Below are positions 1 through 58,697 of a stretch of 58,697 nt of DNA, piece after piece. The notes below the pieces were generated by a model, which searched no databases, was not told the DNA's origin, and worked only from the letters and a program-made list of their open reading frames with translations. The first letter of the stretch is position 1. The number at the start of each line of letters is the position of its first letter. The translations under genes and the position numbers were made by a program. Origin of the DNA: Deltaproteobacteria bacterium (GTDB lineage: Bacteria > Myxococcota_A > UBA9042 > CAIXZC01); the NCBI GenBank assembly GCA_016875215.1, contig VGRX01000004.1:1-58697 (forward strand), given 5' to 3'.

Positions 1-1418
1 TTTTCCTGATCCTTCCCGTCGCAGAGCTCGGGCAGCCCCGGCGCCACCTCGGCGTCGAGCGGCGCACAGTCGAGCTTGTCGGGGATCCCGTCGCCGTCGT
101 CATCCTCGTCGAGGCAGTCGGCCAGCCCGTCGAGGTCAGTGTCCGGGAACGGGTCGTCCACCTTGCCCGAGCAGTCGTTGTCCACGCCGTCGCACACCTC
201 GGGCTCGCCCGGGTTCACCTTCTTGTCGAACGGAGCGCAATCCTCGTCATCCGCGAACTGGTCGTTGTCGTCATCCGGATCGCACAGATCGCCGATGGTA
301 TCGAGGTCAGCGTCCTTCTGGTCCGGGTTGGCCACGTAGGGGCAGTTGTCCTCGTTGTTCTTCACCCCGTCGCCGTCCGCGTCGTCGGTCAGGCAGTCCG
401 CCTTGCCGTCGCCGTTGCTGTCCGGGAAGGTCTCGTCGACCAGGTTGTTGCAGTTGTTGTCCTGGCCGTCGCACAGCTCGGGCCCCGGCGTCTTGGCGTC
501 GCAGGTCCACTTGCCGTCCTCGCACACCTCCTCGCCGAAGCACTTGCCGTGCTCGTTCTTGACCATGCAGACATCGGGCAGGACGTCCTCGTCCGTGCTC
601 CCGTCGCAGTCGTCATCCATGCCGTTGCAGTCCTCGACCATCGGAACCGGCGCATCGCAGGCCGTAAGCCCCGACGGCGAGCACTTCCGCATACCCCAGC
701 ACACACCCGCTGCATTGGCCTCAAAGCACTCGGTATACGCCCCGTCGTCGATCCAGTCCTGTACGCAGCCGCACTCGTTCCCATCCCGCTTGCACTGGGA
801 GTGGGGCTTGCCCAGCACGTCCGTCACCTCCTCGCACGCGTACCCGCCCGGGCACTCCGAGGCCTCCAGGCACGGCTTTCCGCAGTAGGATCCGGCCGCA
901 CCATAGTCCACGCAGACGTCGCCATAGTCCACGCCGCCGACCAGGCAATCCGAGTTCTTCGTGCAGGGCCGGCACAGGCTCGTCGCAGGCGGTATGCACA
1001 GGAAGATCAGGTCCGGCTTGGCAGGCGGGTACTCCAGGCATTCCCACCCCAGCGGGCACTCCTCGGTACACGTCTGCGTGCACCGCTTGCCGTCCGGCGT
1101 GTCGATGCACCATGGCTCCAGGCAGTCCGCAGGCGCATCGCACGGCCACCCGGCTGCCCCCGGCTCCACACCTCCCGTATCGCCGAGATCCCCGCCGGCA
1201 TCGAGCACCCCCTCGGGCCACCAGGCCTCGGGCGCCAGCTCGGGAGCCACCTCCGGCCCCGGAACGTCGGCCGGCACGATCGAGTCCGCACCCCCATCCG
1301 CCACGGCATCGGGTCCGGGCTCCGCCACGTCGAACTCGAGCTGCACCCCACCGGTGCACGCCCCGAGGAACACGGTGACTGCAGCCATGGCGGCAAACGC
1401 CATTCCATGCCTTCTCAT
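1..1418 (-). CDS. Secreted/lipoprotein-type cysteine-rich protein (N-terminus present, C-terminus cut by window edge) with CDGxDNDC MopE-like putative metal-binding motifs and thrombospondin type-3 (Ca-binding) repeats
   Basis: Absent from the ORF track because it has no stop inside the window. My own minus-strand translation from ATG 1418..1416 (GGAGGA 6 nt upstream) gives MRRHGMAFAAMAAVTVFLGACTGG..., CNGMDDDCDGSTDE, LCDGQDNNCNNLVDE, DNCPYVANPDQKDADLDTIGDLCD, VCDGVDNDCSGKVDD ... ELCDGKDQE. The frame is open to position 1. Confidence 0.7.
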   Translation of the reverse strand, partial: MRRHGMAFAAMAAVTVFLGACTGGVQLEFDVAEPGPDAVADGGADSIVPADVPGPEVAPELAPEAWWPEGVLDAGGDLGDTGGVEPGAAGWPCDAPADCLEPWCIDTPDGKRCTQTCTEECPLGWECLEYPPAKPDLIFLCIPPATSLCRPCTKNSDCLVGGVDYGDVCVDYGAAGSYCGKPCLEASECPGGYACEEVTDVLGKPHSQCKRDGNECGCVQDWIDDGAYTECFEANAAGVCWGMRKCSPSGLTACDAPVPMVEDCNGMDDDCDGSTDEDVLPDVCMVKNEHGKCFGEEVCEDGKWTCDAKTPGPELCDGQDNNCNNLVDETFPDSNGDGKADCLTDDADGDGVKNNEDNCPYVANPDQKDADLDTIGDLCDPDDDNDQFADDEDCAPFDKKVNPGEPEVCDGVDNDCSGKVDDPFPDTDLDGLADCLDEDDDGDGIPDKLDCAPLDAEVAPGLPELCDGKDQE

Positions 1419-1702
1419 TTCGTCCTCCTGATGACCGGCTGCTCTCCCCTGTAGACGTCCTTCCTATGGCCCACCTTGACGACCAAAACGACGATTTCCT
1501 CATCCCGGATCTCGTAGATGACCCGATGGTCCCCCTGTCGGATCCGGTAGCGTTCCTGCCCGGACAGCTTCTCGCATCCCGGACCCCGGGGGTCGTCCGA
1601 GAGCCGTGCAAACGTCTTCACCAGTCTCCCGACCACCCGCTTGGGAAGGGCCCTCAAGTCCTTCGCCACGGACCGGCGAAACAGCAACCTATAGCTTCCC
1701 AT
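1415..1702 (-). CDS. RelE/ParE-family type II toxin
   Basis: 95 aa: LPKRVVGRLVKTFARLSDDPRGPGCEKLSGQERYRIRQGDHRVIYEIRDEEIVVLVVKVGHRKDVY is a RelE/ParE-type pattern. It overlaps the upstream antitoxin ORF by 14 nt. Its stop TGA overlaps the ATG of the next gene (ATGA). Confidence 0.85.
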   Translation of the reverse strand: MGSYRLLFRRSVAKDLRALPKRVVGRLVKTFARLSDDPRGPGCEKLSGQERYRIRQGDHRVIYEIRDEEIVVLVVKVGHRKDVYRGEQPVIRRTK

Positions 1703-1922
1703 GCTTCCTCAGATCCTTGAGCAGTTGTTCGTAGGTCATAAGCGGTTCCTCGCCCCGCTCTTCGAACGCGGCCAGATCCTCCTCATCTTCCCGCAAGGCC
1801 TGTCGGAGCGCATCATTGACGAGCTCGGAAATCGACCTCCTGGCGTGGGCCGCCTTGATTCTCAACGCCCGATGCAGGTCGGCATCGAAGTAGACAGTCG
1901 AGCGAATTGCGGGGTCTCCCAT
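1689..1922 (-). CDS. Ribbon-helix-helix (CopG/ParD-like) antitoxin
   Basis: 77 aa with an N-terminal RHH-like segment STVYFDADLHRALRIKAAHARRSISELVNDALRQAL and an acidic tail. GAGGAGG lies 6 nt upstream of the ATG. It sits directly upstream of and overlapping the RelE-like ORF. Confidence 0.8.
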   Translation of the reverse strand: MGDPAIRSTVYFDADLHRALRIKAAHARRSISELVNDALRQALREDEEDLAAFEERGEEPLMTYEQLLKDLRKHGKL

Positions 1923-1943
1923 GTGGTGCCTCCTCTGTCCGGC

Positions 1944-1972
1944 ATCATAGCGTCGTGATGCTATGGCGTCAA
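1944..1972 (-). promoter_or_regulatory. Sigma70-like promoter of the antitoxin-toxin operon with embedded palindromic operator
   Basis: The minus strand reads TTGACG (1972..1967), a 17-nt spacer, then TATGAT (1949..1944). The inverted repeat CATAGC-N8-GCTATG (1946..1965) lies in the spacer and -10 region, about 20 nt upstream of the antitoxin SD. Confidence 0.5.
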
Positions 1973-2090
1973 GGAGTCAGCCTACCCCTGATCCACCATC
2001 TCGGGCCACCTGCGGCGTTGCTCCGTCGCCGCCTCACTGCGACGTGGCTAAGCCACGCCTCATTCGGCTGGCTCGGTCGCGCCTTGCATC

Positions 2091-2126
2091 TGGCACCAAT
2101 CTGGCACCAATCTGGCACCAATCTGG
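2091..2126. repeat. 11-bp micro-tandem repeat TGGCACCAATC x3 (+partial)
   Basis: Direct reading gives tggcaccaatc tggcaccaatc tggcaccaatc tgg. It is intergenic, between the DUF3160 gene stop and the TA promoter. Confidence 0.9.
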
Positions 2127-2198
2127 TGGCCAGGGATTCCCCACACAGGCAGGCTCATCGCCCTCTGGACGCCGTTGACGGTGGATTTGGGCTACGGC

Positions 2199-4589
2199 CT
2201 ATTCCTGCCTGTAGTTCGTCGTCCACTCGGGCTGGGCGGGAACATCCGCAGCGGGGCCTGCCAGGATCTCCCGCCACTTCTCGTCGGTCAGGCGGTCCTC
2301 CATGGGATGCTTGAACTCGTAGTAGGAAAGCACGGGACCGGCCCCCAATCCGATATTGCCGTTCGGCAGGCGGTACGCGGCCACCAGCAGCTCCACGTAG
2401 CCCGTCCCTTCCTCGAGCACCTTCTTGCTGTTCTGGTCGGTGTGCACGTCCGCAATCAGCGTGGTCTTGACCCCCTGCTCCTCCACGCCGGCCACCACCT
2501 TGTCCAGCGTGTCGGCCAGCCCGTCGATGTACCAGACGTCCGCTTCCTCGAGCGGCTTGCCTTCGAGCTCGACGATCACGATGTCGAGCAACCTCTGCAA
2601 CGCGGTCGAGAGGTTCTCGAGCCGCTTCTTGGCCGCGGCGGGGAGCATGCCCATGTCGTCAAGGCCCGTCCGGGTCATCTCGTTGAGCGCAAGCAGGCTG
2701 GCGAAGAAGGCCGCATTCGGCTCGACATACCCGGTCACAGGCTCCGGAACCGACGTCTCGAACCCTGGCGTGTAGCTTTGCTTGGCATACAGGATCGTGT
2801 CGTGCCGAAGCTGAGACCACGAGGCCAGCGACGCGGTCAGCCAACGGTCCGTGTAAGCCGGCGTCTGCATGAAGGTCTGGTTGCCCGCTCCGGCCGGCGC
2901 CAGCAGCGTCCGGATCGCGTCGAGCCACCCCCAGTAGAGGTTGGCGTGCCACTGCTCGGGCGTCTGCGTGGCCAGGAAATCCGCCATCTCGCCGAACGCC
3001 TGGTCGAACTTCGTGTACTGGTCATCCCCGTACTCGGCCAGCAGGTCACGGGCCCGCTGCGACCCCATCACGGCCATCACGTCGAGCCCTCTCGGGAAAC
3101 CCCGGATGATCCCGACGTCCGTCGGGACCGCGGTGAACACGGAACCGTCCGCTCCCTCCTTCAACAGCCCGGCCCCGGGCGATACCAGCCTCCCCATGAC
3201 ATAGGAATCCGGGATGAACCGCTGCCCCATGAGCCGGAATCCCTTGCTCTTGTCGAGCAGCTTGTCCAGCATCTCGGGCGTCACTTCTTCGCCCGGCTCC
3301 ACGATGATCACCTGCCCGCCCGTGCCTCCGTAGATCTGCGGTGACCGCTTCTGAGCCAGGTCGGCCCGGATGTCGAACAGAGCGTCCGCATCGGTCAGCT
3401 CCACCAGGGCCGGCTTGCCCCCCAGCACCTTCGTGATCGTGTCCAGGTACTCGTAGAAAGTCAGGTCGTCGGCCAGCCCCACGAAGAAGCTGGTCGCCTG
3501 GTAGATCCGCTCCCATCGCCCCTTGGCCGTCTCCCCGCCGGCATCGAGCCCGACCAGGTCGAGCGACAGCAGGAGCGCCTGCACCGTCTGCGCATCGGCG
3601 TCGGCAGGCAGGATGAGCGCCGGGCATTCGTCGTATTCGCACGCCGGCTCGCCCCCCTTCAGCAGCATGGCCAGCCGGCCGTACCACATCATCCCCTTGA
3701 AGTAGGCCCTGAGCTTCTCGCTCCTCGTGTAGTGCCCCCGAGGCACGTACTGCGAGTAGTCCTCCTTGTACAGGAACAACGGGCCCGCCACGAACCCCTG
3801 GTGCCCCTCGATGAGCTTCAGCTCCGCAGCGACCACATCCGACACGTAGTCCGGCACCTCGGTCGCGGGCTTGGTCGTCTCGTCGTCGGCCACTACGAAC
3901 AGCGCCCGTGCAACCCGCAGGAAGGCCACGTTGCGCTTTGCCGCCTCCTTGAGCAGTCCGTCAGAGTCGCCGTACAGCTTCTCCGCACTGGCCAGCAACG
4001 CATCGGTCACGGCCACGATGTCCGAAAAGAAGATCTCCTCCTCCAGCGTCATCAGCAGCTCGTCGAACTGCACGTGGTAGAGGTGCAGCCACGTGTCCAC
4101 CGTGACGAAGAACGGGACGTTCATGTCCTTGAGGGCCCGGTACGGCGCCGCGATGTCTTCCTCGTCGCCGTAGGGCACCACGACGAAGCCGTTGGCCAGC
4201 AGCTTGTCGGTCTTCCCCTCCAGGCCGAGGTTGCCCACCACGACCTCCCAGTTGGCCACGTCCCCCGAGGCCAGTGGCAGCGTGTAGGGCTCGATCTTGG
4301 CCTCCGCCTGATACTCGAGCGGCGCGTAGTACTGCGCCATCTGCCCCTTCTCTTCCGACATGCTGCTTTCGGTCCGCAGCGGCTCGTCCGGAACTGTCGT
4401 CTGAGGGGGCTTTGCATCAAGCCCCGCCACGTCGTCCCCCGGGATGACGGCATCGTTTCCCGGCTCGACAACGTCGGTCTCCTGGCCAGTCCCATCCGTT
4501 TCGCCTGCGCCTCCGCCACCACAGCCGGCCGCCAGGATGAGCCACGTCATGCCCGACAGCGCTGCCATTCCCCAGTGCCGCATTCTCAT
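2199..4589 (-). CDS. DUF3160-family lipoprotein
   Basis: The track ORF is 2199..4703. I prefer the ATG at 4589 (GAGGAGGA 6 nt upstream), giving MRMRHWGMAALSGMTWLILAAGCGGG (lipobox). YVPRGHYTRSEKLRAYFKGMMWYGRL and the overall size match my recollection of DUF3160 proteins. Confidence 0.75.
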   Translation of the reverse strand: MRMRHWGMAALSGMTWLILAAGCGGGGAGETDGTGQETDVVEPGNDAVIPGDDVAGLDAKPPQTTVPDEPLRTESSMSEEKGQMAQYYAPLEYQAEAKIEPYTLPLASGDVANWEVVVGNLGLEGKTDKLLANGFVVVPYGDEEDIAAPYRALKDMNVPFFVTVDTWLHLYHVQFDELLMTLEEEIFFSDIVAVTDALLASAEKLYGDSDGLLKEAAKRNVAFLRVARALFVVADDETTKPATEVPDYVSDVVAAELKLIEGHQGFVAGPLFLYKEDYSQYVPRGHYTRSEKLRAYFKGMMWYGRLAMLLKGGEPACEYDECPALILPADADAQTVQALLLSLDLVGLDAGGETAKGRWERIYQATSFFVGLADDLTFYEYLDTITKVLGGKPALVELTDADALFDIRADLAQKRSPQIYGGTGGQVIIVEPGEEVTPEMLDKLLDKSKGFRLMGQRFIPDSYVMGRLVSPGAGLLKEGADGSVFTAVPTDVGIIRGFPRGLDVMAVMGSQRARDLLAEYGDDQYTKFDQAFGEMADFLATQTPEQWHANLYWGWLDAIRTLLAPAGAGNQTFMQTPAYTDRWLTASLASWSQLRHDTILYAKQSYTPGFETSVPEPVTGYVEPNAAFFASLLALNEMTRTGLDDMGMLPAAAKKRLENLSTALQRLLDIVIVELEGKPLEEADVWYIDGLADTLDKVVAGVEEQGVKTTLIADVHTDQNSKKVLEEGTGYVELLVAAYRLPNGNIGLGAGPVLSYYEFKHPMEDRLTDEKWREILAGPAADVPAQPEWTTNYRQE

Positions 4590-4776
4590 GTCCATTCCTC
4601 CTCGGTCGCTCAGCCGTCCGGAAAGTCCACCGCCAGCGGTAAAGCAACTCCCGTGCCAGGATCCTCCCAAGGCGCAAGTCACAGCAACCATGCGGCTCCG
4701 CATCCATCTGCCACAGGGCCCCCGCCGTGGCCAGGATACACAGTTCCACTCCCCGCGTAAACGGAGTGCACAGTGT

Positions 4777-4805
4777 TTGTACCCCGTCTCCGGAAGGTGT
4801 AGACT
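4777..4805 (+). promoter_or_regulatory. Candidate sigma70-like promoter for the DUF4160/DUF2442/GH114/channel gene string
   Basis: TTGTAC (4777..4782), a 17-nt spacer, then TAGACT (4800..4805), about 60 nt upstream of the GTG at 4868. The match is weak. Confidence 0.25.
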
Positions 4806-4867
4806 GGCACCGGGCCCGGTGGACGCTCAACCTTGGCTGGTCCGCCTGGCACCTGGAGGCGAGAAAC

Positions 4868-5107
4868 GTGAGTCCGACGGTGTTTCGGTACAGGGGCTAC
4901 CGGTTCTTCTTCTTCTCTCGGGAGGAGCGCCGCGTTCATGTCCATGTGCACGCTGCGTCAGGCGAAGCCAAGTTCTGGGTCGAGCCGGAAGTGGAGTTGG
5001 CCCAGAGCTGGGGACTCGCAAAGGGAGAGCTGAATGGGCTTCTGGCGTTGGCAAAGGAGCGAAGAGATGAAATCACAGAATGTTGGAAAAAACACTTCGG
5101 AAGTTGA
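4868..5107 (+). CDS. DUF4160 domain protein
   Basis: VSPTVFRYRGYRFFFFSREERRVHVHVHAASGEAKFWVEPEVELAQSWGL fits the DUF4160 pattern (xxYRFFFxSxExxxPHxHVxxxxxxAKFW). GTG at 4868 is preceded by GGAGG with 8-nt spacing. The longer track ORF from 4727 adds non-homologous residues. Confidence 0.7.
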   Translation: MSPTVFRYRGYRFFFFSREERRVHVHVHAASGEAKFWVEPEVELAQSWGLAKGELNGLLALAKERRDEITECWKKHFGS

Positions 5108-5339
5108 GGTGCTCAACATTTCCAGGCACGGGCTTTGGCTTCTGCTTCATGAAGAGGAAGTGTTCCTGCCGTTTGACTTGTTTCCCTGGTTTCGCACCGC
5201 CAGCGTTGCTGCGGTGCTCAACGTACGCATGCTGAGTTCCGAGCACCTGTACTGGCCCGATCTCGATGTCGATCTGGAGCCCTCGTCCATCCGGTCGCCC
5301 GGGGACTACCCACTCGTGTCCCGGACGATCGAGTCGTGA
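5067..5339 (+). CDS. DUF2442 domain protein
   Basis: VEVLNISRHGLWLLLHEEEVFLPFDLFPWFRTASVAAVLNVRMLSSEHLYWPDLDVDLEPSSI fits the DUF2442 pattern (...yPxLxxAxxxExxxxxxxxxGxxIxWPxLDxDL). ATG at 5067 has AAGGAG 7 nt upstream. It overlaps the DUF4160 gene by 41 nt, so the start is uncertain. Confidence 0.65.
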   Translation: MKSQNVGKNTSEVEVLNISRHGLWLLLHEEEVFLPFDLFPWFRTASVAAVLNVRMLSSEHLYWPDLDVDLEPSSIRSPGDYPLVSRTIES

Positions 5340-5367
5340 ATCCCCTGCTCTCCAGAGGTGAAACTGA

Positions 5368-6498
5368 ATGACTCTGCCATGGAAACGGAGGGGCCGAGCG
5401 AAGGTCACGCTGCTTCTACTTGCCGTCGCCGTCTTGCCCCCTTCCTGTCTCGAGTCCAACCCGCAGCCCTTCCCCGCGACCGATACGTCCCGGGGGGGAG
5501 GGGGCGGCCCGGACGCCGCGGGCAACAAGGGGTTGGACTGGGGGGCCCCCGAGAACCAGACCGATGGGGCCGTGGACTTCCGGGCCGAGATGCGCAGCCT
5601 GGTCCAGACGATTGCCGCCTACGCTCGAGCGGAGAACCCGGACTTCGTCGTGATCCCGCAGAACGGGCTCGAGCTGCTCACGCTGGACGGTGAGCCGGAC
5701 GGCCCGCTTGCTGACGAGTACATCGAGACCATCAGCGGCTGCGGACAGGAGGACCTCAACTTCGGATACCCCGGCCTGGGGGACGTCAGCCCTGCGGAGA
5801 TGACCGAACGGCTCACGGCCTTCCTCGACCGCCTTGAAGGCGCCGACCGTGATGCCCTCGTCATCGACTACTGCAAGAACGACGAGCAGACCGATGCCTC
5901 CCTTGCGGTCGCTGCCGATCACGGTTTCATTGCGTTCCCCGCGGACCGCCGCGAGCTGGACGACATCCCGGGGTACCCTCCGGAACCGCCGGACGTGAAC
6001 GAAGACGACGTGACAGAGCTGTCCCAGGCCAGCAACTTCCTCTACCTTATTAACCCGGGGGAGTTCGAATCCAGGCAGGCCTTCCTGCTGGCCATGGCGC
6101 AGACCGACTACGACCTGTTCGTGGTCGACGCGTTCTTCGACGACGAGCCGCTGAGCCCCGAAGAGGTGGAGGGGCTCAAGACCAAGGCCAACGGCGGCAG
6201 ACGCCTGGTCCTCTCCTACATGAGCATCGGCGAGGCCGAGGACTACCGATTCTACTGGCAGGAATCGTGGAACGACGACCCGCCCGCCTGGCTTGCGGCG
6301 GAGAACCCCGACTGGGAGGGGAACTACAAGGTCCGCTACTGGGACCCGGGCTGGCAGGCGATCCTGCTCGGATCGTCCGACAGCTACCTCGACCGCATCC
6401 TGGCGGCCGGATTCGACGGCGTCTACCTGGACATCATCGATGCCTTCCAGTGGTTCGAAGAGCAGTCTGGACAGGGGGAACATGGAGAACAAGACTGA
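5368..6498 (+). CDS. GH114-like / MJ1477-TM1410-family putative glycoside hydrolase (endo-alpha-1,4-polygalactosaminidase-like) lipoprotein
   Basis: Signal/lipobox LLLLAVAVLPPSC. RRLVLSYMSIGEAEDYRFYW, NYKVRYWDPGWQ and GFDGVYLDIIDAF are typical of the GH114/TM1410 TIM-barrel family. GAGGTGA lies 6 nt upstream of the ATG. Confidence 0.75.
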   Translation: MTLPWKRRGRAKVTLLLLAVAVLPPSCLESNPQPFPATDTSRGGGGGPDAAGNKGLDWGAPENQTDGAVDFRAEMRSLVQTIAAYARAENPDFVVIPQNGLELLTLDGEPDGPLADEYIETISGCGQEDLNFGYPGLGDVSPAEMTERLTAFLDRLEGADRDALVIDYCKNDEQTDASLAVAADHGFIAFPADRRELDDIPGYPPEPPDVNEDDVTELSQASNFLYLINPGEFESRQAFLLAMAQTDYDLFVVDAFFDDEPLSPEEVEGLKTKANGGRRLVLSYMSIGEAEDYRFYWQESWNDDPPAWLAAENPDWEGNYKVRYWDPGWQAILLGSSDSYLDRILAAGFDGVYLDIIDAFQWFEEQSGQGEHGEQD

Positions 6499-8662
6499 GG
6501 GCGCGTCGCAGGCCGGCGAACCCGCTGGAGCGGGGAACCTCGGCCGACTGCGGCTCGGCTGGATCCTTCCGACCACACTGGCTGTGCTCTGCCTCGCATC
6601 GGGAATCCTCCTGGCGCTGCTGATCATGCGCCGCCAGAATGCCGAGCGGACCGGCGTCGAGAAGGCTCGGGAAGCCGCAATCGCCGTCACCCGGGAGGCC
6701 GCTGCACGGATCTCCGAGATCACGCTTGCCGCCCGCAAGGAAGCCGACTTCCTGGCCGGTCGCCTCAGCCGCGGCGACCTCGACGGCGAGACCGCTCCCA
6801 ACGTCATGCGCGAGCTCATCGAGAGCAATCCCTCGTTCTACGGCGGGACCATCACGTACCGTCCGTATGGGCACGCACCGGGCGTCCGCCTCCATGCCCC
6901 CTACTGCATGCACCAGGACGGCTCGGTGATCTGCAAGCCGCTCGAGGACGACTACGACTACACCGCCGCGGGCACCGACTGGTACCTGCTGCCCATGAAG
7001 AACGGCCCCCAATGGGTCGAGCCCTATCGCTGCGGGTCCGGAAACGCCTACATGGCCACCTACTCCGCCCCCTTCTTCGCCCCGGGCGAACCCCAGGGCA
7101 CGGACCGCAAACCGCTTGGGGTCGTCACGATCGACATCACCGTGGATGAGCTCGAGCGGGTCAGCCGCTCCCTGGACTTCGGCCGGGGTGGCTTTGCCGC
7201 TCTGACTTCCAGGGAGGGCCGCTACTTCTACCATCCCAACACGGACCTGGTCACCGGCCGCAAGACTCTGCTCCAGGTAGCGGAAGAGCTCAACGACCCC
7301 GACCGAGTGCTCGTCGCAGGCCTTGCCGAACGGGGCGAGACTGGCGTCCTCCTGCACACCAGTACCACCACCGGCAGGAAGTCGTGGCTCGTCGTCGAGC
7401 CTGTTCCCGATACCGGCTGGTCCGTCCAGGGAACCTACTTGCTCACCGAGCTTCTCTCCAACGTCGTCGCGGCGCGGCGCATGAGCCTCGACGTCGTGAT
7501 CGCCGCCGTCGCCTTCGGCATCCTCCTGGCCGGCACCCTCTTTGCCGTGCGACCCGGCCGACACCGCATCTGGCTCCTGTCGACCATCATCTCGCTCCTC
7601 CTCGCCGCCGGAATCGGCCTCACCTGGCATCACTACATGGAATTCCATCCGACGACCGCGCACATCGGGACTCCGGTCACTGGCGTCACCGAGCTGGCCG
7701 GTGCGAAGCAGGACGTCCTCGCCTCGGCCCGCGACAAAGGAATCCCGGAACCGCAGTTCCTGCCCGTGGGCGTTTTCGTCCAGTCGGCCGAGTTCGTCGC
7801 GGCCAACAACGTCCAGGTCACCGGCTACGTCTGGGAACGGCTGGCACCAGGGCACAAGCCCGTGGATCTCCTCTTCCCCGAAGCCACCGACATGGAGATG
7901 CAGGAGTCGTACTCCCGCACCACGGACGAGTCGACGGTCATCGGCTGGCGCTTCCGCGGTACGCTTCGCGAGCGGTTCGAGTACAAGGAGTTCCCACTCG
8001 ATCGGGAGACCATCTGGCTCCGGGTCCGGGCCGCAAGCCCGATCGACCCCGTGGTCCTCGTGCCCGACCTCGACTCCTATCCCATTCATGCGCCGGTCTC
8101 CCGTCCCGGCCTCGCCAGCGACCTGGTGCTCCCGGGGTGGGATGCCATCAGCAGCTTCTTCTCACTCAAGAGCATCGCGTACACGACCAACTTCGGCCTC
8201 AAGAACGCGGGCATGCAGGGCGACTACCCCGAGCTGTTCTTCTGCATGGCCATCCAGCGACGCTTCAACGATGCCTTCATTTCCTACCTGACGCCCCTCC
8301 TCGTCGTGACCATGATGCTGTTCGGCATGCTGCTGGCCCTCACCCGCCACCCGGAACGCTTCTCCCTGCTCGGCCCCCAGACTTCCACGGTCCTCGGCTT
8401 CACAGCGGCGCTCTTCTTCGTGGTAATCTTCAGCCACATCGACCTGAGGCAGAAGCTCAGCGCCCAGAGTGTTTTCTATCTCGAATATTTTTACTTAATT
8501 ATGTATGTTGCAATACTGCTGGTGAGTATTATTTCGCTAGTATTCATGCTTGATGATAGGATAAAAGTAGTTCAATACAGGGACTGCCTGCTCCCGAAGG
8601 TGACCTACTTCCCGTTCCTGCTGCTGTCCTTCTTCGTCGTGACGATTGCGACCTTCTACTAG
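6482..8662 (+). CDS. Membrane protein: N-terminal TM + periplasmic Cache-like sensor + 2 TM + pentameric ligand-gated ion channel (Cys-loop receptor)-like extracellular and 4-TM channel domains
   Basis: Start at ATG 6482 (MENKTEG, GGGGGA upstream), overlapping the GH114-like gene by 17 nt. Cache-like segment: DDYDYTAAGTDWYLLPMKNGPQWVEPYRCGSGNAYMATYSAPFF. pLGIC-like segments: NNVQVTGYVWERL, YKEFPLDRETIWLRVRA (compare FPFDxQxCxLxF) and pre-M1 ELFFCMAIQRRFNDAFISYLTPLLVV, followed by four hydrophobic helices. Confidence 0.65.
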   Translation: MENKTEGASQAGEPAGAGNLGRLRLGWILPTTLAVLCLASGILLALLIMRRQNAERTGVEKAREAAIAVTREAAARISEITLAARKEADFLAGRLSRGDLDGETAPNVMRELIESNPSFYGGTITYRPYGHAPGVRLHAPYCMHQDGSVICKPLEDDYDYTAAGTDWYLLPMKNGPQWVEPYRCGSGNAYMATYSAPFFAPGEPQGTDRKPLGVVTIDITVDELERVSRSLDFGRGGFAALTSREGRYFYHPNTDLVTGRKTLLQVAEELNDPDRVLVAGLAERGETGVLLHTSTTTGRKSWLVVEPVPDTGWSVQGTYLLTELLSNVVAARRMSLDVVIAAVAFGILLAGTLFAVRPGRHRIWLLSTIISLLLAAGIGLTWHHYMEFHPTTAHIGTPVTGVTELAGAKQDVLASARDKGIPEPQFLPVGVFVQSAEFVAANNVQVTGYVWERLAPGHKPVDLLFPEATDMEMQESYSRTTDESTVIGWRFRGTLRERFEYKEFPLDRETIWLRVRAASPIDPVVLVPDLDSYPIHAPVSRPGLASDLVLPGWDAISSFFSLKSIAYTTNFGLKNAGMQGDYPELFFCMAIQRRFNDAFISYLTPLLVVTMMLFGMLLALTRHPERFSLLGPQTSTVLGFTAALFFVVIFSHIDLRQKLSAQSVFYLEYFYLIMYVAILLVSIISLVFMLDDRIKVVQYRDCLLPKVTYFPFLLLSFFVVTIATFY

Positions 8663-8830
8663 CGGATTGCCTCCGTGGCGAGGCGAAGCAGCGGCCCGAG
8701 TCGGATTGACTGAACCTCGGTAGCGGCCGGGGGACGTCTCCAACGGCCTCCCTTCGGTCCGGAGTTGGTTCCGGCCTCTCCGAACTGATCCATTCGAATG
8801 GCCTGGAATGCCGGTCCGAGCGGATTCCTC

Positions 8831-8859
8831 TTGACTTCCCGGACCGCAATCCCCATAAT
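8831..8859 (+). promoter_or_regulatory. Near-consensus sigma70-like promoter upstream of the sulfur-assimilation operon
   Basis: TTGACT (8831..8836), exactly 17 nt, then CATAAT (8854..8859), inside a locally AT-richer patch about 150 nt upstream of the cysteine synthase ATG. Confidence 0.45.
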
Positions 8860-8947
8860 GTCTACTGTATTTGTAGTGTTTTGCGCCGGCGGGGTCGGGT
8901 GGCGAACGGCCGGCAGATGCCCTGGGAATGGCCGTAGGAGGAATACC

Positions 8948-9004
8948 ATGACGAAGCTCGTGGCGGCCGCAACTGCGGTCGTTCTCACCGGGATGCGAGG
9001 TTGA
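8948..9004 (+). CDS. Candidate 18-codon upstream/leader ORF (MTKLVAAATAVVLTGMRG)
   Basis: AGGAGGA lies 5 nt upstream of ATG 8948. The stop TGA at 9002..9004 is 2 nt before the cysteine synthase ATG 9007. There is no homology evidence. Confidence 0.3.
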   Translation: MTKLVAAATAVVLTGMRG

Positions 9005-9006
9005 CC

Positions 9007-9987
9007 ATGCCCAATCGCCCCCTCAATCATGATCGGTCGCTCCGTCGCTACGATGACATCCGCCAGCTCATCGGTTCCCCGGAATCGCCGACTCCGCTCG
9101 TGAGGCTCAACCGGGTCGCCCGGGGGAACGCGGGGGTGTTCGTCAAGCTCGAGTGGTTCAATCCCTTCGGCTCGATCAAGGACAGGACCGCTCTCTATCT
9201 CCTCCGCGGGCTTGCGGAACGGGGCCTCCTGGACGGACGGGAGCTCGTGGAGCCCTCGTCGGGCAACACCGGGATCGCGCTGGCCGCGCTGGCCGCGCTG
9301 GCCGGCATCCGTCTCACGGTGACGATCCCGGACGGCGTCCCGGAGGAGAAGAAGGTCCTGCTGCGCATGCTTGGGGCCACCGTGATCGAAACGCCGGATG
9401 ACCTGTGCCCCATCGACCATCCCAAGGACGGGGCCATCGCATTGGCGCACTCCATTGCCGAAAGCCCGGCGAATGCCGGTCTGTACGTCATGCCCAACCA
9501 GTATGCCAATCCGGACAACGTGCGCGCACATTTCGAGACCACCGGGCCCGAGATCTGGAACCAGACCGAGGGGCAGGTACGGACGTTCGTGGCAGGATAC
9601 GGGACGTGCGGCACCATCACGGGCGTCGCCCGCTACCTCAAGGAACGGAATCCCGAAGTCCGGGTGGTGGCCGTGGAGCCGCAGCGCGGTCACCGCCTGC
9701 CCGGTCTGAAGAATCTCCAGGAGTCCAGGCAGCCGGAGATCCTCGATCGGTCTCTCATCGACGAGGTCGTGCGCGTCGACGACGGCCCAGCCTACGAAAT
9801 GACGGCCCGCCTATACAGGGAGGAGGGTCTCGTCGTCGGTCCGTCGACCGGGGCAATCGTGCATGCGGCGGTCTCGAAGTCCGCCATGGAGGAGGGGGTC
9901 GTCGTCGCGATCTCTCCCGACGGTGGCCAGAAGTATGGCAGCTTCTTCACGACCTGGCTCCGGCAGCAGCATCCGGGGTCGGGCTGA
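9007..9987 (+). CDS. PLP-dependent cysteine synthase family protein (CysM/CysK-like, second paralogue)
   Basis: TPLVRLNR, KLEWFNPFGSIKDRTA (PLP lysine motif), EPSSGNTGIALA and GTCGTITG. ATG 9007 has GAGG 6 nt upstream; the track starts at TTG 9001. Confidence 0.85.
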   Translation: MPNRPLNHDRSLRRYDDIRQLIGSPESPTPLVRLNRVARGNAGVFVKLEWFNPFGSIKDRTALYLLRGLAERGLLDGRELVEPSSGNTGIALAALAALAGIRLTVTIPDGVPEEKKVLLRMLGATVIETPDDLCPIDHPKDGAIALAHSIAESPANAGLYVMPNQYANPDNVRAHFETTGPEIWNQTEGQVRTFVAGYGTCGTITGVARYLKERNPEVRVVAVEPQRGHRLPGLKNLQESRQPEILDRSLIDEVVRVDDGPAYEMTARLYREEGLVVGPSTGAIVHAAVSKSAMEEGVVVAISPDGGQKYGSFFTTWLRQQHPGSG

Positions 9988-10014
9988 GAGCTGCGGGCCT
10001 GAAGGAGGCCAACC

Positions 10015-12417
10015 ATGGAGCGGTTCGATCTGAAGGCGGTTCAGGAGGCCCACCTCGACAAGCTGAGGGCAGCGACGACCGCGTTCCTCCAGGGGACGCT
10101 GCCGACAGCCCACTTCCGGGCAGTCCGCGTCCCCGCGGGCATCTATGAGCAGCGGGAGAACGGCCGCTACATGGTCCGCATCCGCTGTACTGCGGGACTG
10201 GTGACGTCAGGGCAGCTCAGGACGCTTTCCGATGCGGCGGAGCGGTTCGGAAGCCCTATGCTCCATCTCACCACGCGACAGGACATCCAGATCCACGACC
10301 TGCTGGCCCAGAACCTCCTCCCCGTGGTCGAGATGCTGGCCGGAGTCGGGCTCTCGTCGCTTGGCGGAGGAGGAAACACCGTCAGGAACGTCACGGTCTG
10401 CCCGATGGCCGGCTTCTGCCCGCAGGAGGAGTTCGACGTGACCCCGCATGCGAGGATGCTCACCACGGCTCTGCTCTCGACCGGAGGGAACATCGATCTG
10501 CCTCGCAAGTTCAAGGTCGCGCTGTCCGGCTGCGAGGTCGATTGCGCAGGCGCCCGGTTCAACGACGTCGGGTTCCTTCCGGCCTCGGCAGAGTCCGACA
10601 AGCGGAAGGCAGACGAAGCCCCCTCCGCGTGCAGGTTCCGTGTGTTTGCGGGGGGGGGAATGGGAGCGCGCAGCCTCCCTGGCTTCCCGCTCGAGGAGTC
10701 ACTGCCCGAGAACGAAGCCGTGGCCGCGACGCGTGCGATCCGGGAGGTGTTCGACCGATTCGGAAACCGGCGCAACCGCCACCAGGCCCGGCTCCGGTTC
10801 CTCGTGGAGCGAATGGGAACCGACGAGTTCGCAGCGCACTATCGTCGGGCCCGGTCGAGGTCGGACGGGATGCCCCCCCCTCCGGGAGCCTCTCCGGACT
10901 GGACCCGGACCGAGCCGGTCGTGGGCGGGGCCGGCCTCGCTCCTGTGACTTCGGGACCGGAGGGAACCGGGCCCCGCATCGAGCCCGACTCGGCCGATCT
11001 CGTCCGCTGGATGGAGCAGAATGTGACGCCGCAGCGCCAGGCCGGCTACTTCTTCCTGACCCTGCCGGTCTTCCTCGGAGAGATCCAGGCGGCCTCCCTT
11101 CGGGCCGTTGCGGACGTGGCGGAGCGGGTCGGAACGGGAGTGGTCCGGGTCGTCCAGACCCAGAATCTCCTGCTGCCGGGCGTACCGGCTGCCAGCCTGA
11201 GGCTGGCCCACTCGCTGCTGCGGGGCGCAGGCCTGGCCCGGCCGGTTCCCCGGGTTCTCCGAGAGATGACGGTTTGTGCGGGCTCGTCGACCTGCCGACT
11301 GGGGATCTGCCAGTCGCGTGGGCTCGCAACGGCAGTCGAAGCCAGGCTGGAATCGTCGAGGCTTTCTCTCGATGCTCTGTCGGGCGTCAGCATCCACATC
11401 AGCGGCTGCCCCAACTCCTGCGGCCGGCATCCGCTTGCGGACGTGGGCCTGGCAGGGGCCGTTCGCCGCGTCCAGGGGCGGGCCACGCCCCACTACGAAT
11501 TCCGGCTGGGCACGGGCATCCCGGGAACACTGGCCGAGCCCGGTCCCACGCTGCCCGCCCGCCTGGTTCCCGAGGCGGTGGAGAAGCTGCTGGCCGGACT
11601 GGCGGACGCACGAGCCGTCCTTCCCGCCAGCTCCCCTTTGAGTCAGAAGGGGCTGCTCGAACAGTTTGCCGGCTTGCAGGAGGTTCCGGATCTGCACATC
11701 GACTGGGGAGATCGGGCGGAGTTCTCCCTGGCAGGCCGCGGCCCTGGCGAATGCGGGGCCGGGGTCTTCGACCTCATCGAGCTCGACCTGGCCACGGCCG
11801 ACGAAGCCCTGGGGCAGGGCCGCTTGATCGATGCGACCGTCGCGTCCGCAAGAGCGCTCCTGGTCACCCGAGGGCTGTCCGCATCCAGCGACCTCGAAGC
11901 GCTCGAGCTCTTCCGCACCAGCCTCGTCGGGCCGGATCTGCTGGCCGTGGACCATCTCCCTGTCGTCGACCTGGCAGTCGATACGCTCCGGAAGACAGGT
12001 GCGGTCCCCCCACCGGACAGGGAGCATGTTGCCGCTCTCCTGGCCGCAGTGCGCGAGCTGTACGGTCGGCTGGACGCCTCCCTCCGGCTGCCCGGGCCCC
12101 CGGCATCCCCGTTGCAGGAGGGCCCGCCGGCCGAGCAGGCGCAGCCGCCGACTCCGACCCGCGGGAGCGTGGCGAACACCCCCGCCCCCTCCCCCCCCCC
12201 CCCCACGGAGGATCTGCGCGGGGTGACGTGCCCGCTCAATTTCGTCAAGGCCAGGATGGCGCTCGCCCGCGTTCCCATTGGCGACGAGCTCCACGTGCTG
12301 CTGGATGCCCCGGGTGCCCGCAACGTGCCGGAGAGCCTGGTCAAGGACGGCCAGCAGGTGCTGGAGCTGGCCGAGGAGGAGTCCTGGTGGCGCCTCCGGC
12401 TCCGTCGTCTACGATGA
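10015..12417 (+). CDS. Assimilatory sulfite (or nitrite) reductase haemoprotein, sirohaem/4Fe-4S type, fused to a C-terminal TusA/SirA-like sulfur-carrier domain
   Basis: NIR_SIR-like segments: MLHLTTRQDIQIHDL, GGGGNTVRNVTVCP, KFKVALSGC. Cluster cysteines: TVCAGSSTCRLGIC and HISGCPNSCGRH. The C-terminal ~75 aa, DLRGVTCPLNFVKARMALARVPIGDELHVLLD, matches the TusA CPxP-type motif. AAGGAGG lies 6 nt upstream. Confidence 0.8.
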   Translation: MERFDLKAVQEAHLDKLRAATTAFLQGTLPTAHFRAVRVPAGIYEQRENGRYMVRIRCTAGLVTSGQLRTLSDAAERFGSPMLHLTTRQDIQIHDLLAQNLLPVVEMLAGVGLSSLGGGGNTVRNVTVCPMAGFCPQEEFDVTPHARMLTTALLSTGGNIDLPRKFKVALSGCEVDCAGARFNDVGFLPASAESDKRKADEAPSACRFRVFAGGGMGARSLPGFPLEESLPENEAVAATRAIREVFDRFGNRRNRHQARLRFLVERMGTDEFAAHYRRARSRSDGMPPPPGASPDWTRTEPVVGGAGLAPVTSGPEGTGPRIEPDSADLVRWMEQNVTPQRQAGYFFLTLPVFLGEIQAASLRAVADVAERVGTGVVRVVQTQNLLLPGVPAASLRLAHSLLRGAGLARPVPRVLREMTVCAGSSTCRLGICQSRGLATAVEARLESSRLSLDALSGVSIHISGCPNSCGRHPLADVGLAGAVRRVQGRATPHYEFRLGTGIPGTLAEPGPTLPARLVPEAVEKLLAGLADARAVLPASSPLSQKGLLEQFAGLQEVPDLHIDWGDRAEFSLAGRGPGECGAGVFDLIELDLATADEALGQGRLIDATVASARALLVTRGLSASSDLEALELFRTSLVGPDLLAVDHLPVVDLAVDTLRKTGAVPPPDREHVAALLAAVRELYGRLDASLRLPGPPASPLQEGPPAEQAQPPTPTRGSVANTPAPSPPPPTEDLRGVTCPLNFVKARMALARVPIGDELHVLLDAPGARNVPESLVKDGQQVLELAEEESWWRLRLRRLR

Positions 12418-14090
12418 GGTGCGACATGGAAAAAACCGGTCGTTCCACGCCCCCTCGGGGCTCGCTGCGTCGCTCGCCCCGGACCCTGCTCACCCTGGCC
12501 TTCGATGTCGAAGGTCTGCCCTGCCTGGTGGTCGGGGGCGGACGTATCGGAACTCGAAAGGCGCTGACCCTGCTCGACCACGGCGCAACGGTATCCGTCC
12601 TGGCTCCGGCCCTGTCCACGAGGCTCCGCATGGAGGCCTGTTCAGGACGCCTCCGATGGCTCCCGGCGGAGTTCGCTGCCGGCGCCACCACGGGCTACCG
12701 CCTCGTCGTGGCCGCGACCGACTCGGCCCGAGTCAACGCAGCCATCGCGGACGAGGCCGCCAAGCAGGGTACCCCGTGCTGCAATGTCTCGGACCGGGGC
12801 CGGACCCGGGTGCTGTTTCCCGCGTGCAGCCGCGTGGGGGAGGTCACCGTGGCAATCCACACCGGAGGGACCGACTGCCGGCGCTCCCGCCGACTGAGCA
12901 AGGCCGCTGCCGCCTGGCTGGAGGCGCAGCAGCAGGACAGGCCGGCTGCCCCCGCAGGAATGGGGGGGCCCTCCCTCAAGCTCGTGAGCTCCCCGGCAGC
13001 ATCGGCTCCGCCCGCGGGACTGGTGCTCCTCGTCGGGGCCGGCCCCGGAGCACCGGATCTGCTCACGCTTCGAGGGCTGCATGCTCTGCAGCGCGCGGAT
13101 GTCATCATCCAGGACGATCTGCTTCCCGAGGACTACGTGGAGCACCTGCCGGTGGACATGTCCCGGACCCGCCTCATCCGCCTGGGTTCGGGAGCGGCAC
13201 GGGAATCACAGGCCGAGATCGGAGTGATGCTGGTGCGGCTCGCCGGAGCCGGCCTGGTCGTGGCTCGTCTCAAGGGAGGCGATCCCGGGGTCTTCGGACG
13301 GCTCGAAGAGGAGCTGTCGGCCCTTTACGAGGCAGGCATCCCGGTCGAGGTGGTGCCGGGGACGACCGCGGGCCTCGCAGCGGCTTGTGCGGCCGGACTT
13401 CCGGCCACACGGCGCGGCCAGGGCCGGTCCGTGGCCCTGGCAACGGCCCGGACCGCAGACGGCGGAGGCGTTCCCGAGCTGCCCCGTGCGGATACACTCC
13501 TGCTGTACATGGGGGTCGCTGCGACAAGGGAGATCCAGGGGCGCCTGCTGGCCTCGGGCTGGGCTCCCGAGACCCCTTGCCGCATCTTCGAGCGGGCCAC
13601 CCAGCGCTTCGAGCGTGTCCTGGACGCGTGCCTGGAGAGGCTGCCTGAGCTGTGCACGGCGATGGGAGTTCGGAGCCCCGCGCTGCTCATGGTGGGGATC
13701 GGGGCAACCTCGGTCGGGGACTCCGCATGCCACCCCCGGATCCTCTGCTTCGGCAACAATCCGCAGCCCTACCGATGCCTGGGGCACGTCCTGCACTGGC
13801 CGGCGTCCCATCCGGACTTCCCGGAACGCCTTGCCCCGGCTGAAGTGGCCCTGTTCCAGCGTCCGGACGAGGTGGACGCTATTTGCCTCCGCCTCGCACG
13901 GGAGGACCTCCCTTCCCACATCTGGTGCGAAGGGGATTCCACCCTGGACGCCGCCTTGAGAAGAGGGCTCCCGGCCGTCGCGCCTCCCCCTCTCGCCCTC
14001 GCTCGGCCGCGTGGCCCGGATCGTCGGCACGACGCCGTGACGAGGCTTCTGAAGAACGACGGGTTGGACGTGGGATCCGGGCATGGCTGA
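12414..14090 (+). CDS. cysG: Sirohaem synthase-like: precorrin-2 dehydrogenase/ferrochelatase (SirC/CysG-N) + uroporphyrinogen-III C-methyltransferase (CobA/CysG-C) with ~130-aa unassigned C-terminal extension
   Basis: LVVGGGRIGTRKALTLLDHGATVSVLAP (Rossmann fold), then LVGAGPGAPDLLTLRGLHALQRADVIIQDDL and RLKGGDPGVFGR (methyltransferase). ATG 12414 overlaps the sulfite reductase stop (ATGA); ATG 12426 is an alternative. It is part of the 1182-aa artefactual track ORF 10542..14090. Confidence 0.8.
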   Translation: MRCDMEKTGRSTPPRGSLRRSPRTLLTLAFDVEGLPCLVVGGGRIGTRKALTLLDHGATVSVLAPALSTRLRMEACSGRLRWLPAEFAAGATTGYRLVVAATDSARVNAAIADEAAKQGTPCCNVSDRGRTRVLFPACSRVGEVTVAIHTGGTDCRRSRRLSKAAAAWLEAQQQDRPAAPAGMGGPSLKLVSSPAASAPPAGLVLLVGAGPGAPDLLTLRGLHALQRADVIIQDDLLPEDYVEHLPVDMSRTRLIRLGSGAARESQAEIGVMLVRLAGAGLVVARLKGGDPGVFGRLEEELSALYEAGIPVEVVPGTTAGLAAACAAGLPATRRGQGRSVALATARTADGGGVPELPRADTLLLYMGVAATREIQGRLLASGWAPETPCRIFERATQRFERVLDACLERLPELCTAMGVRSPALLMVGIGATSVGDSACHPRILCFGNNPQPYRCLGHVLHWPASHPDFPERLAPAEVALFQRPDEVDAICLRLAREDLPSHIWCEGDSTLDAALRRGLPAVAPPPLALARPRGPDRRHDAVTRLLKNDGLDVGSGHG

Positions 14091-15075
14091 GCTCCTCCTG
14101 GCCGTGACGGCTGCAGCCTTTGCGATGAACATGGGTGGAAGCGGGCTGGCGCCAGCGTTCTCGTCTGCGCTGGGGGCCCGCCTGGTCAGCCGGCGCCTGG
14201 CACCGGTCCTCTTCGGCGTGTTCGTGTGCCTGGGGGCCATGCTGCTCGGTTCCCAGGTCGCACGGACCCTGGGGAAGGACCTGGTGGCGGTCGAGCATCT
14301 CAACCAGACCGCTGCCCTCGTGGTCGTGACCTCCGCGGCCGCATCTCTGCTCCTCGCCAACGTCCTCGGCGTGCCCCAGTCGACCTCCTGGGTGACGGTG
14401 GCTTCCATCTCGACGGTGGGCCTCCTTCACTCGAGCCTCAACACCGAAACCCTGTTCCACCGGCTGATCCCGGCCTGGTTGCTCCTCCCCTGCGCAGCGT
14501 TCCTCCTCACCCGCGTGTCCCTCTCGCTCTTCTACCCGCTTCGGCCCGACAACTTCCGCAGGATCGAGTGGCTGACCCGCCGGCAGCGCGCACTGAAGGG
14601 GTTCGTCCTGGCCAGCTCCTGCCTCGTCGCCTTCTCCATCGGCTCCAACAACGTGGCCAATGTCGTCGCCCCCATTGCAGCGGCAGGCATCCTCGATCCG
14701 ATTCTGGGATTCGCGCTCTCCGCCCCCCTGTTCGGCCTCGGCGCTGCGCTCCTGACCAGGCCCAGCCGCACCGTCGGGACCGCCATCGTCCCCCTGGGCC
14801 CCATCGCGGCCACCATCGTCAACCTGGTCACCGGACTGCTCCTGCTGACCGCCTCGGTCTTCGGGATTCCCCAGTCGCTCGTCCAGATTATGACCGCTTC
14901 CGTCATTGCCGTGCGATGGGTCAAGGACGGCCCGGAGGCCGTCGCCAACCATGCCCCGCTCCGCAAGGTCCTTCTCCTCTGGATCATCTCCCCCCTGATC
15001 GCCGCACTGATCACCTGGCTGCTCCTCCCCGTGGCAGCCGGCCTGATGGACGGAGGCACCGGCCATGGTCCCTGA
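14083..15075 (+). CDS. PiT (PHO4) family inorganic anion permease; by context a candidate CysP-like sulfate permease
   Basis: Polytopic membrane protein. NMGGSGLAPAFSSALGA, GVPQSTSWVTVASI, SIGSNNVANVVAPI and GIPQSLVQIMTASVIA are duplicated PiT signature-like segments. It overlaps neighbours on both sides (8 and 11 nt). Confidence 0.75.
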   Translation: MAELLLAVTAAAFAMNMGGSGLAPAFSSALGARLVSRRLAPVLFGVFVCLGAMLLGSQVARTLGKDLVAVEHLNQTAALVVVTSAAASLLLANVLGVPQSTSWVTVASISTVGLLHSSLNTETLFHRLIPAWLLLPCAAFLLTRVSLSLFYPLRPDNFRRIEWLTRRQRALKGFVLASSCLVAFSIGSNNVANVVAPIAAAGILDPILGFALSAPLFGLGAALLTRPSRTVGTAIVPLGPIAATIVNLVTGLLLLTASVFGIPQSLVQIMTASVIAVRWVKDGPEAVANHAPLRKVLLLWIISPLIAALITWLLLPVAAGLMDGGTGHGP

Positions 15076-16012
15076 GAAGAAGACCGGAAGCGTCATCGCG
15101 GATAGCGTCCTCGACCTCGTCGGCTCGACCCCGCTCGTAAGGCTGAACCGCGTCGTCGGACCCGATTCCGCGGAGGTGCTCGTCAAGGTCGAATCGTTCA
15201 ACCCGGGCGGCAGCATCAAGGACCGGGTCGCGCTCAACATGATCCGCATGGCAGTAGAGGCCGGCCTCGTCGACCGCGACACCACGATTCTCGAACCGAC
15301 GACCGGCAACACCGGAATCGGCCTGGCCATGGTGTGCGCCGCCCTGGGCTATCGCTGCACCGTCGTCATGCCCGACAGCATGTCGCTCGAGCGGGTCATG
15401 CTGCTGCGACGCTTCGGTGCCGAGGTCATCCTGACTCCCGGGAAGGAGGACATGGAAGGCGCGGTGCGCAAGGCCAGGGCTCTCGCTGCCCAACGGGGGA
15501 ACTGCTTCATTCCCTCCCAGTTCGAGAACCGGGCCAACCCCGATGCTCACCGGGATACCACCGCCCGGGAGATCCTCGCCGCGGTCGGCGAACGGCTGGA
15601 CGTCCTCGTGGTCGGGGTGGGAACCGGAGGGACCCTGACCGGCCTGGGGCAGGCTCTGCGACGGCACCTGCCCGACCTCAGGATCGTGGCCGTCGAGCCC
15701 GAATACTCCCCGGTCCTGAGCCGTGGGACCAGCGGACGACACAAGATCCAGGGGCTGGGGGCCGGATTCGTCCCGCAGACGCTCGACCGGTCCCTCATCT
15801 CCAGCATCGTGACGGTCAGCGACGAGGATGCCTTCGACATGATGGCCCGGCTCTGCCGGGAGGAGGGAATCCTCGCCGGCATCTCCTCCGGAGCGGCCGT
15901 CTTCGCAGCAACGGGCCTTGCCCGGACCCTCGGCCACGGCCGCCGCATCGTCGCCATCCTGCCCGATACCGGCGAGCGGTACCTGGGAGTGCAACACTAC
16001 TTCCAGACTTGA
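15065..16012 (+). CDS. cysK: Cysteine synthase A (O-acetylserine sulfhydrylase)
   Basis: GSTPLVRLNR, KVESFNPGGSIKDRVA, EPTTGNTGIGLA, GVGTGGTLTG, KIQGLGAGFVP and GISSGAA are textbook CysK motifs. Confidence 0.9.
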   Translation: MVPEKKTGSVIADSVLDLVGSTPLVRLNRVVGPDSAEVLVKVESFNPGGSIKDRVALNMIRMAVEAGLVDRDTTILEPTTGNTGIGLAMVCAALGYRCTVVMPDSMSLERVMLLRRFGAEVILTPGKEDMEGAVRKARALAAQRGNCFIPSQFENRANPDAHRDTTAREILAAVGERLDVLVVGVGTGGTLTGLGQALRRHLPDLRIVAVEPEYSPVLSRGTSGRHKIQGLGAGFVPQTLDRSLISSIVTVSDEDAFDMMARLCREEGILAGISSGAAVFAATGLARTLGHGRRIVAILPDTGERYLGVQHYFQT

Positions 16013-16042
16013 GAACAGGACCCATCCCACTGCGACCGGCAG

Positions 16043-16066
16043 GGGAGCGGAGATGACTTCGCTCCC
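16043..16066 (+). terminator. Possible stem-loop after cysK
   Basis: GGGAGCG (16043..16049), a 10-nt loop, then CGCTCCC (16060..16066), 30 nt after the cysK stop. No U-tract follows, so this is weak. Confidence 0.25.
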
Positions 16067-16081
16067 GGGGGAGGCGGGGTC

Positions 16082-16110
16082 TTGCATCCCGTCGCGAGCA
16101 AGTCTACATT
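16082..16110 (+). promoter_or_regulatory. Candidate sigma70-like promoter for the ceramidase-like gene
   Basis: TTGCAT, a 17-nt spacer, then TACATT. The leader to ATG 16129 would be very short. Confidence 0.3.
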
Positions 16111-16128
16111 CCGGTCGGAGGTGGTCCG

Positions 16129-17757
16129 ATGCGGAACGTGGGGGTGATGGCGTGCCTGTTCCCGGCCCTTCTGGCCGGAGCATCCTGCAGCAATGGTGGC
16201 GATTCGGCGGCAGATCTGTTGTCCGATGTTCGCAATGGCGATTCCGACCGCGGGGATCTGACCCGCCACGACCTGGTTTCGGATGCGCGAACTGAGGCCG
16301 GGCCGGGTGACGCGGGCGCGGACGCTGCGGGGGACGCTGGCGCCGAGGCCGGGGCTTCGGACGGCCGCTCCTCTCTCGACTGGACCGAACCACTGCCCGG
16401 CGAGGCGATACTGGCCGGTGCGGCGAAGATCGACATCACTCCGACGTTCGAGCCCTACACCGACCTGGACGGCAACGGCCACTGGGACGAGGGAGAACCG
16501 TTCGAAGACCTCGACGCAGACGGCCAGTTGGACACGCTCGAGCTCGGCGGCTTCGGCTGGCGCCACCCCACCAAGGTCCACGACCCGCTCTGGAGCCGGT
16601 CCGCTGCATTTCGGGTCCACGGGGAGTGGCTGGTGCTGTGCGCCGTGGATTCCCTGGGGCTGGGCATCGCCCGCGTGGAAGGGATCAAGGACAAGGTCCT
16701 GGCCCGGCTGGGCAATCCGGCCTCGTTGCCTCGTGAGCGCCTTGTGATTGCCTCCACGCACAGCCATGCAGTCCCGGATTCCATCGGGATCTTCGGAGAA
16801 GCGGGTGTCGACAAGACCTACCTTTCCTGGCTCGAGGTCCAAGCCGCAGAATCCATCGTCCAGGCCATTCTGGCGGTCGAGCCGGCCGAGCTCACAGTCA
16901 CGTCGGTCGACGTCCCCGACCTGGTCCGCGACATCGACGAGCCCGACATCATCGACCCGTACGTCGGGATCATCCAGGCCAGGAAACCGGGCGAGGGGAA
17001 GGCCATTGCGACGCTCGTCTCCATCGCCAACCACCCGGAAACCACGTGGAAGGACAACACCGAGATCTCTGCGGACTTCCCGTTCTACCTCCTGGCCGAC
17101 ATCGAGACCGCCGAGGGGGGAACTGCCGTCTACTTCAGCGCAGACCTCGGGCTCATGCAGTCTCCGGTCAAGCTCGGCAGCGAAGGCTTCGAACGGGCCG
17201 AGCTTATCGGCAAGGGGTACGCCGAGGCCGTCCTTTCCGCCCTCGGGCCCGCGGCACCGGTTCCCTCCGAACAGCTCGTCCCGTCCTTCGGATTCGCAAA
17301 GATCCCCGCTGCCCTGGAGAACCCCGAGCTCTACATCGGCCTTGCCGACGGCGTGGTCGATGGCTACCAGGGCTACATCTACCTCACCGGCGAGCCTCCG
17401 TGCGACTTCTTCGGCTGCCTCGACCTCCCCGTCGCGGTCTGGCGCCTCGGCGACATCCTCACCCTGGTCACGCTTCCCGGCGAGTTCACGCCCGAGCTCA
17501 TCATCGGCGGCATCACCACCCCGCCCGACTACCAGGGCATGTACCCCGATGCCCCACCAGAGCCGGTGATGATCGACCACCTCGTCACTCCGGACCGCTT
17601 CGTGATCGGCCTTGCCGGCATGGAATGCGGCTACGTCTACCCCAAGATGACCCACGACCCGAAGGCGCACTTCAGCCAGAGCCACGCTCCCGGCCCCAAC
17701 ATGGCCATGGCCCTGATGACGGGCATCGCCGCGCTCCTGGATCAGGTCAACGAATAG
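16129..17757 (+). CDS. Neutral/alkaline ceramidase-like lipoprotein
   Basis: Lipobox LLAGASC. AAKIDITP, DPLWSRSAAFR, LVIASTHSHAVPDSIG and LPGEFTPEL resemble the neutral ceramidase N-terminal domain family. GGAGGTGG lies upstream. Confidence 0.7.
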   Translation: MRNVGVMACLFPALLAGASCSNGGDSAADLLSDVRNGDSDRGDLTRHDLVSDARTEAGPGDAGADAAGDAGAEAGASDGRSSLDWTEPLPGEAILAGAAKIDITPTFEPYTDLDGNGHWDEGEPFEDLDADGQLDTLELGGFGWRHPTKVHDPLWSRSAAFRVHGEWLVLCAVDSLGLGIARVEGIKDKVLARLGNPASLPRERLVIASTHSHAVPDSIGIFGEAGVDKTYLSWLEVQAAESIVQAILAVEPAELTVTSVDVPDLVRDIDEPDIIDPYVGIIQARKPGEGKAIATLVSIANHPETTWKDNTEISADFPFYLLADIETAEGGTAVYFSADLGLMQSPVKLGSEGFERAELIGKGYAEAVLSALGPAAPVPSEQLVPSFGFAKIPAALENPELYIGLADGVVDGYQGYIYLTGEPPCDFFGCLDLPVAVWRLGDILTLVTLPGEFTPELIIGGITTPPDYQGMYPDAPPEPVMIDHLVTPDRFVIGLAGMECGYVYPKMTHDPKAHFSQSHAPGPNMAMALMTGIAALLDQVNE

Positions 17758-17770
17758 GACCGGACCACAC

Positions 17771-17796
17771 AGCCCCGACCACACGGGAGGGGCCGT
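17771..17796. repeat. Solo copy (reverse orientation) of the core of the 45-bp repeat found as an array at 33215..33445
   Basis: agccccgaccacacgggaggggccgt equals the reverse complement of acggcccctcccgcgtggtcggggct in the array units, with one mismatch in 26 nt by my alignment. It lies in a convergent intergenic region. Confidence 0.8.
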
Positions 17797-17813
17797 TGGG
17801 GCGCTGGCACATG

Positions 17814-18860
17814 CTACAGCACCCGTCGCAGGATCGCCTCGGCCTCTTCCGGGGACAGCGACTCCATGAAATGGAACACCCCGGGCAGAAGCTGCTTCTC
17901 CTCACGTACGTACGCGGGCATGGCGCACAGAGCATCGGCGAGCTGCTCCCGGGTGACCCCCACCGCTTCCGGGCGCCAGTCCAGCCCCAGTCGGTCGAGA
18001 TACGTCCGGATCGGCTCGACGTCCTGCCCCTGTGCGGCCCCGGCCACCACGATGCACAGCGCCACGAGCTGTCCATGCAGGTAGTGCCCCCCGGTACGGG
18101 CCTCGATGCAGTAGGCGAGGTAGTGCTCGCTCCCCTCCTCCGGACGGGACGTCCCCACCATCTCGCACAGACGTACCTCCTCCACGTTTTGCTCGGCCAG
18201 CAGCCGCAACCCCTCGGGAGTCACGTCGCCAAGCGCCCTGCCGTTCCCGAGCAGGCGATCGAGGAGGCGGGCCGACTTCGCGGCCACGTCCGGGAAGTAC
18301 GCCTCCCCCAGCCGCGCCCCCGCCTCCTTCCAGTCCCACAGCGCAGTGAAGATCGACAGGATGTCCCCGGCGCCGGCCCGGTTCAGCAGCTCCGGAGCGG
18401 CCTGGATCAACGGGTAGTCGATCAGCAGGTGGTCGGGGTAGACCTCCCCCACGTAGCGCACCCTGGAGCCCTCCCGCACCCCCACCGCCTTGGTGAACGC
18501 AGCATCCACCGACAGCAGCGACGGCACGAGCACCAACGGAAGCCCTCGCGTCCATGCCGTGTACTTCGCATGGTCCAGGGCCGACCCGCCCCCGATCCCG
18601 AACACGGCCGAGGCCGGCCCGAACGAGGACGACACTTCCCGCACCCGGCCATGCTCCATGGTCGTCACCATGTGCACCCGTGCCTGCTCCGACATCCCGG
18701 TCCGGCCCCCGTCCCCCTCGAACAGCTTCCTCACCAGCACCCATGGCTCGGGCTGTGTGTGAACGATGGGCCGCTCGAACAGCTCCGCCGGCAGCGCGGA
18801 CAGCAGGTTGCTGCCGAACGTGGGCTCGGCAACTCGTGGGTTCGGATTGGGCAGCCCCAT
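17814..18860 (-). CDS. sn-glycerol-1-phosphate dehydrogenase-like (AraM/EgsA family; Fe-ADH/dehydroquinate-synthase-like superfamily)
   Basis: FGIGGGSALDHAKYTA, LVLVPSLLSVDAAFT and GAGDILSIFTALWDWKEA resemble the G1PDH/AraM GGGxxxDxxK ... PTxxSxD ... GxGDxxxxxTAxxDW pattern. Confidence 0.6.
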   Translation of the reverse strand: MGLPNPNPRVAEPTFGSNLLSALPAELFERPIVHTQPEPWVLVRKLFEGDGGRTGMSEQARVHMVTTMEHGRVREVSSSFGPASAVFGIGGGSALDHAKYTAWTRGLPLVLVPSLLSVDAAFTKAVGVREGSRVRYVGEVYPDHLLIDYPLIQAAPELLNRAGAGDILSIFTALWDWKEAGARLGEAYFPDVAAKSARLLDRLLGNGRALGDVTPEGLRLLAEQNVEEVRLCEMVGTSRPEEGSEHYLAYCIEARTGGHYLHGQLVALCIVVAGAAQGQDVEPIRTYLDRLGLDWRPEAVGVTREQLADALCAMPAYVREEKQLLPGVFHFMESLSPEEAEAILRRVL

Positions 18861-18899
18861 CTCTCCTCCTGTTTCGTCGCGGCGCCCTTCGGACTGCTC

Positions 18900-20969
18900 C
18901 TAGGGATTGTTCGAATGCGGCACGGTCCCGGCGTTGAACGGGTCGCTCAGCCACTTGAAGTTGTCCAGGATCACCTCGGAATCGAAGATGCCGTCGGACG
19001 TGTCGTGGATGTGGAAGGTCAGGGTGAACAGCTCGTCCCCTTCGATGGGCCACGACGTGCTCAGCCAGCCGGTCGAGGAGCCGTGATTCGCGTCCGGGGG
19101 ACCGCACTCGAAGCCGGTCCCCGAGATGTTCGTCTTCGGGTTCGAGCACGGCTCGCTCAGCGCGGTGTTGATCGCGATGTAGCACTTCTTCTCCCCCGAC
19201 TGCGGGTCGATGAAGTCGTAGTACGCGTTCGGGTTGCTGCACGCCGTGCTGTTGACTACCACCGACTTCCCCTGGGTGGTCTTCGGCGCATTCAGGATGA
19301 TATAGAACTTATCATTGAATGAGCTGCCTATATATTCCTCGTATTCCTCGGAAAAATAGACGTAGTCGATCGAGAATCCAATAGCTCCGGTGGGCGCCTT
19401 GATCTGGAGCTTCAGCTCCACGTTGTCATAGGTCTGGTATCCGTCCTTGGCATACGGGTCCGGCGCCCCGCCTCCGCCGGGCAGGTCGGTCGTGTGAGAG
19501 GTCCCGGTCGCCGGACCGGAGGCCAGGAGCGCATAGCTGTTCCCGGCCCACGGTTTGAGGTCGTTGTTCACGTTCCCGAAGTGGCTGACCGCCTCCCACG
19601 AGCTGTCGACCATGTCGCCTGTAGGTGACCAGATCTGGGAGCTGAGCACCAGGTCGCCGAAGCACACTTCCATCGAGCAGAGGTAGGCGGCCATGGTATG
19701 GCCGGTGCAAGGGCCCTGGCACTCGAACTTGATCTCCCCGCCCGACTCGTCCGCCACGCCGTTGCAGTTGTTGTCGATGCCGTCCTTGGGCTTCTCCTTC
19801 GCCCCCGGGTTGACGAGCGGGTCATTGTCCTTGCAGTCTCCCCCGCCCATGGGGCACGAGGCCGGCGTCCCCATGACTGCGAAGAACGGCCCGCACCAGC
19901 CGTCGCCGTCGCTGTCGCAGCCGATGTCGGTCTTGCCGTCGCAGTTGTTGTCCACGTCGTCACAGACCTCGGACATCATGGGGTGGATGTCTGCTTCGTT
20001 GTCGTCGCAATCGCCGCTCTTGTCCGTGACGCCGAGCCCTCCCGGCTTGCAGTCGCAGCTCACGGCGAAGCCGCCGCCGAACCCGTCGTCGTCGCTGTCC
20101 CAGAAGACGGGCTTGCAGCCGATGGCTCCCGGGTCGTCGACAAAGCCGTTGCAGTCGTTGTCCTTGCCGTCGCAGCTCTCCATCACGTCGGGGGAGAGTT
20201 GGGCGTTCTTGTCGTCGCAGTCGCCGGCGACCGACGAGTACCCGGCCGCCTCGGGGTTGCACACGCACACCTGGGCCTTGCCGTCCCCATAGCCGTCACC
20301 GTCCGCGTCGAGGAACGCGGGCAGACACCCGAGGCCGTCCTCGCCCTCGTCGATCTCGTAGTTGCAGTTGTTGTCCAGTCCATCGCACTTTTCCGGGGCG
20401 AACGCCCCGACCTTGGGATCCTGCGGAGCGCAGTCGCTGTCGTCCGGGTCCGCGTCGTTGTCATCATCGGCGTCGCACGCGTTCCCCTGGCCGTCGGCAT
20501 CCAGGTCGAGCTGGGACGGGTTTGCCAGGCCGGGGCAGTTGTCCTCGTCGTCGTGCACGCCGTCCCCGTCGCCATCGCCGGGCCCGACCGGCCCCGTGGT
20601 CTCGGCTGCGGGCTCAACCTCGCTCTCGGGGATCTCCGGGCCGGCCCCGGTCGCGTCCGGGTCCGCCGAGTCGGGGGAACCGTCTTCGGCTTCCCCGCCT
20701 GCATCGGCTGCGCCGGGCGCCGCATCTTCCCGCGGCGAGTCCTCGTTCAGGCATGTCCCGGCAACGCAGAAGTACGGGGGCTCGCACTTCCCGCAAGAGC
20801 CGCCGCACCCGTCGTCGCCGCAGTCGCGGCCTGCACACGAAGGGATGCAGACGCCGGGCGCGGCAGCATCCGTTTCGTCCTGGGCAGGCTTGTCGCACGC
20901 GAGGAGCGCCAGGCCGAAGACAAACGCCACCGCAACGCCGACAAGCAAGCACCGTGAGACAGCGTTCAT
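18900..20969 (-). CDS. Multi-module secreted lipoprotein: CGxDGCGGxCGxC module, TSP type-3 repeat, several MopE-like CDGxDNDC motifs, C-terminal choice-of-anchor-L-like domain
   Basis: Start at ATG 20969 (AGGAGG 6 nt upstream) gives MNAVSRCLLVGVAVAFVFGLALLACD. Motifs: RDCGDDGCGGSCGKC; DNCPGLANPSQLDLDADGQGNACD; CDGLDNNCNYEIDE, CDGKDNDCNGFVDD, CDDVDNNCDGKTD. YFSEEYEEYIGSSFNDKFYIILN resembles the choice-of-anchor L signature. Confidence 0.7.
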   Translation of the reverse strand: MNAVSRCLLVGVAVAFVFGLALLACDKPAQDETDAAAPGVCIPSCAGRDCGDDGCGGSCGKCEPPYFCVAGTCLNEDSPREDAAPGAADAGGEAEDGSPDSADPDATGAGPEIPESEVEPAAETTGPVGPGDGDGDGVHDDEDNCPGLANPSQLDLDADGQGNACDADDDNDADPDDSDCAPQDPKVGAFAPEKCDGLDNNCNYEIDEGEDGLGCLPAFLDADGDGYGDGKAQVCVCNPEAAGYSSVAGDCDDKNAQLSPDVMESCDGKDNDCNGFVDDPGAIGCKPVFWDSDDDGFGGGFAVSCDCKPGGLGVTDKSGDCDDNEADIHPMMSEVCDDVDNNCDGKTDIGCDSDGDGWCGPFFAVMGTPASCPMGGGDCKDNDPLVNPGAKEKPKDGIDNNCNGVADESGGEIKFECQGPCTGHTMAAYLCSMEVCFGDLVLSSQIWSPTGDMVDSSWEAVSHFGNVNNDLKPWAGNSYALLASGPATGTSHTTDLPGGGGAPDPYAKDGYQTYDNVELKLQIKAPTGAIGFSIDYVYFSEEYEEYIGSSFNDKFYIILNAPKTTQGKSVVVNSTACSNPNAYYDFIDPQSGEKKCYIAINTALSEPCSNPKTNISGTGFECGPPDANHGSSTGWLSTSWPIEGDELFTLTFHIHDTSDGIFDSEVILDNFKWLSDPFNAGTVPHSNNP

Positions 20970-21177
20970 GGCACTCCTCCTACGCCCCGCCCCTTCCACT
21001 TGGCCACAGGTCAGGGATGGGCGCAAGGAAAAAGGACGGGACCTGGGTAACCGTTCAGTCTCGGTTTGACCGAAAACGCCCATGGCCCCTCTGGTCCGAG
21101 CCCCGACGGTGAGGGGCCGCAACAGGCCTGCTCGTCAACCCAGCAGTGATCGGTTGCCCAGCGGCGCCACAAATCAG

Positions 21178-21206
21178 TTGAAACGCTCGCGCCCCTGCGT
21201 TAGGAT
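21178..21206 (+). promoter_or_regulatory. Candidate sigma70-like promoter upstream of the KH-domain gene
   Basis: TTGAAA, a 17-nt spacer, then TAGGAT, about 65 nt upstream of ATG 21270. Confidence 0.3.
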
Positions 21207-21269
21207 TGGGGTGCGAACGCAGAATTCGCTTTCACAACGTTGCCCCAGGATTTCTGCCCGGAGGTGGTC

Positions 21270-21527
21270 ATGCTGAGCAGTGCAGGTACCGAAATCAGAG
21301 AGTTCGTCAGCCGGCTCGTGGGGACCATCGTCGAGACTCCCGCCGGTATCGGCATCAATATCATCGAGAGCGGGAACATGGTCGTCGTCGAGCTCTCCGC
21401 TGCCAAGACCGACATCGGGAAGATCATCGGCCGCGAGGGCCGCATGGCCCAGTCGCTCCGCGTGCTTCTCACCGCACTTGCCACTAAACTTGGCAAGAAG
21501 GCGGTCCTGCAGATCATTGAAAAGTAG
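21270..21527 (+). CDS. KH-domain RNA-binding protein (UPF0109/YlqC-like)
   Basis: 85 aa from ATG 21270 (GGAGGTG upstream). KTDIGKIIGREGRMAQSLRVLL contains the KH GxxG loop, and size and pattern match the YlqC family. Confidence 0.75.
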   Translation: MLSSAGTEIREFVSRLVGTIVETPAGIGINIIESGNMVVVELSAAKTDIGKIIGREGRMAQSLRVLLTALATKLGKKAVLQIIEK

Positions 21528-21584
21528 TTGGCGGCCGGGCCCCGCCCCGGGGCGTGTCCGTTCCGGCAAAGGAGGAATCCACAC

Positions 21585-24500
21585 ATGACACGACATGCTC
21601 TTTCCGTCCTGGCCTTGCTCTTCCTGGGTGCGGCCTGCCAGAACGTCTCCGTGGAGGAGGCGGTCCAGGTGACGGTCGCGCAGTTCGACCCTGCCCCGGT
21701 CTCGCCCGATGCAGACCACCCGGTCCTGCCTGCGATCCCCAAGCCGAGCGACCTGCTGATGGCCCCGGACCCGGACAAAAACGCCCTGATGCGGATCGCG
21801 TTCCCGCTCCAGGTGGCCCTCACCGTGCTCGGCCAGGACGAACCGCTGGTGGTGGACGCCTTCACGACCGACGCTGCCGAGCAGCTCGTGGAGACCTACC
21901 TCAACACTCTCCATGGCTTCCCGACCGACGGCGGGACGGCCACCTCGTTCTCGGGCCGCCGCATCGAGACCGACCCGGCAAAGGACAGCCCGATCACGTC
22001 CGAGACCGTCTACGTGCTCGACATCACCGGCCTGCTCCGCCCGGACACGGGAATCCCGGTCGCCCGCGTCGCGGGCTTCCAGCTCCTCGCTGGCCCGACC
22101 GACGACGAGAATGGCATCACACCGCTCAGCATCCTTCCCCCCGCGGGGCAGGAGTGGCAGCAGGGGCGCACCTATGCCGCGGTCGTGACGTCCGGCATCA
22201 CCGACGAGATGGGCGACCCGATCCGGTCCGCCTATGCGTTCAATTTCATCAAGAGCATCACCCCGCTCGAGAAGGACGGACGCTCGGTCTGTGCGCTGCC
22301 CGATGCGACCGCGGTCCAGCTCGAGACGCTGCGCCTGGCGTTCGCCCCCATCTTCGACTGGCTCGCCGGCGACGCAGCGGGTGACGAGAAGATCGGCCGA
22401 GGGGACATCGCGCTCCTCTGGACGTTCTCGATCCGCCCCGAGTCGATCGTGCTCAACGACCCGACCCGGAACCTCTTTCCGACCCCGAACGACATCGTCA
22501 AGACCTCCGCTGCCGGCTCGCAACACGACTGCGACGGCAACGGCAAGCCGGACTGCATCGAAGGAAACCTCTGCTTCCCGGTCGACTGCGAGAACGACAC
22601 GCCGGTGCAGAAGGCCTTCTTCCAGTACATGAACGCCCTGGACGGCTGGCCCGCCTCCATGGCGCTTTCGGCCTCGTTCTCCCTGCCTGTCGACCCGGCC
22701 ACGGTCACCTCCGACACGGTGAAGCTGCAGAAGATCGGCGCCGCGACTCCGGAGACGGTCTTTCTGTCGCTCGACTCGAGCGCCACCACCCTCACGATCG
22801 TTCCGGAAGGCGGCTACGAGGCCGGCGCCTCGTACGCAGCGGCCATCACCACCGGAGTGATGACCGCAGGCGGGACCTTCCCGGTCACCCCCTCCACCAT
22901 CACAGCGGTCTCCCGGCTCACCGTGCCGGTCGCCGTCGACGGCAAGAGCCAGTTGACCGACCTGGGGGTGGCCGACGCCGATGCCGTGCTGCTCGAAGCG
23001 ATCCGCCAGGGCATCCAGGCGCTGATCGCTGCGGCCGGCCTGGCCGACATCGCCCCGTCGCTGGCCGGAATCTGGGGATTCACGATCCAGTCGCACAACG
23101 AGGCGATCTTCGATCCCACCACCGGGACCGTGCCCTTCCCGAACGACGTGCTCATGTCGCTCGATGAAGGGGGCAAGCCGGTCAAGGTGGCCATTCCGGT
23201 GAACCCGGCCTGGCCGGATTCCCAGAAGGACATCGTGGCCGAGCTGAACAGGCTCGACGGCTTCTCGCCCCTGGCCGCGACCCGGACGCAGTTCCTCCGC
23301 CCGCTCGACGAATCGTCGTTCAAGTGGCTCGGCGCCATGACCGACATCATGGGGGGCAAGGGGCTCGGCGACATTTCGCTCGGCATGGCCGACGTGACCG
23401 AGGTGGACCCCGCCCAGGGTGTCTCCGGGATGATGTCGCTCATGAAGCCGGAGAACATCTACACCGACGGCGAGGTCAGGGCCACGTTCGAGAACGGGAG
23501 CCTGACCGTCCGTCCCACCGGCGGATACCCCCTCCAGGCCGGGCGGCGCTACATGCTGCTTGCGTTCAACAACGCGAAGTCCAAGGACAAGGGGCAGGAC
23601 GGGCTCCCCCTTCCCATCGAGGTCGCTCCCGTCTTCTTCATGGCCCGCAGCCCCGATCCGCTCGTCGACGACGCCGGCAAGAGCAACCTCCTGACCCTGT
23701 CGGACGCCGACGCCCAGCAGCTCGAAATGCTGCGGGTCAACTACAACTCGATCTTCGCTGCCCTCGAGTCGGACATGGTCGGCGTCAGCCGGGACCAGGT
23801 CCTCATGTTCTGGACCTACACCACCCAGACCATCGGGACATGGCTGGTCAACGTGGTCAAGGCCGAGCTCGACAAGCACACGATCGGCGACGACCCCCAG
23901 GGGTCCGTGGCCGAGGCCGAGACCGCGGCCCCGGACCTCAAGCACGCGGACAAGGTCGTCCTGGAGGGGGGCCACTTCGTTGCGTTCTCCGCCCTCGCCG
24001 CGCCCGACCCGGCAGCGGGCAACTTCGGCCGCATGAAGATCTCCGAGTCCGGCGTGCCCGACTTCACCCAGTACAGCCTCCCCTTCATCCTGGCTCTCCC
24101 CAAGGAGGACTACTACCAGGAACCCAAGACCCAGCTCCCGCTCGTCGTCCTCCAGCACGGGCTCGACGGTACCAAGGAGGGCACTCTTTCCCAGTTCGAG
24201 CCGTTCCTGGCAGCCGGATACGCTGTCCTGGCCATCGACCTGCCCTACCACGGCCAGCGCAAACTGCCCGGCATGGAGAACGGGGTCCCCTTCTTCTCCG
24301 CGGACGCCGTGGCCACCCGTGACCACATCGTGCAATCCGCGCTCGACATCTACCAGGCGATCCGTTTCGCCGGCGGAACGAGCAAGAACGGCCTCAACGA
24401 CTGGCTCTGCGCCAAGAACGTGGTCTGTATCACCACCCGCGACGGGAAGCAGGTGGGCCCGATCGACGTGAACCGCATCTACTTTGTCGGCGAGTCGCTG

Positions 24501-25055
24501 GGCGGGATCGCAGGGACCCTCACGCTCGCCATGACCGAGGCCGTCGACCAGGCGGCCCTGGTGGCGACCGGAGGACACCTGACCCGGATCCTCCAGGAGA
24601 CCGGGAACGAGGGGTTCAGGAAGCCCATCGAGGATGCGCTCGCCGCCATGGGATACGTGAAGGGCACACCGGAGTACGCCCAGTTCATGGACACGGCCCA
24701 GATGCTGCTCGACCGAGGGGACCCGGTCAACTACGCCCGGCACCTTGTCAGCTCACCGCTGGTCGGTGACAAGAAGAAGCTCTTCATCGGCATGGCCGAG
24801 ACCGACGATTTCATCCCGCATGCGGCCACCCGCGAGCTGGCCTGTGCGGCCCGCGACGGCGTGCAACCCTACTTCAAGGAGTACCCGGTCGAGTGTCACG
24901 GGTTCTTCTACCACCGGTGCGACGGCGGCGCAGGGGCCGATCCCGGGGCCAAGGCGACGGTCGACGACATCCTTGCGTTCTTCGCCCAAGGGGGGGACGG
25001 TTCCAAGATCGCGGATGCCACGAGCGGCGAGTCGCTGCCGTGCGACAACCTGTAG
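21585..25055 (+). CDS. Large surface/periplasmic lipoprotein with C-terminal alpha/beta-hydrolase (lipase/esterase) domain
   Basis: ATG 21585 (AGGAGGA upstream) gives MTRHALSVLALLFLGAAC (lipobox). The C-terminal fold shows LPLVVLQHGLDG, LAIDLPYHGQR and the nucleophile elbow YFVGESLGG. It is followed after 11 nt by a FadL gene. Confidence 0.7.
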   Translation: MTRHALSVLALLFLGAACQNVSVEEAVQVTVAQFDPAPVSPDADHPVLPAIPKPSDLLMAPDPDKNALMRIAFPLQVALTVLGQDEPLVVDAFTTDAAEQLVETYLNTLHGFPTDGGTATSFSGRRIETDPAKDSPITSETVYVLDITGLLRPDTGIPVARVAGFQLLAGPTDDENGITPLSILPPAGQEWQQGRTYAAVVTSGITDEMGDPIRSAYAFNFIKSITPLEKDGRSVCALPDATAVQLETLRLAFAPIFDWLAGDAAGDEKIGRGDIALLWTFSIRPESIVLNDPTRNLFPTPNDIVKTSAAGSQHDCDGNGKPDCIEGNLCFPVDCENDTPVQKAFFQYMNALDGWPASMALSASFSLPVDPATVTSDTVKLQKIGAATPETVFLSLDSSATTLTIVPEGGYEAGASYAAAITTGVMTAGGTFPVTPSTITAVSRLTVPVAVDGKSQLTDLGVADADAVLLEAIRQGIQALIAAAGLADIAPSLAGIWGFTIQSHNEAIFDPTTGTVPFPNDVLMSLDEGGKPVKVAIPVNPAWPDSQKDIVAELNRLDGFSPLAATRTQFLRPLDESSFKWLGAMTDIMGGKGLGDISLGMADVTEVDPAQGVSGMMSLMKPENIYTDGEVRATFENGSLTVRPTGGYPLQAGRRYMLLAFNNAKSKDKGQDGLPLPIEVAPVFFMARSPDPLVDDAGKSNLLTLSDADAQQLEMLRVNYNSIFAALESDMVGVSRDQVLMFWTYTTQTIGTWLVNVVKAELDKHTIGDDPQGSVAEAETAAPDLKHADKVVLEGGHFVAFSALAAPDPAAGNFGRMKISESGVPDFTQYSLPFILALPKEDYYQEPKTQLPLVVLQHGLDGTKEGTLSQFEPFLAAGYAVLAIDLPYHGQRKLPGMENGVPFFSADAVATRDHIVQSALDIYQAIRFAGGTSKNGLNDWLCAKNVVCITTRDGKQVGPIDVNRIYFVGESLGGIAGTLTLAMTEAVDQAALVATGGHLTRILQETGNEGFRKPIEDALAAMGYVKGTPEYAQFMDTAQMLLDRGDPVNYARHLVSSPLVGDKKKLFIGMAETDDFIPHAATRELACAARDGVQPYFKEYPVECHGFFYHRCDGGAGADPGAKATVDDILAFFAQGGDGSKIADATSGESLPCDNL

Positions 25056-25066
25056 GAGGTGCGGAC

Positions 25067-26485
25067 ATGAAGACCTCAGCCCGCCTGTCCGCCTGCCGCT
25101 TCCTCGTGCCCGGAGGGACCGCCATGAGCCTGACCGCTTCGCTTCGAATCCGCCTCGCGACGACACTGCTCGCGCTCGCCCTGCTCCTGCCGGCAACGGT
25201 GCTGGCCGCAGGAATCGAGCTCCAGGAGCAGGATGCCGCGGCCCAGGCCCGGGCGCTCGCGGTCCGCGCCTGGCTCCTCAACCCGTCCACGCTGTTCTAC
25301 AACCCGGCCGGGCTCGCCTACCTGGAGAGCCTCTCGTTCTCCGTCGGCGACACCCTGGTCTTCCCCAACTTCAACTACGAAGACCCCGCCGCGGTCAACC
25401 CCAAGGGAAGCAACATCAACAAGGTGGTGCCGCCTCCGCACGCGTACCTGACCTACGCCCGCGAGATCGGCTTCGGGAGGCTCGGGGTCGGGGCCGGCGT
25501 GAACTTCCCGTTCGGACTGACGCTGGACTGGGGCGACGACTTCGCAGGACGCAACCTGGTGACCAAGTCCGCGCTGAGCATTCCCGAGATCCTTGCCGGG
25601 TTCGGCTACGCCCCCATCCCCGAGGTCTCCATCGGTGCGACCTTCGTCGCGTCTCCTGCCCACGTCTACCTCAAGAAGTTCCTGGGAAAGGAGTTCGGCC
25701 TCCCGGCCGACGACGGGATCCCCATCGAGGACGCCACCGTCGAGATGTCGGGCAGTGGCTGGGGGTTCGGCTTCAACGCAGGCATCCAGGCCCGCCCGCT
25801 TTCCTGGCTCTTTCTCGGAATCAACTACCGCAGCGCCATCCACCTCGGACTCGAAGGCAACGCCCATTTCAACATCGACGGCCTGTCCGACAGGTCCGGC
25901 TTCCCGGACCAGAAGGTCGAGACCGCGTTCGAGCTGCCCCACATCGTCGCGGCCGGAATCGGGGCCCGATTCGGCTCGTTCTACACCGAGCTCGACCTGG
26001 ACTACACCTTCTGGTCGGTGTTCGAGGAGATCCCCCTCACCTTCCCGGAGGACAAGACCGGGGCCCTCTCCCAGAGCGTCCCCGAGGATTGGAAAGACGG
26101 GCTGACCGTCCGCTGGGGCAACGAGTACGCGGTCAGCGACCAGTTCCGGGTCCGCCTCGGCGGCGGCTACGACCAGAGCCCGGCCACGCCCAAGTACCTC
26201 TCCCCCATGCTGCCCGATTCCGACCGCATCTTCCTCATGGCCGGAGCGGGCTACACCTTCGACTTGGGCTTCTCGGTCGACCTGGGCTACGGGTTCACCT
26301 ACTTCCTCCCCCGCGAGGTCTCCGGCCATGCCTGCACCGCAGCGGACCCCGAGTGCCTCGACGCGGACGGCAACCTCGTCCCCTACGCCGCGGACGGCAG
26401 CGTCAACTGGGTCGGCAACCGCTTCCCGGCCCTCTACAACAACTACGCGCAGCTCCTGACCGTCACGCTGGGGATGACCCTGTAG
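25067..26485 (+). CDS. fadL: FadL/TodX-family outer-membrane hydrophobic-compound/long-chain fatty-acid channel
   Basis: Signal peptide, then GIELQEQDAAAQARALAVRAWLLNPSTLFYNPAGLAYL (typical FadL N-terminal hatch) and an alternating beta-strand pattern through to the C-terminus. AGGAGGT lies 6 nt upstream of ATG 25067. Confidence 0.8.
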   Translation: MKTSARLSACRFLVPGGTAMSLTASLRIRLATTLLALALLLPATVLAAGIELQEQDAAAQARALAVRAWLLNPSTLFYNPAGLAYLESLSFSVGDTLVFPNFNYEDPAAVNPKGSNINKVVPPPHAYLTYAREIGFGRLGVGAGVNFPFGLTLDWGDDFAGRNLVTKSALSIPEILAGFGYAPIPEVSIGATFVASPAHVYLKKFLGKEFGLPADDGIPIEDATVEMSGSGWGFGFNAGIQARPLSWLFLGINYRSAIHLGLEGNAHFNIDGLSDRSGFPDQKVETAFELPHIVAAGIGARFGSFYTELDLDYTFWSVFEEIPLTFPEDKTGALSQSVPEDWKDGLTVRWGNEYAVSDQFRVRLGGGYDQSPATPKYLSPMLPDSDRIFLMAGAGYTFDLGFSVDLGYGFTYFLPREVSGHACTAADPECLDADGNLVPYAADGSVNWVGNRFPALYNNYAQLLTVTLGMTL

Positions 26486-26522
26486 GAAGGACGGGACGTG
26501 AACGGCCGGGGCGGAATGGCCA

Positions 26523-26720
26523 CAGGTGCGGAGCGAAGCTCGCCGACCGACTCGCCTCGACCGAACCGCAGGTGCGGTGCGAAGCTCGCTGACCGACTCG
26601 CCTCGACCGAACCGCAGGTGCGGTGCGAAGCTCGCTGACCGACTCGCCTCGACCGAGCCGCAGGTGCGGTGCGAAGCTCGCTGACCGACTCGCCTCGACC
26701 GAACCGCAGGTGCGGTGCGT
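26523..26720. repeat. 46-bp direct tandem repeat, 4 full units + partial fifth, non-coding
   Basis: The unit is caggtgcggtgcgaagctcgctgaccgactcgcctcgaccgaaccg. Unit starts at 26523, 26569, 26615, 26661 and 26707 give a period of 46, not divisible by 3. There are a few single-base variants. It sits between convergent gene ends (fadL stop 26485, sigma stop 26738). Confidence 0.9.
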
Positions 26721-26737
26721 CCGCGACGTGATGAAGA

Positions 26738-28237
26738 TCACGACTCGAGGAACTCTTCGAGGAGGTCACGGCGGCCGGAGGCCCGGAGCTTCTCCAGTGC
26801 CTTGATCTCGATCTGGCGGATTCGCTCACGGGTGAGCTTGAAGCTGCGGCCGACCTCTTCGAGGGTGAACGTCCTCGTCTCGCCGATGCCGAACCGCATG
26901 CGCAGGATCTTTTCTTCCCGCGGGTGCAACGACTTCAGGATGCGGGTCGTCACCTCCTGGAGGCTGCGACTGAGGCAGGAATCCAGCGGGTCTTCCGCAT
27001 TCTCGTTGCGGATGAAGTCCTTCAGCTCGGACGCGTTGTCCCCCACGGGCATGTCGAGCGGCAGCGGATCGTTGGCAAGGTTCAGCGTGCGGGATACCTG
27101 CGACGCGGACAGGCCGCACTTCTGGGCGATCTCCTGGTGCGACGGCTCACGGTCCAGCGACTGCTTGAGGCTCATGCGGGAGCGGTAGATCCGGCCGAAG
27201 TTCTCCACCAGGTGGACCGGCACCCGGATCGCCTTGCCCTGGTCTGCGATGGTCCGGGTGATGCACTGGCGGATCCACCAGGTCGCATAGGTCGAGAACT
27301 TGTGCCCTCGGCGATAGTCGAACTTCTCCACCGCCTTCATCAGGCCGATGTTCCCCTCCTGGATGAGGTCGAGGAGCTGGAGCCCGTGCCCCATGTAGCG
27401 CTTGGCGATGTTGACCACCAGGCGGAGGTTGGCCCGGATCATCCGGGCGCGGGCTCGGTGGCTTCGCTCCTCGCCGTGTGCGATCGTGGCCAGCACCACG
27501 GCCAGGCGCTCGCGGCTCACGCCGAAATGGCGGCGGCAGAGCGCGTTGGCATCCCGGGGGGCCGACAGCGTGCGGGAGCGACGCTGCGGCCGCAGGTCCG
27601 CCACCGGCAGCTTCCCCCTCCGCAGGAACGTCTGAGCAGTCCCGCAGAAATCGGTCGACAGGAGGTGCAGGGAGCGCAACCCCACGGGGCTGTTCTTGAA
27701 CAGGAGGAACAGGGCGGATAGCGTCTCGTCGTCCAGGGCCCGGACCGGCAACGGGTCCCGCGGGTCCTTCATGTCGAGACGGGCCAGCTCCCTTGCCACC
27801 TCCTGCTGGAGCAGCTCCAGCTCTTCCTCGCAGTTGCGGCGCTCGAACGTGACGAAGTCGGTGGTCAGCTCCACGATCTCGTCGGACGAGCGGCTGCCGT
27901 CCAGGAAGTCCTCGAACTGGCGAAAGAGCCGTTCTCGTGCATAGGGTACCGAGAGCAGGGCCCGCAGGCCCTCGATCCGTCCCCCTTCAATCTCCTGGGC
28001 CAGCATTGCCTCCTCCTCGCGGGTGAGGAGGGGCACGGAGCCTATCTTCTTGAGGTAGAGCACGAGAGAGCTGTCGGCCTTCAGCTCCTTGTCCCCCGCA
28101 CGCCCCCCTTCCGGGGGGACGACCACGTACCCCTCCGCACCGGCACACGGCACGGGATCTTCCGGGGCATCCTCTACGAGTCGGAACAGACCGCCTGCTT
28201 CGCTGGGGGACAGGGTAAGCCTCTTGCCGTTGCCCAT
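26738..28237 (-). CDS. RpoD-family (group 1/2) RNA polymerase sigma factor
   Basis: [74 protein letters not shown] (regions 2.1-2.4) and [27 protein letters not shown] (4.2). ATG 28237 has GGAGG 5 nt upstream; the track starts at TTG 28252. Confidence 0.9.
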
Positions 28238-28503
28238 CAGGACCTCCGCCAATGGCAGCCCTCAAGCATGCAAGATTCGTGCCCCAGGCCCGAGCACGGC
28301 AGGAATCACGGAACCAGGCGGAATCACGACGAAATCACACGGAATTCCCCGTGCGCGTGCCCGGGAGACGCGCTCCGGGCGTGTGGAGAATCTCTACTCA
28401 CCCCTGATCCCCATGGCATCCCCGCAGCGCTCCGAACCGCGCGCTCGACCATCCGCTCGCGTCCGCCCCCGTCGAGGGGACGATCCGGGGTCCGCCGTAT
28501 CCC

Positions 28504-28532
28504 CTTTTCTTTTCTTTCCGCTGTGATATACA
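28504..28532 (+). promoter_or_regulatory. Candidate promoter (extended -10 TGaTATACA in a T-rich patch) for ald
   Basis: ccccttttcttttctttccgctgTGaTATACAcac is the only AT-rich patch in the 335-bp divergent intergenic region, about 55 nt upstream of ATG 28588. Confidence 0.3.
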
Positions 28533-28587
28533 CACCCTGCTTCCGGGCGGGGCACGCCGCTGCCGCCCATAACCATGAGGTGGAGTC

Positions 28588-29700
28588 ATGATCATCGGAG
28601 TGCCGAAGGAGATCAAGGTCCAGGAGTACCGTGTGGGGGTCACGCCGGCCGGAGTCCAGAAGCTGTCTTCTGCGGGACACACCGTGCTGGTCCAGAAGGG
28701 GGCCGGGGTGGGAAGCGGTCTGAGCGACGAGGAATACGTCCGCTGGGGCGGCACGGTCGTCGATACCGCGGAGGAGGTCTGGGGACGATCGGAGATGATC
28801 ATCAAGGTCAAGGAGCCGATTGCGCCGGAGTACAAGCTCTTCCGCGAGGGACAGATCATCTACACGTACTTCCACCTGGCCGCAGTGCCGGAGCTGGCCC
28901 CGCACCTGCTCGAGAAGAAGGTCGCGGCCGTAGCGTACGAGACGATTCAGCTCCCCAACGGGAACCTCCCGTTGCTCCAGCCCATGAGCGAGGTCGCAGG
29001 CCGCATGGCCATCCAGGTCGGGGCCAGCTGCCTGGAGAAGGAGCGCGGCGGGAAGGGCGTCCTTCTCGGTGGCGTCCCGGGCGTCCGCCCCGGCAAGGTC
29101 GCGATCATCGGCGGCGGCACGGTCGGAACCCACGCGGCCAAGATGGCCATGGGGACCGGCGCCCAGGTCCGCATCCTCGACGTCAACGTCGACCGGCTGC
29201 GCTACCTCGACGACCTCTACGGAGGCCGCCTGGTCACGCTCTACTCCGACCCGGCCACCATCCGCGACAGCGTGATCTGGTGCGACCTGCTGGTCGGCGC
29301 GGTGCTGGTGACCGGAGCTCGGGCCCCGCTGCTGGTATCCGAGGAGCTCATCGCCCAGATGGAGCCGGGCTCGGTCATCGTCGACGTGGCCGTGGACCAG
29401 GGCGGCTGCATTGCCACCTGCAAGCCCACGACCCACGAGGATCCCACCTATGTCAAGCACGGGGTCATCCACTACTGCGTGGCCAACATGCCCGGTGCGG
29501 TTTCGAGGACCTCGACGTTCGCACTGACCAACGTCACCATCGGTTACGGCGAGCTGCTGGCCAACCTGGGGCTCAAGGGCGCCATCGCGGCCCGCTCCGA
29601 GGTCGCGGGCGGCTTCAACACATACGCCGGCAAGGTCACGCACAAGGCCGTTGCCGAAGCGCTCTCGCTCCCCTACACCCCCCTCTCCGCTCTCCTGTAG
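28588..29700 (+). CDS. ald: Alanine dehydrogenase
   Basis: [64 protein letters not shown] and [11 protein letters not shown] show full-length AlaDH family similarity. Confidence 0.95.
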
Positions 29701-29780
29701 CTTCCCCTGTCCCATCGGAGTACACTCCCTGGGAATAACCCCCCCAAGGGCCGTGTTGTGTGCGGCGTCGGAGGTGGACG

Positions 29781-30464
29781 GTGCTTCGGTTGCTCAGACC
29801 ACGCAGGCCGGGAAACGGGATCGAGGAGGAGGTTCTCCCCCACCTCGATTCGCTGTACGGTTACGCTCTCTATCTCACCCGGAATCGGAACGAGGCCGAG
29901 GACCTGACGCAGGAATCGATGCTCAAGGCCGTGGCCGCGTTCTCCCAGTACCGGCCCGGGACCAACTGCCGGGCCTGGCTGTTCCGCATTCTCCACAACA
30001 CCTGGCTCAACAAGCTTCGCAAGCGGCACGTGGAGCTCGAGCTGACCGACGCCGCCACTGCGGACCTTGAGGAACGCGAGGATACGCGGGCCTTCGTCCG
30101 CAGCAACCCGAGCCCGGAGGAGAGCCTGGTTTCCCACATGGCCCGGTCCCGGGTCCGGGAGGCGGTGGATTCCCTGCCACCCGAGTTTCGGGCCGTGGTG
30201 GTGCTCGCTGACCTCGAGGAGTTCGCGTACCGCGAGATCGCAGACATCCTCTCCATTCCGATCGGAACGGTCATGAGCCGCCTGCACCGCGGACGGCGGC
30301 TGCTCCGGATCCGCCTCATGGACATGGCCCGGGAGCTCGGCCTCGTCGCCGGACAGACGGCCGCAGAGGCAGCAGACGCGAAAGAGGAGATCGACAACGT
30401 AGCTTTCCTGTCGGCCAGGCGACGCAAGGCCGCAGAGCCGGAATCGTCGGAGGAACTGCCGTGA
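29781..30464 (+). CDS. ECF (RpoE-like) sigma-70 family sigma factor
   Basis: Region 2: YALYLTRNRNEAEDLTQESMLKA, AWLFRILHNTWLNKLRK. Region 4: FRAVVVLADLEEFAYREIADILSIPIGTVMSRLHRGRRLL. GTG 29781 is preceded by GGAGGTGG. Confidence 0.85.
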   Translation: MLRLLRPRRPGNGIEEEVLPHLDSLYGYALYLTRNRNEAEDLTQESMLKAVAAFSQYRPGTNCRAWLFRILHNTWLNKLRKRHVELELTDAATADLEEREDTRAFVRSNPSPEESLVSHMARSRVREAVDSLPPEFRAVVVLADLEEFAYREIADILSIPIGTVMSRLHRGRRLLRIRLMDMARELGLVAGQTAAEAADAKEEIDNVAFLSARRRKAAEPESSEELP

Positions 30465-31249
30465 AGTGCGACGAAACCCGCAGGGTCGCAGACCTCTACC
30501 TGGATTGCGAGTTCGAGGAGCGGGAGCGCGTCCAGGTGGAAGCCCATCTCGCGGAGTGCGAGGAATGCCGCGATCTCTTCCGGGCCCGCCAGGCGTTCGG
30601 CGAGGCACTGCGACGCAAGCTGACCCCCCACCGCGTCCCCGCCGAGGCCCGGAGGCGGCTGACCGCTGCCGCGATGGATGCTTCCCGGACGAGGGCTTTC
30701 TTCCCACACCGCCTCCTGTCCCCGATCCCCATGGCCGCGGCGGCCGTGCTCCTCGTCGCACTGGTCACGGGGGGGGTGTTCCTGCTTCGTCCGAGCCAGG
30801 ACGAGCAGCTCGGAAAGCTGGTGGACGAAGCGATTGCCACCCACGAGGCGTTCCTGCCGCCCGAGATCGTCGGCAGCGCGGAGCAGATCCGCGGCTTCCT
30901 CGCCAGGCAGGGGGAGGCCGACGCCGCCCCACCGCTCAAGGAAGACGGCGCCACGCGCCTGGTGGGCGCCAGGCTCGTGCGGGTCGGAAATGTCCCCGCC
31001 ATCCACTACCGCTACCTGCACCGCGGCCGCGACGTCTCGGTCGTCCAGCTCCCCCACCGCTTCGCCCGCACGCTGCGCCGGGCCGGCGACGCCCTGCCCA
31101 GGGCCGACGTCCAGCAGGCCCGCGTGCTGCTCAACGAAGCCCGTGACGGCCACTCCGTCACCCTCTACGATGCCCCGGGCTTCACCAACACCGTCGTCGG
31201 CGACGTCCCCCAGAACGAGCTCCTCAAGCTCATCCCTGCCAGCCTGTAG
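30461..31249 (+). CDS. Anti-sigma factor with N-terminal zf-HC2 motif and one TM segment
   Basis: HLAECEECRDLF (H-x3-C-x2-C) and the TM segment LLSPIPMAAAAVLLVALVTGGVFLL. The GTGA start/stop overlap with the ECF sigma gene is the classic sigma/anti-sigma arrangement. Confidence 0.75.
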   Translation: MKCDETRRVADLYLDCEFEERERVQVEAHLAECEECRDLFRARQAFGEALRRKLTPHRVPAEARRRLTAAAMDASRTRAFFPHRLLSPIPMAAAAVLLVALVTGGVFLLRPSQDEQLGKLVDEAIATHEAFLPPEIVGSAEQIRGFLARQGEADAAPPLKEDGATRLVGARLVRVGNVPAIHYRYLHRGRDVSVVQLPHRFARTLRRAGDALPRADVQQARVLLNEARDGHSVTLYDAPGFTNTVVGDVPQNELLKLIPASL

Positions 31250-31264
31250 ATCCGAGGTGCTCCG

Positions 31265-33163
31265 CTACTTCAGCAGCTCTTCCATCTCGTCGATGGTGCG
31301 GGCGAAGAGGTCGTAGGTGGACTGGACGATCTCCGGGCTCGTGAAGTCGATGCCCGACTTCTGGAGGATCGAGAGAGGATAGTCGGAGCCGCCGGCCCGC
31401 AGCAGGTTCACGAACTGCTGCACCGCACCCTTCCTTCCTTCCTGGATCCGCTGCGAGAACACGATCGCGGCCATGAGCCCGGTCGAGTACTTGTACACGT
31501 AGAAATTGTAGTAGAAATGCGGGATGTAGGCCCACTCCATCTCGTCGTTCGGATCGATGGTGAAGCCCGGGCCGAAGTACTTCACGATGAGCTCCCGGTA
31601 GATCTCGCCGAGCCGCTCCGCGGTCAGGGCGCCGCCCTTCTCCACCTCGCCGTGGATGAGCTTCTCGAACTCAGCGAACATGGTCTGACGCGTGATCGTC
31701 AGGCGGATGTTCTCGAGCCGCTTGTTCAGCAGCACCAGCCGCTCCTCCTTGCCGGTCGCCTTCTTGAGCAGGTGGGCCAGCAGCATCTCCTCCTGGAACG
31801 TCGATGCGATCTCCGCCAGGAAGATCGGGGCGTCGGCCACCGAGTGCGGCTGAGACTGGCCGGACAGGAAGAAGTGCATGGCATGCCCGAACTCGTGTGC
31901 GGTCGTGAACACGTCGTCCAGCTCGTTCATGTAGTTCAGCAGGACGAACGGGTGCGTGCCGTACACGCCGTTGCAGTACGCTCCACCCTGCTTGGCCTTG
32001 CTGGGATACACGTCGGTCCAACCCGACCCCGGCTCGATCCCCTGCGACAGGATGGCCAGGTAGTCCGCCCCCATCGGTTTGAGGCTGTCCTTCACCAGCG
32101 TGACCGCCTCGGCATACGGGATCTCCTTGCGGAAGTCGGGGAGGAGCGGGTTGTACAGATCATAGTAGTGGATCGCGTCCAGCTTCATCAGCTTCTTGCG
32201 GAGCTCCACGTAGCGGTGCAGCGTCCTGGGCAGATTCGCTGCCGTGGTCGACAGCAGGTTCTCGTAGACCGACACCGGCACGTTGTCCGCATCCAGCGAC
32301 ATCTCCAGGGACGAGGCATACCCACGGGCCTTGGCCTCGAACACCGCGCCCTTGACCGAGGTCGCCAGAGAGGTGGCCAGCGTCATCCGGTAGTCCTTGA
32401 GCGTGGCGAAGTACGCTTCGACCGCGTTCTTGCGCACGTCCCGGCTGAGCGAGCCGCGGTACCGCGGGAAGGTCGCAGGCCCGAGCTTCACCTCGGCGCC
32501 CTGCTCGTCCCTGATCTTCGGGAAGTCCGCCTCCTCCATGAGTGCGTTCATCACGTAGTAGGGGCCGTCCCGCATGGGCAGGGTGAGCGCGACCAGGGCC
32601 TCTTCCCGGGGGGACAGCAGGTGCTGCGCCCGCCGCCTCAGGTCCCCGTACGGATGGTTGAAGCGGGAAAGCTCCGGCTTTTCCTTGACCATCTCCGCCC
32701 AGCGGGCCGTGTCCACCTTCATCAGCTCCGGATCGAAGAACGACGCGGTCTCCTGGATGCGCGCCGACAGCGTCGACACCCGGTCCCTGATCTCCTGGAG
32801 CTTCGGCTGGTCCATCGCCACCGACCAGCTCTGGAACGCATAGGCATCCAGAGCTTCGGTCTCGAGCCTGAGGCCGTCCAGCTTGTCCAGGCAGGCGAAC
32901 GTCTCGGACGCGGACGTGCCCAGCTTTCCCTGACACATCGTCAGCTCCGGGATCTTCCCGGCGAGCGCGTCGAAGCCCTTCTCCCACGCATCGATCCCCG
33001 AGAACAGGACCGCAAGGCTCCACCGGTGGTTCTCCGGGATCTCGGAGCGGGGGGTCTCCGCAGACGGTACCCCCCCGTCCCCGGCCCGACAGGGCACCAC
33101 CGACAAGCACGTCCACGCCGTCACTGCGGCCACCAACGCTTTCAGGAACATCCGATTCCGCAT
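31265..33163 (-). CDS. pepF: Oligoendopeptidase F (M3B family), secreted
   Basis: HEFGHAMH zinc motif and full-length M3B-like sequence. ATG 33163 (GGAGGTGG 5 nt upstream) gives the signal peptide MRNRMFLKALVAAVTAWTCLSVVPCRA. The track ORF continues upstream through the 45-bp repeat array. Confidence 0.9.
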   Translation of the reverse strand: MRNRMFLKALVAAVTAWTCLSVVPCRAGDGGVPSAETPRSEIPENHRWSLAVLFSGIDAWEKGFDALAGKIPELTMCQGKLGTSASETFACLDKLDGLRLETEALDAYAFQSWSVAMDQPKLQEIRDRVSTLSARIQETASFFDPELMKVDTARWAEMVKEKPELSRFNHPYGDLRRRAQHLLSPREEALVALTLPMRDGPYYVMNALMEEADFPKIRDEQGAEVKLGPATFPRYRGSLSRDVRKNAVEAYFATLKDYRMTLATSLATSVKGAVFEAKARGYASSLEMSLDADNVPVSVYENLLSTTAANLPRTLHRYVELRKKLMKLDAIHYYDLYNPLLPDFRKEIPYAEAVTLVKDSLKPMGADYLAILSQGIEPGSGWTDVYPSKAKQGGAYCNGVYGTHPFVLLNYMNELDDVFTTAHEFGHAMHFFLSGQSQPHSVADAPIFLAEIASTFQEEMLLAHLLKKATGKEERLVLLNKRLENIRLTITRQTMFAEFEKLIHGEVEKGGALTAERLGEIYRELIVKYFGPGFTIDPNDEMEWAYIPHFYYNFYVYKYSTGLMAAIVFSQRIQEGRKGAVQQFVNLLRAGGSDYPLSILQKSGIDFTSPEIVQSTYDLFARTIDEMEELLK

Positions 33164-33214
33164 CTTCACCACCTCCATTGTTGTCCCGTTTCCACACCGT
33201 GATTCCGAGCCGCC

Positions 33215-33445
33215 CACGGCACATCTGCACGGCCCCTCCCGCGTGGTCGGGGCTGGGATCACGGCACATCCGCAGGGCCCCTTCCGCGTGGTCGGGGCTG
33301 GGATCACGGCACATCCGCAGGGCCCCTTCCGCGTGGTCGGGGCTGGGATCACGGCACATCTGCACGGCCCCTCCCGCGTGGTCGGGGCTGGGATCACGGC
33401 ACATCTGCACGGCCCCTCCCGCGTGGTCGGGGCTGGGATCACGGC
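33215..33445. repeat. 45-bp direct tandem repeat x5 (+partial), two sequence variants in order A-B-B-A-A
   Basis: Units start at 33215, 33260, 33305, 33350 and 33395. Variant A is cacggcacatctgcacggcccctcccgcgtggtcggggctgggat. Variant B is cacggcacatccgcagggccccttccgcgtggtcggggctgggat. The array lies between the PHP gene stop and the pepF start. Confidence 0.9.
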
Positions 33446-34386
33446 CCGTGTCCCAGTCGGGCGAGCAGGTCCTTCACGTCACCGGCGAAGATCCCCTTCC
33501 CCCCGGCAGCGCACCCGAGCCGGATGCCTTCCTTGAAGCTCCCGTGGTAGTCACTTCCTCCGGACACCAGCAGGCCCCGACGACGTGCGAATCCCAATGC
33601 CACCTTCGACCATTCCGACTTCATGTTCGGATGCCACACCTCGACCCCGTCGAAGGGAAGCCGCCCCAGCTCCTCGAGCCCCTGGAGGATGTCGTACCCC
33701 TCGCCGGTCAGGCTGTTGGGGTGCGCTGCGATTGCCAGCGCGCCGGCCTCGTGTATGGCCTCGACCACCTCCTCGGGCATCGCCTTGCGCTTCGGGACGT
33801 AGGTCGGGCACCCGGGAGTCAGCCAGCGGTCGAACGCCTCCTGGAGGCTCGCCACGTACCCCTTGTCCACGAGGATCCGGGCGAAGTGCGGCCGGGCGAC
33901 GACCAGCCCACCCGCCACCCGGGCAAGCTCGTCCATGCCGATCTCGACCCCATGCTCCCGGAGCTTCTCCACCATCTCGACGTTGCGGCTGTTCCGCCGC
34001 CGCCGCATCCCTTCCAGGAACTCGCGGATATGCACCCGCCCCGCGGGGGACAGCCCCATGGCCAGCACGTGGAGCTGCCGTCCGGCAAGCGTCGTCGAGA
34101 GCTCCGCAGCGGCGATCCCGACGATGCCCGCGTCCCGGCAGCCGGCCTCGAACCGCTCCAGCCCGTCCACCGTGTCGTGGTCGCACAGGGCCAGCACCGA
34201 GATCCCTTCCCGCTTCGCCAGGTGCGGGAGATCTTCGGGAGCATCGGTTCCGTCCGAAGCGGTCGAGTGCACATGCAGGTCGACCAGTGCCCGTGCCGCC
34301 AATCGGGGGATTCGCCCCTGACCCTCGCTCCGGCCACCATCGACCATCGACCATCGACCATTCGGCGACTGCATGTCTCCTGTCAT
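33439..34386 (-). CDS. PHP-domain phosphoesterase (TrpH/YciV-like)
   Basis: VDLHVHSTASDGT, LALCDHDTVDG, AIAAHP and VSGGSDYHG are PHP metal-binding motifs. ATG 34386 overlaps the HIT gene stop (ATGA). Confidence 0.8.
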   Translation of the reverse strand: MTGDMQSPNGRWSMVDGGRSEGQGRIPRLAARALVDLHVHSTASDGTDAPEDLPHLAKREGISVLALCDHDTVDGLERFEAGCRDAGIVGIAAAELSTTLAGRQLHVLAMGLSPAGRVHIREFLEGMRRRRNSRNVEMVEKLREHGVEIGMDELARVAGGLVVARPHFARILVDKGYVASLQEAFDRWLTPGCPTYVPKRKAMPEEVVEAIHEAGALAIAAHPNSLTGEGYDILQGLEELGRLPFDGVEVWHPNMKSEWSKVALGFARRRGLLVSGGSDYHGSFKEGIRLGCAAGGKGIFAGDVKDLLARLGHGP

Positions 34387-34781
34387 TCGCTGCTCCGACC
34401 TTCCGGATCGTCGTAGCGCACCAGCGGCGGCTTGACCCTGCGTACTCCGCCGCGAGGGGTATCCACGTCCCCTTCGTACCGGGGAATCACGTGGAGGTGG
34501 CAGTGAAACACGGTCTGTCCCGCAGCCGCCCCGACGTTCGTCCCGATGTTGTATCCGGCCGGGGCGTGCTCCCTCTCGATCAGCGCCTTGACCAGCCCGA
34601 TCACGGTCCACATGTCCGCCAGCTCCTCGGGCGTGCATTCGAACAGGTCCCTGCGGTGCTCCACGGGCACCACCAGGGCATGTCCTGGATTCACCGGGAA
34701 CGCATCCCAGAGCGCTGCCGCCCGTCCGTGGCGGACTACGTAGCGATCGCCGGCAGCGCAGAATGGGCACTTCTCAGGCAT
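34383..34781 (-). CDS. HIT-family nucleotide hydrolase/transferase
   Basis: 132 aa with MPEKCPFCA..., FPVNPGHALVVP and the histidine triad VFHCHLHVIPR. GAGGAGG lies 7 nt upstream of ATG 34781. Confidence 0.85.
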   Translation of the reverse strand: MPEKCPFCAAGDRYVVRHGRAAALWDAFPVNPGHALVVPVEHRRDLFECTPEELADMWTVIGLVKALIEREHAPAGYNIGTNVGAAAGQTVFHCHLHVIPRYEGDVDTPRGGVRRVKPPLVRYDDPEGRSSE

Positions 34782-34898
34782 GCGCCCCCCTCCTCGTCGG
34801 CAGGCGAGTATAGCCCCCCGGCACCGGAAAACAACCGTCACTTGCGTCTGGACCGCTCGGTTCGGATGTCCTATGATGAGGACATCGTGAGGTGACCC

Positions 34899-35792
34899 AT
34901 GAGATCGGCAGCTCTTTCCCTGTGCATCGCCCTTTCCGCAACCCTGCTGTTCGCGTGTCGAGGCAAGGAGGAGGAACCGGCCCCCAAGGGGGTCGAGCCG
35001 GCCGCCCAGGCCCGAAGCGCCGCGGTGGAGGAGGCCGAGCAGAAGCTCCGGGCGCTCGAGGCCGAGCAGCAGGCCCTCCAGGAGAAGCTCGCCCGGCTCC
35101 GGGACCGGGCGGAGATGGCCGCTGAGCTGGAAGAGGAGCTGGGCATCCTCAAGCGGGAGCTCGACCGTTCCCGGATCGCCACGGCCCAGGCCGAGGAGGC
35201 CTTGCGCAAAGCCCGCGTCTCGGCTGCCGCCCCCGGCGAGACCGTGGGGGCAGGAGCTGCGGCCCCTTCTGCCGATGCCGAAGTCCCGCAGCCCGGAACC
35301 GAGCCGGGCGGGACCCCGCTGCCTGATGTCGCGGGCGCGGGCCAGCCGGCGAACCCGCCCCTTCCGATCGACTCGAAGCCGCCGGAAGGTGGCGATGCAG
35401 CCTCCGCCGGAGGAGCCCAGGATGCGGAAAACGTCGTGCTGGCCCCACCCGTGGGGCAGCTCGCACTGCTCGAGATGAAGACGGCCGCATCGGTAGACCG
35501 CGAGGGCCGGCTCCCGGTCCAGGAGCAGACCACATTCGCGGCGGGACAGTCCGACGTCTACGTCTGGCTCCACCTTGCCAACGCCGCGCCCGACGAGACC
35601 CGGGTCGTGGTCGGCTGGTTCAAGGGAGACAAGGAGATCTCCAACATCGAGCTCAAGGTCGCGGGCAACATGAAGCGCTGGCGCACCTGGGCCCACACCC
35701 GTCCGCCCAAGCATGCGGCCGGCGAATGGCGGGTCGAGGTCCGCGACCTTGCGGGCAACGTCCTCGGCTCACGACAGTTCCTTGTCCAGTAG
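34899..35792 (+). CDS. Lipoprotein with coiled-coil region and C-terminal beta domain (possibly DUF2914-like)
   Basis: Lipobox LLFAC and an EAEQKLRALEAEQQALQEKLARLRD coiled coil. The C-terminal VYVWLHLANA...VVGWFKGDKEI...RWRTWAH...GEWRVEVRDLAGNVLGSRQFLV resembles DUF2914 as I recall it, which is uncertain. Confidence 0.6.
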   Translation: MRSAALSLCIALSATLLFACRGKEEEPAPKGVEPAAQARSAAVEEAEQKLRALEAEQQALQEKLARLRDRAEMAAELEEELGILKRELDRSRIATAQAEEALRKARVSAAAPGETVGAGAAAPSADAEVPQPGTEPGGTPLPDVAGAGQPANPPLPIDSKPPEGGDAASAGGAQDAENVVLAPPVGQLALLEMKTAASVDREGRLPVQEQTTFAAGQSDVYVWLHLANAAPDETRVVVGWFKGDKEISNIELKVAGNMKRWRTWAHTRPPKHAAGEWRVEVRDLAGNVLGSRQFLVQ

Positions 35793-35871
35793 CCCTTCCT
35801 TTGACACAAGTTTGAATAGCCAGGTGCTTCAGCCGTTGATCGGCCTCTTTGCGTCGAGTTGGAGGCTGGCC

Positions 35872-36495
35872 ATGAACAAGGTCGGTGCAGTGCTCTTCGC
35901 AGTCGTGCTCGCAGCGGCCTGGGGCGGTGCGTCCCCGCCCGCCCAGGCGCGCGGAACCATCCTTCTCCTCGAAGGGGGGGGAGGAATCGGCGTGACCGAC
36001 AACTCCGAGTCGGTCCGGTTCTGGCAGGCCGCGTTCGGAGTCGGCGGCAAGCTGCGGGGATTCCCGCCACGGTTCTACTTCCTCGTGGATTACAGCGGCG
36101 ACGTGCTCGACTCGACGCTCAGTTCCCCCGCCGGCGTGGCCGACCGAACGCTCATCGACCACCTGCTCCTGTTCGGGCCGCGCCTCTACCTGCCCCTGAA
36201 CCCACGCATCCGCATCTACTTCCAGGGGCTGCTCGGCGCGTTCTGGTCCCAGTCCGACTGGCTCGTCAACTCGGTCGAGCCCTACCAACCCGACGACAGG
36301 GGCATGGCCGCCAAGTTCTCGGCCGGCCTGCAGTTCCGCCCCGTTCGGGCGCTCTCGATCGGGGTCGGCGTGGACCGTGTCGTGTTCTGGGGGCGCGAGC
36401 AGGATCCCGCTGTAGCCGCAATGACCGGTTTCGGCGCCGATGCCGACGACGCGGACCAGACCCGCTTCGGCGGCACCATCGCCCTGCATTTCTGA
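35872..36495 (+). CDS. Small outer-membrane beta-barrel-like protein (hypothetical)
   Basis: ATG 35872 (GGAGG 6 nt upstream). Signal peptide MNKVGAVLFAVVLAAAWGGASPPAQA, alternating hydrophobic strands and a C-terminal ...GGTIALHF (aromatic terminus typical of OMPs). Confidence 0.5.
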   Translation: MNKVGAVLFAVVLAAAWGGASPPAQARGTILLLEGGGGIGVTDNSESVRFWQAAFGVGGKLRGFPPRFYFLVDYSGDVLDSTLSSPAGVADRTLIDHLLLFGPRLYLPLNPRIRIYFQGLLGAFWSQSDWLVNSVEPYQPDDRGMAAKFSAGLQFRPVRALSIGVGVDRVVFWGREQDPAVAAMTGFGADADDADQTRFGGTIALHF

Positions 36496-36510
36496 TCGCA
36501 GGAGGGAACC

Positions 36511-36924
36511 ATGTCGACCACCAGAACGGTGCTCCTGGCGCTGCTCCTGCTCCTGCTTCCGGGGACCTGTCTCGCTGCCGGAGTGATGGTCGGTGACGGC
36601 GATGCGCTCGTGACCCAGAGCCTCCCGGGACAGCCGGACAAGTGGATCGGGAAGGAGGTCTCCGTCCTGGGGGCCTACGCAGAGAACGTCGGCAGCGGCG
36701 GCCACTCCACCGTGTTCCGCTTCCAGTTCGTCCGGCCCGATGCCAAGGCCGTGGCCTATGCGGTCTTCACCCTCCCTCCGGGGGCTTTTGCGGGCAGCTT
36801 CCCGGTCGGTCTGACAGGATCCGGCCTCATCTACTACGAGGTGAATCCGGAAAACCCGGGGCAGAAGCTGTTCATCGCGGACCACGCCTCGGGGGAGATC
36901 GCTGTTTTTTCTCCCTCGGCGTGA
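36511..36924 (+). CDS. Secreted hypothetical protein
   Basis: AGGAGGGAACC precedes the ATG. Signal peptide MSTTRTVLLALLLLLLPGTCLA. No family recognised. Confidence 0.5.
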   Translation: MSTTRTVLLALLLLLLPGTCLAAGVMVGDGDALVTQSLPGQPDKWIGKEVSVLGAYAENVGSGGHSTVFRFQFVRPDAKAVAYAVFTLPPGAFAGSFPVGLTGSGLIYYEVNPENPGQKLFIADHASGEIAVFSPSA

Positions 36925-37568
36925 CGCAGGAGTCCGGCAGGAAAGACGATCCCTCCGACAATGATGCCCGTGAGATTTCTGACGCTTCTGTGTGGTTTTA
37001 TGGACGCGGAGACCTGTCAAAAGTGGAATATTACTACGACCCGTACTACGACGAGGTGTACTATTACGATCATACCTATATCGTATATGACGACGGCTGC
37101 ACCGGCGGGCCGGACGACTACGACGATTCGGAGTACTACGACGACTCGGACTACTACGACAGCGGCGGAGGGGACTACTCCGGGGATTCCTGCGATGGGG
37201 ACGTGTATGACGACGGCGGCTCCTCGGGTTCGTCCGACTGGGGCGACAGCTCGAGCAGCGATTCCTCGTGCGACTACGACGACACCTCGGGCGACTCGGA
37301 CAGCTCGAGCTCGTCGAGCGGCAGCGGCGACAGCGGCTGGGAAGGGGACGACTGGGCCGAGTCGAGCAGCTCCACGTCGGACGACGACGACAGCGACTGG
37401 GAGGGGGATACCTGGCGGATGAGGGGCATGTCCTGGTTCGCACCCCTTGGGAAGCTGGCGCACTCGCACCGGCGGGTGATGAAGCTCATGCCTCTGCTGG
37501 CGGGACTTGCGGTGATCGGATTGCTGCGACGGTTCGGGAGACGCTTTACTTCCGCTTGCGGGTGCTGA
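36921..37568 (+). CDS. Hyper-acidic Asp/Tyr/Ser-rich low-complexity protein with C-terminal TM anchor (hypothetical)
   Basis: GTG 36921 overlaps the previous stop (GTGA). Sequence includes YYYDPYYDEVYYYDHTYIVYDDG..DDYDDSEYYDDSDYYDSGGGDYSGDSCDGDVYDDGGSSGSSDWGDSSSSDSS...SDDDDSDWEGDTW, then MKLMPLLAGLAVIGLLRRFGRR. The start codon is uncertain, and the alternative-frame ORF 36961..37422 looks like an artefact. Confidence 0.45.
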   Translation: MTQESGRKDDPSDNDAREISDASVWFYGRGDLSKVEYYYDPYYDEVYYYDHTYIVYDDGCTGGPDDYDDSEYYDDSDYYDSGGGDYSGDSCDGDVYDDGGSSGSSDWGDSSSSDSSCDYDDTSGDSDSSSSSSGSGDSGWEGDDWAESSSSTSDDDDSDWEGDTWRMRGMSWFAPLGKLAHSHRRVMKLMPLLAGLAVIGLLRRFGRRFTSACGC

Positions 37569-37920
37569 CGGACTTCTGCATCTTCTCTTCCAGCTCGGAG
37601 AAGAGGAACGGCTTGTCGACGTAGTCGTCGGCGCCGTACAGCGGCGAGGTCATCTCGTTCAGGTTGGGGCCTATGGCGGTCAGCATGATGATCGCGACGT
37701 CGTCGAACTCCCGCTTGTTGCGCAGGTACTTGCACAGCTCCCAGCCGTTCATGACGGGCATCATGACGTCGAGGAGGATGACGTCGGGCTTCTCGACCAG
37801 TGCGACCTCGAGCCCCTCTTCGCCGTTGATGGCTTCGAGCACCTCGTGTCCCTGCTTGGTGAACCGCTCCCGGACGAGCCGGATCTGGTTGATGTCGTCA
37901 TCCACAACGAGGATCTTCAT
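37546..37920 (-). CDS. Single-domain CheY-like response regulator
   Basis: MKILVVDDD, DVILLDVMMPVMNGWELCKYLR, IIMLTA and GADDYVDKPF are canonical receiver motifs. The 3' end overlaps the convergent acidic-protein gene by 23 nt. Confidence 0.85.
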   Translation of the reverse strand: MKILVVDDDINQIRLVRERFTKQGHEVLEAINGEEGLEVALVEKPDVILLDVMMPVMNGWELCKYLRNKREFDDVAIIMLTAIGPNLNEMTSPLYGADDYVDKPFLFSELEEKMQKSVSTRKRK

Positions 37921-38137
37921 GACGCCCCCCATGCTGCTTCGAGCCTGCAAGGGAGTTGTAGTACACGCCTCCGGGGAAGTCAAAGCAAAAGTCAGGAACG
38001 ACCTCACACCGCTTCGGACCGCTCAGGATTTCCTACCGTTTGATTCGCGCCCGCTGCATCATCGCGCTTGCGGTGCGACCACGAACGGAGATAAGGTCGG
38101 GGATGTTGTAGAGGACCATATCGATGGAGGAACCCGG

Positions 38138-38458
38138 ATGTGCAGGAATCTGACGGTCGTGTGGGTGCTGGCGGTCATGGTGCTCTTCTCTTGGGGCTGC
38201 AAAGAGTCCTGCCCCATTTGTGAGAGCTACGTCAAGGCAGTCAAGGAATGCGTCAAGGAGAATGCTCCGACTGCGACGGCCCTGGACGATGAGAAGGCAA
38301 TGTGCCTCAAGGCCTGCGCCCAGAAGGAGGCCACGCAGGACAAGCAGAAGCGGGCCGAGATCACGGAGATGTTCATGAAGCCGCAGACCTGCGTGCTGGA
38401 ATACGAGGGCAAGGGCTGCGAAGCTTTCGTGACGTGCCTGAAGGGCCTCGGCAAGTAG
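38138..38458 (+). CDS. Small Cys-rich lipoprotein (hypothetical)
   Basis: GGAGGA lies 6 nt upstream of ATG 38138. MCRNLTVVWVLAVMVLFSWGC (lipobox), 106 aa with 8+ Cys. No family recognised. Confidence 0.5.
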   Translation: MCRNLTVVWVLAVMVLFSWGCKESCPICESYVKAVKECVKENAPTATALDDEKAMCLKACAQKEATQDKQKRAEITEMFMKPQTCVLEYEGKGCEAFVTCLKGLGK

Positions 38459-38739
38459 TTTGCCGTTTGACCGATCGAGTGCGACGCAGGAACTGGTCGA
38501 GGGTGTGCCTGTCGTGACCGCGGCCAGCCACCGCACCTGCACGTAGCGGGCGCACTGCGGCCGGGCGGCGCCGCCTCGCCGCCGACCGAGTGATTCCCCT
38601 CCTCCGCTGGGCCGCCCTCTTCTCTCGGGTGGCCGGAGACATCCTCCAGTTGCTTCTCGACCCGGAGCCATCTTTCGCGCGACGCCTCATCGCCACGCTC
38701 ATCTCGACGAGAACGTTCCGGTCGGGTTGGCCGGCCTCG

Positions 38740-40011
38740 TCATCGAGCCGACGGGGCCTCGGTCAGCAGGTTGCGCACCACGACGGTGGTCAGCACGACG
38801 ACCAGCGCGAGTCCCACGACCAGGGAGGCCAGGAAGAGGAAGAACATGGTCCACTGCGGATGAACGGGCACCCTGCCCGTGGAAAAGACCGGCTCGAGCC
38901 AGGCGATCCGCAGAAGGTCCCTGAGAATGACGATTGTCGCCAGCCCGCCCGCAGTCGTGAGCGTCGCCAGAACGGGAAGGAGGAACGAACGGGTCCGGGT
39001 GGCCGCAAACACCAGGACCGTCGCGACCAGGAACAGGGCCACACCTGCGGCTCCCACGGGGACCAGCAGCGGCGCCTCCCGAAGCCGGCCCAGCACCTCC
39101 TCGGGAATCCGCGTGACGAACCAGGCACCGGACAGAACGGTCGCAGCGAGGGACACCAGGAAGGCCTTGAGCCCGAGCGCCTGGAACGTCCTCCCCCGAC
39201 CCGGTCCGGACGGACCGCCATCCCCCTCGGATGCCCGCACACGACGTTGCGGCTCCGGCCCGCCTTCTCCCTGGTCGTCCGGGCCGCCTTCTCCCTGGTT
39301 GTCCGGCCCGCCTTCTCCCGGGTCGTCCGGGCCGAATCGGCCCCGGCCCCGCAGGAACGCTCCGGCCAGCAGCAGGCCGAGCCCGGCCACGGCGAGGGCC
39401 GGCGACAGGAAGGTGAACAGGCGGGGAACCACGGTCGGGTTCCGCATGTTGAGCGACTGCCCGTCGGGCCGCATCGCGTAGGTCAGCATCCACTGGTCCG
39501 GCTCCTGCATCAGCGTGAAGTTGTTCACGTAGAAGAACCCGATGCTCAGCATGGCCAGCAGGGCCACCAGCAGCCAGATCCACTGAGGTCGCGGGGACCG
39601 AACCCGCGTCAGCTTGTGCAGGTAGAGCAGCCCGTAGGCAACGATCAGCAGCGGGACCACCAGGATCCAGTGCGCTCCGATGATCACGGACGAGCTGTAG
39701 AAGAGCTGGCCGTAGATCACCTGCACGAACAGGAGGGGCGGGATGCCCAGCGTCACCAGGTACGAGAACCCCAGCGTCAGCCCGCCGCCGAGGTACCGGG
39801 ACAGGCTCTCCGCACAGGTGGGCCGCCGGACCCGGACCCAGAGCCACAGGATCATCCCGCCCAGCGTGAAGTGCAGCGCCAGGAAGTGCAGCGTCAGGGT
39901 CAGGTAGGCCAGGGCCCGCAGCAGCTCGACCGGAATCGGGTAGCCCAGCGGATCGGCCGGAGGCAAGGGCAGCGCATCCCACAGTCCGGTGGCCAGGAGG
40001 AGATGGTTCAT
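38740..40011 (-). CDS. Polytopic membrane protein of unknown family, last gene of the Rieske/cyt b/CydA-like operon
   Basis: 423 aa with about 10 hydrophobic segments and a central loop holding GPDDPGEGG/GPDNQGEGG/GPDDQGEGG repeats. The start ATG overlaps the upstream stop by 4 nt. Confidence 0.6.
   Translation of the reverse strand: MNHLLLATGLWDALPLPPADPLGYPIPVELLRALAYLTLTLHFLALHFTLGGMILWLWVRVRRPTCAESLSRYLGGGLTLGFSYLVTLGIPPLLFVQVIYGQLFYSSSVIIGAHWILVVPLLIVAYGLLYLHKLTRVRSPRPQWIWLLVALLAMLSIGFFYVNNFTLMQEPDQWMLTYAMRPDGQSLNMRNPTVVPRLFTFLSPALAVAGLGLLLAGAFLRGRGRFGPDDPGEGGPDNQGEGGPDDQGEGGPEPQRRVRASEGDGGPSGPGRGRTFQALGLKAFLVSLAATVLSGAWFVTRIPEEVLGRLREAPLLVPVGAAGVALFLVATVLVFAATRTRSFLLPVLATLTTAGGLATIVILRDLLRIAWLEPVFSTGRVPVHPQWTMFFLFLASLVVGLALVVVLTTVVVRNLLTEAPSAR
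39255..39335. repeat. 24-bp in-frame tandem repeat x3 (+partial) inside the membrane-protein gene
   Basis: Units start at 39255, 39279 and 39303 (ccggcccgccttctccctggtcgt and variants), encoding PD(D/N)(P/Q)GEGG on the minus strand. Confidence 0.85.
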
Positions 40012-41399
40012 GGCATCACTTCCCGGGTTTCCCCTCCGTCACTGCGCCGGCGACCATCCGCCTGCGCTTCGGCCAGGATCTCGGCCGCGCCCACGTTCTT
40101 CCCGTGCAACGACTGGATGTAGGACGAGATCGCGGCCCGGTCCTCCGCTGTGCCGACGAACGGCGGGGGCACCCCCTGCTGGTCCATGGTCTCGAGCCAC
40201 TTGAAACCGGAAAGCGGGGTCCAGGACTCGGTCCGGGGAATGATCCCGCGGTAGCCGCTGCGGGTATGGCAGCTTGCGCACTGGAGCCGGAACGCCCACT
40301 CGCCATGCTGCGGCGTCAGCGGGACAACGTCCGGATCCCAGCGGGTCAGCGACAGGTAGGGCTGCTGCCGGTATCCGGCTTCCGCTGCCTTGTGCTTCCA
40401 GAGCGAGTTCGAGTACAGCGTGTCGTAGATGACATAGGGCTTGCGGGCCAGCTCCCGGGCAAACTCCCCGCCCAGGAAGCCGATCTGAGCGACCACGAAC
40501 AATGCCATGGCCCCGGCAACCCCCAGCGCCCTCGGCCGCACCTGGTAAAGCAGCGATCCGAGCACGAGAAGGGTCCCTGCCACGCCGGCAGCGACCGCAA
40601 ACAGCGTCATGACCTCGAGCCGGCCCCCGCCCAGCCCCGTCGCCCCCGCTGCCATCAGCCTTGCCGTGTTGGATGGCAGCGTCTTCCAGTACCAGTAGGA
40701 CAGCCCGGGCAGAAGCAGCGCCGCGGGCAGCACCCATCGACTGCAGAAGACCACGATCCGCTCCTTGAGCCCCCCCTCTTCCTCCAGCCGGGCAGCCACC
40801 AGCAACCCCCCGAGACCTGCAACCAGGAACATGACCAGCGTCCGGATCAGCAGCGACGGGAGATACCCCGGGTTGAAGAAGCCGGCCGCCATGTCCCGGT
40901 TCTCGATCGTCCACCCGCCCGGAGTCAGCATGAACGTCAGGATCCCGTTGATGACGAACAGCGACCCCCACGCGATGACGAAGTAGAGCCCGGCCAGCGC
41001 CACCTGGAGCCTGCGGCTGTTCTTCCGCCACCCGTAGTAGTACAGGTACAGCAGCGTCAGCTCGACTAGAAACAGAACCCACTCGATCGCCCAGGCGAAC
41101 ACGAACTGGTGGATGAGCAGGCTCGTACCCTCCGGGCTGGCAAGCTGGATCGAGAACCAGATCCCCACGCCCGTCATGGCTCCGAATACCGTCGTGTAGA
41201 CCAGGAAGAAGGTCGCGTACTTGTGCAGCCACTCCCGGATCCGCTCGCCGTCAGGCTGGCGATCCGACCAGAGCTCGGCCACGAACAGAAGAGCCCCGCC
41301 CCCAATGGCGAAATGCGAGATCAGCACGTGGATGATGGCGATGATGGCCACCACCATCCCGGCCCCCAGAAACGGGACGTCCCAGACCGGGTAGTTCAT
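40008..41399 (-). CDS. Cytochrome bd oxidase subunit I (CydA)-like membrane protein fused to a C-terminal mono-haem cytochrome c domain
   Basis: ATG 41399 (GGAGG 4 nt upstream). CydA-like segments: AIIAIIHVLISHFAIGGG, FAWAIEWVLFLVELTLLYLYYYGW, AWGSLFVINGILTFMLTPGG. The C-terminal soluble part carries LQCASCHTRSGY (CxxCH). Confidence 0.7.
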   Translation of the reverse strand: MNYPVWDVPFLGAGMVVAIIAIIHVLISHFAIGGGALLFVAELWSDRQPDGERIREWLHKYATFFLVYTTVFGAMTGVGIWFSIQLASPEGTSLLIHQFVFAWAIEWVLFLVELTLLYLYYYGWRKNSRRLQVALAGLYFVIAWGSLFVINGILTFMLTPGGWTIENRDMAAGFFNPGYLPSLLIRTLVMFLVAGLGGLLVAARLEEEGGLKERIVVFCSRWVLPAALLLPGLSYWYWKTLPSNTARLMAAGATGLGGGRLEVMTLFAVAAGVAGTLLVLGSLLYQVRPRALGVAGAMALFVVAQIGFLGGEFARELARKPYVIYDTLYSNSLWKHKAAEAGYRQQPYLSLTRWDPDVVPLTPQHGEWAFRLQCASCHTRSGYRGIIPRTESWTPLSGFKWLETMDQQGVPPPFVGTAEDRAAISSYIQSLHGKNVGAAEILAEAQADGRRRSDGGETREVMP

Positions 41400-41454
41400 G
41401 GCTCCTCCCATGGGGTCGGCGCGGCACGGAACACCGGAGTCATGGTCGTCCTCC

Positions 41455-42729
41455 TCAACTCACCATACCCCAGACCGTCATGGCCACGAGGTACACCAGG
41501 AATGCGACCCCGACCCGAGTCGCCACCCGCCCCCGACGGTCCGCCGGCACGCTGCGATCCACGAACGGCACGACCAGGAACAGGACCGGAATCAGCCCGG
41601 TCAGCGCCATCCCCAGGAGCTCGAGGCTGCCCGGGAACAGCTTCAGCATCTGGAACGGGACCATGAAGTACCATTCCGGCTTGATCCCCTCCGGCGCGGC
41701 TGCCGCCGGGTCGGCCTCGGGAGCCAGCACCCTCGGAAACAGTGCGCTCAACGCCACCAGCAGCGCGGCCAGTGCCATCCAGATCGGAATCTCGTTGACC
41801 AGGTACTCTGAGAAGAAACGGTGGTACCTCTTCTGCTCGGGAGGGAGCGCACGGAAGGAATCGGGCTCGCTCACCCCCTGCACCTGGACGAAGAACAGGT
41901 GGACCGAGAGAACGGCCAGGAGCAGCAGCGGCAGCACCACCACGTGCAGCGGATAGAACCTGCCGATGGTATCCACCGTCACGTCCGGACCGCCCCTTGC
42001 CAGTCCGGCGATCCAGGTGCCAAGCAGCGGCATCTTCTCCAACTCGCTGATGCCCACGCGGGTGGCGAAGAAGGAGAGGTCGTCCCACGGCAGCAGGTAG
42101 CCGGAAAACCCGAGGAACATCGTGGTCCCCAGCAGTGCCAGTCCGGTCAGCCAGGTGAGCTCCCGTGGCGGCCGGTACGCCTTCATGAAGAACGTGCTGA
42201 ACAGGTGCACGAACAGCGCCAGCAGCATCAGGTTCGCGCTCCAGTGGTGGATGCTGCGGAGGAGACCGCCAAACGGGATCTCCATGACGATCCTCTGCAC
42301 CGAGGACCAGGGCTGGCTCGGGCTGTAGTAGACCATCAGGAGCACGCCGGTGACGATCTGCACAACCAGGAAGAACAGCGCCATCGAGCCGATGGTGTAC
42401 CAGAAGCTGTGCCGGTGTCTGGGGACCTTCTTTTTCGAGAGGAACTCCACCAGCGGCCAGACGGGTAAACGACGAAAGAAGGCCCGGCCGAGCTTTCCGG
42501 TCACGGTATCCGCAGGGGGAAGAGCCTCTTCGGCCTCGGGTGGAATCGTCACGAAGCGGGAGTCCGAGAAGCGCTCTTCCGCCTCGGGAGGAATCGGCAC
42601 GAAGCGGGGGTCCGAGGAGCGCTCTTCGGCCTCGGGAGGAATCGGCACGAAGCGGGGGTCCGGGGAACGCTCTTCCCGGCCCGCAGCAACGGGAATGCCG
42701 GGATCACGACGGGTATCGTCCACGGTCAT
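41455..42729 (-). CDS. Cytochrome b (fused b6 + subunit IV-like) of a Rieske/cyt b complex, with repeat-containing N-terminal extension
   Basis: LRSIHHWSANLMLLALFVHLF, GFSGYLLPWDDLSFFAT, FYPLHVVVLPLLLLAVLSVHLFF and GIKPEWYFMVPFQMLK. ATG 42729 overlaps the Rieske stop (ATGA). Confidence 0.85.
   Translation of the reverse strand: MTVDDTRRDPGIPVAAGREERSPDPRFVPIPPEAEERSSDPRFVPIPPEAEERFSDSRFVTIPPEAEEALPPADTVTGKLGRAFFRRLPVWPLVEFLSKKKVPRHRHSFWYTIGSMALFFLVVQIVTGVLLMVYYSPSQPWSSVQRIVMEIPFGGLLRSIHHWSANLMLLALFVHLFSTFFMKAYRPPRELTWLTGLALLGTTMFLGFSGYLLPWDDLSFFATRVGISELEKMPLLGTWIAGLARGGPDVTVDTIGRFYPLHVVVLPLLLLAVLSVHLFFVQVQGVSEPDSFRALPPEQKRYHRFFSEYLVNEIPIWMALAALLVALSALFPRVLAPEADPAAAAPEGIKPEWYFMVPFQMLKLFPGSLELLGMALTGLIPVLFLVVPFVDRSVPADRRGRVATRVGVAFLVYLVAMTVWGMVS
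42526..42675. repeat. 48-bp in-frame tandem repeat x3 in the 5' end of the cytochrome b gene
   Basis: It encodes EERSPDPRFVPIPPEA / EERSSDPRFVPIPPEA / EERFSDSRFVTIPPEA. The period of 48 nt was measured between successive cctcggg motifs at 42534, 42582 and 42630. Confidence 0.85.
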
Positions 42730-43256
42730 CCCTCCTGCTTCCGGTCGGTCGGGGCCACATAGAGCACGCCGTTCTCCTCGAACACACGAAGGGGTGTCAG
42801 CGGCCTGGGAGGCGGTCCGGCGACGTTCTTCCCGCCGAAGTCGTACATGCCGCCGTGGCAGTGGCAGAAGATCCTGTCTCCCGCGAAGTTGACGTTGCAG
42901 CCGGCGTGCGTGCACTTCGAATCGAACGCCCGGAGCTCCCCCTCGGGAGTCCGCAGCACGATGCATCCCCGCTGTCCGTACGAGCCGTTCGCTCCGGACC
43001 CCGGAGCGGCCACGTCGGCCGGCGAGACCTTCTTCACCAGGGCTCGCCCTTCCTCCCCGAACGGGTCGGGTGCGGGTCTGGGCGCCAGGTACCGATAGAT
43101 GGGGTACGCGGCCAGCCCCAGCCACGCCAGCCCGAGCCCGCCGGTCACCCAGAGGAACCGCCGGCGACCCCGGTCGACCCCCTGCCTGCCGCCAACTTCG
43201 TTCTGTGCAACCCCGCTGCTGCGCCGGACCTCCCCGGCCTTGTCCGCATCCGTCAT
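42726..43256 (-). CDS. Rieske [2Fe-2S] iron-sulfur subunit with Tat signal
   Basis: ATG 43256 (GGAGGGGGGAG upstream). Tat motif GRRRFLWVTGG, cluster boxes CTHAGCNV and CHCHGGMYD. Confidence 0.85.
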   Translation of the reverse strand: MTDADKAGEVRRSSGVAQNEVGGRQGVDRGRRRFLWVTGGLGLAWLGLAAYPIYRYLAPRPAPDPFGEEGRALVKKVSPADVAAPGSGANGSYGQRGCIVLRTPEGELRAFDSKCTHAGCNVNFAGDRIFCHCHGGMYDFGGKNVAGPPPRPLTPLRVFEENGVLYVAPTDRKQEG

Positions 43257-43426
43257 TGGCTCCCCCCTCCGGAGGACTTCTCTCTCTCCCCCTCCGGAAA
43301 GCCCTCTCACGCTGCCGAATGTAGACACGCCGGAATGATCTGCCAAGAGGGAAACGATTGACGCGCACGCGGACGTCGACTAGAGTGATTTGGCCTTCTG
43401 GAGAATCGCGAGAGACGGAGGTGCGC

Positions 43427-45562
43427 ATGAAAGGGCTGAGACGATTCGTGACGATCTGGCATGTGGCGCTCGTGCTTCTGGCATGCAGCGTGGTGGCGAT
43501 GGCGCAGTACGAGCCGGCAGAGGACCAGTGGCAGGGCGGAGACGCACAGGCCAACTGGGGGGAGAACCAGTACGGCCAGAAGTGGGGCGGGAACTACGGA
43601 GGAGACTCCTGGCAGGAGCTCGAGAAGCAGCGCAAGGAGATCCTCAGGCGGCTCCCCGACGAGCCCGACCTGCTCATCAACCTCACCGACGAGCTGATGC
43701 CTGCAACCCCGGACCTCACGGCGCTCGGGCGCAAGGGGACTCGGGCCCTGGTGAGAGGCCTGCTCGACAACGCGTCCGACGGCATCCGGCAGACGTGCGC
43801 ATCGGTGCTGGCCCAGGTACGCGACCCCGAGGCCGCCTCCGCACTGATCGATGCCCTGGCCGACCGCAACGAGATGGTCCGCATGCAGGCGCTCATCGGT
43901 CTGGGCAACCTGGCGGAACCCGGATTCGGACCCCACTTCGTCAAGCGCATCGAGGACCCCGAGGAGACCTACGTCGTCAAGAACGCTGCCGTCACCGCCA
44001 TCGGCGACGTGGGCTATTCCAAGGCGATGCCGCTGCTGATGAAGCTGGTCAAGGCCGATGATCAGACCTATGCCTGGACCGCGCTGGCAGCGATGTGGGA
44101 CATGCGCAACAAGGCCGGCCGCGGCGACCTCGTCGACGCCTTCCTCTATGTGCTCAAGAAGGAGACCGGCAGCGGCAGCCAGGTCGTCGAATACCTCGGC
44201 GAGCTCAAGGCCGAGGAAGCTTCCGACCTGCTGGCGAAGTTCTTCGTCGGCCGCGACGTCCACACCAAGAACCGGGTCATCCTGGCCCTGGGCAAGATCG
44301 GCAGCTCCGGTGCCCGCAAGATGCTCAAGGACGTCATGAAAACGACCCAGACCGCCCGGCACCTGAACAACGCTGCCATTGCGCTGGCCAAGCTGGGCGA
44401 CCGCAAGGAGGTCATCGGGATCCTCGTCGGCCTGCTCCAGGACCGCAAGGCCTACATGCGGATCAACGCAGCCTTTGCCCTGGGCGAGATCGAGGCGTCC
44501 GAACCCGCAGCGGTCGAGGGCCTCGTCACGGCCCTGTCCGACCCCAACGACTTCGTCCGCTCCGAGGCCGCCGTAGCCCTCGGCCGGATCAAGGCCGCGT
44601 CGGCAGCGCCCAGGCTCGAGGAGCTGGCCAACGGAACCAACCCGTTCGTCGCGCTCGACGCGGTCATCGCACTCAACCGGATCGACTTCGGCAAGTACCG
44701 CCAGCTCATCTTCGACAAGCTGCTCGTGCACAAGGAACCCAAGTTCGCACGGATCGTGTCCCGCGGAATCCGGTTCCTCGCCGAGCAGAAGGACCCGGCA
44801 GCCCTCCCGTACCTGCTGGCCTTCCTGAGGCAGCCCTCGGGAAACTACGGCGACACGCTGCAGCTCCTGGCCCCCTACGCGGCGGACCAGCTTTCCGACT
44901 TCCAGACCAGCATCCAGTACCTGGTCCACACCTGCTCCTACGACTGCTTCGGCACGCTGATGCGCAACCTGCGCGACTGGAAGCTCGGCGCCGTCGCACC
45001 CGCACTTCTCGAGCGCCTGTACCGGATGTACTACCTCTACGACAAGGAGACCGCCTACTTCACCATCGGCAAGGTGGGCAGCAAGGAGCTGACGGCCCGC
45101 ATTGCGGGGATCCAGGAGACCTCCAACGCACTCAAGCTCTACCAGCAGTTCGCATTGGCGAACCTGGGCGACGAGGCCGCGCTCCAGAAGCTCGTGGACG
45201 TCGTCCGTGACGGCAATCTCGAGGACAAGCGGGATGCCGCATTCCTCCTCGGCTCCATCGATGTCGAGGCGGTCGTGCCCAAGCTGGCCGAGCTGATGGA
45301 GAAGGGCGACGCGTTCACCTCGCTGACCGCCACCGCCGCTCTCGTCGGTCTGGCCCACGCACCGGCCTTCGACCGCCTGTACAAGGTGATGAAGGACGGT
45401 ACTCCCTCCCTGGCTGCCGAGGCGACTCGCGTGTTCATGATCTCGCCCAGCAAGAAGGTCGACGAGTATCTCGCCAAGGCGGCAGGCAGGGAATCCGACC
45501 TCGTGACCAAGCGCCGCTGCGAGGAGATCCTCTACCAGCGCCAGCCGAAGGAATTCCGCTAG
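43427..45562 (+). CDS. Secreted HEAT-repeat (PBS-lyase HEAT-like) protein
   Basis: Signal peptide MKGLRRFVTIWHVALVLLACSVVAMA. Repeated ...ALIDALADRNEMVRMQALIGLGNL..., ...LVTALSDPNDFVRSEAAVALGRIK... and ...DVVRDGNLEDKRDAAFLLGSI... GGAGGTG lies upstream. Confidence 0.7.
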   Translation: MKGLRRFVTIWHVALVLLACSVVAMAQYEPAEDQWQGGDAQANWGENQYGQKWGGNYGGDSWQELEKQRKEILRRLPDEPDLLINLTDELMPATPDLTALGRKGTRALVRGLLDNASDGIRQTCASVLAQVRDPEAASALIDALADRNEMVRMQALIGLGNLAEPGFGPHFVKRIEDPEETYVVKNAAVTAIGDVGYSKAMPLLMKLVKADDQTYAWTALAAMWDMRNKAGRGDLVDAFLYVLKKETGSGSQVVEYLGELKAEEASDLLAKFFVGRDVHTKNRVILALGKIGSSGARKMLKDVMKTTQTARHLNNAAIALAKLGDRKEVIGILVGLLQDRKAYMRINAAFALGEIEASEPAAVEGLVTALSDPNDFVRSEAAVALGRIKAASAAPRLEELANGTNPFVALDAVIALNRIDFGKYRQLIFDKLLVHKEPKFARIVSRGIRFLAEQKDPAALPYLLAFLRQPSGNYGDTLQLLAPYAADQLSDFQTSIQYLVHTCSYDCFGTLMRNLRDWKLGAVAPALLERLYRMYYLYDKETAYFTIGKVGSKELTARIAGIQETSNALKLYQQFALANLGDEAALQKLVDVVRDGNLEDKRDAAFLLGSIDVEAVVPKLAELMEKGDAFTSLTATAALVGLAHAPAFDRLYKVMKDGTPSLAAEATRVFMISPSKKVDEYLAKAAGRESDLVTKRRCEEILYQRQPKEFR

Positions 45563-45701
45563 CGGGGCGGCGGGGAACGCCCGGGGCGGCGGGGAAGGCC
45601 CGGGGCGGCGGGGAAGGCCCGGGGCGGCGGGGAACGCCCGGGGCGGCGGGGAGGGCAATAGGACGAATAGGACGAATAGGACAAATAGGACGAATAGGAC
45701 C
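45563..45701. repeat. Compound intergenic tandem array: 19-bp G-rich unit x5 followed by 9-bp AATAGGACG x5
   Basis: The cggggcggcggggaaSgcc units start at 45563, 45582, 45601, 45620 and 45639. From 45657 comes aataggacg aataggacg aataggaca aataggacg aataggacc. The array begins 1 nt after the HEAT gene stop. Confidence 0.9.
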
Positions 45702-45725
45702 CGCCGCCTTGGGTGAGAAGCCTCC

Positions 45726-47921
45726 ATGGCAAAGGATCTGCCGGAACGCCCGGGCCGACGAGAAGACCGGGGTGATGAGAAGCCTGGGGCGACGAGAAGC
45801 CCGGAGCGACGAGAAGACCGGGGTGATGAGAAGCCTGGGCCGACGAGAAGACCGGGCCGACGAGAAGACCGGGGTGATGAGAAGCCTGGGTCGGCGGGGC
45901 CGACGTCCGATGTTTCCTCGTCCCTCCTCCTCTTCCTGATCCCTGCGGTGGCGGTGGCCGCGTTCCCGTTCTTCTCCTCGTTTGCGCCGGCCAAGGCGCT
46001 CGTGGCAGGGGGGGGGCTTGCCGGGGCGCTGGTGTGGAGGAAGAGGCGCGGGCCAACCGCCTTTGCTCGAAGCTTCGGCCCGACCTTCTCGACCCTTGTG
46101 CTGGCCTTGCTCTACCTGGTCGTATCGCTGCCGTCGCTCCTGTTCCCGCACGCGAGGGGAGCGGCCCTGCACGCTGCGCACCTCGACCTGGTCGGGGTGG
46201 CGGTGTTCCTGGTGGCCCGCGGTGCGGCCCTCCAGGAGCGGTTTGTCGAGCGGCTGGCAGGGTGGGGGAGCATCGCCATTCTGCTGGTGGCGGTCCCCGC
46301 CGCTATCGAGTTGATTCTCGGGCGGCCCGTGCTCGGCTACTCGCTGCTTCCGGGCGGAACCACGCTCGGCAACCCCGACTTCGCGGCCGAGCTCGTTGCG
46401 GTGCTCCTGCCCGCTGCCGCTCTGGGGCTGGCCGACTTCCGGCGCTCCGGCCCGGATCGTCCGCCGCCCTCTTCGCCTCGCTGGACGGCGTGGATGAGCC
46501 TGGCCGCGGTTGCCGCCGCCCTCCTCCTCCTCGCACTGATCCCCTCGGTGACCGCGCGGCTGGCCGTGGGAGCCACGCTGCTCCTGGCCCTCCTCTGGCT
46601 TGCGAAGCCCCTCGTGGGAGGGTGCTCCGCGACCGACCCCACGCCGGATCGGCCTCGGAAGTCTCGCGTGGGAGGGTGCTCCGCGACCGACCCCACGCCA
46701 GATCGGCCTCGGAAGTCTCGCGTGGGAGGGGGTGCCGCGCCCGCCCCCCTTGTCTTCGCAATCCTCCTCGCTGCAGTGGCCGCAGCGGTCGTCCTCCTCT
46801 GGGGCGAGGGCCGGTTGCATCTCTACCGGACCGCGCTCGACTGCGCGCTGGAGCACCCCTGGACCGGCCACGGTGCCGGGGGGTTCTCGGGCTGCTTCCT
46901 GGAGCAACAGGCGGAGCGGGTGGCTGCGGACCCTGCGCTCCTTCCTTTCTGGACGAATGCGCGCCATGCGCACGACGAGTGGCTTCAGCTCTGGGTCGAA
47001 CGGGGGATCCTGCCCCCCCTCGTGCTGGTGCTGCTCTTCGGGGTCGCTTTTCTGCGAAGTCTGCTCGGACGCGGACGGCAGCTCTGGGTCGCAGCGGGCA
47101 TCCTGGCCGCGGGCCTCTGTGCATCGGGCTCGGTGACGCTGGCGCACTACCCTGGCCGGATCGTGACGTTCCTCTGGCTCGGCCTGGCCTGTGCTCCCAT
47201 CCTGCAACGGAAGGAAGGAAGCGATGAACGGCCCGACATGCCGGACCCCTCGACTTCGCTCCTTTCGAAGGGGCCTGTCCTCGACTCTGAGGGCCGAACC
47301 CCTCAGGCCCGGACTCGAAGAGAACAGCCCTTCTCGGGGCCTGTAAAAGGCGGGGAAGGCGTGGCGGACATGTCGCTCGCAGCGTGGCCGGTCGCGTTCT
47401 TCCTCGTGCTGGCTCCGCTCTGGTCCGCGGGCATCGATGCCCTCTACGTCCGAGGCGAATACCGGCTGGTGCTGCAGCTCGAAGGCTCGCATGCCGGTGC
47501 TTTGCTGCACCAGGGGCAGGTTCTGGCGGATTCCGGGAATATGGAGGAGGGTTGCGGACTTGTAGAGCAGGCCCTGGAGGCCTCCCCCGACATCGGCACC
47601 GCGGTCATCGCCGGCGTGTGTCGGGCGAGGAACGGTGAGCTGGAGGAGGGCGTCCGACACTTGGAGACCGCAACGCGCTGGCATCCCAGATTCGGCACCG
47701 CGTACGCGAATCTCGCCGAGGTGTACCGTCTCGCAGGCCGCCAGGAGGAGGCGTGGCGACACATCACCCGCGCCCTCAGCCTGTGGCCGGGACGCAAGGA
47801 TTTCCAGCGAATCCGCAAGGCCGTCTGCAGGAACAATCCGTTTTGTTTGCCTGCCCCGCCCGCGCCGCGGTATGATTCGGTCCGCCCGACCGGGTCTGAC
47901 AGGACGAATCTACCGAGGTAG
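45726..47921 (+). CDS. O-antigen ligase (Wzy_C)-like polytopic membrane protein with C-terminal TPR repeats and repeat-containing N-terminus
   Basis: NARHAHDEWLQLWVERGI matches the O-antigen ligase-family signature (HxHNxxLqxxxExGi), with multiple TM segments. C-terminal TPR-like ...GTAYANLAEVYRLAGRQEEAWRHITRALSLWP. The only canonical in-frame start before TM1 is ATG 45726, which has no good SD, so the start is uncertain. Confidence 0.65.
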   Translation: MAKDLPERPGRREDRGDEKPGATRSPERREDRGDEKPGPTRRPGRREDRGDEKPGSAGPTSDVSSSLLLFLIPAVAVAAFPFFSSFAPAKALVAGGGLAGALVWRKRRGPTAFARSFGPTFSTLVLALLYLVVSLPSLLFPHARGAALHAAHLDLVGVAVFLVARGAALQERFVERLAGWGSIAILLVAVPAAIELILGRPVLGYSLLPGGTTLGNPDFAAELVAVLLPAAALGLADFRRSGPDRPPPSSPRWTAWMSLAAVAAALLLLALIPSVTARLAVGATLLLALLWLAKPLVGGCSATDPTPDRPRKSRVGGCSATDPTPDRPRKSRVGGGAAPAPLVFAILLAAVAAAVVLLWGEGRLHLYRTALDCALEHPWTGHGAGGFSGCFLEQQAERVAADPALLPFWTNARHAHDEWLQLWVERGILPPLVLVLLFGVAFLRSLLGRGRQLWVAAGILAAGLCASGSVTLAHYPGRIVTFLWLGLACAPILQRKEGSDERPDMPDPSTSLLSKGPVLDSEGRTPQARTRREQPFSGPVKGGEGVADMSLAAWPVAFFLVLAPLWSAGIDALYVRGEYRLVLQLEGSHAGALLHQGQVLADSGNMEEGCGLVEQALEASPDIGTAVIAGVCRARNGELEEGVRHLETATRWHPRFGTAYANLAEVYRLAGRQEEAWRHITRALSLWPGRKDFQRIRKAVCRNNPFCLPAPPAPRYDSVRPTGSDRTNLPR
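45756..45891. repeat. Composite 51-bp (34+17) in-frame tandem repeat, about 2.7 copies
   Basis: cgacgagaag motifs start at 45756, 45790, 45807, 45841 and 45858. On the plus strand it encodes RREDRGDEKPG(x6) three times. Confidence 0.85.
46614..46735. repeat. 54-bp in-frame tandem duplication (2 copies + partial)
   Basis: gtgggagggtgctccgcgaccgaccccacgcc... begins at 46614, 46668 and 46722. It encodes VGGCSATDPTPDRPRKSR twice within a loop of the O-antigen-ligase-like protein. Confidence 0.85.
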
Positions 47922-47925
47922 ACCG

Positions 47926-48963
47926 ATGCTCCAGGTTATCGACGTGTGCGTTGAGCTCGAATCCGTGGCCGCCCGCCTCTACAACTCCTTCCGCACCGCC
48001 CCGTTCTCCAATGAGGAGGCGACCGCTGCGTTCGACCGCCTCGTTGCCGAAAAACGGGAGCGGATCGAGCAGTTCCGGATCGTCCGCGGAGGCTTCGAGG
48101 CCGGGCTTGTCCCCTCGGCGCTTCCCTCGCCCGACATCACCCTCTCCCGACTGAAGTGGAAGCTCGACCAGGTGTATGCCCTGGCCAAGGAGACCCCGGC
48201 CGGGCTCGATGCGGCCGTCGCCATGGCACTTCGGGCGGAAGCCATGCTCATGGACCAGGATTCCCTCAGAATCCTCAAGCTCAACGACCTGTACGGGCTG
48301 GAAAAGTCGAAGGAGGACAGCGGCGTCCCCGCCCTGACGGCGTTGCGCAGACTGGGTGACACGGTCGGACGCACCCTGGCCGCTTTCGCAGAAACGCTGG
48401 TCGACCTCTACGATGCCCGGCAGAAGCTCTGGGAGCGGGAAGACCAGGATCCCGTCACCGGCGCCAGGGCCCGCAAGGTGCTCTTCCAGCACGGCCGCTT
48501 CCTTCTCGACTGGGCCGTGAGGTACGACCGGCCCGTCGGCCTCCTCCTGGTCCGCGTCGATGACAGCGCTTCCCTGGTCGGACAGTTCGGCCATGCGTTC
48601 TATGATTCCGCCCTGGCCGCAGTCAGCAACCGGCTGAGGACCGTCTGCCGGCGGACCGACTGGATCATGCGCAACGGCCCCGACAACTTCGCGGTCCTCG
48701 TGCTCGGAACACCGCGGACGGGCCTTCGCGTGCTTGCCGCAAAGATCCTCCAGCAGATGAGCTCCACCCGCTTCCTCGTCTCCGGGAAGAGCTTCCCGCT
48801 CACCGCCTCCATCGGTCTTTGCTGCTACCCCGCACCAGGGCTCGAAGAACCCTCGGTCGAGCTCATGCTTCAGCTCGCCGAGCGGGCCCTCGCCAAGGCA
48901 CACGAGGTCGGCGGCAACTGTTGCATCGAGTCCGAGCCCGGACAGCCCGAGGAGGGAAGCTGA
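47926..48963 (+). CDS. GGDEF-domain protein with degenerate active site (NGPDNF) and retained RxxD I-site-like motif; N-terminal helical domain of unknown family
   Basis: DPVTGARARKVL, LLLVRVDDSASLVGQFGHAFYDSAL, RRTDWIMRNGPDNFAVLVL, LTASIGL and AERALAKAHEVGGNC align by eye to the GGDEF consensus. GAGGT lies 6 nt upstream of ATG 47926. Confidence 0.7.
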   Translation: MLQVIDVCVELESVAARLYNSFRTAPFSNEEATAAFDRLVAEKRERIEQFRIVRGGFEAGLVPSALPSPDITLSRLKWKLDQVYALAKETPAGLDAAVAMALRAEAMLMDQDSLRILKLNDLYGLEKSKEDSGVPALTALRRLGDTVGRTLAAFAETLVDLYDARQKLWEREDQDPVTGARARKVLFQHGRFLLDWAVRYDRPVGLLLVRVDDSASLVGQFGHAFYDSALAAVSNRLRTVCRRTDWIMRNGPDNFAVLVLGTPRTGLRVLAAKILQQMSSTRFLVSGKSFPLTASIGLCCYPAPGLEEPSVELMLQLAERALAKAHEVGGNCCIESEPGQPEEGS

Positions 48964-49075
48964 GCGCCCCGGAACGACGCTTGACGGCCCGGGGCTTTTC
49001 CGGTAGAAGCGCTGGCGCTTGAAGATACGACCATTCCCGGCTGCACTGCGGTCGGACTTTCTGATGGAGTCGCTC

Positions 49076-49603
49076 ATGAGATGTTTCGCGCGGGTTGCCT
49101 TGGTGGGTTTCCTCTTTGCCGCGGTCGCTCTCGTGCACGAGGCAACAGCCTCGGCTCAGCCCAAGATCGGCGTCGTCGACCTTCAGCTTGCGGTGGCCTC
49201 CACCAAGCAGGGGAAGTCGGCCAAGGAGAAGCTGGAGAAGCTCACCGCCCAGAAGCAGAAGGAACTCGACACCAAGGTCGAGAAAGTACAGAAAATGGAA
49301 GAAGAGATGCAAAAACAGATGCCCCTCATGTCTGATGCGGGCAAAAAAGATATGCTGGAGAAGTACAGAAAGGAGATGATGGATCTCCAGAAGCTGTACG
49401 TCGACAACCAGACATCGCTGGCCAAGAAGAAGGCCGAGCTGCTCGAGCCGATCCTCAAGAAGATGGGGGAGGTCATCCAGGACCTTGCGCTCAGCGAAGG
49501 GTACACACTCATCCTGGACCGGTCGGAAGGCACCGTGCTCTACTTCCAGCCCTCGTTGGACGTGACTCCGGAAGTCATCAAGCGCTACAACCAGGCGAAG
49601 TGA
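49076..49603 (+). CDS. skp: OmpH/Skp-family periplasmic chaperone
   Basis: Signal peptide, then KIGVVDLQLAVASTKQGKSAKEKLEKL, a K/E/Q-rich coiled arm and the C-terminal GYTLILDRS. GGAG lies 6 nt upstream of ATG 49076. Confidence 0.85.
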   Translation: MRCFARVALVGFLFAAVALVHEATASAQPKIGVVDLQLAVASTKQGKSAKEKLEKLTAQKQKELDTKVEKVQKMEEEMQKQMPLMSDAGKKDMLEKYRKEMMDLQKLYVDNQTSLAKKKAELLEPILKKMGEVIQDLALSEGYTLILDRSEGTVLYFQPSLDVTPEVIKRYNQAK

Positions 49604-51558
49604 TGCCGCCCCTGCAACGCCTCCTGGCCATCCTGCCGATCCTGCTGACCGCGCCATGTGGCTGCGGGTCCCGGGAGGTGGCGGAGCCCGTGATCACGCG
49701 AGAGCCGCTGAATCTCTCAGCGGAGCGACCGGCCGACGGGAGCTCCACGGCAGCGGTCCCGCCCAGGTTCCTCAGCAGCGAGGAGCTGACGCTGAAGCTC
49801 TCGGCCCCGGTGCGTGTGGAGCTCCCCCGGCCGGTCGAGGACGCTCCGGCCGAGCCCGTGGTGGTCGAGGAGGTCGAGCCGAACGACGAGGCCGCGTCCG
49901 CTACGCAGGCCTTCGTGCCCGGCAGCGTGAAGGGACAGGTGAGCCCGAAGGAGAAGAAAGGGGCGTTGGACCACGACTGGTACCGCCTCGACGTGGACCT
50001 GGAGCATCCGCGGGTGATGCAGCTCGACCTGTCGCCGGCCGGCGAGCTGGATCTCACGCTGGAGCTGTACCGTGAGGGGCTCAAGGGGCGCGAGCTCCTG
50101 GTCTCGCTCGACAACGGAGGCAAGGGGCGCGGTGAGAAGCTCCCCAACTTCCGCCTGGCCAACGGGCAGTACCTGGTGCACGTGTTCCCTGTGGGAAAGA
50201 AGGTATCCGTCGAGAAGGCCAGCCCATACACGCTCACGCTGGTCTTGGAAGATGCCAGGGCCGGGGTCGAGACAGAGCCCAACGACGACCACCTCAAAGC
50301 CGAGATGCTGGCCCTGCCCGGTACCGTCACGGGCCTGATGCAGAGGACCGAGGACCAGGACTGGTTCCAGGTGGATCTCCTGAAACTGACGCCCGGGACG
50401 AGCCGGCTGGCGCTCGAGCTGCTGCCGCCCGTGGGGGCCGGGCTCGTGCTCACGGTCTTCACGCAGACCCGTGAGGAGCTGCTGTCGGTGGCAACGGGGA
50501 AAGGAAAGAAGATCGTGGTCCCGAACGTGGCGATCCTCGACGGCTCCCCTTCCTACTACCTCCGTGTGTCGGCACCGGAAAAGAGCAAGCCGATTGCCGG
50601 GGAGTACACGCTCAAGGCCGTGGTGGAACCGCTGAAGGAGAGGACCGAGGTCGAGCCCGACGGCACCCCGGAACAGGCGATGCGGCTGTTCCTGGAAGAA
50701 GCACTGTCGGGGTGGCTGCCCTACGAGGGGGACGAGGACTGGTTCCGGATCGAGCCGCCCGACCTGGGGCTGCTGGGCCAGGCAGCGTCCCACGACGATG
50801 CCGACGGATCTCCGGACGGGGATGCGGGGGGGACCGGCGGGCCGACGCCCGCAACGGGGGGGACTGGCGGGCCGACGCCCGGAACGGGGGGGACCGGCGG
50901 GCCGACGCCCGGAACGGGGGGGACCGAGTTCGCTGCCGGTGCCTCCGGGGCTGCTCCGCCCCAAGAGGAGGAGAGGCCGGCGTTCAGGCTCCAGGTCAGC
51001 GGCGTGCCGGGCATCAACTCCGTGATCGAGCTGTTCGAGGAGGACGGCCAGGCGCCGCTCGGCCGCTACGACGCGGGCGGCAAGGGGGAGGGAGAGCTGA
51101 TCCCCAACCTGGCGCTGCCTGTCCACCCGATCCTCGTGAAGCTCTCCGCCAGCGGCCATAACGGCTCGGTCACCTACATCCTCCAGTCGTCGCTCGTGCC
51201 GACGAAGGGGATGGAGGTGGAGCCCAACAACCGCCCCGAAGAGGCCACGCCGCTGCGCGGGCCGTCGAGGCAGATGAAGGGCTACCTGGCGCTTGTCGGT
51301 GACGTGGACTGCATCCGTCTCGAGGCTCCGGTGCCGAGGCTCACCGTGACGCCGCCCCGGGACGTGGATGTCACCGTGAGCTTCTACGACGCTACCGACC
51401 GCCTCCTCGACCAGTCCACCAGCCTGGCAGGGGAACCGGTTCACCCGCGCAAGGCCGGCCTCGGGGCCACCCTCGTCTGCCTGAAGCTCGCGGGGACCGC
51501 AGAGCGCGGGGCCGCCGAACCCTGGATCTTCGTGATCGACCCGGAGGCCGCTCCCTGA
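49603..51558 (+). CDS. Lipoprotein with four pre-peptidase-C-terminal (PPC)-like beta modules
   Basis: Lipobox-like LLTAPCGC. Four modules each open with an E(P/x)ND-type motif and contain DxDW(Y/F)R: VEPNDEAASA..DHDWYRLDV; TEPNDDHLKA..DQDWFQVDL; VEPDGTPEQA..DEDWFRIEP; VEPNNRPEEA..DVDCIRLE. Confidence 0.6.
   Translation: MPPLQRLLAILPILLTAPCGCGSREVAEPVITREPLNLSAERPADGSSTAAVPPRFLSSEELTLKLSAPVRVELPRPVEDAPAEPVVVEEVEPNDEAASATQAFVPGSVKGQVSPKEKKGALDHDWYRLDVDLEHPRVMQLDLSPAGELDLTLELYREGLKGRELLVSLDNGGKGRGEKLPNFRLANGQYLVHVFPVGKKVSVEKASPYTLTLVLEDARAGVETEPNDDHLKAEMLALPGTVTGLMQRTEDQDWFQVDLLKLTPGTSRLALELLPPVGAGLVLTVFTQTREELLSVATGKGKKIVVPNVAILDGSPSYYLRVSAPEKSKPIAGEYTLKAVVEPLKERTEVEPDGTPEQAMRLFLEEALSGWLPYEGDEDWFRIEPPDLGLLGQAASHDDADGSPDGDAGGTGGPTPATGGTGGPTPGTGGTGGPTPGTGGTEFAAGASGAAPPQEEERPAFRLQVSGVPGINSVIELFEEDGQAPLGRYDAGGKGEGELIPNLALPVHPILVKLSASGHNGSVTYILQSSLVPTKGMEVEPNNRPEEATPLRGPSRQMKGYLALVGDVDCIRLEAPVPRLTVTPPRDVDVTVSFYDATDRLLDQSTSLAGEPVHPRKAGLGATLVCLKLAGTAERGAAEPWIFVIDPEAAP
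50826..50930. repeat. 30-bp in-frame tandem repeat x3 (+partial)
   Basis: gggggggaccggcgggccgacgcccgSaac units start at 50826, 50856 and 50886, encoding GGTGGPTP(A/G)T. Confidence 0.85.
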
Positions 51559-51580
51559 CGACCGGCCGGAGGAAGAAGCC

Positions 51581-52363
51581 ATGACCCAGTTGTGGAACCA
51601 GCTCGTCGAGTCGCTCTCACGCGACCGCCCCTTCGCCATGGTCACGGTGGTGGAGACCACCGGCAGCGCACCGCAGAGCCCCGGGGCCCGGATGCTGGTG
51701 TACGAAGATGGCAGCATCGTCGGCACCGTGGGCGGCGGCGCTGTCGAGCACCGGCTGATTCGGGAGGGCCGGGAGGTGCTCGACGACGGGCGGCCACGCC
51801 TCCTGACCTTCGATCTTGCCAAGGACGTGGGGATGATCTGCGGAGGCCGGATGGTCGCTTTTGTCGAGCCGATGCTCTCGAGCTTCCACGTGGTGATCTT
51901 CGGGTGCGGGCATGTCTGCCGTGCGCTCGCCCCGCTCCTTGTCGGCCTGGACTTCCGAGTCACGGTGGTGGACGACCGGCCGGAGTGGGCCGATTCCTCG
52001 GCCTTCCCGTCGTCGGTCAGGGTGGTGTGCGGGCCGCTCAGGGACTACTGGGGCACCCTGGCGCGCCTGGACCGCACCGCGGTCCTCGCCATGACCCGCT
52101 CGCACGCATTCGACTACGAGCTGCTGGAGCATTTCGTGACCACTTCGGTTCCCTACGTCGGAATCATGGCCAGCAGGAGCAAGGCCGCCCAGTTCCGCGA
52201 GCGCCTCGCTGCCGCCGGCATTCCCCGGGAGCAGGTTGACCGCGTGCGGATGCCCGTCGGGATTCCGATCGGAGGCTCATCCGTCGCGGAGATTGCCGTG
52301 AGCATCGCCGCCCAGCTCGTCGAGCGCAGGGCGTGCGGCTTCGCCCCTGAGGCATCTGCATGA
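51581..52363 (+). CDS. xdhC: XdhC/CoxI-family molybdoenzyme maturation (accessory) protein
   Basis: FAMVTVVETTGSAPQSPGARMLV, GTVGGGAVE, ICGGRMVAFVEP, VVIFGCGHVCRALAPL and YVGIMASRSK show full XdhC N-terminal and Rossmann architecture. Confidence 0.85.
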   Translation: MTQLWNQLVESLSRDRPFAMVTVVETTGSAPQSPGARMLVYEDGSIVGTVGGGAVEHRLIREGREVLDDGRPRLLTFDLAKDVGMICGGRMVAFVEPMLSSFHVVIFGCGHVCRALAPLLVGLDFRVTVVDDRPEWADSSAFPSSVRVVCGPLRDYWGTLARLDRTAVLAMTRSHAFDYELLEHFVTTSVPYVGIMASRSKAAQFRERLAAAGIPREQVDRVRMPVGIPIGGSSVAEIAVSIAAQLVERRACGFAPEASA

Positions 52364-53124
52364 GTGCGCCCCGCTGCCGCGAGGGCATCCGGGCGCTTGC
52401 GAGCGGCTGGACCCCGTACGGACCGAACCCGTGGGCGAGGCGGCAGTCGCTCTGGGGACGCATGAAGTCCTCGTTCCTCGGACTGCCGCTCGTCGTCCGG
52501 CTGCTGCTGGTGGTCCAGGCCGCTCTCTATCTCGCCGTCGTGCTGGCGGGCCGGCTCCCCGGCGAGGAGTACGTGACGCTCTCGGCGTCGGCGGTGACCT
52601 CGGGCCGGGTGTGGACCCTGTTGACCCACATGCCGTTCCATTTCCGCTCGGATGCTTTCGGCTTTCTCTTCGATGTCTCGGTGCTCTGGAGCCTCGGCGG
52701 GATCTTCGGACGCCGGTGGCGACAGACCCATTTCCTGTTCTTCTACGGCACGGCGGGGGTCGTCGGGGGGCTCGCACACGTTGGGGCCGGTCTCCTGTGG
52801 CCCGCAGGGTGCGGCGTCCCCTACCTGGGCAGCGAGGCATCGTCGTTCGCGCTCCTGACGGCGTTCTGGGTCGTGTTCGGCGAAACCCCGGTCTCCATGT
52901 TCGGCTCCCCCCCCTTCAAGGGGAAATGGGTGTTCTTCGGCCTGGCTGCGCTGGAGGTCGTACTGTTCGTCAGCGGCAACAACCCCGCCTTCTTCGTCCA
53001 GGCAGGGGGCACGCTCGGCGGCTGGCTGATGCTGACCGGACGCTGGCGGCCGGGGAAGCTGAGGGCGTGGCTCGACGGACTCGCCCGAAAGCGGGAGCGT
53101 TCCCGCTTCCGGGTGCTCCACTGA
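52360..53124 (+). CDS. Rhomboid-family-like membrane protein, catalytic Ser/His not evident
   Basis: GRVWTLLTHMPFHF (compare WRLxTxxFxH) and GG-rich helices. The expected GxSG is GSEAS and the expected AHxGG is AGGTLGG. ATG 52360 overlaps the xdhC stop; ATG 52462 is an alternative start. Confidence 0.5.
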   Translation: MSAPRCREGIRALASGWTPYGPNPWARRQSLWGRMKSSFLGLPLVVRLLLVVQAALYLAVVLAGRLPGEEYVTLSASAVTSGRVWTLLTHMPFHFRSDAFGFLFDVSVLWSLGGIFGRRWRQTHFLFFYGTAGVVGGLAHVGAGLLWPAGCGVPYLGSEASSFALLTAFWVVFGETPVSMFGSPPFKGKWVFFGLAALEVVLFVSGNNPAFFVQAGGTLGGWLMLTGRWRPGKLRAWLDGLARKRERSRFRVLH

Positions 53125-53224
53125 CGGCCCGGTCGGAAGTGCCATTTTTCCCTTTACAGTGCGAAACACTTGTGCCAGCCTTGTCAGGTGTATTTTGGAC
53201 GTGGTTGTTGCGGGGGGCGTAAGC

Positions 53225-53713
53225 ATGGCTGGTGGAAAGCTCATCCTCGTTCTTGTCGCGCTCGCATGCCTGGCGGGTTGCCGGGAGAAGCTCGCAAGCG
53301 AAAAAGCGGACGAGATCCTCAAGGATCTGGCCGTCGAGCTGTCCCAGTTGGACAAGCCTTCCTCTGATTCCCAACTCGGCAAGGTCCAGGATGTCTGCAA
53401 GAAGCACGGCATCCCGGCGGAGTCGTTCTCGATCTGGGTGAAGGACAACTCCGACGCCAACTCCCGCCTGGCCGCACATCTCCAGACCATCTACGACAAG
53501 CAGCTCGAGGGGCGCAAGAGCCAGCTTGCCGCCCAGATCAAGGCCGTCGAGGACGAAGGGGCCAAGGCAGCCGATTCCGTCAGGCTCGATGCGCAGAAGA
53601 AGGTGCAGGAGTTGGAAGCAGCGACGCGGACCGAAGTCGAGAAGCTGGAAACTGAGTTCAAGCAGAAAGAGCTCGAGCTCCAGAAGGCCATCCAGGAAGT
53701 GCGCAACCAGTAG
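53225..53713 (+). CDS. Coiled-coil lipoprotein (hypothetical)
   Basis: MAGGKLILVLVALACLAGC (lipobox) and a K/E/Q-rich helical C-terminus. No family recognised. Confidence 0.5.
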   Translation: MAGGKLILVLVALACLAGCREKLASEKADEILKDLAVELSQLDKPSSDSQLGKVQDVCKKHGIPAESFSIWVKDNSDANSRLAAHLQTIYDKQLEGRKSQLAAQIKAVEDEGAKAADSVRLDAQKKVQELEAATRTEVEKLETEFKQKELELQKAIQEVRNQ

Positions 53714-53790
53714 AAGCCTGTTGCAGGCAGAGTCCGGGGCGTGGCCCCTCGCACGTTTGACGGTCCTTCGTACCCGAAGCAGGTGAAGCG

Positions 53791-54546
53791 ATGCGCAAGT
53801 GGAGCTTCTTCGTCCTGTTCGCCCTGGCGGGGGTTCCAGGCTGCATGGACAAGGGACTGACCGTGGAGACCGCTCCCTCGGACGCGGTCGACGCGTTGGA
53901 CGGTACCCTTGTCGACGGCAACGGCTCTGCGCTCGATTCGACCGTTCCCGGGGATTCCGGCGACACGGCCGGCCCGAAAGACGCCGCTGCGGATCTGCCG
54001 GGCAAGCCGGATGTCCCGACCGAGCTCGCACCCGATACCGCTTCCGAGGAGGTCTTTGCCGGCCCCACCTGCTACGAGGGGCTCCAGTGCCTCGTCGACA
54101 TGAAGACCTGGACCCCGGGCAAGCCGATCCCCCAGGGGGGGTGCCTGGAGGGGATCTCGGAAAGCGAAATGGCCCAGGTGGACGACCTGATGGGCTGTGT
54201 GGGAGACCACTGCAAGGCCGAGTTCGAGGCCTTCGACCAGGGAGGCGCTGCCCAGCTCTCCCTTCTCTATGTCTGCCTGATCGAGAAGTGCGCTCTGCCC
54301 ACGGCCGTCTGCATCGGGGGGCACGGGGACAAGAACTGCGCCGATGCCCTCTACTGCATGGCTGCGTGCCCGCCGCTCGACCAGGGATGCACGATCCCCT
54401 GCCTCCAGCCCACCAGCGTGGCGCAGAGCCAGAAGACCGGCAAGTTCCTGGATTGCGTGTTCCAGGAGTGCACGCTCCAGACGCTTTCCGGTTGCGATGC
54501 CATGACTTCGTGCGCCGTGTTCAATTGCATGGAGCTCGCCGGCTGA
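53791..54546 (+). CDS. Cys-rich lipoprotein (hypothetical)
   Basis: MRKWSFFVLFALAGVPGC (lipobox), a D/P/A-rich linker, then a ~160-aa domain with about 18 Cys. No family recognised. Confidence 0.55.
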   Translation: MRKWSFFVLFALAGVPGCMDKGLTVETAPSDAVDALDGTLVDGNGSALDSTVPGDSGDTAGPKDAAADLPGKPDVPTELAPDTASEEVFAGPTCYEGLQCLVDMKTWTPGKPIPQGGCLEGISESEMAQVDDLMGCVGDHCKAEFEAFDQGGAAQLSLLYVCLIEKCALPTAVCIGGHGDKNCADALYCMAACPPLDQGCTIPCLQPTSVAQSQKTGKFLDCVFQECTLQTLSGCDAMTSCAVFNCMELAG

Positions 54547-54553
54547 GCAAGCC

Positions 54554-56692
54554 CTACGCTTCCACCTTGAGCGTGTAGTCCGAGCAGGACCCGGAGGAGA
54601 CCGGATTGATCTGGATGTAGGCCGTGCCTGAGTCGTCGTCCCCCTGCCAGATCGACTGGCAGCCGCCTACCCCGATGGAGATGGAGTTGGCGCCGGAGAT
54701 GTTCTGGCAGGAGCTGTAGGAGTTGCCCCCCTTGTCGCACTTGTAGGTGACGCAGAGCTTGTAGGTCTGGCCCGCAGGTACCGTGAGGGTGACCTTCGGG
54801 TCGATGGAGTGCAGCGAGGTGTCGCTGATGTGGATCTTGAACCAGTCCTGGTCATACGCTGGGTTGATGCTGGCCGCGACGGTCTGTGTGTCACCGGCGG
54901 CGTCGGTGATGCCGGGCAGTGTGTAGGACTGTCCCTCGGAATCGTTCTCCTCGTAGCCGTCCATCTTCCCCAGCGCGCAGCTTGACCAGCCGCATGCGGC
55001 GGTGCAGGTCTGGGTCCCGCAGTTGTTGCAGGGCTGGGTGGTGCCGGGAGCGCAGACCCCCTCTCCCGCACAGCTCGTGTACGGCCCCCAGGTGCACTGG
55101 TCCAGGCAGAGGCGGGTCTTGGTTCCGCAGTTGCCGCAGGCTGCGGTTTCCTTCTGGTTGGGGGAGCAGACTCCTTCTCCGGTGCAGGCCCCCCAGGCGC
55201 TCCAGCCGCACTGGGCGGTGCAGGTGCGTTCCCGGGTCCCGCACTTTCCACATGCCTCGGTCTGCTTGTCACCCGGCGAGCAGACCCCCTCGTCCTGGCA
55301 GGGTCCCCAGATACCCCACGCGCACTGGTCGGTGCAGGTGTGCCCCTTCTTGCCGCACTTGCCGCAATCCGTGTACTCGGTCTCCGACGGCACGCAGATG
55401 CCCTGCCCCTCGCAGCTCCCCCACTGGCTCCAGAGACATTGGTCGGTGCAGGTGCGGGTCTGGTTCCCGCACTTGCCGCATGCCGTGGATTCCTGCGAGC
55501 CGGGGGAGCAGACCCCCTCGTTTGCACAGCCGCTCCAGTCGCTCCACTGGCACGAATCGGTGCAAAGCCTGAGGCTGCTCCCACAGTTGCCACACCCCTT
55601 GGTTTCCGAAGCTCCGGGCATGCAGACGCCCCCCTGCTGGCAGGCCCCCCACTCGCTCCACTCGCACTTGGCCGTGCAGGCACGCGTCTGGCTGCCGCAC
55701 ATGCCGCAGGGTGCGCTCTCCTGGGCTCCGGGCGAGCACGCCCCCTGGCCCAGGCATTCGCCCCACTCTCCCCACTGGCACTGGTCCGTACAGGTGCGCA
55801 CGCTCTCCCCGCAGTTGCCGCACGTCTTGGGCTCGGTCGTGCCCGGTGCACACGCGCCCGATGCCTGGCACGCGCCCCACTCGCTCCACCCGCACGAGGC
55901 GGTGCAGGTCCGAGTCTGGCTCCCGCAGTTGCCGCACGCCTGGTTCTCCAACTCGCCGGCCGTGCAGATCCCCTCCCCGCCGCACGAACCCCACTCGCCC
56001 CAGAGGCAGGCCCCGGTGCACGTGCGCAACTGCTTGCCGCACTTGCCGCAAGGTTGCTCCTCCGCCGTCCCTGCGGTGCAGTCCCCCTCTCCGAAGCAGT
56101 TGGACCACTCGCCCCACTGGCAGTTCTCCTTGCAGGTCCGGTCCCGCTTGCCGCACTTGCCGCAGGTCTCACTCTCCACCTCGCCCGCGTCGCACACCCC
56201 CGCCTTGGCACACGAGGTCTCCAGGTCGGGCAGACAGACGAACAGCGTATCCGGATCCGTGTAGGCCACCCCCTTGCAATCCCACCCGTCAGGACAGTCG
56301 TCGATGCAGACGTCCGTGCAGATGTACCCGATGTCGGAAGGCACGCAGAAGCCGCTCAGGCAGTCCTTGTTGCCCGTGCACGAATCGCCGAGCTCCCCGC
56401 CCCCGGGGAGCCCGGGGTCACCCGCTCTCCAGTCCCCCGGGAGGAGGTCCCCACGGCAACCTCCGTCCCCCGGGCAGCGCGCATCCGGCCACTCGGTCCC
56501 GTCCGGCACCACGGTACGGCCGTCCGGCAGCACGGTACGGCCGTCCGGCAGCACGGTCACGGCATCCGGAGCAATCCCCGGAGCATCACCGGTCGCGTCC
56601 ACCCCCGACGTGCCCGCAGGGGCCGAGCAGGCGGCAAGAAGGAGAATGGCCGGTATCGGAGAGAGAAATCGCCCCATGCACGACAGGTTCAT
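54554..56692 (-). CDS. Lipoprotein with about 10.5 tandem 38-aa Cys/Trp/Arg repeats (thrombospondin type-1-like) and a C-terminal PPC-like domain
   Basis: Lipobox ILLLAACS. Repeats follow the form C(x)PGxxExxxCGxCGxxxRxCTxxCxW(S/G)xWGxCxxxGxC with CGxCG at residues 178, 216, 254, 292, 330, 368, 406, 444, 482, 520 and 556. The C-terminal GYEENDSEGQSY...DQDWFKIHI is PPC-like. Confidence 0.75.
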   Translation of the reverse strand: MNLSCMGRFLSPIPAILLLAACSAPAGTSGVDATGDAPGIAPDAVTVLPDGRTVLPDGRTVVPDGTEWPDARCPGDGGCRGDLLPGDWRAGDPGLPGGGELGDSCTGNKDCLSGFCVPSDIGYICTDVCIDDCPDGWDCKGVAYTDPDTLFVCLPDLETSCAKAGVCDAGEVESETCGKCGKRDRTCKENCQWGEWSNCFGEGDCTAGTAEEQPCGKCGKQLRTCTGACLWGEWGSCGGEGICTAGELENQACGNCGSQTRTCTASCGWSEWGACQASGACAPGTTEPKTCGNCGESVRTCTDQCQWGEWGECLGQGACSPGAQESAPCGMCGSQTRACTAKCEWSEWGACQQGGVCMPGASETKGCGNCGSSLRLCTDSCQWSDWSGCANEGVCSPGSQESTACGKCGNQTRTCTDQCLWSQWGSCEGQGICVPSETEYTDCGKCGKKGHTCTDQCAWGIWGPCQDEGVCSPGDKQTEACGKCGTRERTCTAQCGWSAWGACTGEGVCSPNQKETAACGNCGTKTRLCLDQCTWGPYTSCAGEGVCAPGTTQPCNNCGTQTCTAACGWSSCALGKMDGYEENDSEGQSYTLPGITDAAGDTQTVAASINPAYDQDWFKIHISDTSLHSIDPKVTLTVPAGQTYKLCVTYKCDKGGNSYSSCQNISGANSISIGVGGCQSIWQGDDDSGTAYIQINPVSSGSCSDYTLKVEA
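54971..56197. repeat. 114-bp (38-codon) diverged tandem repeat array, 10 full units + 1 truncated, coding
   Basis: The period was derived from the protein-level spacing of CGxCG motifs (exactly 38 residues for ten consecutive units). Confidence 0.85.
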
Positions 56693-56775
56693 CATCTCCT
56701 CCAGGAATCAGGACTCCGATTCGCCGCTTCGCCCACGGCCCCGGTCTTCTGGCGGAGGCCGACGGAGAAAGAGGC

Positions 56776-57882
56776 TCACTGCTTGCACTTGAACTTGCCC
56801 GTCGACATGTCAAACCCGCACTTCATGCCGTTGGCCTGGCAATCGTCGATGTAGATCTTGTTGACCGTACAGAACCAGAGGACCCCCTCGTCGCACCACC
56901 CCTTGTCCGTGATCCAGCCGCACTCCGCACCGGCCACCGGGAAGCACGTTCCCGACTTGCACGTCCATCCCGGAGTGCAGGTCCCGCATTCGCCGTAGCA
57001 GCCGTCGTAGCCGCACTCCTTGGGCGTTCCGTCATCCCACTTGCACTGGGGAACGCACCCCTGCGAGCAGACGAACTTCTGAGTCGGACCGTCCCACTTG
57101 CAGTAGTAGTCGGCCCCGTACGTAGCGCACGGCGTCTCCTTGAGCTTGCCGTCGATGCACTCCAGGAGCACGTTGTCGCCGGTGCACTTCCCCTTGTCCT
57201 TGGGCACGTCTCCGCACGGATCCGGCACGCACTTGCCCGCCCCCTCGTCACACACCAGGCCCACGCCGCACACGCCGCATACCCCTCCGCAGCCGTCGGC
57301 GCCGCACTCCTTGCCCTGGCAGTTGGCATCATGATCACAGAAGGGGTAGCAGAGCTGATCCTCGCCGCAGATGTAGCCCTCTGAGCACCCCGGAGGGCAC
57401 TCGCCGTAGCACCCGTCCGGACCGCACTGCTTCTTGGTGCCGTCCGGCAGCTTGCACTGCGGCTCGCAGTACTCCTTGCACAGGCCATCCGCACAGATTT
57501 CACCCCAGTCGCAGTACCCGCAGATCGACCCGCAATTGTCCGGCCCGCATTCCTTTGCGGTCCCGTCCTCGAACTTGCAGTCCGGGACGCACGCCCCGTC
57601 ATCCTGCTTGGTGTCCTTCTTGACATCCGGCTTGGGCGGCGCCCCCTCGCCGTCCCACTCCACGTCCGGCAACGCCGCGTCGGGCGGAACGTAGCCGTCT
57701 GCATCCGGAAGCAGCTCCGGCAGCTCGACAACGAGATCGAAGACGTGGTTGGGTACCTCGATCCCCGGTCCCTTGTCGACCCCCATGTCTCCGTACCGGA
57801 ACTCCCAGTCCGGAGTCTGCTTGCCCCCGCCGCAGCCGGCAACGACCGCGACCAGCAACGCCAAGCCCCGCCATCGTTCCAT
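56776..57882 (-). CDS. Cys-rich lipoprotein, tandem paralogue 1 (ECGxDGCGGxCGxC modules)
   Basis: ATG 57882 (GGGAGAGGG upstream) gives MERWRGLALLVAVVAGCGG. KECGPDNCGSICGYC, KQCGPDGCYGECPPGC, KECGADGCGGVCGVC, KECGYDGCYGECGTC. The C-terminal AECGWITDKGWCDEGVLWFCTVNKIYIDDCQANGMKCGF is shared with the next gene. Confidence 0.7.
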   Translation of the reverse strand: MERWRGLALLVAVVAGCGGGKQTPDWEFRYGDMGVDKGPGIEVPNHVFDLVVELPELLPDADGYVPPDAALPDVEWDGEGAPPKPDVKKDTKQDDGACVPDCKFEDGTAKECGPDNCGSICGYCDWGEICADGLCKEYCEPQCKLPDGTKKQCGPDGCYGECPPGCSEGYICGEDQLCYPFCDHDANCQGKECGADGCGGVCGVCGVGLVCDEGAGKCVPDPCGDVPKDKGKCTGDNVLLECIDGKLKETPCATYGADYYCKWDGPTQKFVCSQGCVPQCKWDDGTPKECGYDGCYGECGTCTPGWTCKSGTCFPVAGAECGWITDKGWCDEGVLWFCTVNKIYIDDCQANGMKCGFDMSTGKFKCKQ

Positions 57883-57895
57883 GAAAGCCCTCTCC

Positions 57896-58697
57896 CTACA
57901 TGCAGTCATAGCCGCCCATGCCGAAGTTGAAGTTCTTGCTCCACGCACACTTCTTCCCCTCGACCTGGCAGTCGATGCTGTACAGTTTGCCGGCCGAGCA
58001 GAACCAGCGGACGTCCCCGATGCAGGCGCCGGCCGAGCTGTTGATCCACGCGCACTCGGCCCCCTCCGACGGTTTGCACAGGCCGCCGCCACACCCCCAC
58101 CCGAGCGGGCAGATCCCGCAGCTCCCCCAGCATCCGTCCGGGCCGCACTCCTTCACCTCGCCGTCATCGAACTGGCAGCTCGCGACGCACGCCTTCTCCG
58201 GTACGCACTCGAACTTCGCAGCCCCCTTGTTCCAGCCGCACATGTGGTTCTCGAGGCTCTTGCAGTTCGTCTGGACCGGCGCCAGGTCGACGCACTGCAC
58301 CAGCGCATACTGGTCGAGGCACTTCCCCTTCGACGTCACGTCACCGCACGGGTGGGCAACGCACTTCCCCTTCTCGTTGCAGAGCTGGTCGGGCTTGCAG
58401 TACCCGCACGGACCGCCACACCCGTCGGAGCCGCACTCCTTGTCGTTGCAGTTGCCCTTGCACCCGCTTGCGTAACAGAAGCCGTCCTTCCCGCAGCTCT
58501 CCCCCTCTCCCATGCACATGCCGCAATACCCGCCGCACGTGTCGGGGCCGCACTGCTTGTTGACGGTCCCGCCGTCCGTCTCCGCAGTGCACATCGGCTC
58601 GCACTTGTTGGCGATGCACTGCCCCTGGAGATTGCACAGCTCCCCGTAGGCACAGTAGCCGCACACCCCGCTGCACCCGTCGGAGCCGCACTCCCCC
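57896..58697 (-). CDS. Cys-rich protein, tandem paralogue 2 (N-terminus beyond window end)
   Basis: The track ORF starts at an internal GTG 58666. My translation upstream stays open to the window edge (GECGSDGCSGVCGYCAYGELC...). The same modules (KQCGPDTCGGYCGMC, KECGSDGCGGPCGYC, KECGPDGCWGSCGIC) and C-terminal AECAWINSSAGACIGDVRWFCSAGKLYSIDCQVEGKKCAW appear as in paralogue 1. Confidence 0.7.
   Translation of the reverse strand, partial: GECGSDGCSGVCGYCAYGELCNLQGQCIANKCEPMCTAETDGGTVNKQCGPDTCGGYCGMCMGEGESCGKDGFCYASGCKGNCNDKECGSDGCGGPCGYCKPDQLCNEKGKCVAHPCGDVTSKGKCLDQYALVQCVDLAPVQTNCKSLENHMCGWNKGAAKFECVPEKACVASCQFDDGEVKECGPDGCWGSCGICPLGWGCGGGLCKPSEGAECAWINSSAGACIGDVRWFCSAGKLYSIDCQVEGKKCAWSKNFNFGMGGYDCM

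Follow-up and report, generated by a model that had tools for sequence, protein, structure and literature searches.

A predicted dCache-fused pentameric ligand-gated ion channel gene and its lineage-specific overlap with a GH114-type hydrolase gene

Does a gene for a putative pentameric ligand-gated ion channel (pLGIC) that overlaps a GH114/TM1410-type hydrolase gene truly encode a channel subunit, and do the two genes constitute a functional unit? The question is raised by a locus in a 58.7-kb stretch of DNA (the window, meaning the whole of the sequence analyzed), for which an earlier note had proposed both. Prokaryotic pLGICs such as GLIC, ELIC, and DeCLIC are structural models for human neurotransmitter receptors, and to our knowledge almost nothing is known of what these channels do in microbes. 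From sequence profiles and predicted structures, we consider it likely that the 726-aa open reading frame (ORF) codes for a subunit of a divergent prokaryotic pLGIC with a membrane-anchored N-terminal dCache domain, and that its overlap with the GH114 gene is a lineage-specific juxtaposition.

Two overlapping genes and a seven-helix sensor-channel protein

The two ORFs and their 17-nt overlap were reproduced at the coordinates given in the earlier note (Table 1), and an independent gene call on a public contig yields the same two genes. The NCBI version of the channel protein is 740 aa long with its ATG at 6440, and the overlap would then be 59 nt; by our reading of the sequence, a GGGGGA Shine-Dalgarno-like run lies a few nucleotides 5′ of the ATG at 6482, and the 6440 start has none. 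There are 1,533 representative homologues of the C-terminal channel module and more than 6,600 of the hydrolase, and judged by this conservation both ORFs are genuine genes rather than chance occurrences.

Table 1. Features of the hydrolase-channel locus (positions in the window; aa, residues of the 726-aa protein)
Feature	Position	Strand	Basis
GH114/TM1410-type putative glycoside hydrolase, 376 aa	5368..6498	+	Pfam PF03537, TIGR01370
Block of ~9.9 kb missing from sister contigs	6462..16375		blastn comparison with L124 and L125
Gene for dCache-pLGIC subunit (726 aa; seven TM helices predicted)	6482..8662	+	ORF, Pfam, hydropathy, independent gene call, AF2
Overlap, channel start over hydrolase stop (ATG...ACTGA)	6482..6498	+	Sequence; sister contig L124 has the same geometry with an unrelated DUF5722 gene
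Short cytoplasmic N-terminus and TM1 (aa 1-49)	6482..6628	+	Hydropathy; AF2 helix aa 20-97
Periplasmic dCache: stalk helix, membrane-distal and membrane-proximal modules (aa 50-325)	6629..7456	+	Pfam PF22673, PF02743, AF2
TM2-TM3 helical hairpin (aa 328-387), ~4-residue cytoplasmic-side loop	7463..7642	+	Hydropathy, conservation, AF2
pLGIC extracellular domain: N-terminal helix and beta-sandwich (aa 397-593)	7670..8260	+	AF2, Foldseek, hhalign
Pro-loop (Cys-loop equivalent) F504-P505-L506-D507	7991..8002	+	Aligns to GLIC YPFD
Channel TM domain M1-M4 (aa 595-725), preceded by R593 (pre-M1 arginine)	8264..8656	+	Hydropathy, profile, AF2, conservation
Sigma-70-like promoter match TTGACT-17-CATAAT, 5′ of cysK-like gene	8831..8859	+	Consensus match only

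The upstream product matches TIGR01370, the MJ1477/TM1410 family (E = 8e-57, 192.6 bits, above the cutoff of 181.25), and Pfam Glyco_hydro_114 (PF03537; E = 5e-16, 59 bits, cutoff 27), and its assignment to GH114/TM1410 in the earlier note thus holds, with substrate and activity putative. Homologues up to 82% identical to it are named endo-alpha-1,4-polygalactosaminidase by NCBI. Its N-terminus resembles a signal or lipoprotein leader (..LLLAVAVLPPSC..), and the hydrolase is presumably a lipoprotein.

Hydropathy places seven transmembrane (TM) segments in the channel protein, at residues 31-49, 338-356, 363-381, 603-621, 637-655, 672-690, and 707-725. The topology shown by prediction is a short cytoplasmic N-terminus, TM1, a periplasmic dCache domain, TM2, a very short cytoplasmic turn, and TM3, followed by a periplasmic helix, a beta-sandwich ligand-binding domain, and M1-M4, giving seven TM helices per subunit. 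Profile, hhalign, and structure comparisons agree with the order proposed from the sequence in the earlier note (TM, Cache, two-TM hairpin, pLGIC beta-sandwich, four TMs), and the peptides that it quoted fall at residues 442-454 (NNVQVTGYVWERL), 503-515 (EFPLDRETIWLRV), and 592-605 (QRRFNDAFISYLTP). TM3 bears a conserved face (W364/S367/S371/G377/W382), and short members of the family retain a single TM helix equivalent to it.

Residues 107-315 match the Pfam models MCP-like_PDC_1 (PF22673; E = 3.6e-15, 56.8 bits, cutoff 27) and dCache_1 (PF02743; E = 2.2e-13, 50.8 bits, cutoff 45), and the AF2 secondary structure has the dCache_1 layout of a stalk helix and two PAS-like (PDC) modules flanked by TM1 and TM2. 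The nearest solved sequence is the sensor-kinase dCache 3LIC (E = 5e-12), and the scaffold YDYT...WY...W.EPY...Y..PF is common to this domain and the dCache_1 sensors 3LIC, 3LI8, and PctA/B/C, with Pfam dCache_1 and PDC_1 both matching. In histidine kinases and chemoreceptors, dCache_1 sensors pass their output to a kinase or MCP module, whereas here the output would be a channel. The amino acid-binding dCache_1AA motif is Y-x4-R-x-W-Y ... Y ... D (PMC8915833), and the corresponding segment in our protein reads Y160 x4 T165 x W167 Y168; D218, taken as equivalent to the last aspartate of the motif, is conserved in just 21% of the family. T165 replaces the motif arginine at a position that is variable in the family, and an amino acid ligand for the dCache domain therefore cannot be assumed.

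The C-terminal half as a divergent pLGIC

AF2 models the C-terminal half as a beta-sandwich plus four helices (pLDDT 92.3, pTM 0.87) and the full-length protein with similar scores (pLDDT 92.8, pTM 0.88), a confident prediction (pLDDT ~92) of the fold that the earlier note had anticipated. A Foldseek search of the PDB gave 811 matches at E ≤ 1e-3, and each of the best 50 listed is a pLGIC, among them GLIC, GABA-A, GlyR, sTeLIC, and DeCLIC, with TM-scores of 0.56-0.76 over ~335-370 aligned columns. At the sequence level, a family profile has 71 matches among PDB sequences at E ≤ 10; every one of the 60 listed is GLIC or a chimera of it (best E = 7.5e-4), and the GLIC alignment takes in YPFDxQ and the pre-M1 arginine. 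Similarly, hhalign aligns the family to GLIC across the whole extracellular domain (probability 95.85%, E = 6.5e-9). R593 aligns to GLIC R192, and conservation within the family is 100% for P505, 85% for D507, and 93% for R593.

The HMMER comparison suggested in the earlier note had a mixed outcome: dCache_1/MCP-like_PDC_1 and Glyco_hydro_114 match, but Neur_chan_LBD (PF02931) and Neur_chan_memb (PF02932) have no match to the 726-aa protein at E ≤ 1. The latter two models are also absent from all 57 homologues scanned with Pfam, no channel family is reported for the 726-aa protein by either Pfam or NCBIfam, and a phmmer search of the PDB with the C-terminal half alone returned only noise and no pLGIC. 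Because the Pfam channel models and the single-sequence PDB search are negative, sequence-level membership in the pLGICs rests on profiles; the failure of the Neur_chan models is a matter of model coverage, not of fold. Homology of the C-terminal half to the pLGIC (Pro-loop/Cys-loop) superfamily is thus supported by profile alignments and predicted structure. The pore is less sharply defined: the HMM alignment to GLIC requires an indel inside M2, making the M2 register ambiguous, and at least three registers are possible from that alignment, the helix boundaries, and conservation. Family conservation reveals no evident conserved charged selectivity residue in the M1-M2 linker.

GLIC, the proton-gated pLGIC of Gloeobacter violaceus (e.g., PDB 3EAM), is the best match in both sequence and structure, although the two proteins are only 12-14% identical. 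Common to both are the YPFD Pro-loop motif, the pre-M1 arginine, the lack of Cys-loop cysteines, and a short M3-M4 loop. Unlike the channel described here, GLIC has a cleavable signal peptide and neither an N-terminal sensor nor extra TM helices, and in the present family an additional N-terminal helix precedes the beta-sandwich and M3 opens with a YLEYFY motif of the family's own. DeCLIC (Desulfofustis), another Foldseek match, is likewise a pLGIC from a prokaryote, and its gating is modulated by an accessory N-terminal domain in the periplasm (PMC9897478); that domain consists of two jelly-roll lobes with no intervening TM helices, whereas here a dCache domain is joined via a TM hairpin.

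The closest precedent is the prediction of MCP-N/Cache-fused prokaryotic ART-LGICs by Tasneem, Iyer, Jakobsson, and Aravind (Genome Biol 2005; PMC549065), aptly cited in the earlier note, as the sections of that paper on these fusions describe this architecture: an N-terminal Cache-type sensor, a ligand-binding beta-sandwich, and a 4-TM channel. The hosts named there (Methanosarcina, Cytophaga, and Microbulbifer) overlap with those found here (Methanosarcina, Cytophagales, and Cellvibrionaceae), and the same sections already remark on links to periplasmic binding proteins. They place the extra domains between the signal peptide and the ligand-binding domain and make no mention of a TM2-TM3 hairpin, whereas here the sensor is TM-flanked in a predicted seven-TM subunit. 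Matched by architecture, our family is presumably the same clade. It comprises at least 1,533 clusters at 50% identity, a lower bound counted as representative homologues, spread across many bacterial phyla and methanogenic archaea. Members are mostly 670-760 aa long with the layout of our protein, and all that we inspected carry at the N-terminus either one additional TM helix or a dCache sensor with a TM hairpin. A literature search found no experimental study of Cache-pLGICs.

Gene neighborhoods and alternative readings

Related loci were located with a 9-sequence alignment of the family, giving ~120 other loci (1.46 Mb in all). Searched by tblastn with the hydrolase, even at E < 1, none of these has a GH114 homologue nearby, the only match being on the window's own contig, and a Pfam census of the nearest neighbors (148) shows no recurrent GH114. 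The recurrent neighbors elsewhere are a periplasmic binding protein (Peripla_BP_6) and contractile-injection-system (CIS) genes. An AAA ATPase near the Nitrosomonas copies was considered as an eCIS ATPase and rejected, being FtsH, and the eCIS count excludes those loci. PADLOC defense models match neither the channel nor the hydrolase, nor two uncharacterized proteins from the eCIS clusters.

Two sister contigs (L124 and L125) carry syntenic GH114 orthologues, 76-82% identical to the hydrolase, and lack the channel. In L124, the GH114 gene is followed by a DUF5722 gene with an identical 17-nt overlap, and in L125 by nothing; blastn homology of both to the window ends exactly at position 6461. 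The block that they lack contains the channel gene together with cysK-like, sulfite reductase-TusA, siroheme synthase, and PHO4-family genes, and the promoter match upstream of the cysK-like gene (Table 1), a consensus match only, suggests separate transcription of the channel and the sulfur genes. Because GH114 is absent at the ~120 other loci and the sister contigs have DUF5722 or nothing in the place of the channel gene, the pairing appears accidental: by these comparisons the two genes have come to lie side by side in this lineage, at a slot where gene content varies, and are not a conserved functional pair, and adjacency in this one lineage is the sole tie between the GH114/TM1410 family and the channel. 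The translational overlap means that hydrolase and channel are nonetheless probably co-expressed in this organism.

The earlier note had suggested that the two genes form a unit in which a polysaccharide breakdown product or another periplasmic small molecule gates the channel. In the form weighed here, the lipoprotein hydrolase would release oligosaccharides or amino-sugars, and their binding to the Cache domain would gate the pore. The 17-nt overlap does suggest translational coupling and co-expression, and both products would face the periplasm, but we regard such a unit as most unlikely. The earlier note itself looked to recurrence in other genomes, and the proposal fails on that measure because GH114 lies near none of the ~120 other loci, whether sought by tblastn or in the neighbor census; moreover, the two closest GH114 orthologues precede another gene or none. 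The hydrolase-channel unit is thus largely refuted by its non-recurrence. The injection-system genes raise a different prospect, namely that the pLGIC fold acts as a triggerable membrane-permeabilizing or depolarizing device of contractile injection systems, of which the window copy would be an orphan; particle release and regulation are examples of the roles it could have. Of the full-length homologues, the two closest (34-36% identity) are found within clusters encoding a CIS tape-measure protein, an AAA ATPase, and eCIS_core, and eCIS_core homologues sit beside 14 of 123 family loci, including those of Cellvibrio, Rheinheimera, Methanosarcina, and Methanolobus. Most loci are without such genes, however, none is detectable in the window, and a literature search found no experimental or other link between eCIS and pLGICs; the association could also reflect a shared mobile context, and we think this explanation improbable.

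A further concern is whether the window copy is a degenerate, non-conducting paralogue that has kept the fold and lost ligand gating. It is off the consensus at five positions conserved in at least 80% of the family (429, 452, 462, 516, and 710), with E452, D462, and F710, and deviates in the presumed loop B, where R516 takes the place of W and A517, S519, P520, and P523 also differ, such that the loop-B-like segment is without the family W-H-x-D-F motif. These departures indicate that the protein could be functionally atypical. Degeneration is nevertheless very unlikely: the ORF is intact and its product confidently modeled by AF2; of the 65 columns conserved at ≥80% in the beta-sandwich and TM domain, the protein retains 60, and it keeps all of the invariant residues (G448, W451, P505, P528, Y533, G543, R656, Y675, and P711).

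A possible mechanism and its significance

In the reading we prefer, a dCache-fused pLGIC subunit whose overlap with GH114 is particular to its lineage, five subunits would assemble around an M2-lined pore, as expected from the family. A periplasmic small molecule may bind a pocket in the variable membrane-distal dCache module, the conserved beta-sandwich interfaces, or both, and the change on binding would reach the pore via the Pro-loop, pre-M1, and the M2-M3 interface. The TM2-TM3 hairpin, packed on the channel TM bundle, could provide an additional route, and ion flux through the channel would then change the membrane potential. We know of no pLGIC for which a gating route through such a hairpin has been described. 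A bolder version, which we put forward tentatively and think rather unlikely, is that these proteins form a seven-TM branch of the pLGICs, in which the core would be an uncleaved N-terminal TM0, the ligand-binding domain, and M1-M4, with TM1, dCache, and TM2 prepended in most members, and the dCache signal would pass within the membrane via the TM2-TM3 hairpin; in a subset of species, the channel might then form part of eCIS operons as their trigger or release valve.

The channel gene belongs to a fusion type already predicted in 2005, and the tempting operon-based hypothesis for the GH114-channel locus is corrected as wrong. The Cache-fused class emerges as a very large family, the channel half of which has been missed by Pfam and NCBIfam models, and its seven-TM/dCache architecture provides a concrete target for structure determination and ligand screening.

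The channel subunit and its sensor

[quoted passage not shown] The Pfam models it proposed as a check, Neur_chan_LBD and Neur_chan_memb, do not match the protein even at E ≤ 1; an NCBIfam scan found no channel family, and phmmer with residues 381-726 against PDB sequences returned only noise. A profile of 44 homologues of the module (alignment A1) gave 71 PDB matches at E ≤ 10 (best E 7.5e-4), and the 60 of these that were listed are all GLIC, the proton-gated pLGIC of Gloeobacter violaceus, or GLIC chimeras. The profile alignment spans the beta6-beta7 loop to M4, placing the family YPxDxQ motif on GLIC YPFDSQ and the pre-M1 arginine on GLIC R192, and hhalign of A1 against GLIC (95.85% probability, E 6.5e-9, 178 columns) covers the entire extracellular domain, from beta1 up to where M1 begins. 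An AlphaFold2 model of residues 381-726 built from A1 (mean pLDDT 92.3, pTM 0.87) opens with an N-terminal helix and has about ten strands as well as four long helices. Foldseek with this model found 811 PDB chains at E ≤ 1e-3, of which the best 50 are all pLGICs (GLIC, GLIC-GABA-A chimeras, GABA-A/glycine receptors, sTeLIC, and DeCLIC), matched near-full-length with E-values down to 4e-14, TM-scores of 0.56-0.76, and 11-15% identity. These four independent lines (profile, hhalign, AlphaFold2, and Foldseek) establish, at the level of sequence and predicted structure, that the C-terminal module is a pLGIC.

Like other prokaryotic pLGICs, the family module lacks Cys-loop cysteines and has a short M3-M4 loop; P505 is conserved in 100% of the family, R593 in 93%, and D507 in 85%. 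We also observed a family-wide invariant or near-invariant signature at the start of M3 (Y666-L-E668-Y-F-Y671) and a further such residue, R656, at the end of M2; no counterpart of either was noticed in the GLIC alignment, and they may form a gating interface.

A Kyte-Doolittle scan of the whole protein shows seven hydrophobic segments (residues 31-49, 338-356, 363-381, 603-621, 637-655, 672-690, and 707-725), and a full-length AlphaFold2 model from an 88-sequence alignment (A6; pLDDT 92.8, pTM 0.88) orders the elements as listed in the table, and thus as a seven-TM subunit, in agreement with the architecture first proposed (TM, Cache, two-TM hairpin, beta-sandwich, four TM). One face of TM3 is conserved (W364 89%, S367 69%, S371 61%, G377 65%, W382 84%). 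The dCache is absent from the short family members (370-400 aa), which keep one N-terminal TM with a tryptophan at its periplasmic end, about 50 residues ahead of the conserved PTGVF strand; we infer a family core made up of TM0, the ligand-binding domain, and M1-M4, with TM1, dCache, and TM2 added ahead of it.

The solved sequences nearest to the sensor are the dCache of a Shewanella kinase (3LIC, E 5e-12) and that of a Methanosarcina mazei kinase (3LI8), followed by PctA, PctB, and PctC. The amino-acid-binding dCache motif YxxxxRxWY...Y...D (PMC8915833) is broken, with T165 at the arginine position, and this position varies across the family. Columns at least 80% conserved in A6 make up 25% of the beta-sandwich, 17% of M1-M4, and 4-5% of the dCache modules, a contrast inflated by the gathering of the A6 set by similarity in the C-terminal half; the pattern is consistent with a sensor that varies in front of a conserved transducer and pore. 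Of the 65 highly conserved columns, the window protein retains 60, and it has every invariant residue. It departs from the consensus in the segment aligned to GLIC loop B, with R516 in place of W and A517, S519, P520, and P523 in place of H, D, F, and N, and also at E452, D462, and F710.

Positions of features of the channel protein (aa), the window (nt), and loci or contigs of other genomes (L numbers)
Feature	Position	Strand	Remark
Hydrolase ORF	window 5368..6498	+	376 aa
Channel ORF	window 6482..8662	+	726 aa from ATG at 6482
Promoter-like site of sulfur-gene set	window 8831-8859		
Sulfur-assimilation-like gene set in channel's block	window 9001-16375		
MCP-like_PDC_1	aa 107-225		Pfam, above cutoff
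dCache_1	aa 146-315		Pfam, above cutoff
Single helix, TM1 and dCache stalk	aa 20-97		AlphaFold2
Two PDC modules	aa 121-320		AlphaFold2
TM2	aa 328-355		AlphaFold2
Turn between TM2 and TM3			~4 residues; AlphaFold2
TM3	aa 360-387		AlphaFold2
Helix before beta-sandwich	aa 402-419		AlphaFold2
Beta-sandwich	aa 425-593		AlphaFold2
M1	aa 595-619		AlphaFold2
M2	aa 634-659		AlphaFold2
M3	aa 666-690		AlphaFold2
M4	aa 703-725		AlphaFold2
Peripla_BP_6 gene upstream of channel gene	L022:448-1638; L023:5546-6784; L029:5578-6735; 11 further loci		
Closest homologues in eCIS clusters	L121:1-14097; L122; L123:1-14094		
Further eCIS-associated family loci	L015, L023, L024, L067, L076, L077, L011, L026, L054, L102, L113		

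The hydrolase gene and the site downstream of it

The upstream gene is of the GH114/TM1410 type, as first read, matching Pfam Glyco_hydro_114 (E 5e-16) and TIGR01370, the MJ1477/TM1410 putative glycoside hydrolase family (192.6 bits against a curated cutoff of 181.25). It has more than 6600 homologues at E ≤ 1e-10, several named endo-alpha-1,4-polygalactosaminidase by NCBI, and its leader, ending in ..LPPSC and followed by a Gly/Pro-rich linker, suggests a putative lipoprotein. The claimed 17-nt overlap with the channel ORF on the same strand is present, and the same two genes are called on a public Logan contig bearing an identical channel protein. The NCBI version of the channel has 740 aa from an ATG at 6440; we prefer the start at 6482 because a GGGGGA purine run precedes it, with no comparable signal at 6440 on sequence inspection, and with either start the channel gene overlaps the hydrolase gene.

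What made the locus attractive was the proposal that hydrolase and channel form a sensing unit, and support for that unit is lacking. A tblastn search with the hydrolase across 120 loci (1.46 Mb) found only the window's own contig, with no other match even at E < 1; members of the TM1410 subfamily share 50-60% identity between phyla, so a GH114 gene at other loci would have shown. Likewise, a Pfam census of the 72 nearest upstream and 76 nearest downstream genes showed no recurrent GH114. Two sister contigs syntenic with the window (L124 and L125, 77-87% DNA identity) carry GH114 orthologues (76% and 82% identity) beside the divergent DUF3160 gene, and neither has the channel. Their homology to the window is lost at 6461, directly past the hydrolase ...DAFQWFE, and resumes at 16376 (L124) and 18897 (L125), which puts the channel gene at the border of a ~9.9-kb block missing from both. 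In L124 the slot is occupied by an unrelated gene, for a DUF5722 lipoprotein (Pfam E 2e-34), which begins at the same point inside the GH114 3′ end with an identical 17-nt overlap, and between the ATG and a point just beyond the stop the two sequences agree at 13 of 19 bases (window 6440-6500, L124:9073-9135); in L125 the end of the hydrolase gene is followed by a convergent gene. The comparison with L124 suggests an ancestral junction behind which one gene body has been exchanged for another. The site 3′ of GH114 is a variable slot, and the overlap reflects this slot and not a conserved partnership.

Besides the channel gene, the block codes for a PALP/cysK-like enzyme, a sulfite reductase-TusA fusion, a siroheme synthase, a PHO4-family permease, and one more ORF. 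Between DUF3160 and GH114 (window 4868-5339) lies a DUF4160/DUF2442 small-gene pair that looks like a toxin-antitoxin pair; both sister contigs lack it and have fewer than 200 nt between the two genes. On either side of the region (window 1-1435 and 18721-21034) are genes for large secreted proteins bearing TSP_3 and Cu-binding MopE repeats, which are also conserved in L124 and L125.

Spread and neighbors of the channel family

Searched exhaustively with HMMER, 1.84 billion cluster representatives yielded 1533 proteins at E ≤ 1e-3 (836 at E ≤ 1e-30), the top matches being mostly 670-760 aa with the matched region C-terminal, and a scan with each species represented by one genome found 283 relatives. 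Hosts include Alpha-, Beta-, Gamma-, and Deltaproteobacteria, Acidobacteriota, Chloroflexota, Cyanobacteria, Gemmatimonadota, and Nitrospinota, together with archaea (Methanosarcina, Methanolobus, and others). Homology extends to the N-terminal sensor-hairpin region in 66 of 85 loci. Six loci (L010, L028, L040, L054, L074, and L083) have two adjoining family ORFs, in several cases with a dCache in one copy and none in the other, and heteromeric channels are a possibility. Versions of about 1270 aa in a Methanosarcina sp. and a Methanobacteriota archaeon (L047:5100-8924 and L064:5103-8906) have about 550 additional N-terminal residues before the sensor-hairpin-channel unit, and a Bestrophin-like channel gene lies convergent and directly downstream of a 597-aa member in three contigs (L002:7806-8651, L003, and L004).

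The sole recurrent nearest neighbor among 72 upstream-gene loci codes for a type I periplasmic binding protein (Peripla_BP_6), lying directly upstream in 14 of them and often ending across the channel start codon, in hosts including Nitrosomonas, Cellvibrio, and other Gammaproteobacteria. The two closest full-length homologues (34-36% identity) lie within extracellular contractile injection system (eCIS) clusters, in the order CIS tape-measure, AAA ATPase, 740-aa unknown, TPR, dCache-pLGIC, 366-aa unknown, and eCIS_core (PF13699) proteins. Homologues of eCIS_core are beside 14 of 123 family loci and those of the tape-measure beside five; none of the eCIS genes has a detectable homologue in the window, and a literature search found no paper linking eCIS and pLGICs.

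Relation to known pLGICs

For Methanosarcina, Cytophaga, and Microbulbifer, Tasneem et al. (2005; PMC549065) predicted prokaryotic pLGICs fused to MCP-N and Cache; they also described periplasmic binding proteins fused to such channels or sharing an operon with them, and proposed a chemosensory role. The host range of our family overlaps the one given there, and it is therefore very probably the same Cache-fused class. The definition of the Pro-loop signature goes back to Jaiteh et al. (2016), a paper that does not discuss Cache fusions. In 2022, DeCLIC was described as the only pLGIC with an N-terminal domain of determined structure (PMC9897478); that domain is not a Cache. Three points appear to be spelled out here for the first time: the seven-TM topology with its TM hairpin, the fact that the channel half escapes Pfam and NCBIfam, and how large the family is. 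Our literature search found no experimental work on Cache-pLGICs, and the channel gene is a new, rather divergent member of a class known computationally.

Follow-up and report, generated by a model that had tools for sequence, protein, structure and literature searches.

The locus raises the question of whether a Rieske/cytochrome b gene pair and a CydA-like protein fused to cytochrome c, encoded side by side, could work as one respiratory chain, and how electrons would pass between them. In the window (the whole stretch of DNA analysed here, 58.7 kb), four Open Reading Frames (ORFs) were confirmed on the minus strand at the coordinates of the initial annotation, encoding a Rieske protein, cytochrome b, the CydA-like protein and a 423-aa membrane protein, and the peptides it had quoted (IIHVLISHF, IEWVLFLVE, WGSLFVINGILTFMLTPGG, CTHAGC and CHCHG) are all present in the translations. 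The Rieske and cytochrome b genes meet in an ATGA overlap (42726-42729), the cytochrome b stop (41455) is followed by a 55-nt gap before the CydA-like ATG at 41399, with GGGAGGAG directly 5' of this ATG, and the CydA-like and 423-aa genes overlap by 4 nt (40008-40011). All four genes have intact reading frames and high GC3. A sigma-70-like promoter match (TTGGCA, 17-nt spacer, TACATT; 9 of 12 matches), which is a consensus match only, lies 5' of the Rieske gene at 43318..43346 on the minus strand, and the Rieske gene has a divergently transcribed HEAT-repeat gene (43358-45562, plus strand) as its neighbour. On balance, we lean towards the four genes forming one co-transcribed operon, to be read jointly as a composite copper-free respiratory complex. 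As the initial annotation had claimed, a c1/f-type cytochrome is missing: no c1/f-like gene lies near the cluster, no other CXXCH was found in any probable gene of the operon or the window, and no conserved fifth gene was found near the cluster across 42 loci.

The Rieske [2Fe-2S] protein (42726..43256, minus strand; 176 aa) matches Pfam Rieske at 41.8 bits (cut-off 20.3 bits), and carries a twin-arginine signal (RGRRRFLWV, containing the RRRFL motif) as well as both cluster-binding boxes (CTHAGC and CHCHG). Residues C115, H117, C120, C131, C133 and H134 are kept in at least 95% of the operon homologues (n = 36). Cytochrome b (41455..42729, minus strand; 424 aa) is a fusion of b6-type and subunit-IV-type parts (PF00033, 149 bits; PF00032, 39 bits), and its nearest NCBIfam models are ExtP/b6, both below the cut-off. 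The haem ligands H161, H175, H262 and H277 and the Qo motif PEWY (351-354) are at least 95% conserved among 40 homologues. Its N-terminal extension contains a 48-nt in-frame tandem repeat with 3.2 copies (42522..42675, minus strand; TRF), in which ERSxDPRFVPIPPEAEE occurs three times, while the cytochrome b that adjoins an 87%-identical CydA-c homologue has 375 aa. In its Rieske boxes, periplasmic export signal, four histidines and PEWY motif, the pair matches a bc1/b6f-type complex; however, such a complex has a dedicated c1, f or dihaem-c subunit, and none is encoded in the window operon.

The third gene (40008..41399, minus strand) encodes a 463-aa protein, for which homology to bd oxidase subunit I had been claimed. 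This holds: residues 20-199 match Cyt_bd_oxida_I (PF01654) at 40.8 bits (cut-off 26.2 bits), the AlphaFold2 model (pLDDT 79) shows eight long transmembrane (TM) helices followed by a domain at 332-458, and the best 10 PDB matches of this model in Foldseek are CydA chains only (probability 1.0, TM-score 0.47-0.65). HMMER searches of PDB sequences did not retrieve CydA. The 463-aa protein shares 36-39% identity with octahaem proteins of Desulfovibrio-type genomes, which fits the definition of OR-C1a, and we class it as an OR-C1a-type CydA homologue whose C-terminus forms a periplasmic mono-haem c domain.

Eight residues (H24, E106, E113, R186, E312, R315, E316 and R319) are invariant in all 78 OR-C1a homologues. 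In hhalign against E. coli CydA, where the single-sequence probability is only 1.8%, H24, E106 and E113 correspond to H19, E99 and E107, and the spacing falls one residue short of that in E. coli, matching published OR-C. This alignment is weak, with HMMER domain scores of about 1 bit, and is globally unreliable past TM4. R186 may lie near E. coli H186, as positioned by manual motif anchoring in the unreliable part of the global alignment. By motif alignment of E-x-x-R-K-P-Y with E. coli E-Y-G-R-Q-P-W, E316 and R319 correspond to E445 and R448; conservation of these two equivalents had not been scored in the initial annotation. No His or Met conserved above 50% was found between residues 165 and 330 (TM5-TM8) of the OR-C1a homologues, so the ligation of haem b558 is lost in OR-C1a. 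Of the haem ligands that the initial annotation had named for scoring, the His19 and Glu99 equivalents are retained, together with that of Glu107, while those of His186 and Met393 are not. The loop between TM6 and TM7 is about 21 residues long in the model, so the protein has no Q-loop, in line with the earlier observation.

The haem-c attachment motif CASCH (residues 374-378; 40266..40280, minus strand) is present although Pfam cytochrome c domains match below the threshold (16 bits), and all 78 homologues share C374, C377 and H378. Against PDB sequences, a profile search retrieves class-I cytochrome c domains only (e.g. CcoP, c6 and QcrC). In the window copy the c haem lacks a near-universal Met ligand: codon 411 (40167..40169, minus strand), in the GVMPPF motif, encodes Pro at a position where Met, probably the sixth ligand, stands in 77 of the 78 homologues. 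The window sequence here is gtg ccc ccg ccg ttc, against gtc atg ccc ccg ttc in a relative.

For the 423-aa protein (38740..40011, minus strand), no significant match was found in Pfam or NCBIfam, and it had been described as belonging to no recognisable family. That description did not survive profile and structure comparison. Its family aligns with the OR-C1a family in hhalign (probability 93%, E 3e-7, 210 columns), and the best 17 PDB matches of its AlphaFold2 model (pLDDT 86.6) in Foldseek are all CydA or CydB chains. It is thus a divergent CydA paralogue with a bd fold and without haem c, that is, the OR-C1b partner named by Murali et al. CydB was rejected as an identity by sequence (hhalign probability against E. 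coli CydB 0.1%), and the claim that no recognisable CydB is encoded stands. H42, which aligns with H24 of OR-C1a, is kept in 72 of 73 homologues, and Q97, W115, R197, R364 and R368 are invariant; the Glu-free segment HWILVVPLLIVAY aligns to AIEWVLFLVELTL of the OR-C1a family. The window copy carries a specific low-complexity insert of about 41 aa (GPDDPGEGGPDNQGEGG...; 39208..39342, minus strand; TRF; pLDDT about 50) in the TM5-TM6 loop, which is presumably cytoplasmic, with a 24-nt tandem repeat inside it (39254-39334, minus strand; TRF). This insert is missing in 29 of 29 aligned OR-C1b homologues, most of which have about 350-405 aa.

To see how widely the genes occur together, we summarized 80 related genome loci. 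OR-C1b adjoins OR-C1a in 78 of them, and in 43 of 80 the Rieske and cytochrome b genes are adjacent to the OR-C1ab pair, in two fixed gene orders. Because the same four genes are adjacent in so many loci, the linkage is far beyond chance and not coincidental; conservation of gene order had been put up beforehand to two refutation tests, and the count is favourable to the claim in both. The bc-linked loci, found in Myxococcota, Planctomycetota, Verrucomicrobiota, Gemmatimonadota, Zixibacteria, Bacteroidota, Melainabacteria, Fibrobacterota, Armatimonadota and Acidobacteriota, form three clades in the CydA tree. For the most part these clades fall within phyla that are aerobic or microaerobic. 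OR-C1ab pairs without adjacent bc genes come to 36 of 80 loci. For CydA-c and cytochrome b, the correlation of pairwise identities is r=0.93, compared with 0.89 for cytochrome b and Rieske. Each bc-linked CydA-c protein scored has one CXXCH, with a single exception that has two, while the unlinked proteins have 2-8 haems (2 in most of the A-P group, 5-8 in most of the P-A group). Members of the family are plentiful among anaerobes, for example Desulfovibrio and Thermodesulfovibrio, and octahaem relatives are found in strict anaerobes, so O2 need not be the sole or original substrate. In several related loci (L084-L086, L007, L013, L017, L020 and L025), the genes beside the cluster are not core respiratory genes but stress-defence genes, encoding rubrerythrin, superoxide reductase, rubredoxin, AhpC, flavodiiron protein or methionine sulfoxide reductase.

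A route for the electrons can be proposed on this basis. The Rieske/cytochrome b module (b6-type, with the PEWY Qo site) would oxidise quinol via a Q cycle, and the Rieske cluster would hand the high-potential electron to the sole c haem encoded by the operon, which is fused to the C-terminus of OR-C1a. The Tat signal of the Rieske protein and the eight-TM topology of OR-C1a would place the FeS domain and the c haem both in the periplasm, where the fused haem may substitute for cytochrome c1/f and also for haem b558 of ordinary bd oxidases. From there the electron would reach a bd-type di-haem site formed by helices 1-4 and 8 of OR-C1a, which retains the ligand equivalents of His19 and Glu445 as well as the proton path of Glu99/Glu107, and an acceptor, most probably O2, would be reduced. 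OR-C1b would fill the structural role of CydB, and its near-invariant His42 may bind an extra haem. Such a composite copper-free chain from quinol to acceptor, through Rieske/cytochrome b, fused haem c and the bd-type di-haem site, is the reading that we find somewhat better than evenly balanced. The single c haem of bc-linked proteins supports the wiring in the initial annotation. What the four proteins are, that their cofactor ligands are conserved and that their genes are linked has been shown, and the physical association of the four proteins, the direction in which electrons flow and O2 as acceptor are predicted. We propose more tentatively, a little short of an even chance, that the proteins form an obligate bc-bd supercomplex, the first bd-type terminal oxidase fed by a Q cycle through its own fused c haem. 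If true, the chain would be copper-free with high O2 affinity, would conserve, per electron, about double the charge that an ordinary quinol bd oxidase does (by textbook stoichiometries), and would serve microaerobic respiration or O2 scavenging in about ten phyla, including non-photosynthetic relatives of cyanobacteria.

The same genes might also encode two separate, co-regulated enzymes without a fixed supercomplex, the bc pair reducing a cytochrome c, soluble or anchored in the membrane, whose gene lies elsewhere, and OR-C1ab being fed from the periplasmic cytochrome pool. Many bc complexes use diffusible carriers, and the 36 loci without adjacent bc genes imply that the oxidase-like module can function by itself on periplasmic donors. 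However, the FeS cluster needs a first acceptor, and the fused haem is the only candidate in the operon, the window and the conserved flanks. Moreover, bc linkage goes with one c haem and its absence with multiple haems, CydA-c and cytochrome b have diverged together as tightly as cytochrome b and Rieske, and start and stop codons overlap in the window. We therefore regard separate enzymes as rather unlikely. Less likely still, the assembly may be the same but with a different terminal reaction, namely detoxification of NO or H2O2 or reduction of another small oxidant. The abundance of the family in anaerobes and the stress-defence neighbours would suit this, and according to the literature NO, H2O2 and peroxynitrite are further substrates of canonical bd oxidases; but the retained ligands and proton-channel glutamates are those serving O2 reduction in bd oxidases, the bc-linked clades sit mostly in aerobic or microaerobic phyla, and a Q-cycle front end would best suit an energy-conserving chain.

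Two further readings have a smaller share of our confidence. OR-C1a could be an electron outlet and not an oxidase, its c haem releasing to periplasmic acceptors the electrons that Rieske/cytochrome b draws from the quinol pool; this hypothesis is present in the cable-bacteria literature, and the multihaem versions resemble electron wires. We consider it improbable, as it leaves unexplained both the invariance of the His19, Glu99, Glu107 and Glu445 equivalents in 78 sequences and the obligatory bd-fold partner, where a simple c1-like anchor would do. The least probable reading, to which we give very little weight, is that the window locus is decaying, non-functional, mis-assembled or a sequencing artefact. 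Pro411 is unique among the 78 homologues, a 99%-identical protein from another assembly (P0001) has Met at this position, and inserts of 41 aa and 49 aa in two subunits are missing from relatives 85-87% identical, so the window allele could be impaired or mis-assembled. However, the four genes show unbroken frames and high GC3, both inserts keep the frame and sit in a loop and an N-terminal tail, all remaining invariant residues are kept, and an assembly slip in the C-rich stretch gtg ccc ccg ccg could account for the codon change.

We return to the composite chain in comparison with known systems. Murali, Gennis and Hemp (2021) defined OR-C1a and OR-C1b as subfamilies of the bd superfamily on phylogenomic grounds, the marks being eight TM helices, absence of a quinol site, a haem c at the C-terminus and a paralogue encoded alongside. 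By sequence and model, the 463-aa and 423-aa proteins match this pair: the former shares the 8 TM helices, the missing quinol site, the C-terminal CXXCH and the equivalents of His19, Glu99 and Glu107, which the OR-C table of the paper also gives as conserved, and the latter is an adjacent paralogous b subunit without the channel glutamates. That table lists no Glu445 equivalent for OR-C1a and so disagrees with our motif alignment. Published OR-C1a includes octahaem forms, whereas the window protein is down to one c haem, and the parts of the text at hand place no Rieske/cytochrome b genes with OR-C1a/OR-C1b, which are contiguous here and in 43 of 80 loci. No purified or assayed OR-C member and no published description of a Rieske/cytochrome b and OR-C combination were found in the literature.

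The sister groups OR-N1 and OR-N5a/b (Nitrospirota, Chloroflexota and Rubrobacter) are described in the same source as encoded with petA/petB/petD. They likewise place a bd-superfamily protein without a quinol site beside Rieske and cytochrome b genes, from which quinol entry via a bc-type module is predicted. However, OR-N CydA has 10-14 TM helices and a fused haem c is not defining, and the 463-aa protein, with 8 TM helices and a CXXCH, groups with OR-C and is set apart from OR-N by description. Since OR-C is already catalogued and a Rieske/cytochrome b association is reported for OR-N1/OR-N5, the initial annotation overstated the module as novel; the part for which no earlier account was found is the combination with OR-C. 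This recurrent bc and OR-C1ab pairing in many phyla probably forms a copper-free respiratory chain, and OR-C1ab is a candidate O2 reductase with a cytochrome c donor.

Canonical CydAB(X) (qOR1-3; E. coli 6RKO, Geobacillus 5DOQ) shares both large-subunit folds with the window proteins (Foldseek probability 1.0, TM-score 0.5-0.66), as well as equivalents of the di-haem O2-site ligands and the proton-channel glutamates. In contrast, it has a Q-loop, b558 ligated by His186/Met393, CydB and CydX, all lacking in the window system (CydB by sequence), and takes electrons from quinol, whereas the window system would take them through haem c; a canonical CydAB quinol oxidase is ruled out by the missing Q-loop, b558 ligands and recognisable CydB. 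A cable-bacteria CydA homologue with a C-terminal cytochrome domain has the same architecture by description, and PetA and PetB are also encoded; its function is unresolved in the literature, where an electron-outlet role was proposed, and no partner subunit is reported for it, while the window protein has OR-C1b. The actinobacterial bcc-aa3 (QcrCAB-CtaCDEF) follows a logic that the window system would share, a bc complex that needs no diffusible cytochrome c and is hard-wired to a terminal oxidase via a bound c haem domain, and the window c domain weakly matches its QcrC in PDB sequences. The bcc-aa3 enzyme ends in a haem-copper oxidase and carries its c haems on the bc side, whereas the window system would be bd-type and copper-free, with the c haem borne by the oxidase part.

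Four co-oriented genes on the minus strand (38740-43256) form the operon, in the order Rieske protein, cytochrome b, OR-C1a and OR-C1b. The Rieske protein (176 aa; 42726-43256) matches Pfam Rieske at 41.8 bits, and the 424-aa cytochrome b (41455-42729) matches Cytochrome_B at 149 bits together with a subunit-IV-type C-terminal domain at 39 bits. OR-C1a, the 463-aa CydA-like protein with a fused haem c (40008-41399), scores 40.8 bits against Pfam Cyt_bd_oxida_I (cut-off 26.2) over residues 20-199, and the cytochrome c matches of its CASCH-bearing tail are below the Pfam threshold. The polytopic OR-C1b (423 aa; 38740-40011) has zero matches in Pfam and NCBIfam. The Rieske stop and the cytochrome b start share an ATGA overlap, a gap of 55 nt precedes OR-C1a, whose ATG lies behind a GGGAGGAG ribosome-binding site, and the OR-C1a and OR-C1b genes overlap by 4 nt. 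A promoter-like match is found 5' of the Rieske gene, and the next upstream gene is divergent. Because the ORF positions and Pfam matches confirm most of this layout, the four-gene description in the initial annotation is accurate in its coordinates, junctions and family matches. The window contains no respiratory gene outside this operon.

Judged by its residues, the Rieske/cytochrome b pair is intact. In a comparison with 36-40 homologues taken from equivalent operons, the ligands of the Rieske cluster (C115, H117, C120, C131, C133, H134), all four haem ligands of cytochrome b (H161, H175, H262, H277) and its Qo motif PEWY (351-354) are kept. A twin-arginine motif (RRRFL) lies at the N-terminus of the Rieske protein, and the nearest NCBIfam models for the cytochrome b are of the b6/ExtP type, with scores under the cut-offs.

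The proposed homology of the 463-aa protein to bd subunit I is borne out by the Pfam match and by its AlphaFold2 model (pLDDT 79), in which eight long helices are followed by a small helical domain and whose ten best PDB matches in a fold search are CydA chains (probability 1.0). Direct sequence comparison gives less: hhalign pairs H24, E106 and E113 with His19, Glu99 and Glu107 of E. coli CydA at a probability of only 1.8%, with a sensible alignment over TM1-TM4, and a forced global alignment to E. coli CydA is uninformative past TM4, which leaves the His186 counterpart only tentatively assigned. When PDB sequences were searched with HMMER, using either the family profile or the first 230 aa, cytochrome c domains were the only matches and CydA was absent, so the homology to solved bd oxidases rests on Pfam and fold comparison. 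The bd superfamily has been split into qOR, OR-C and OR-N, of which OR-C is described as having no quinol site; OR-C1a adjoins its paralogue OR-C1b, likewise of eight helices, and Glu99 and Glu107 are kept in the OR-C "a" subunits and absent from the "b" subunits (Murali, Gennis and Hemp, bioRxiv 10.1101/2021.01.16.426971). The 463-aa protein shares 36-39% identity with eight-CXXCH proteins of Desulfovibrio-type genomes, which typify OR-C1a in the published tables (bioRxiv 10.1101/2021.01.16.426971). OR-N5 membership, which the pet genes had raised, was rejected on the helix number and the fused haem.

The 423-aa protein, previously listed as an unknown membrane subunit, belongs to a named family. 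Its family profile aligns with that of OR-C1a over 210 columns (probability 93%, E 3e-7), with His42 placed on OR-C1a His24 and the channel positions without glutamates. The top 17 PDB matches of its model (pLDDT 86.6) are exclusively CydA/CydB chains. Since the profile alignment, the fold matches and the published OR-C traits agree, this protein is OR-C1b, a bd-fold partner in CydB's place. Its origin was revealed only by the OR-C1a-family comparison and the fold search, and in sequence-profile comparison the family resembled neither CydB nor CydA of E. coli. Relatives of OR-C1a, clustered at 50% identity, numbered 876 representatives in an exhaustive search with E <= 1e-3, 195 of them reaching E <= 1e-30; a word-indexed search gave over 2,400 clusters at the 90% level. 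In one related locus (L051, 7010-10678) an OR-C1b gene is preceded by a tandem pair of OR-C1a-like genes, whose products each share about 37% identity with the window protein, which suggests a further duplication inside the family.

In order to examine the cofactor sites, 78 OR-C1a sequences from one-per-species genome loci were aligned. H24, E106, E113, Y120, R186, E312, R315, E316, R319 and the CXXCH motif are invariant. The segment E316-L-A-R319-K-P-Y aligns to E445-Y-G-R448-Q-P-W of E. coli CydA, in a short and low-scoring alignment, where Glu445 ligates haem b595. By this alignment, E316 is probably the Glu445 equivalent, in disagreement with the published OR-C1a table, where a dash stands for Glu445 (bioRxiv 10.1101/2021.01.16.426971). 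No conserved His or Met is present in helices 5-8 of the 78 sequences, and the TM6-TM7 loop of the AlphaFold2 model is about 21 residues long. OR-C1a has therefore lost both the Q-loop, as the initial annotation had noticed, and the His186/Met393 site that binds haem b558. The picture is of a bd-type di-haem pocket minus the quinol-facing haem, plus a c haem on the same, periplasmic, face. In the OR-C1b family His42 is near-invariant (72 of 73 sequences) and several arginines are invariant, and OR-C1b may possibly hold a further haem.

A scan of species-representative genomes found more than 500 relatives, from which 80 loci were kept and homologues of all four window proteins were located by tblastn. 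The window order was found in 19 of 80 loci and the order OR-C1b - Rieske - cytochrome b - OR-C1a in 16; a partial linked cluster, cut by contig ends, occurs in 8 more, and the OR-C1a/OR-C1b pair stands alone in 36. The gene order suggested from a single contig thus recurs, and the presence of Rieske/cytochrome b beside the OR-C pair is conserved rather than coincidental. In a neighbour-joining tree, OR-C1a proteins adjoining Rieske and cytochrome b genes (bc-linked) fall into three clades: that of the window (Myxococcota/Polyangia, Planctomycetota, Verrucomicrobiota, Gemmatimonadota and Zixibacteria), a second from Melainabacteria and Bacteroidota, and a third from Verrucomicrobiota, Fibrobacterota, Armatimonadota and Acidobacteriota. 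The four genes diverged as a unit, and as a unit they apparently also moved between phyla: in pairwise comparisons, OR-C1a identity tracks cytochrome b identity with r=0.93 (cytochrome b against Rieske: 0.89), a correlation to which shared ancestry contributes and which is not independent proof of interaction. For the window's own copy, origin from a mobile element or a recent transfer was rejected: GC is even (0.63-0.72 in 2-kb windows), and the HEAT-repeat, Wzy/TPR and GGDEF neighbours are shared with a relative whose OR-C1a is 87% identical. A "complex III/IV fusion" involving cbb3 oxidase genes has reportedly been seen in Melainabacteria; the Obscuribacter cluster is not beside cbb3 or other haem-copper oxidase genes and stands alone. 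Directly downstream of this cluster, which has the order OR-C1b - Rieske - cytochrome b - OR-C1a, a 407-aa ORF without Pfam match lies on the same strand (L067 of Candidatus Obscuribacter phosphatis, 8454-9677) and could be an additional component specific to that lineage.

Every Rieske cluster requires a first electron acceptor, a role filled in known complexes by cytochrome c1, cytochrome f or a dihaem c. The probable genes of the 58.7-kb window encode no other CXXCH protein, so the haem fused to OR-C1a is the only candidate acceptor here. When ORFs of 70 aa or more from 42 loci were clustered all against all, no conserved fifth gene, c1-like or CydX-like, was found; recurring extra clusters were judged to be shadow ORFs, with example coordinates inside the four genes. 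The reported absence of a c1-type partner thus holds in the window and across these loci. Each bc-linked OR-C1a scored has one CXXCH, with a single exception, and unlinked OR-C1a proteins have two in most of the group designated A-P and 5-8 in most of the P-A group. With a bc module attached, one c haem would bridge Rieske to OR-C1a; with no bc module, a multihaem wire on OR-C1a would gather periplasmic electrons. This pattern is the strongest argument, though an indirect one, for the proposed route from quinol through Rieske/cytochrome b and the fused haem c to a bd-type site. We regard this mechanism as plausible, with the balance leaning slightly in its favour, and we infer the acceptor, the haem types and a physical complex.

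O2 is most likely the acceptor, because the residues of the bd O2-site and proton path are retained and oxygen-defence genes adjoin the cluster in related loci. Among relatives on long contigs, three rubrerythrin genes lie beside it in L084 (4693-6303), rubredoxin and methionine sulfoxide reductase in L085 (3129-3290 and 11686-12765), and Fur, AhpC, superoxide reductase, rubrerythrin, ferritin and a flavodiiron protein in L086 (1-4204 and 8609-9811); single oxygen/peroxide-defence genes are close to it in L007, L013, L017, L020 and L025. The same neighbours would also fit a detoxifying role for the cluster. Such a neighbourhood is recurrent, not universal, and is absent from the window.

The window's copy has some peculiarities. 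Codon 411 of OR-C1a (40167-40169, minus strand) encodes Pro; at this position of the motif GVMPPF, Met is found in 77 of 78 homologues, P0001 (99% identical, from another assembly) among them. This Met is probably the sixth (axial) ligand of the c haem. The region reads gtg ccc ccg ccg ttc in the window and gtc atg ccc ccg ttc in a relative, and two neighbouring residues differ also near residue 294 (ALGV vs ALTF); an assembly slip in the C-rich run and a real variant seem equally likely. OR-C1b has a unique low-complexity loop insert of about 41 aa, including a 24-nt repeat (39254-39334), and the cytochrome b N-terminus is 49 aa longer, built of a 48-nt repeat (42522-42675). These repeat segments are in-frame, of low complexity, and absent from relatives of 85-87% identity.

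The window is rich in minisatellite-like tandem repeats, with others elsewhere (26523-26719, 33215-33445, 45563-45890, 46613-46748, 50825-50926 and 56499-56563). Many repeat periods are divisible by three (21, 24, 30, 45, 48, 51 and 54 nt), the consensus units look unrelated to one another by eye, and some of the others are probably inside coding sequence too. An 800-aa ORF (10015-12417, plus strand) has a C-terminal TusA sulfur-transfer domain in addition to nitrite/sulfite reductase ferredoxin-like and 4Fe-4S domains, a combination that looked like an unusual fusion. The minus strand encodes a 740-aa protein bearing three putative metal-binding motifs of the MopE type (18900-21122) and an 834-aa DUF3160 protein (2199-4703). 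Named homologues of the sigma-70 gene, only about 55% identical, are mostly from Myxococcota or "Deltaproteobacteria" MAGs. The window comes from an uncultured lineage with a probable relationship to Myxococcota.

In summary, comparative genomics and the sequence itself support most of the initial interpretation. The OR-C1a/OR-C1b pair is an already known family, defined phylogenomically and uncharacterised biochemically; donors other than quinol were predicted for the OR-C and OR-N branches in 2021, and the 2024-2026 literature consulted still terms them uncharacterised. Association with Rieske/cytochrome b is on record for the sister OR-N1 and OR-N5 subfamilies (bioRxiv 10.1101/2021.01.16.426971). 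In the full-text literature, whose coverage is incomplete so that an earlier mention is possible, no description was found of an operon joining Rieske/cytochrome b to a mono-haem OR-C.

With four genes, one c haem and a wide distribution, the operon is a clean test case, in which the donor is specified by gene content: a Rieske/cytochrome b module and no other c-type partner. Cytochrome bd oxidases are regarded as quinol oxidases conserving just one charge per electron. If the wiring is right, a bd-type catalytic core would be coupled to the Q cycle, in parallel to bc1-aa3 and bcc-aa3 chains, giving microaerobes a copper-independent O2 route with higher energy yield, and the Glu445-like motif and the OR-C1b His would be mutagenesis targets. 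It would also inform reconstructions of how organisms around the cyanobacterial lineage came to acquire aerobic respiration, since the operon occurs in Melainabacteria. The nearest functional analogue is the actinobacterial bcc-aa3 supercomplex, in which the oxidase is of the haem-copper type, whereas the core here is of the bd type.
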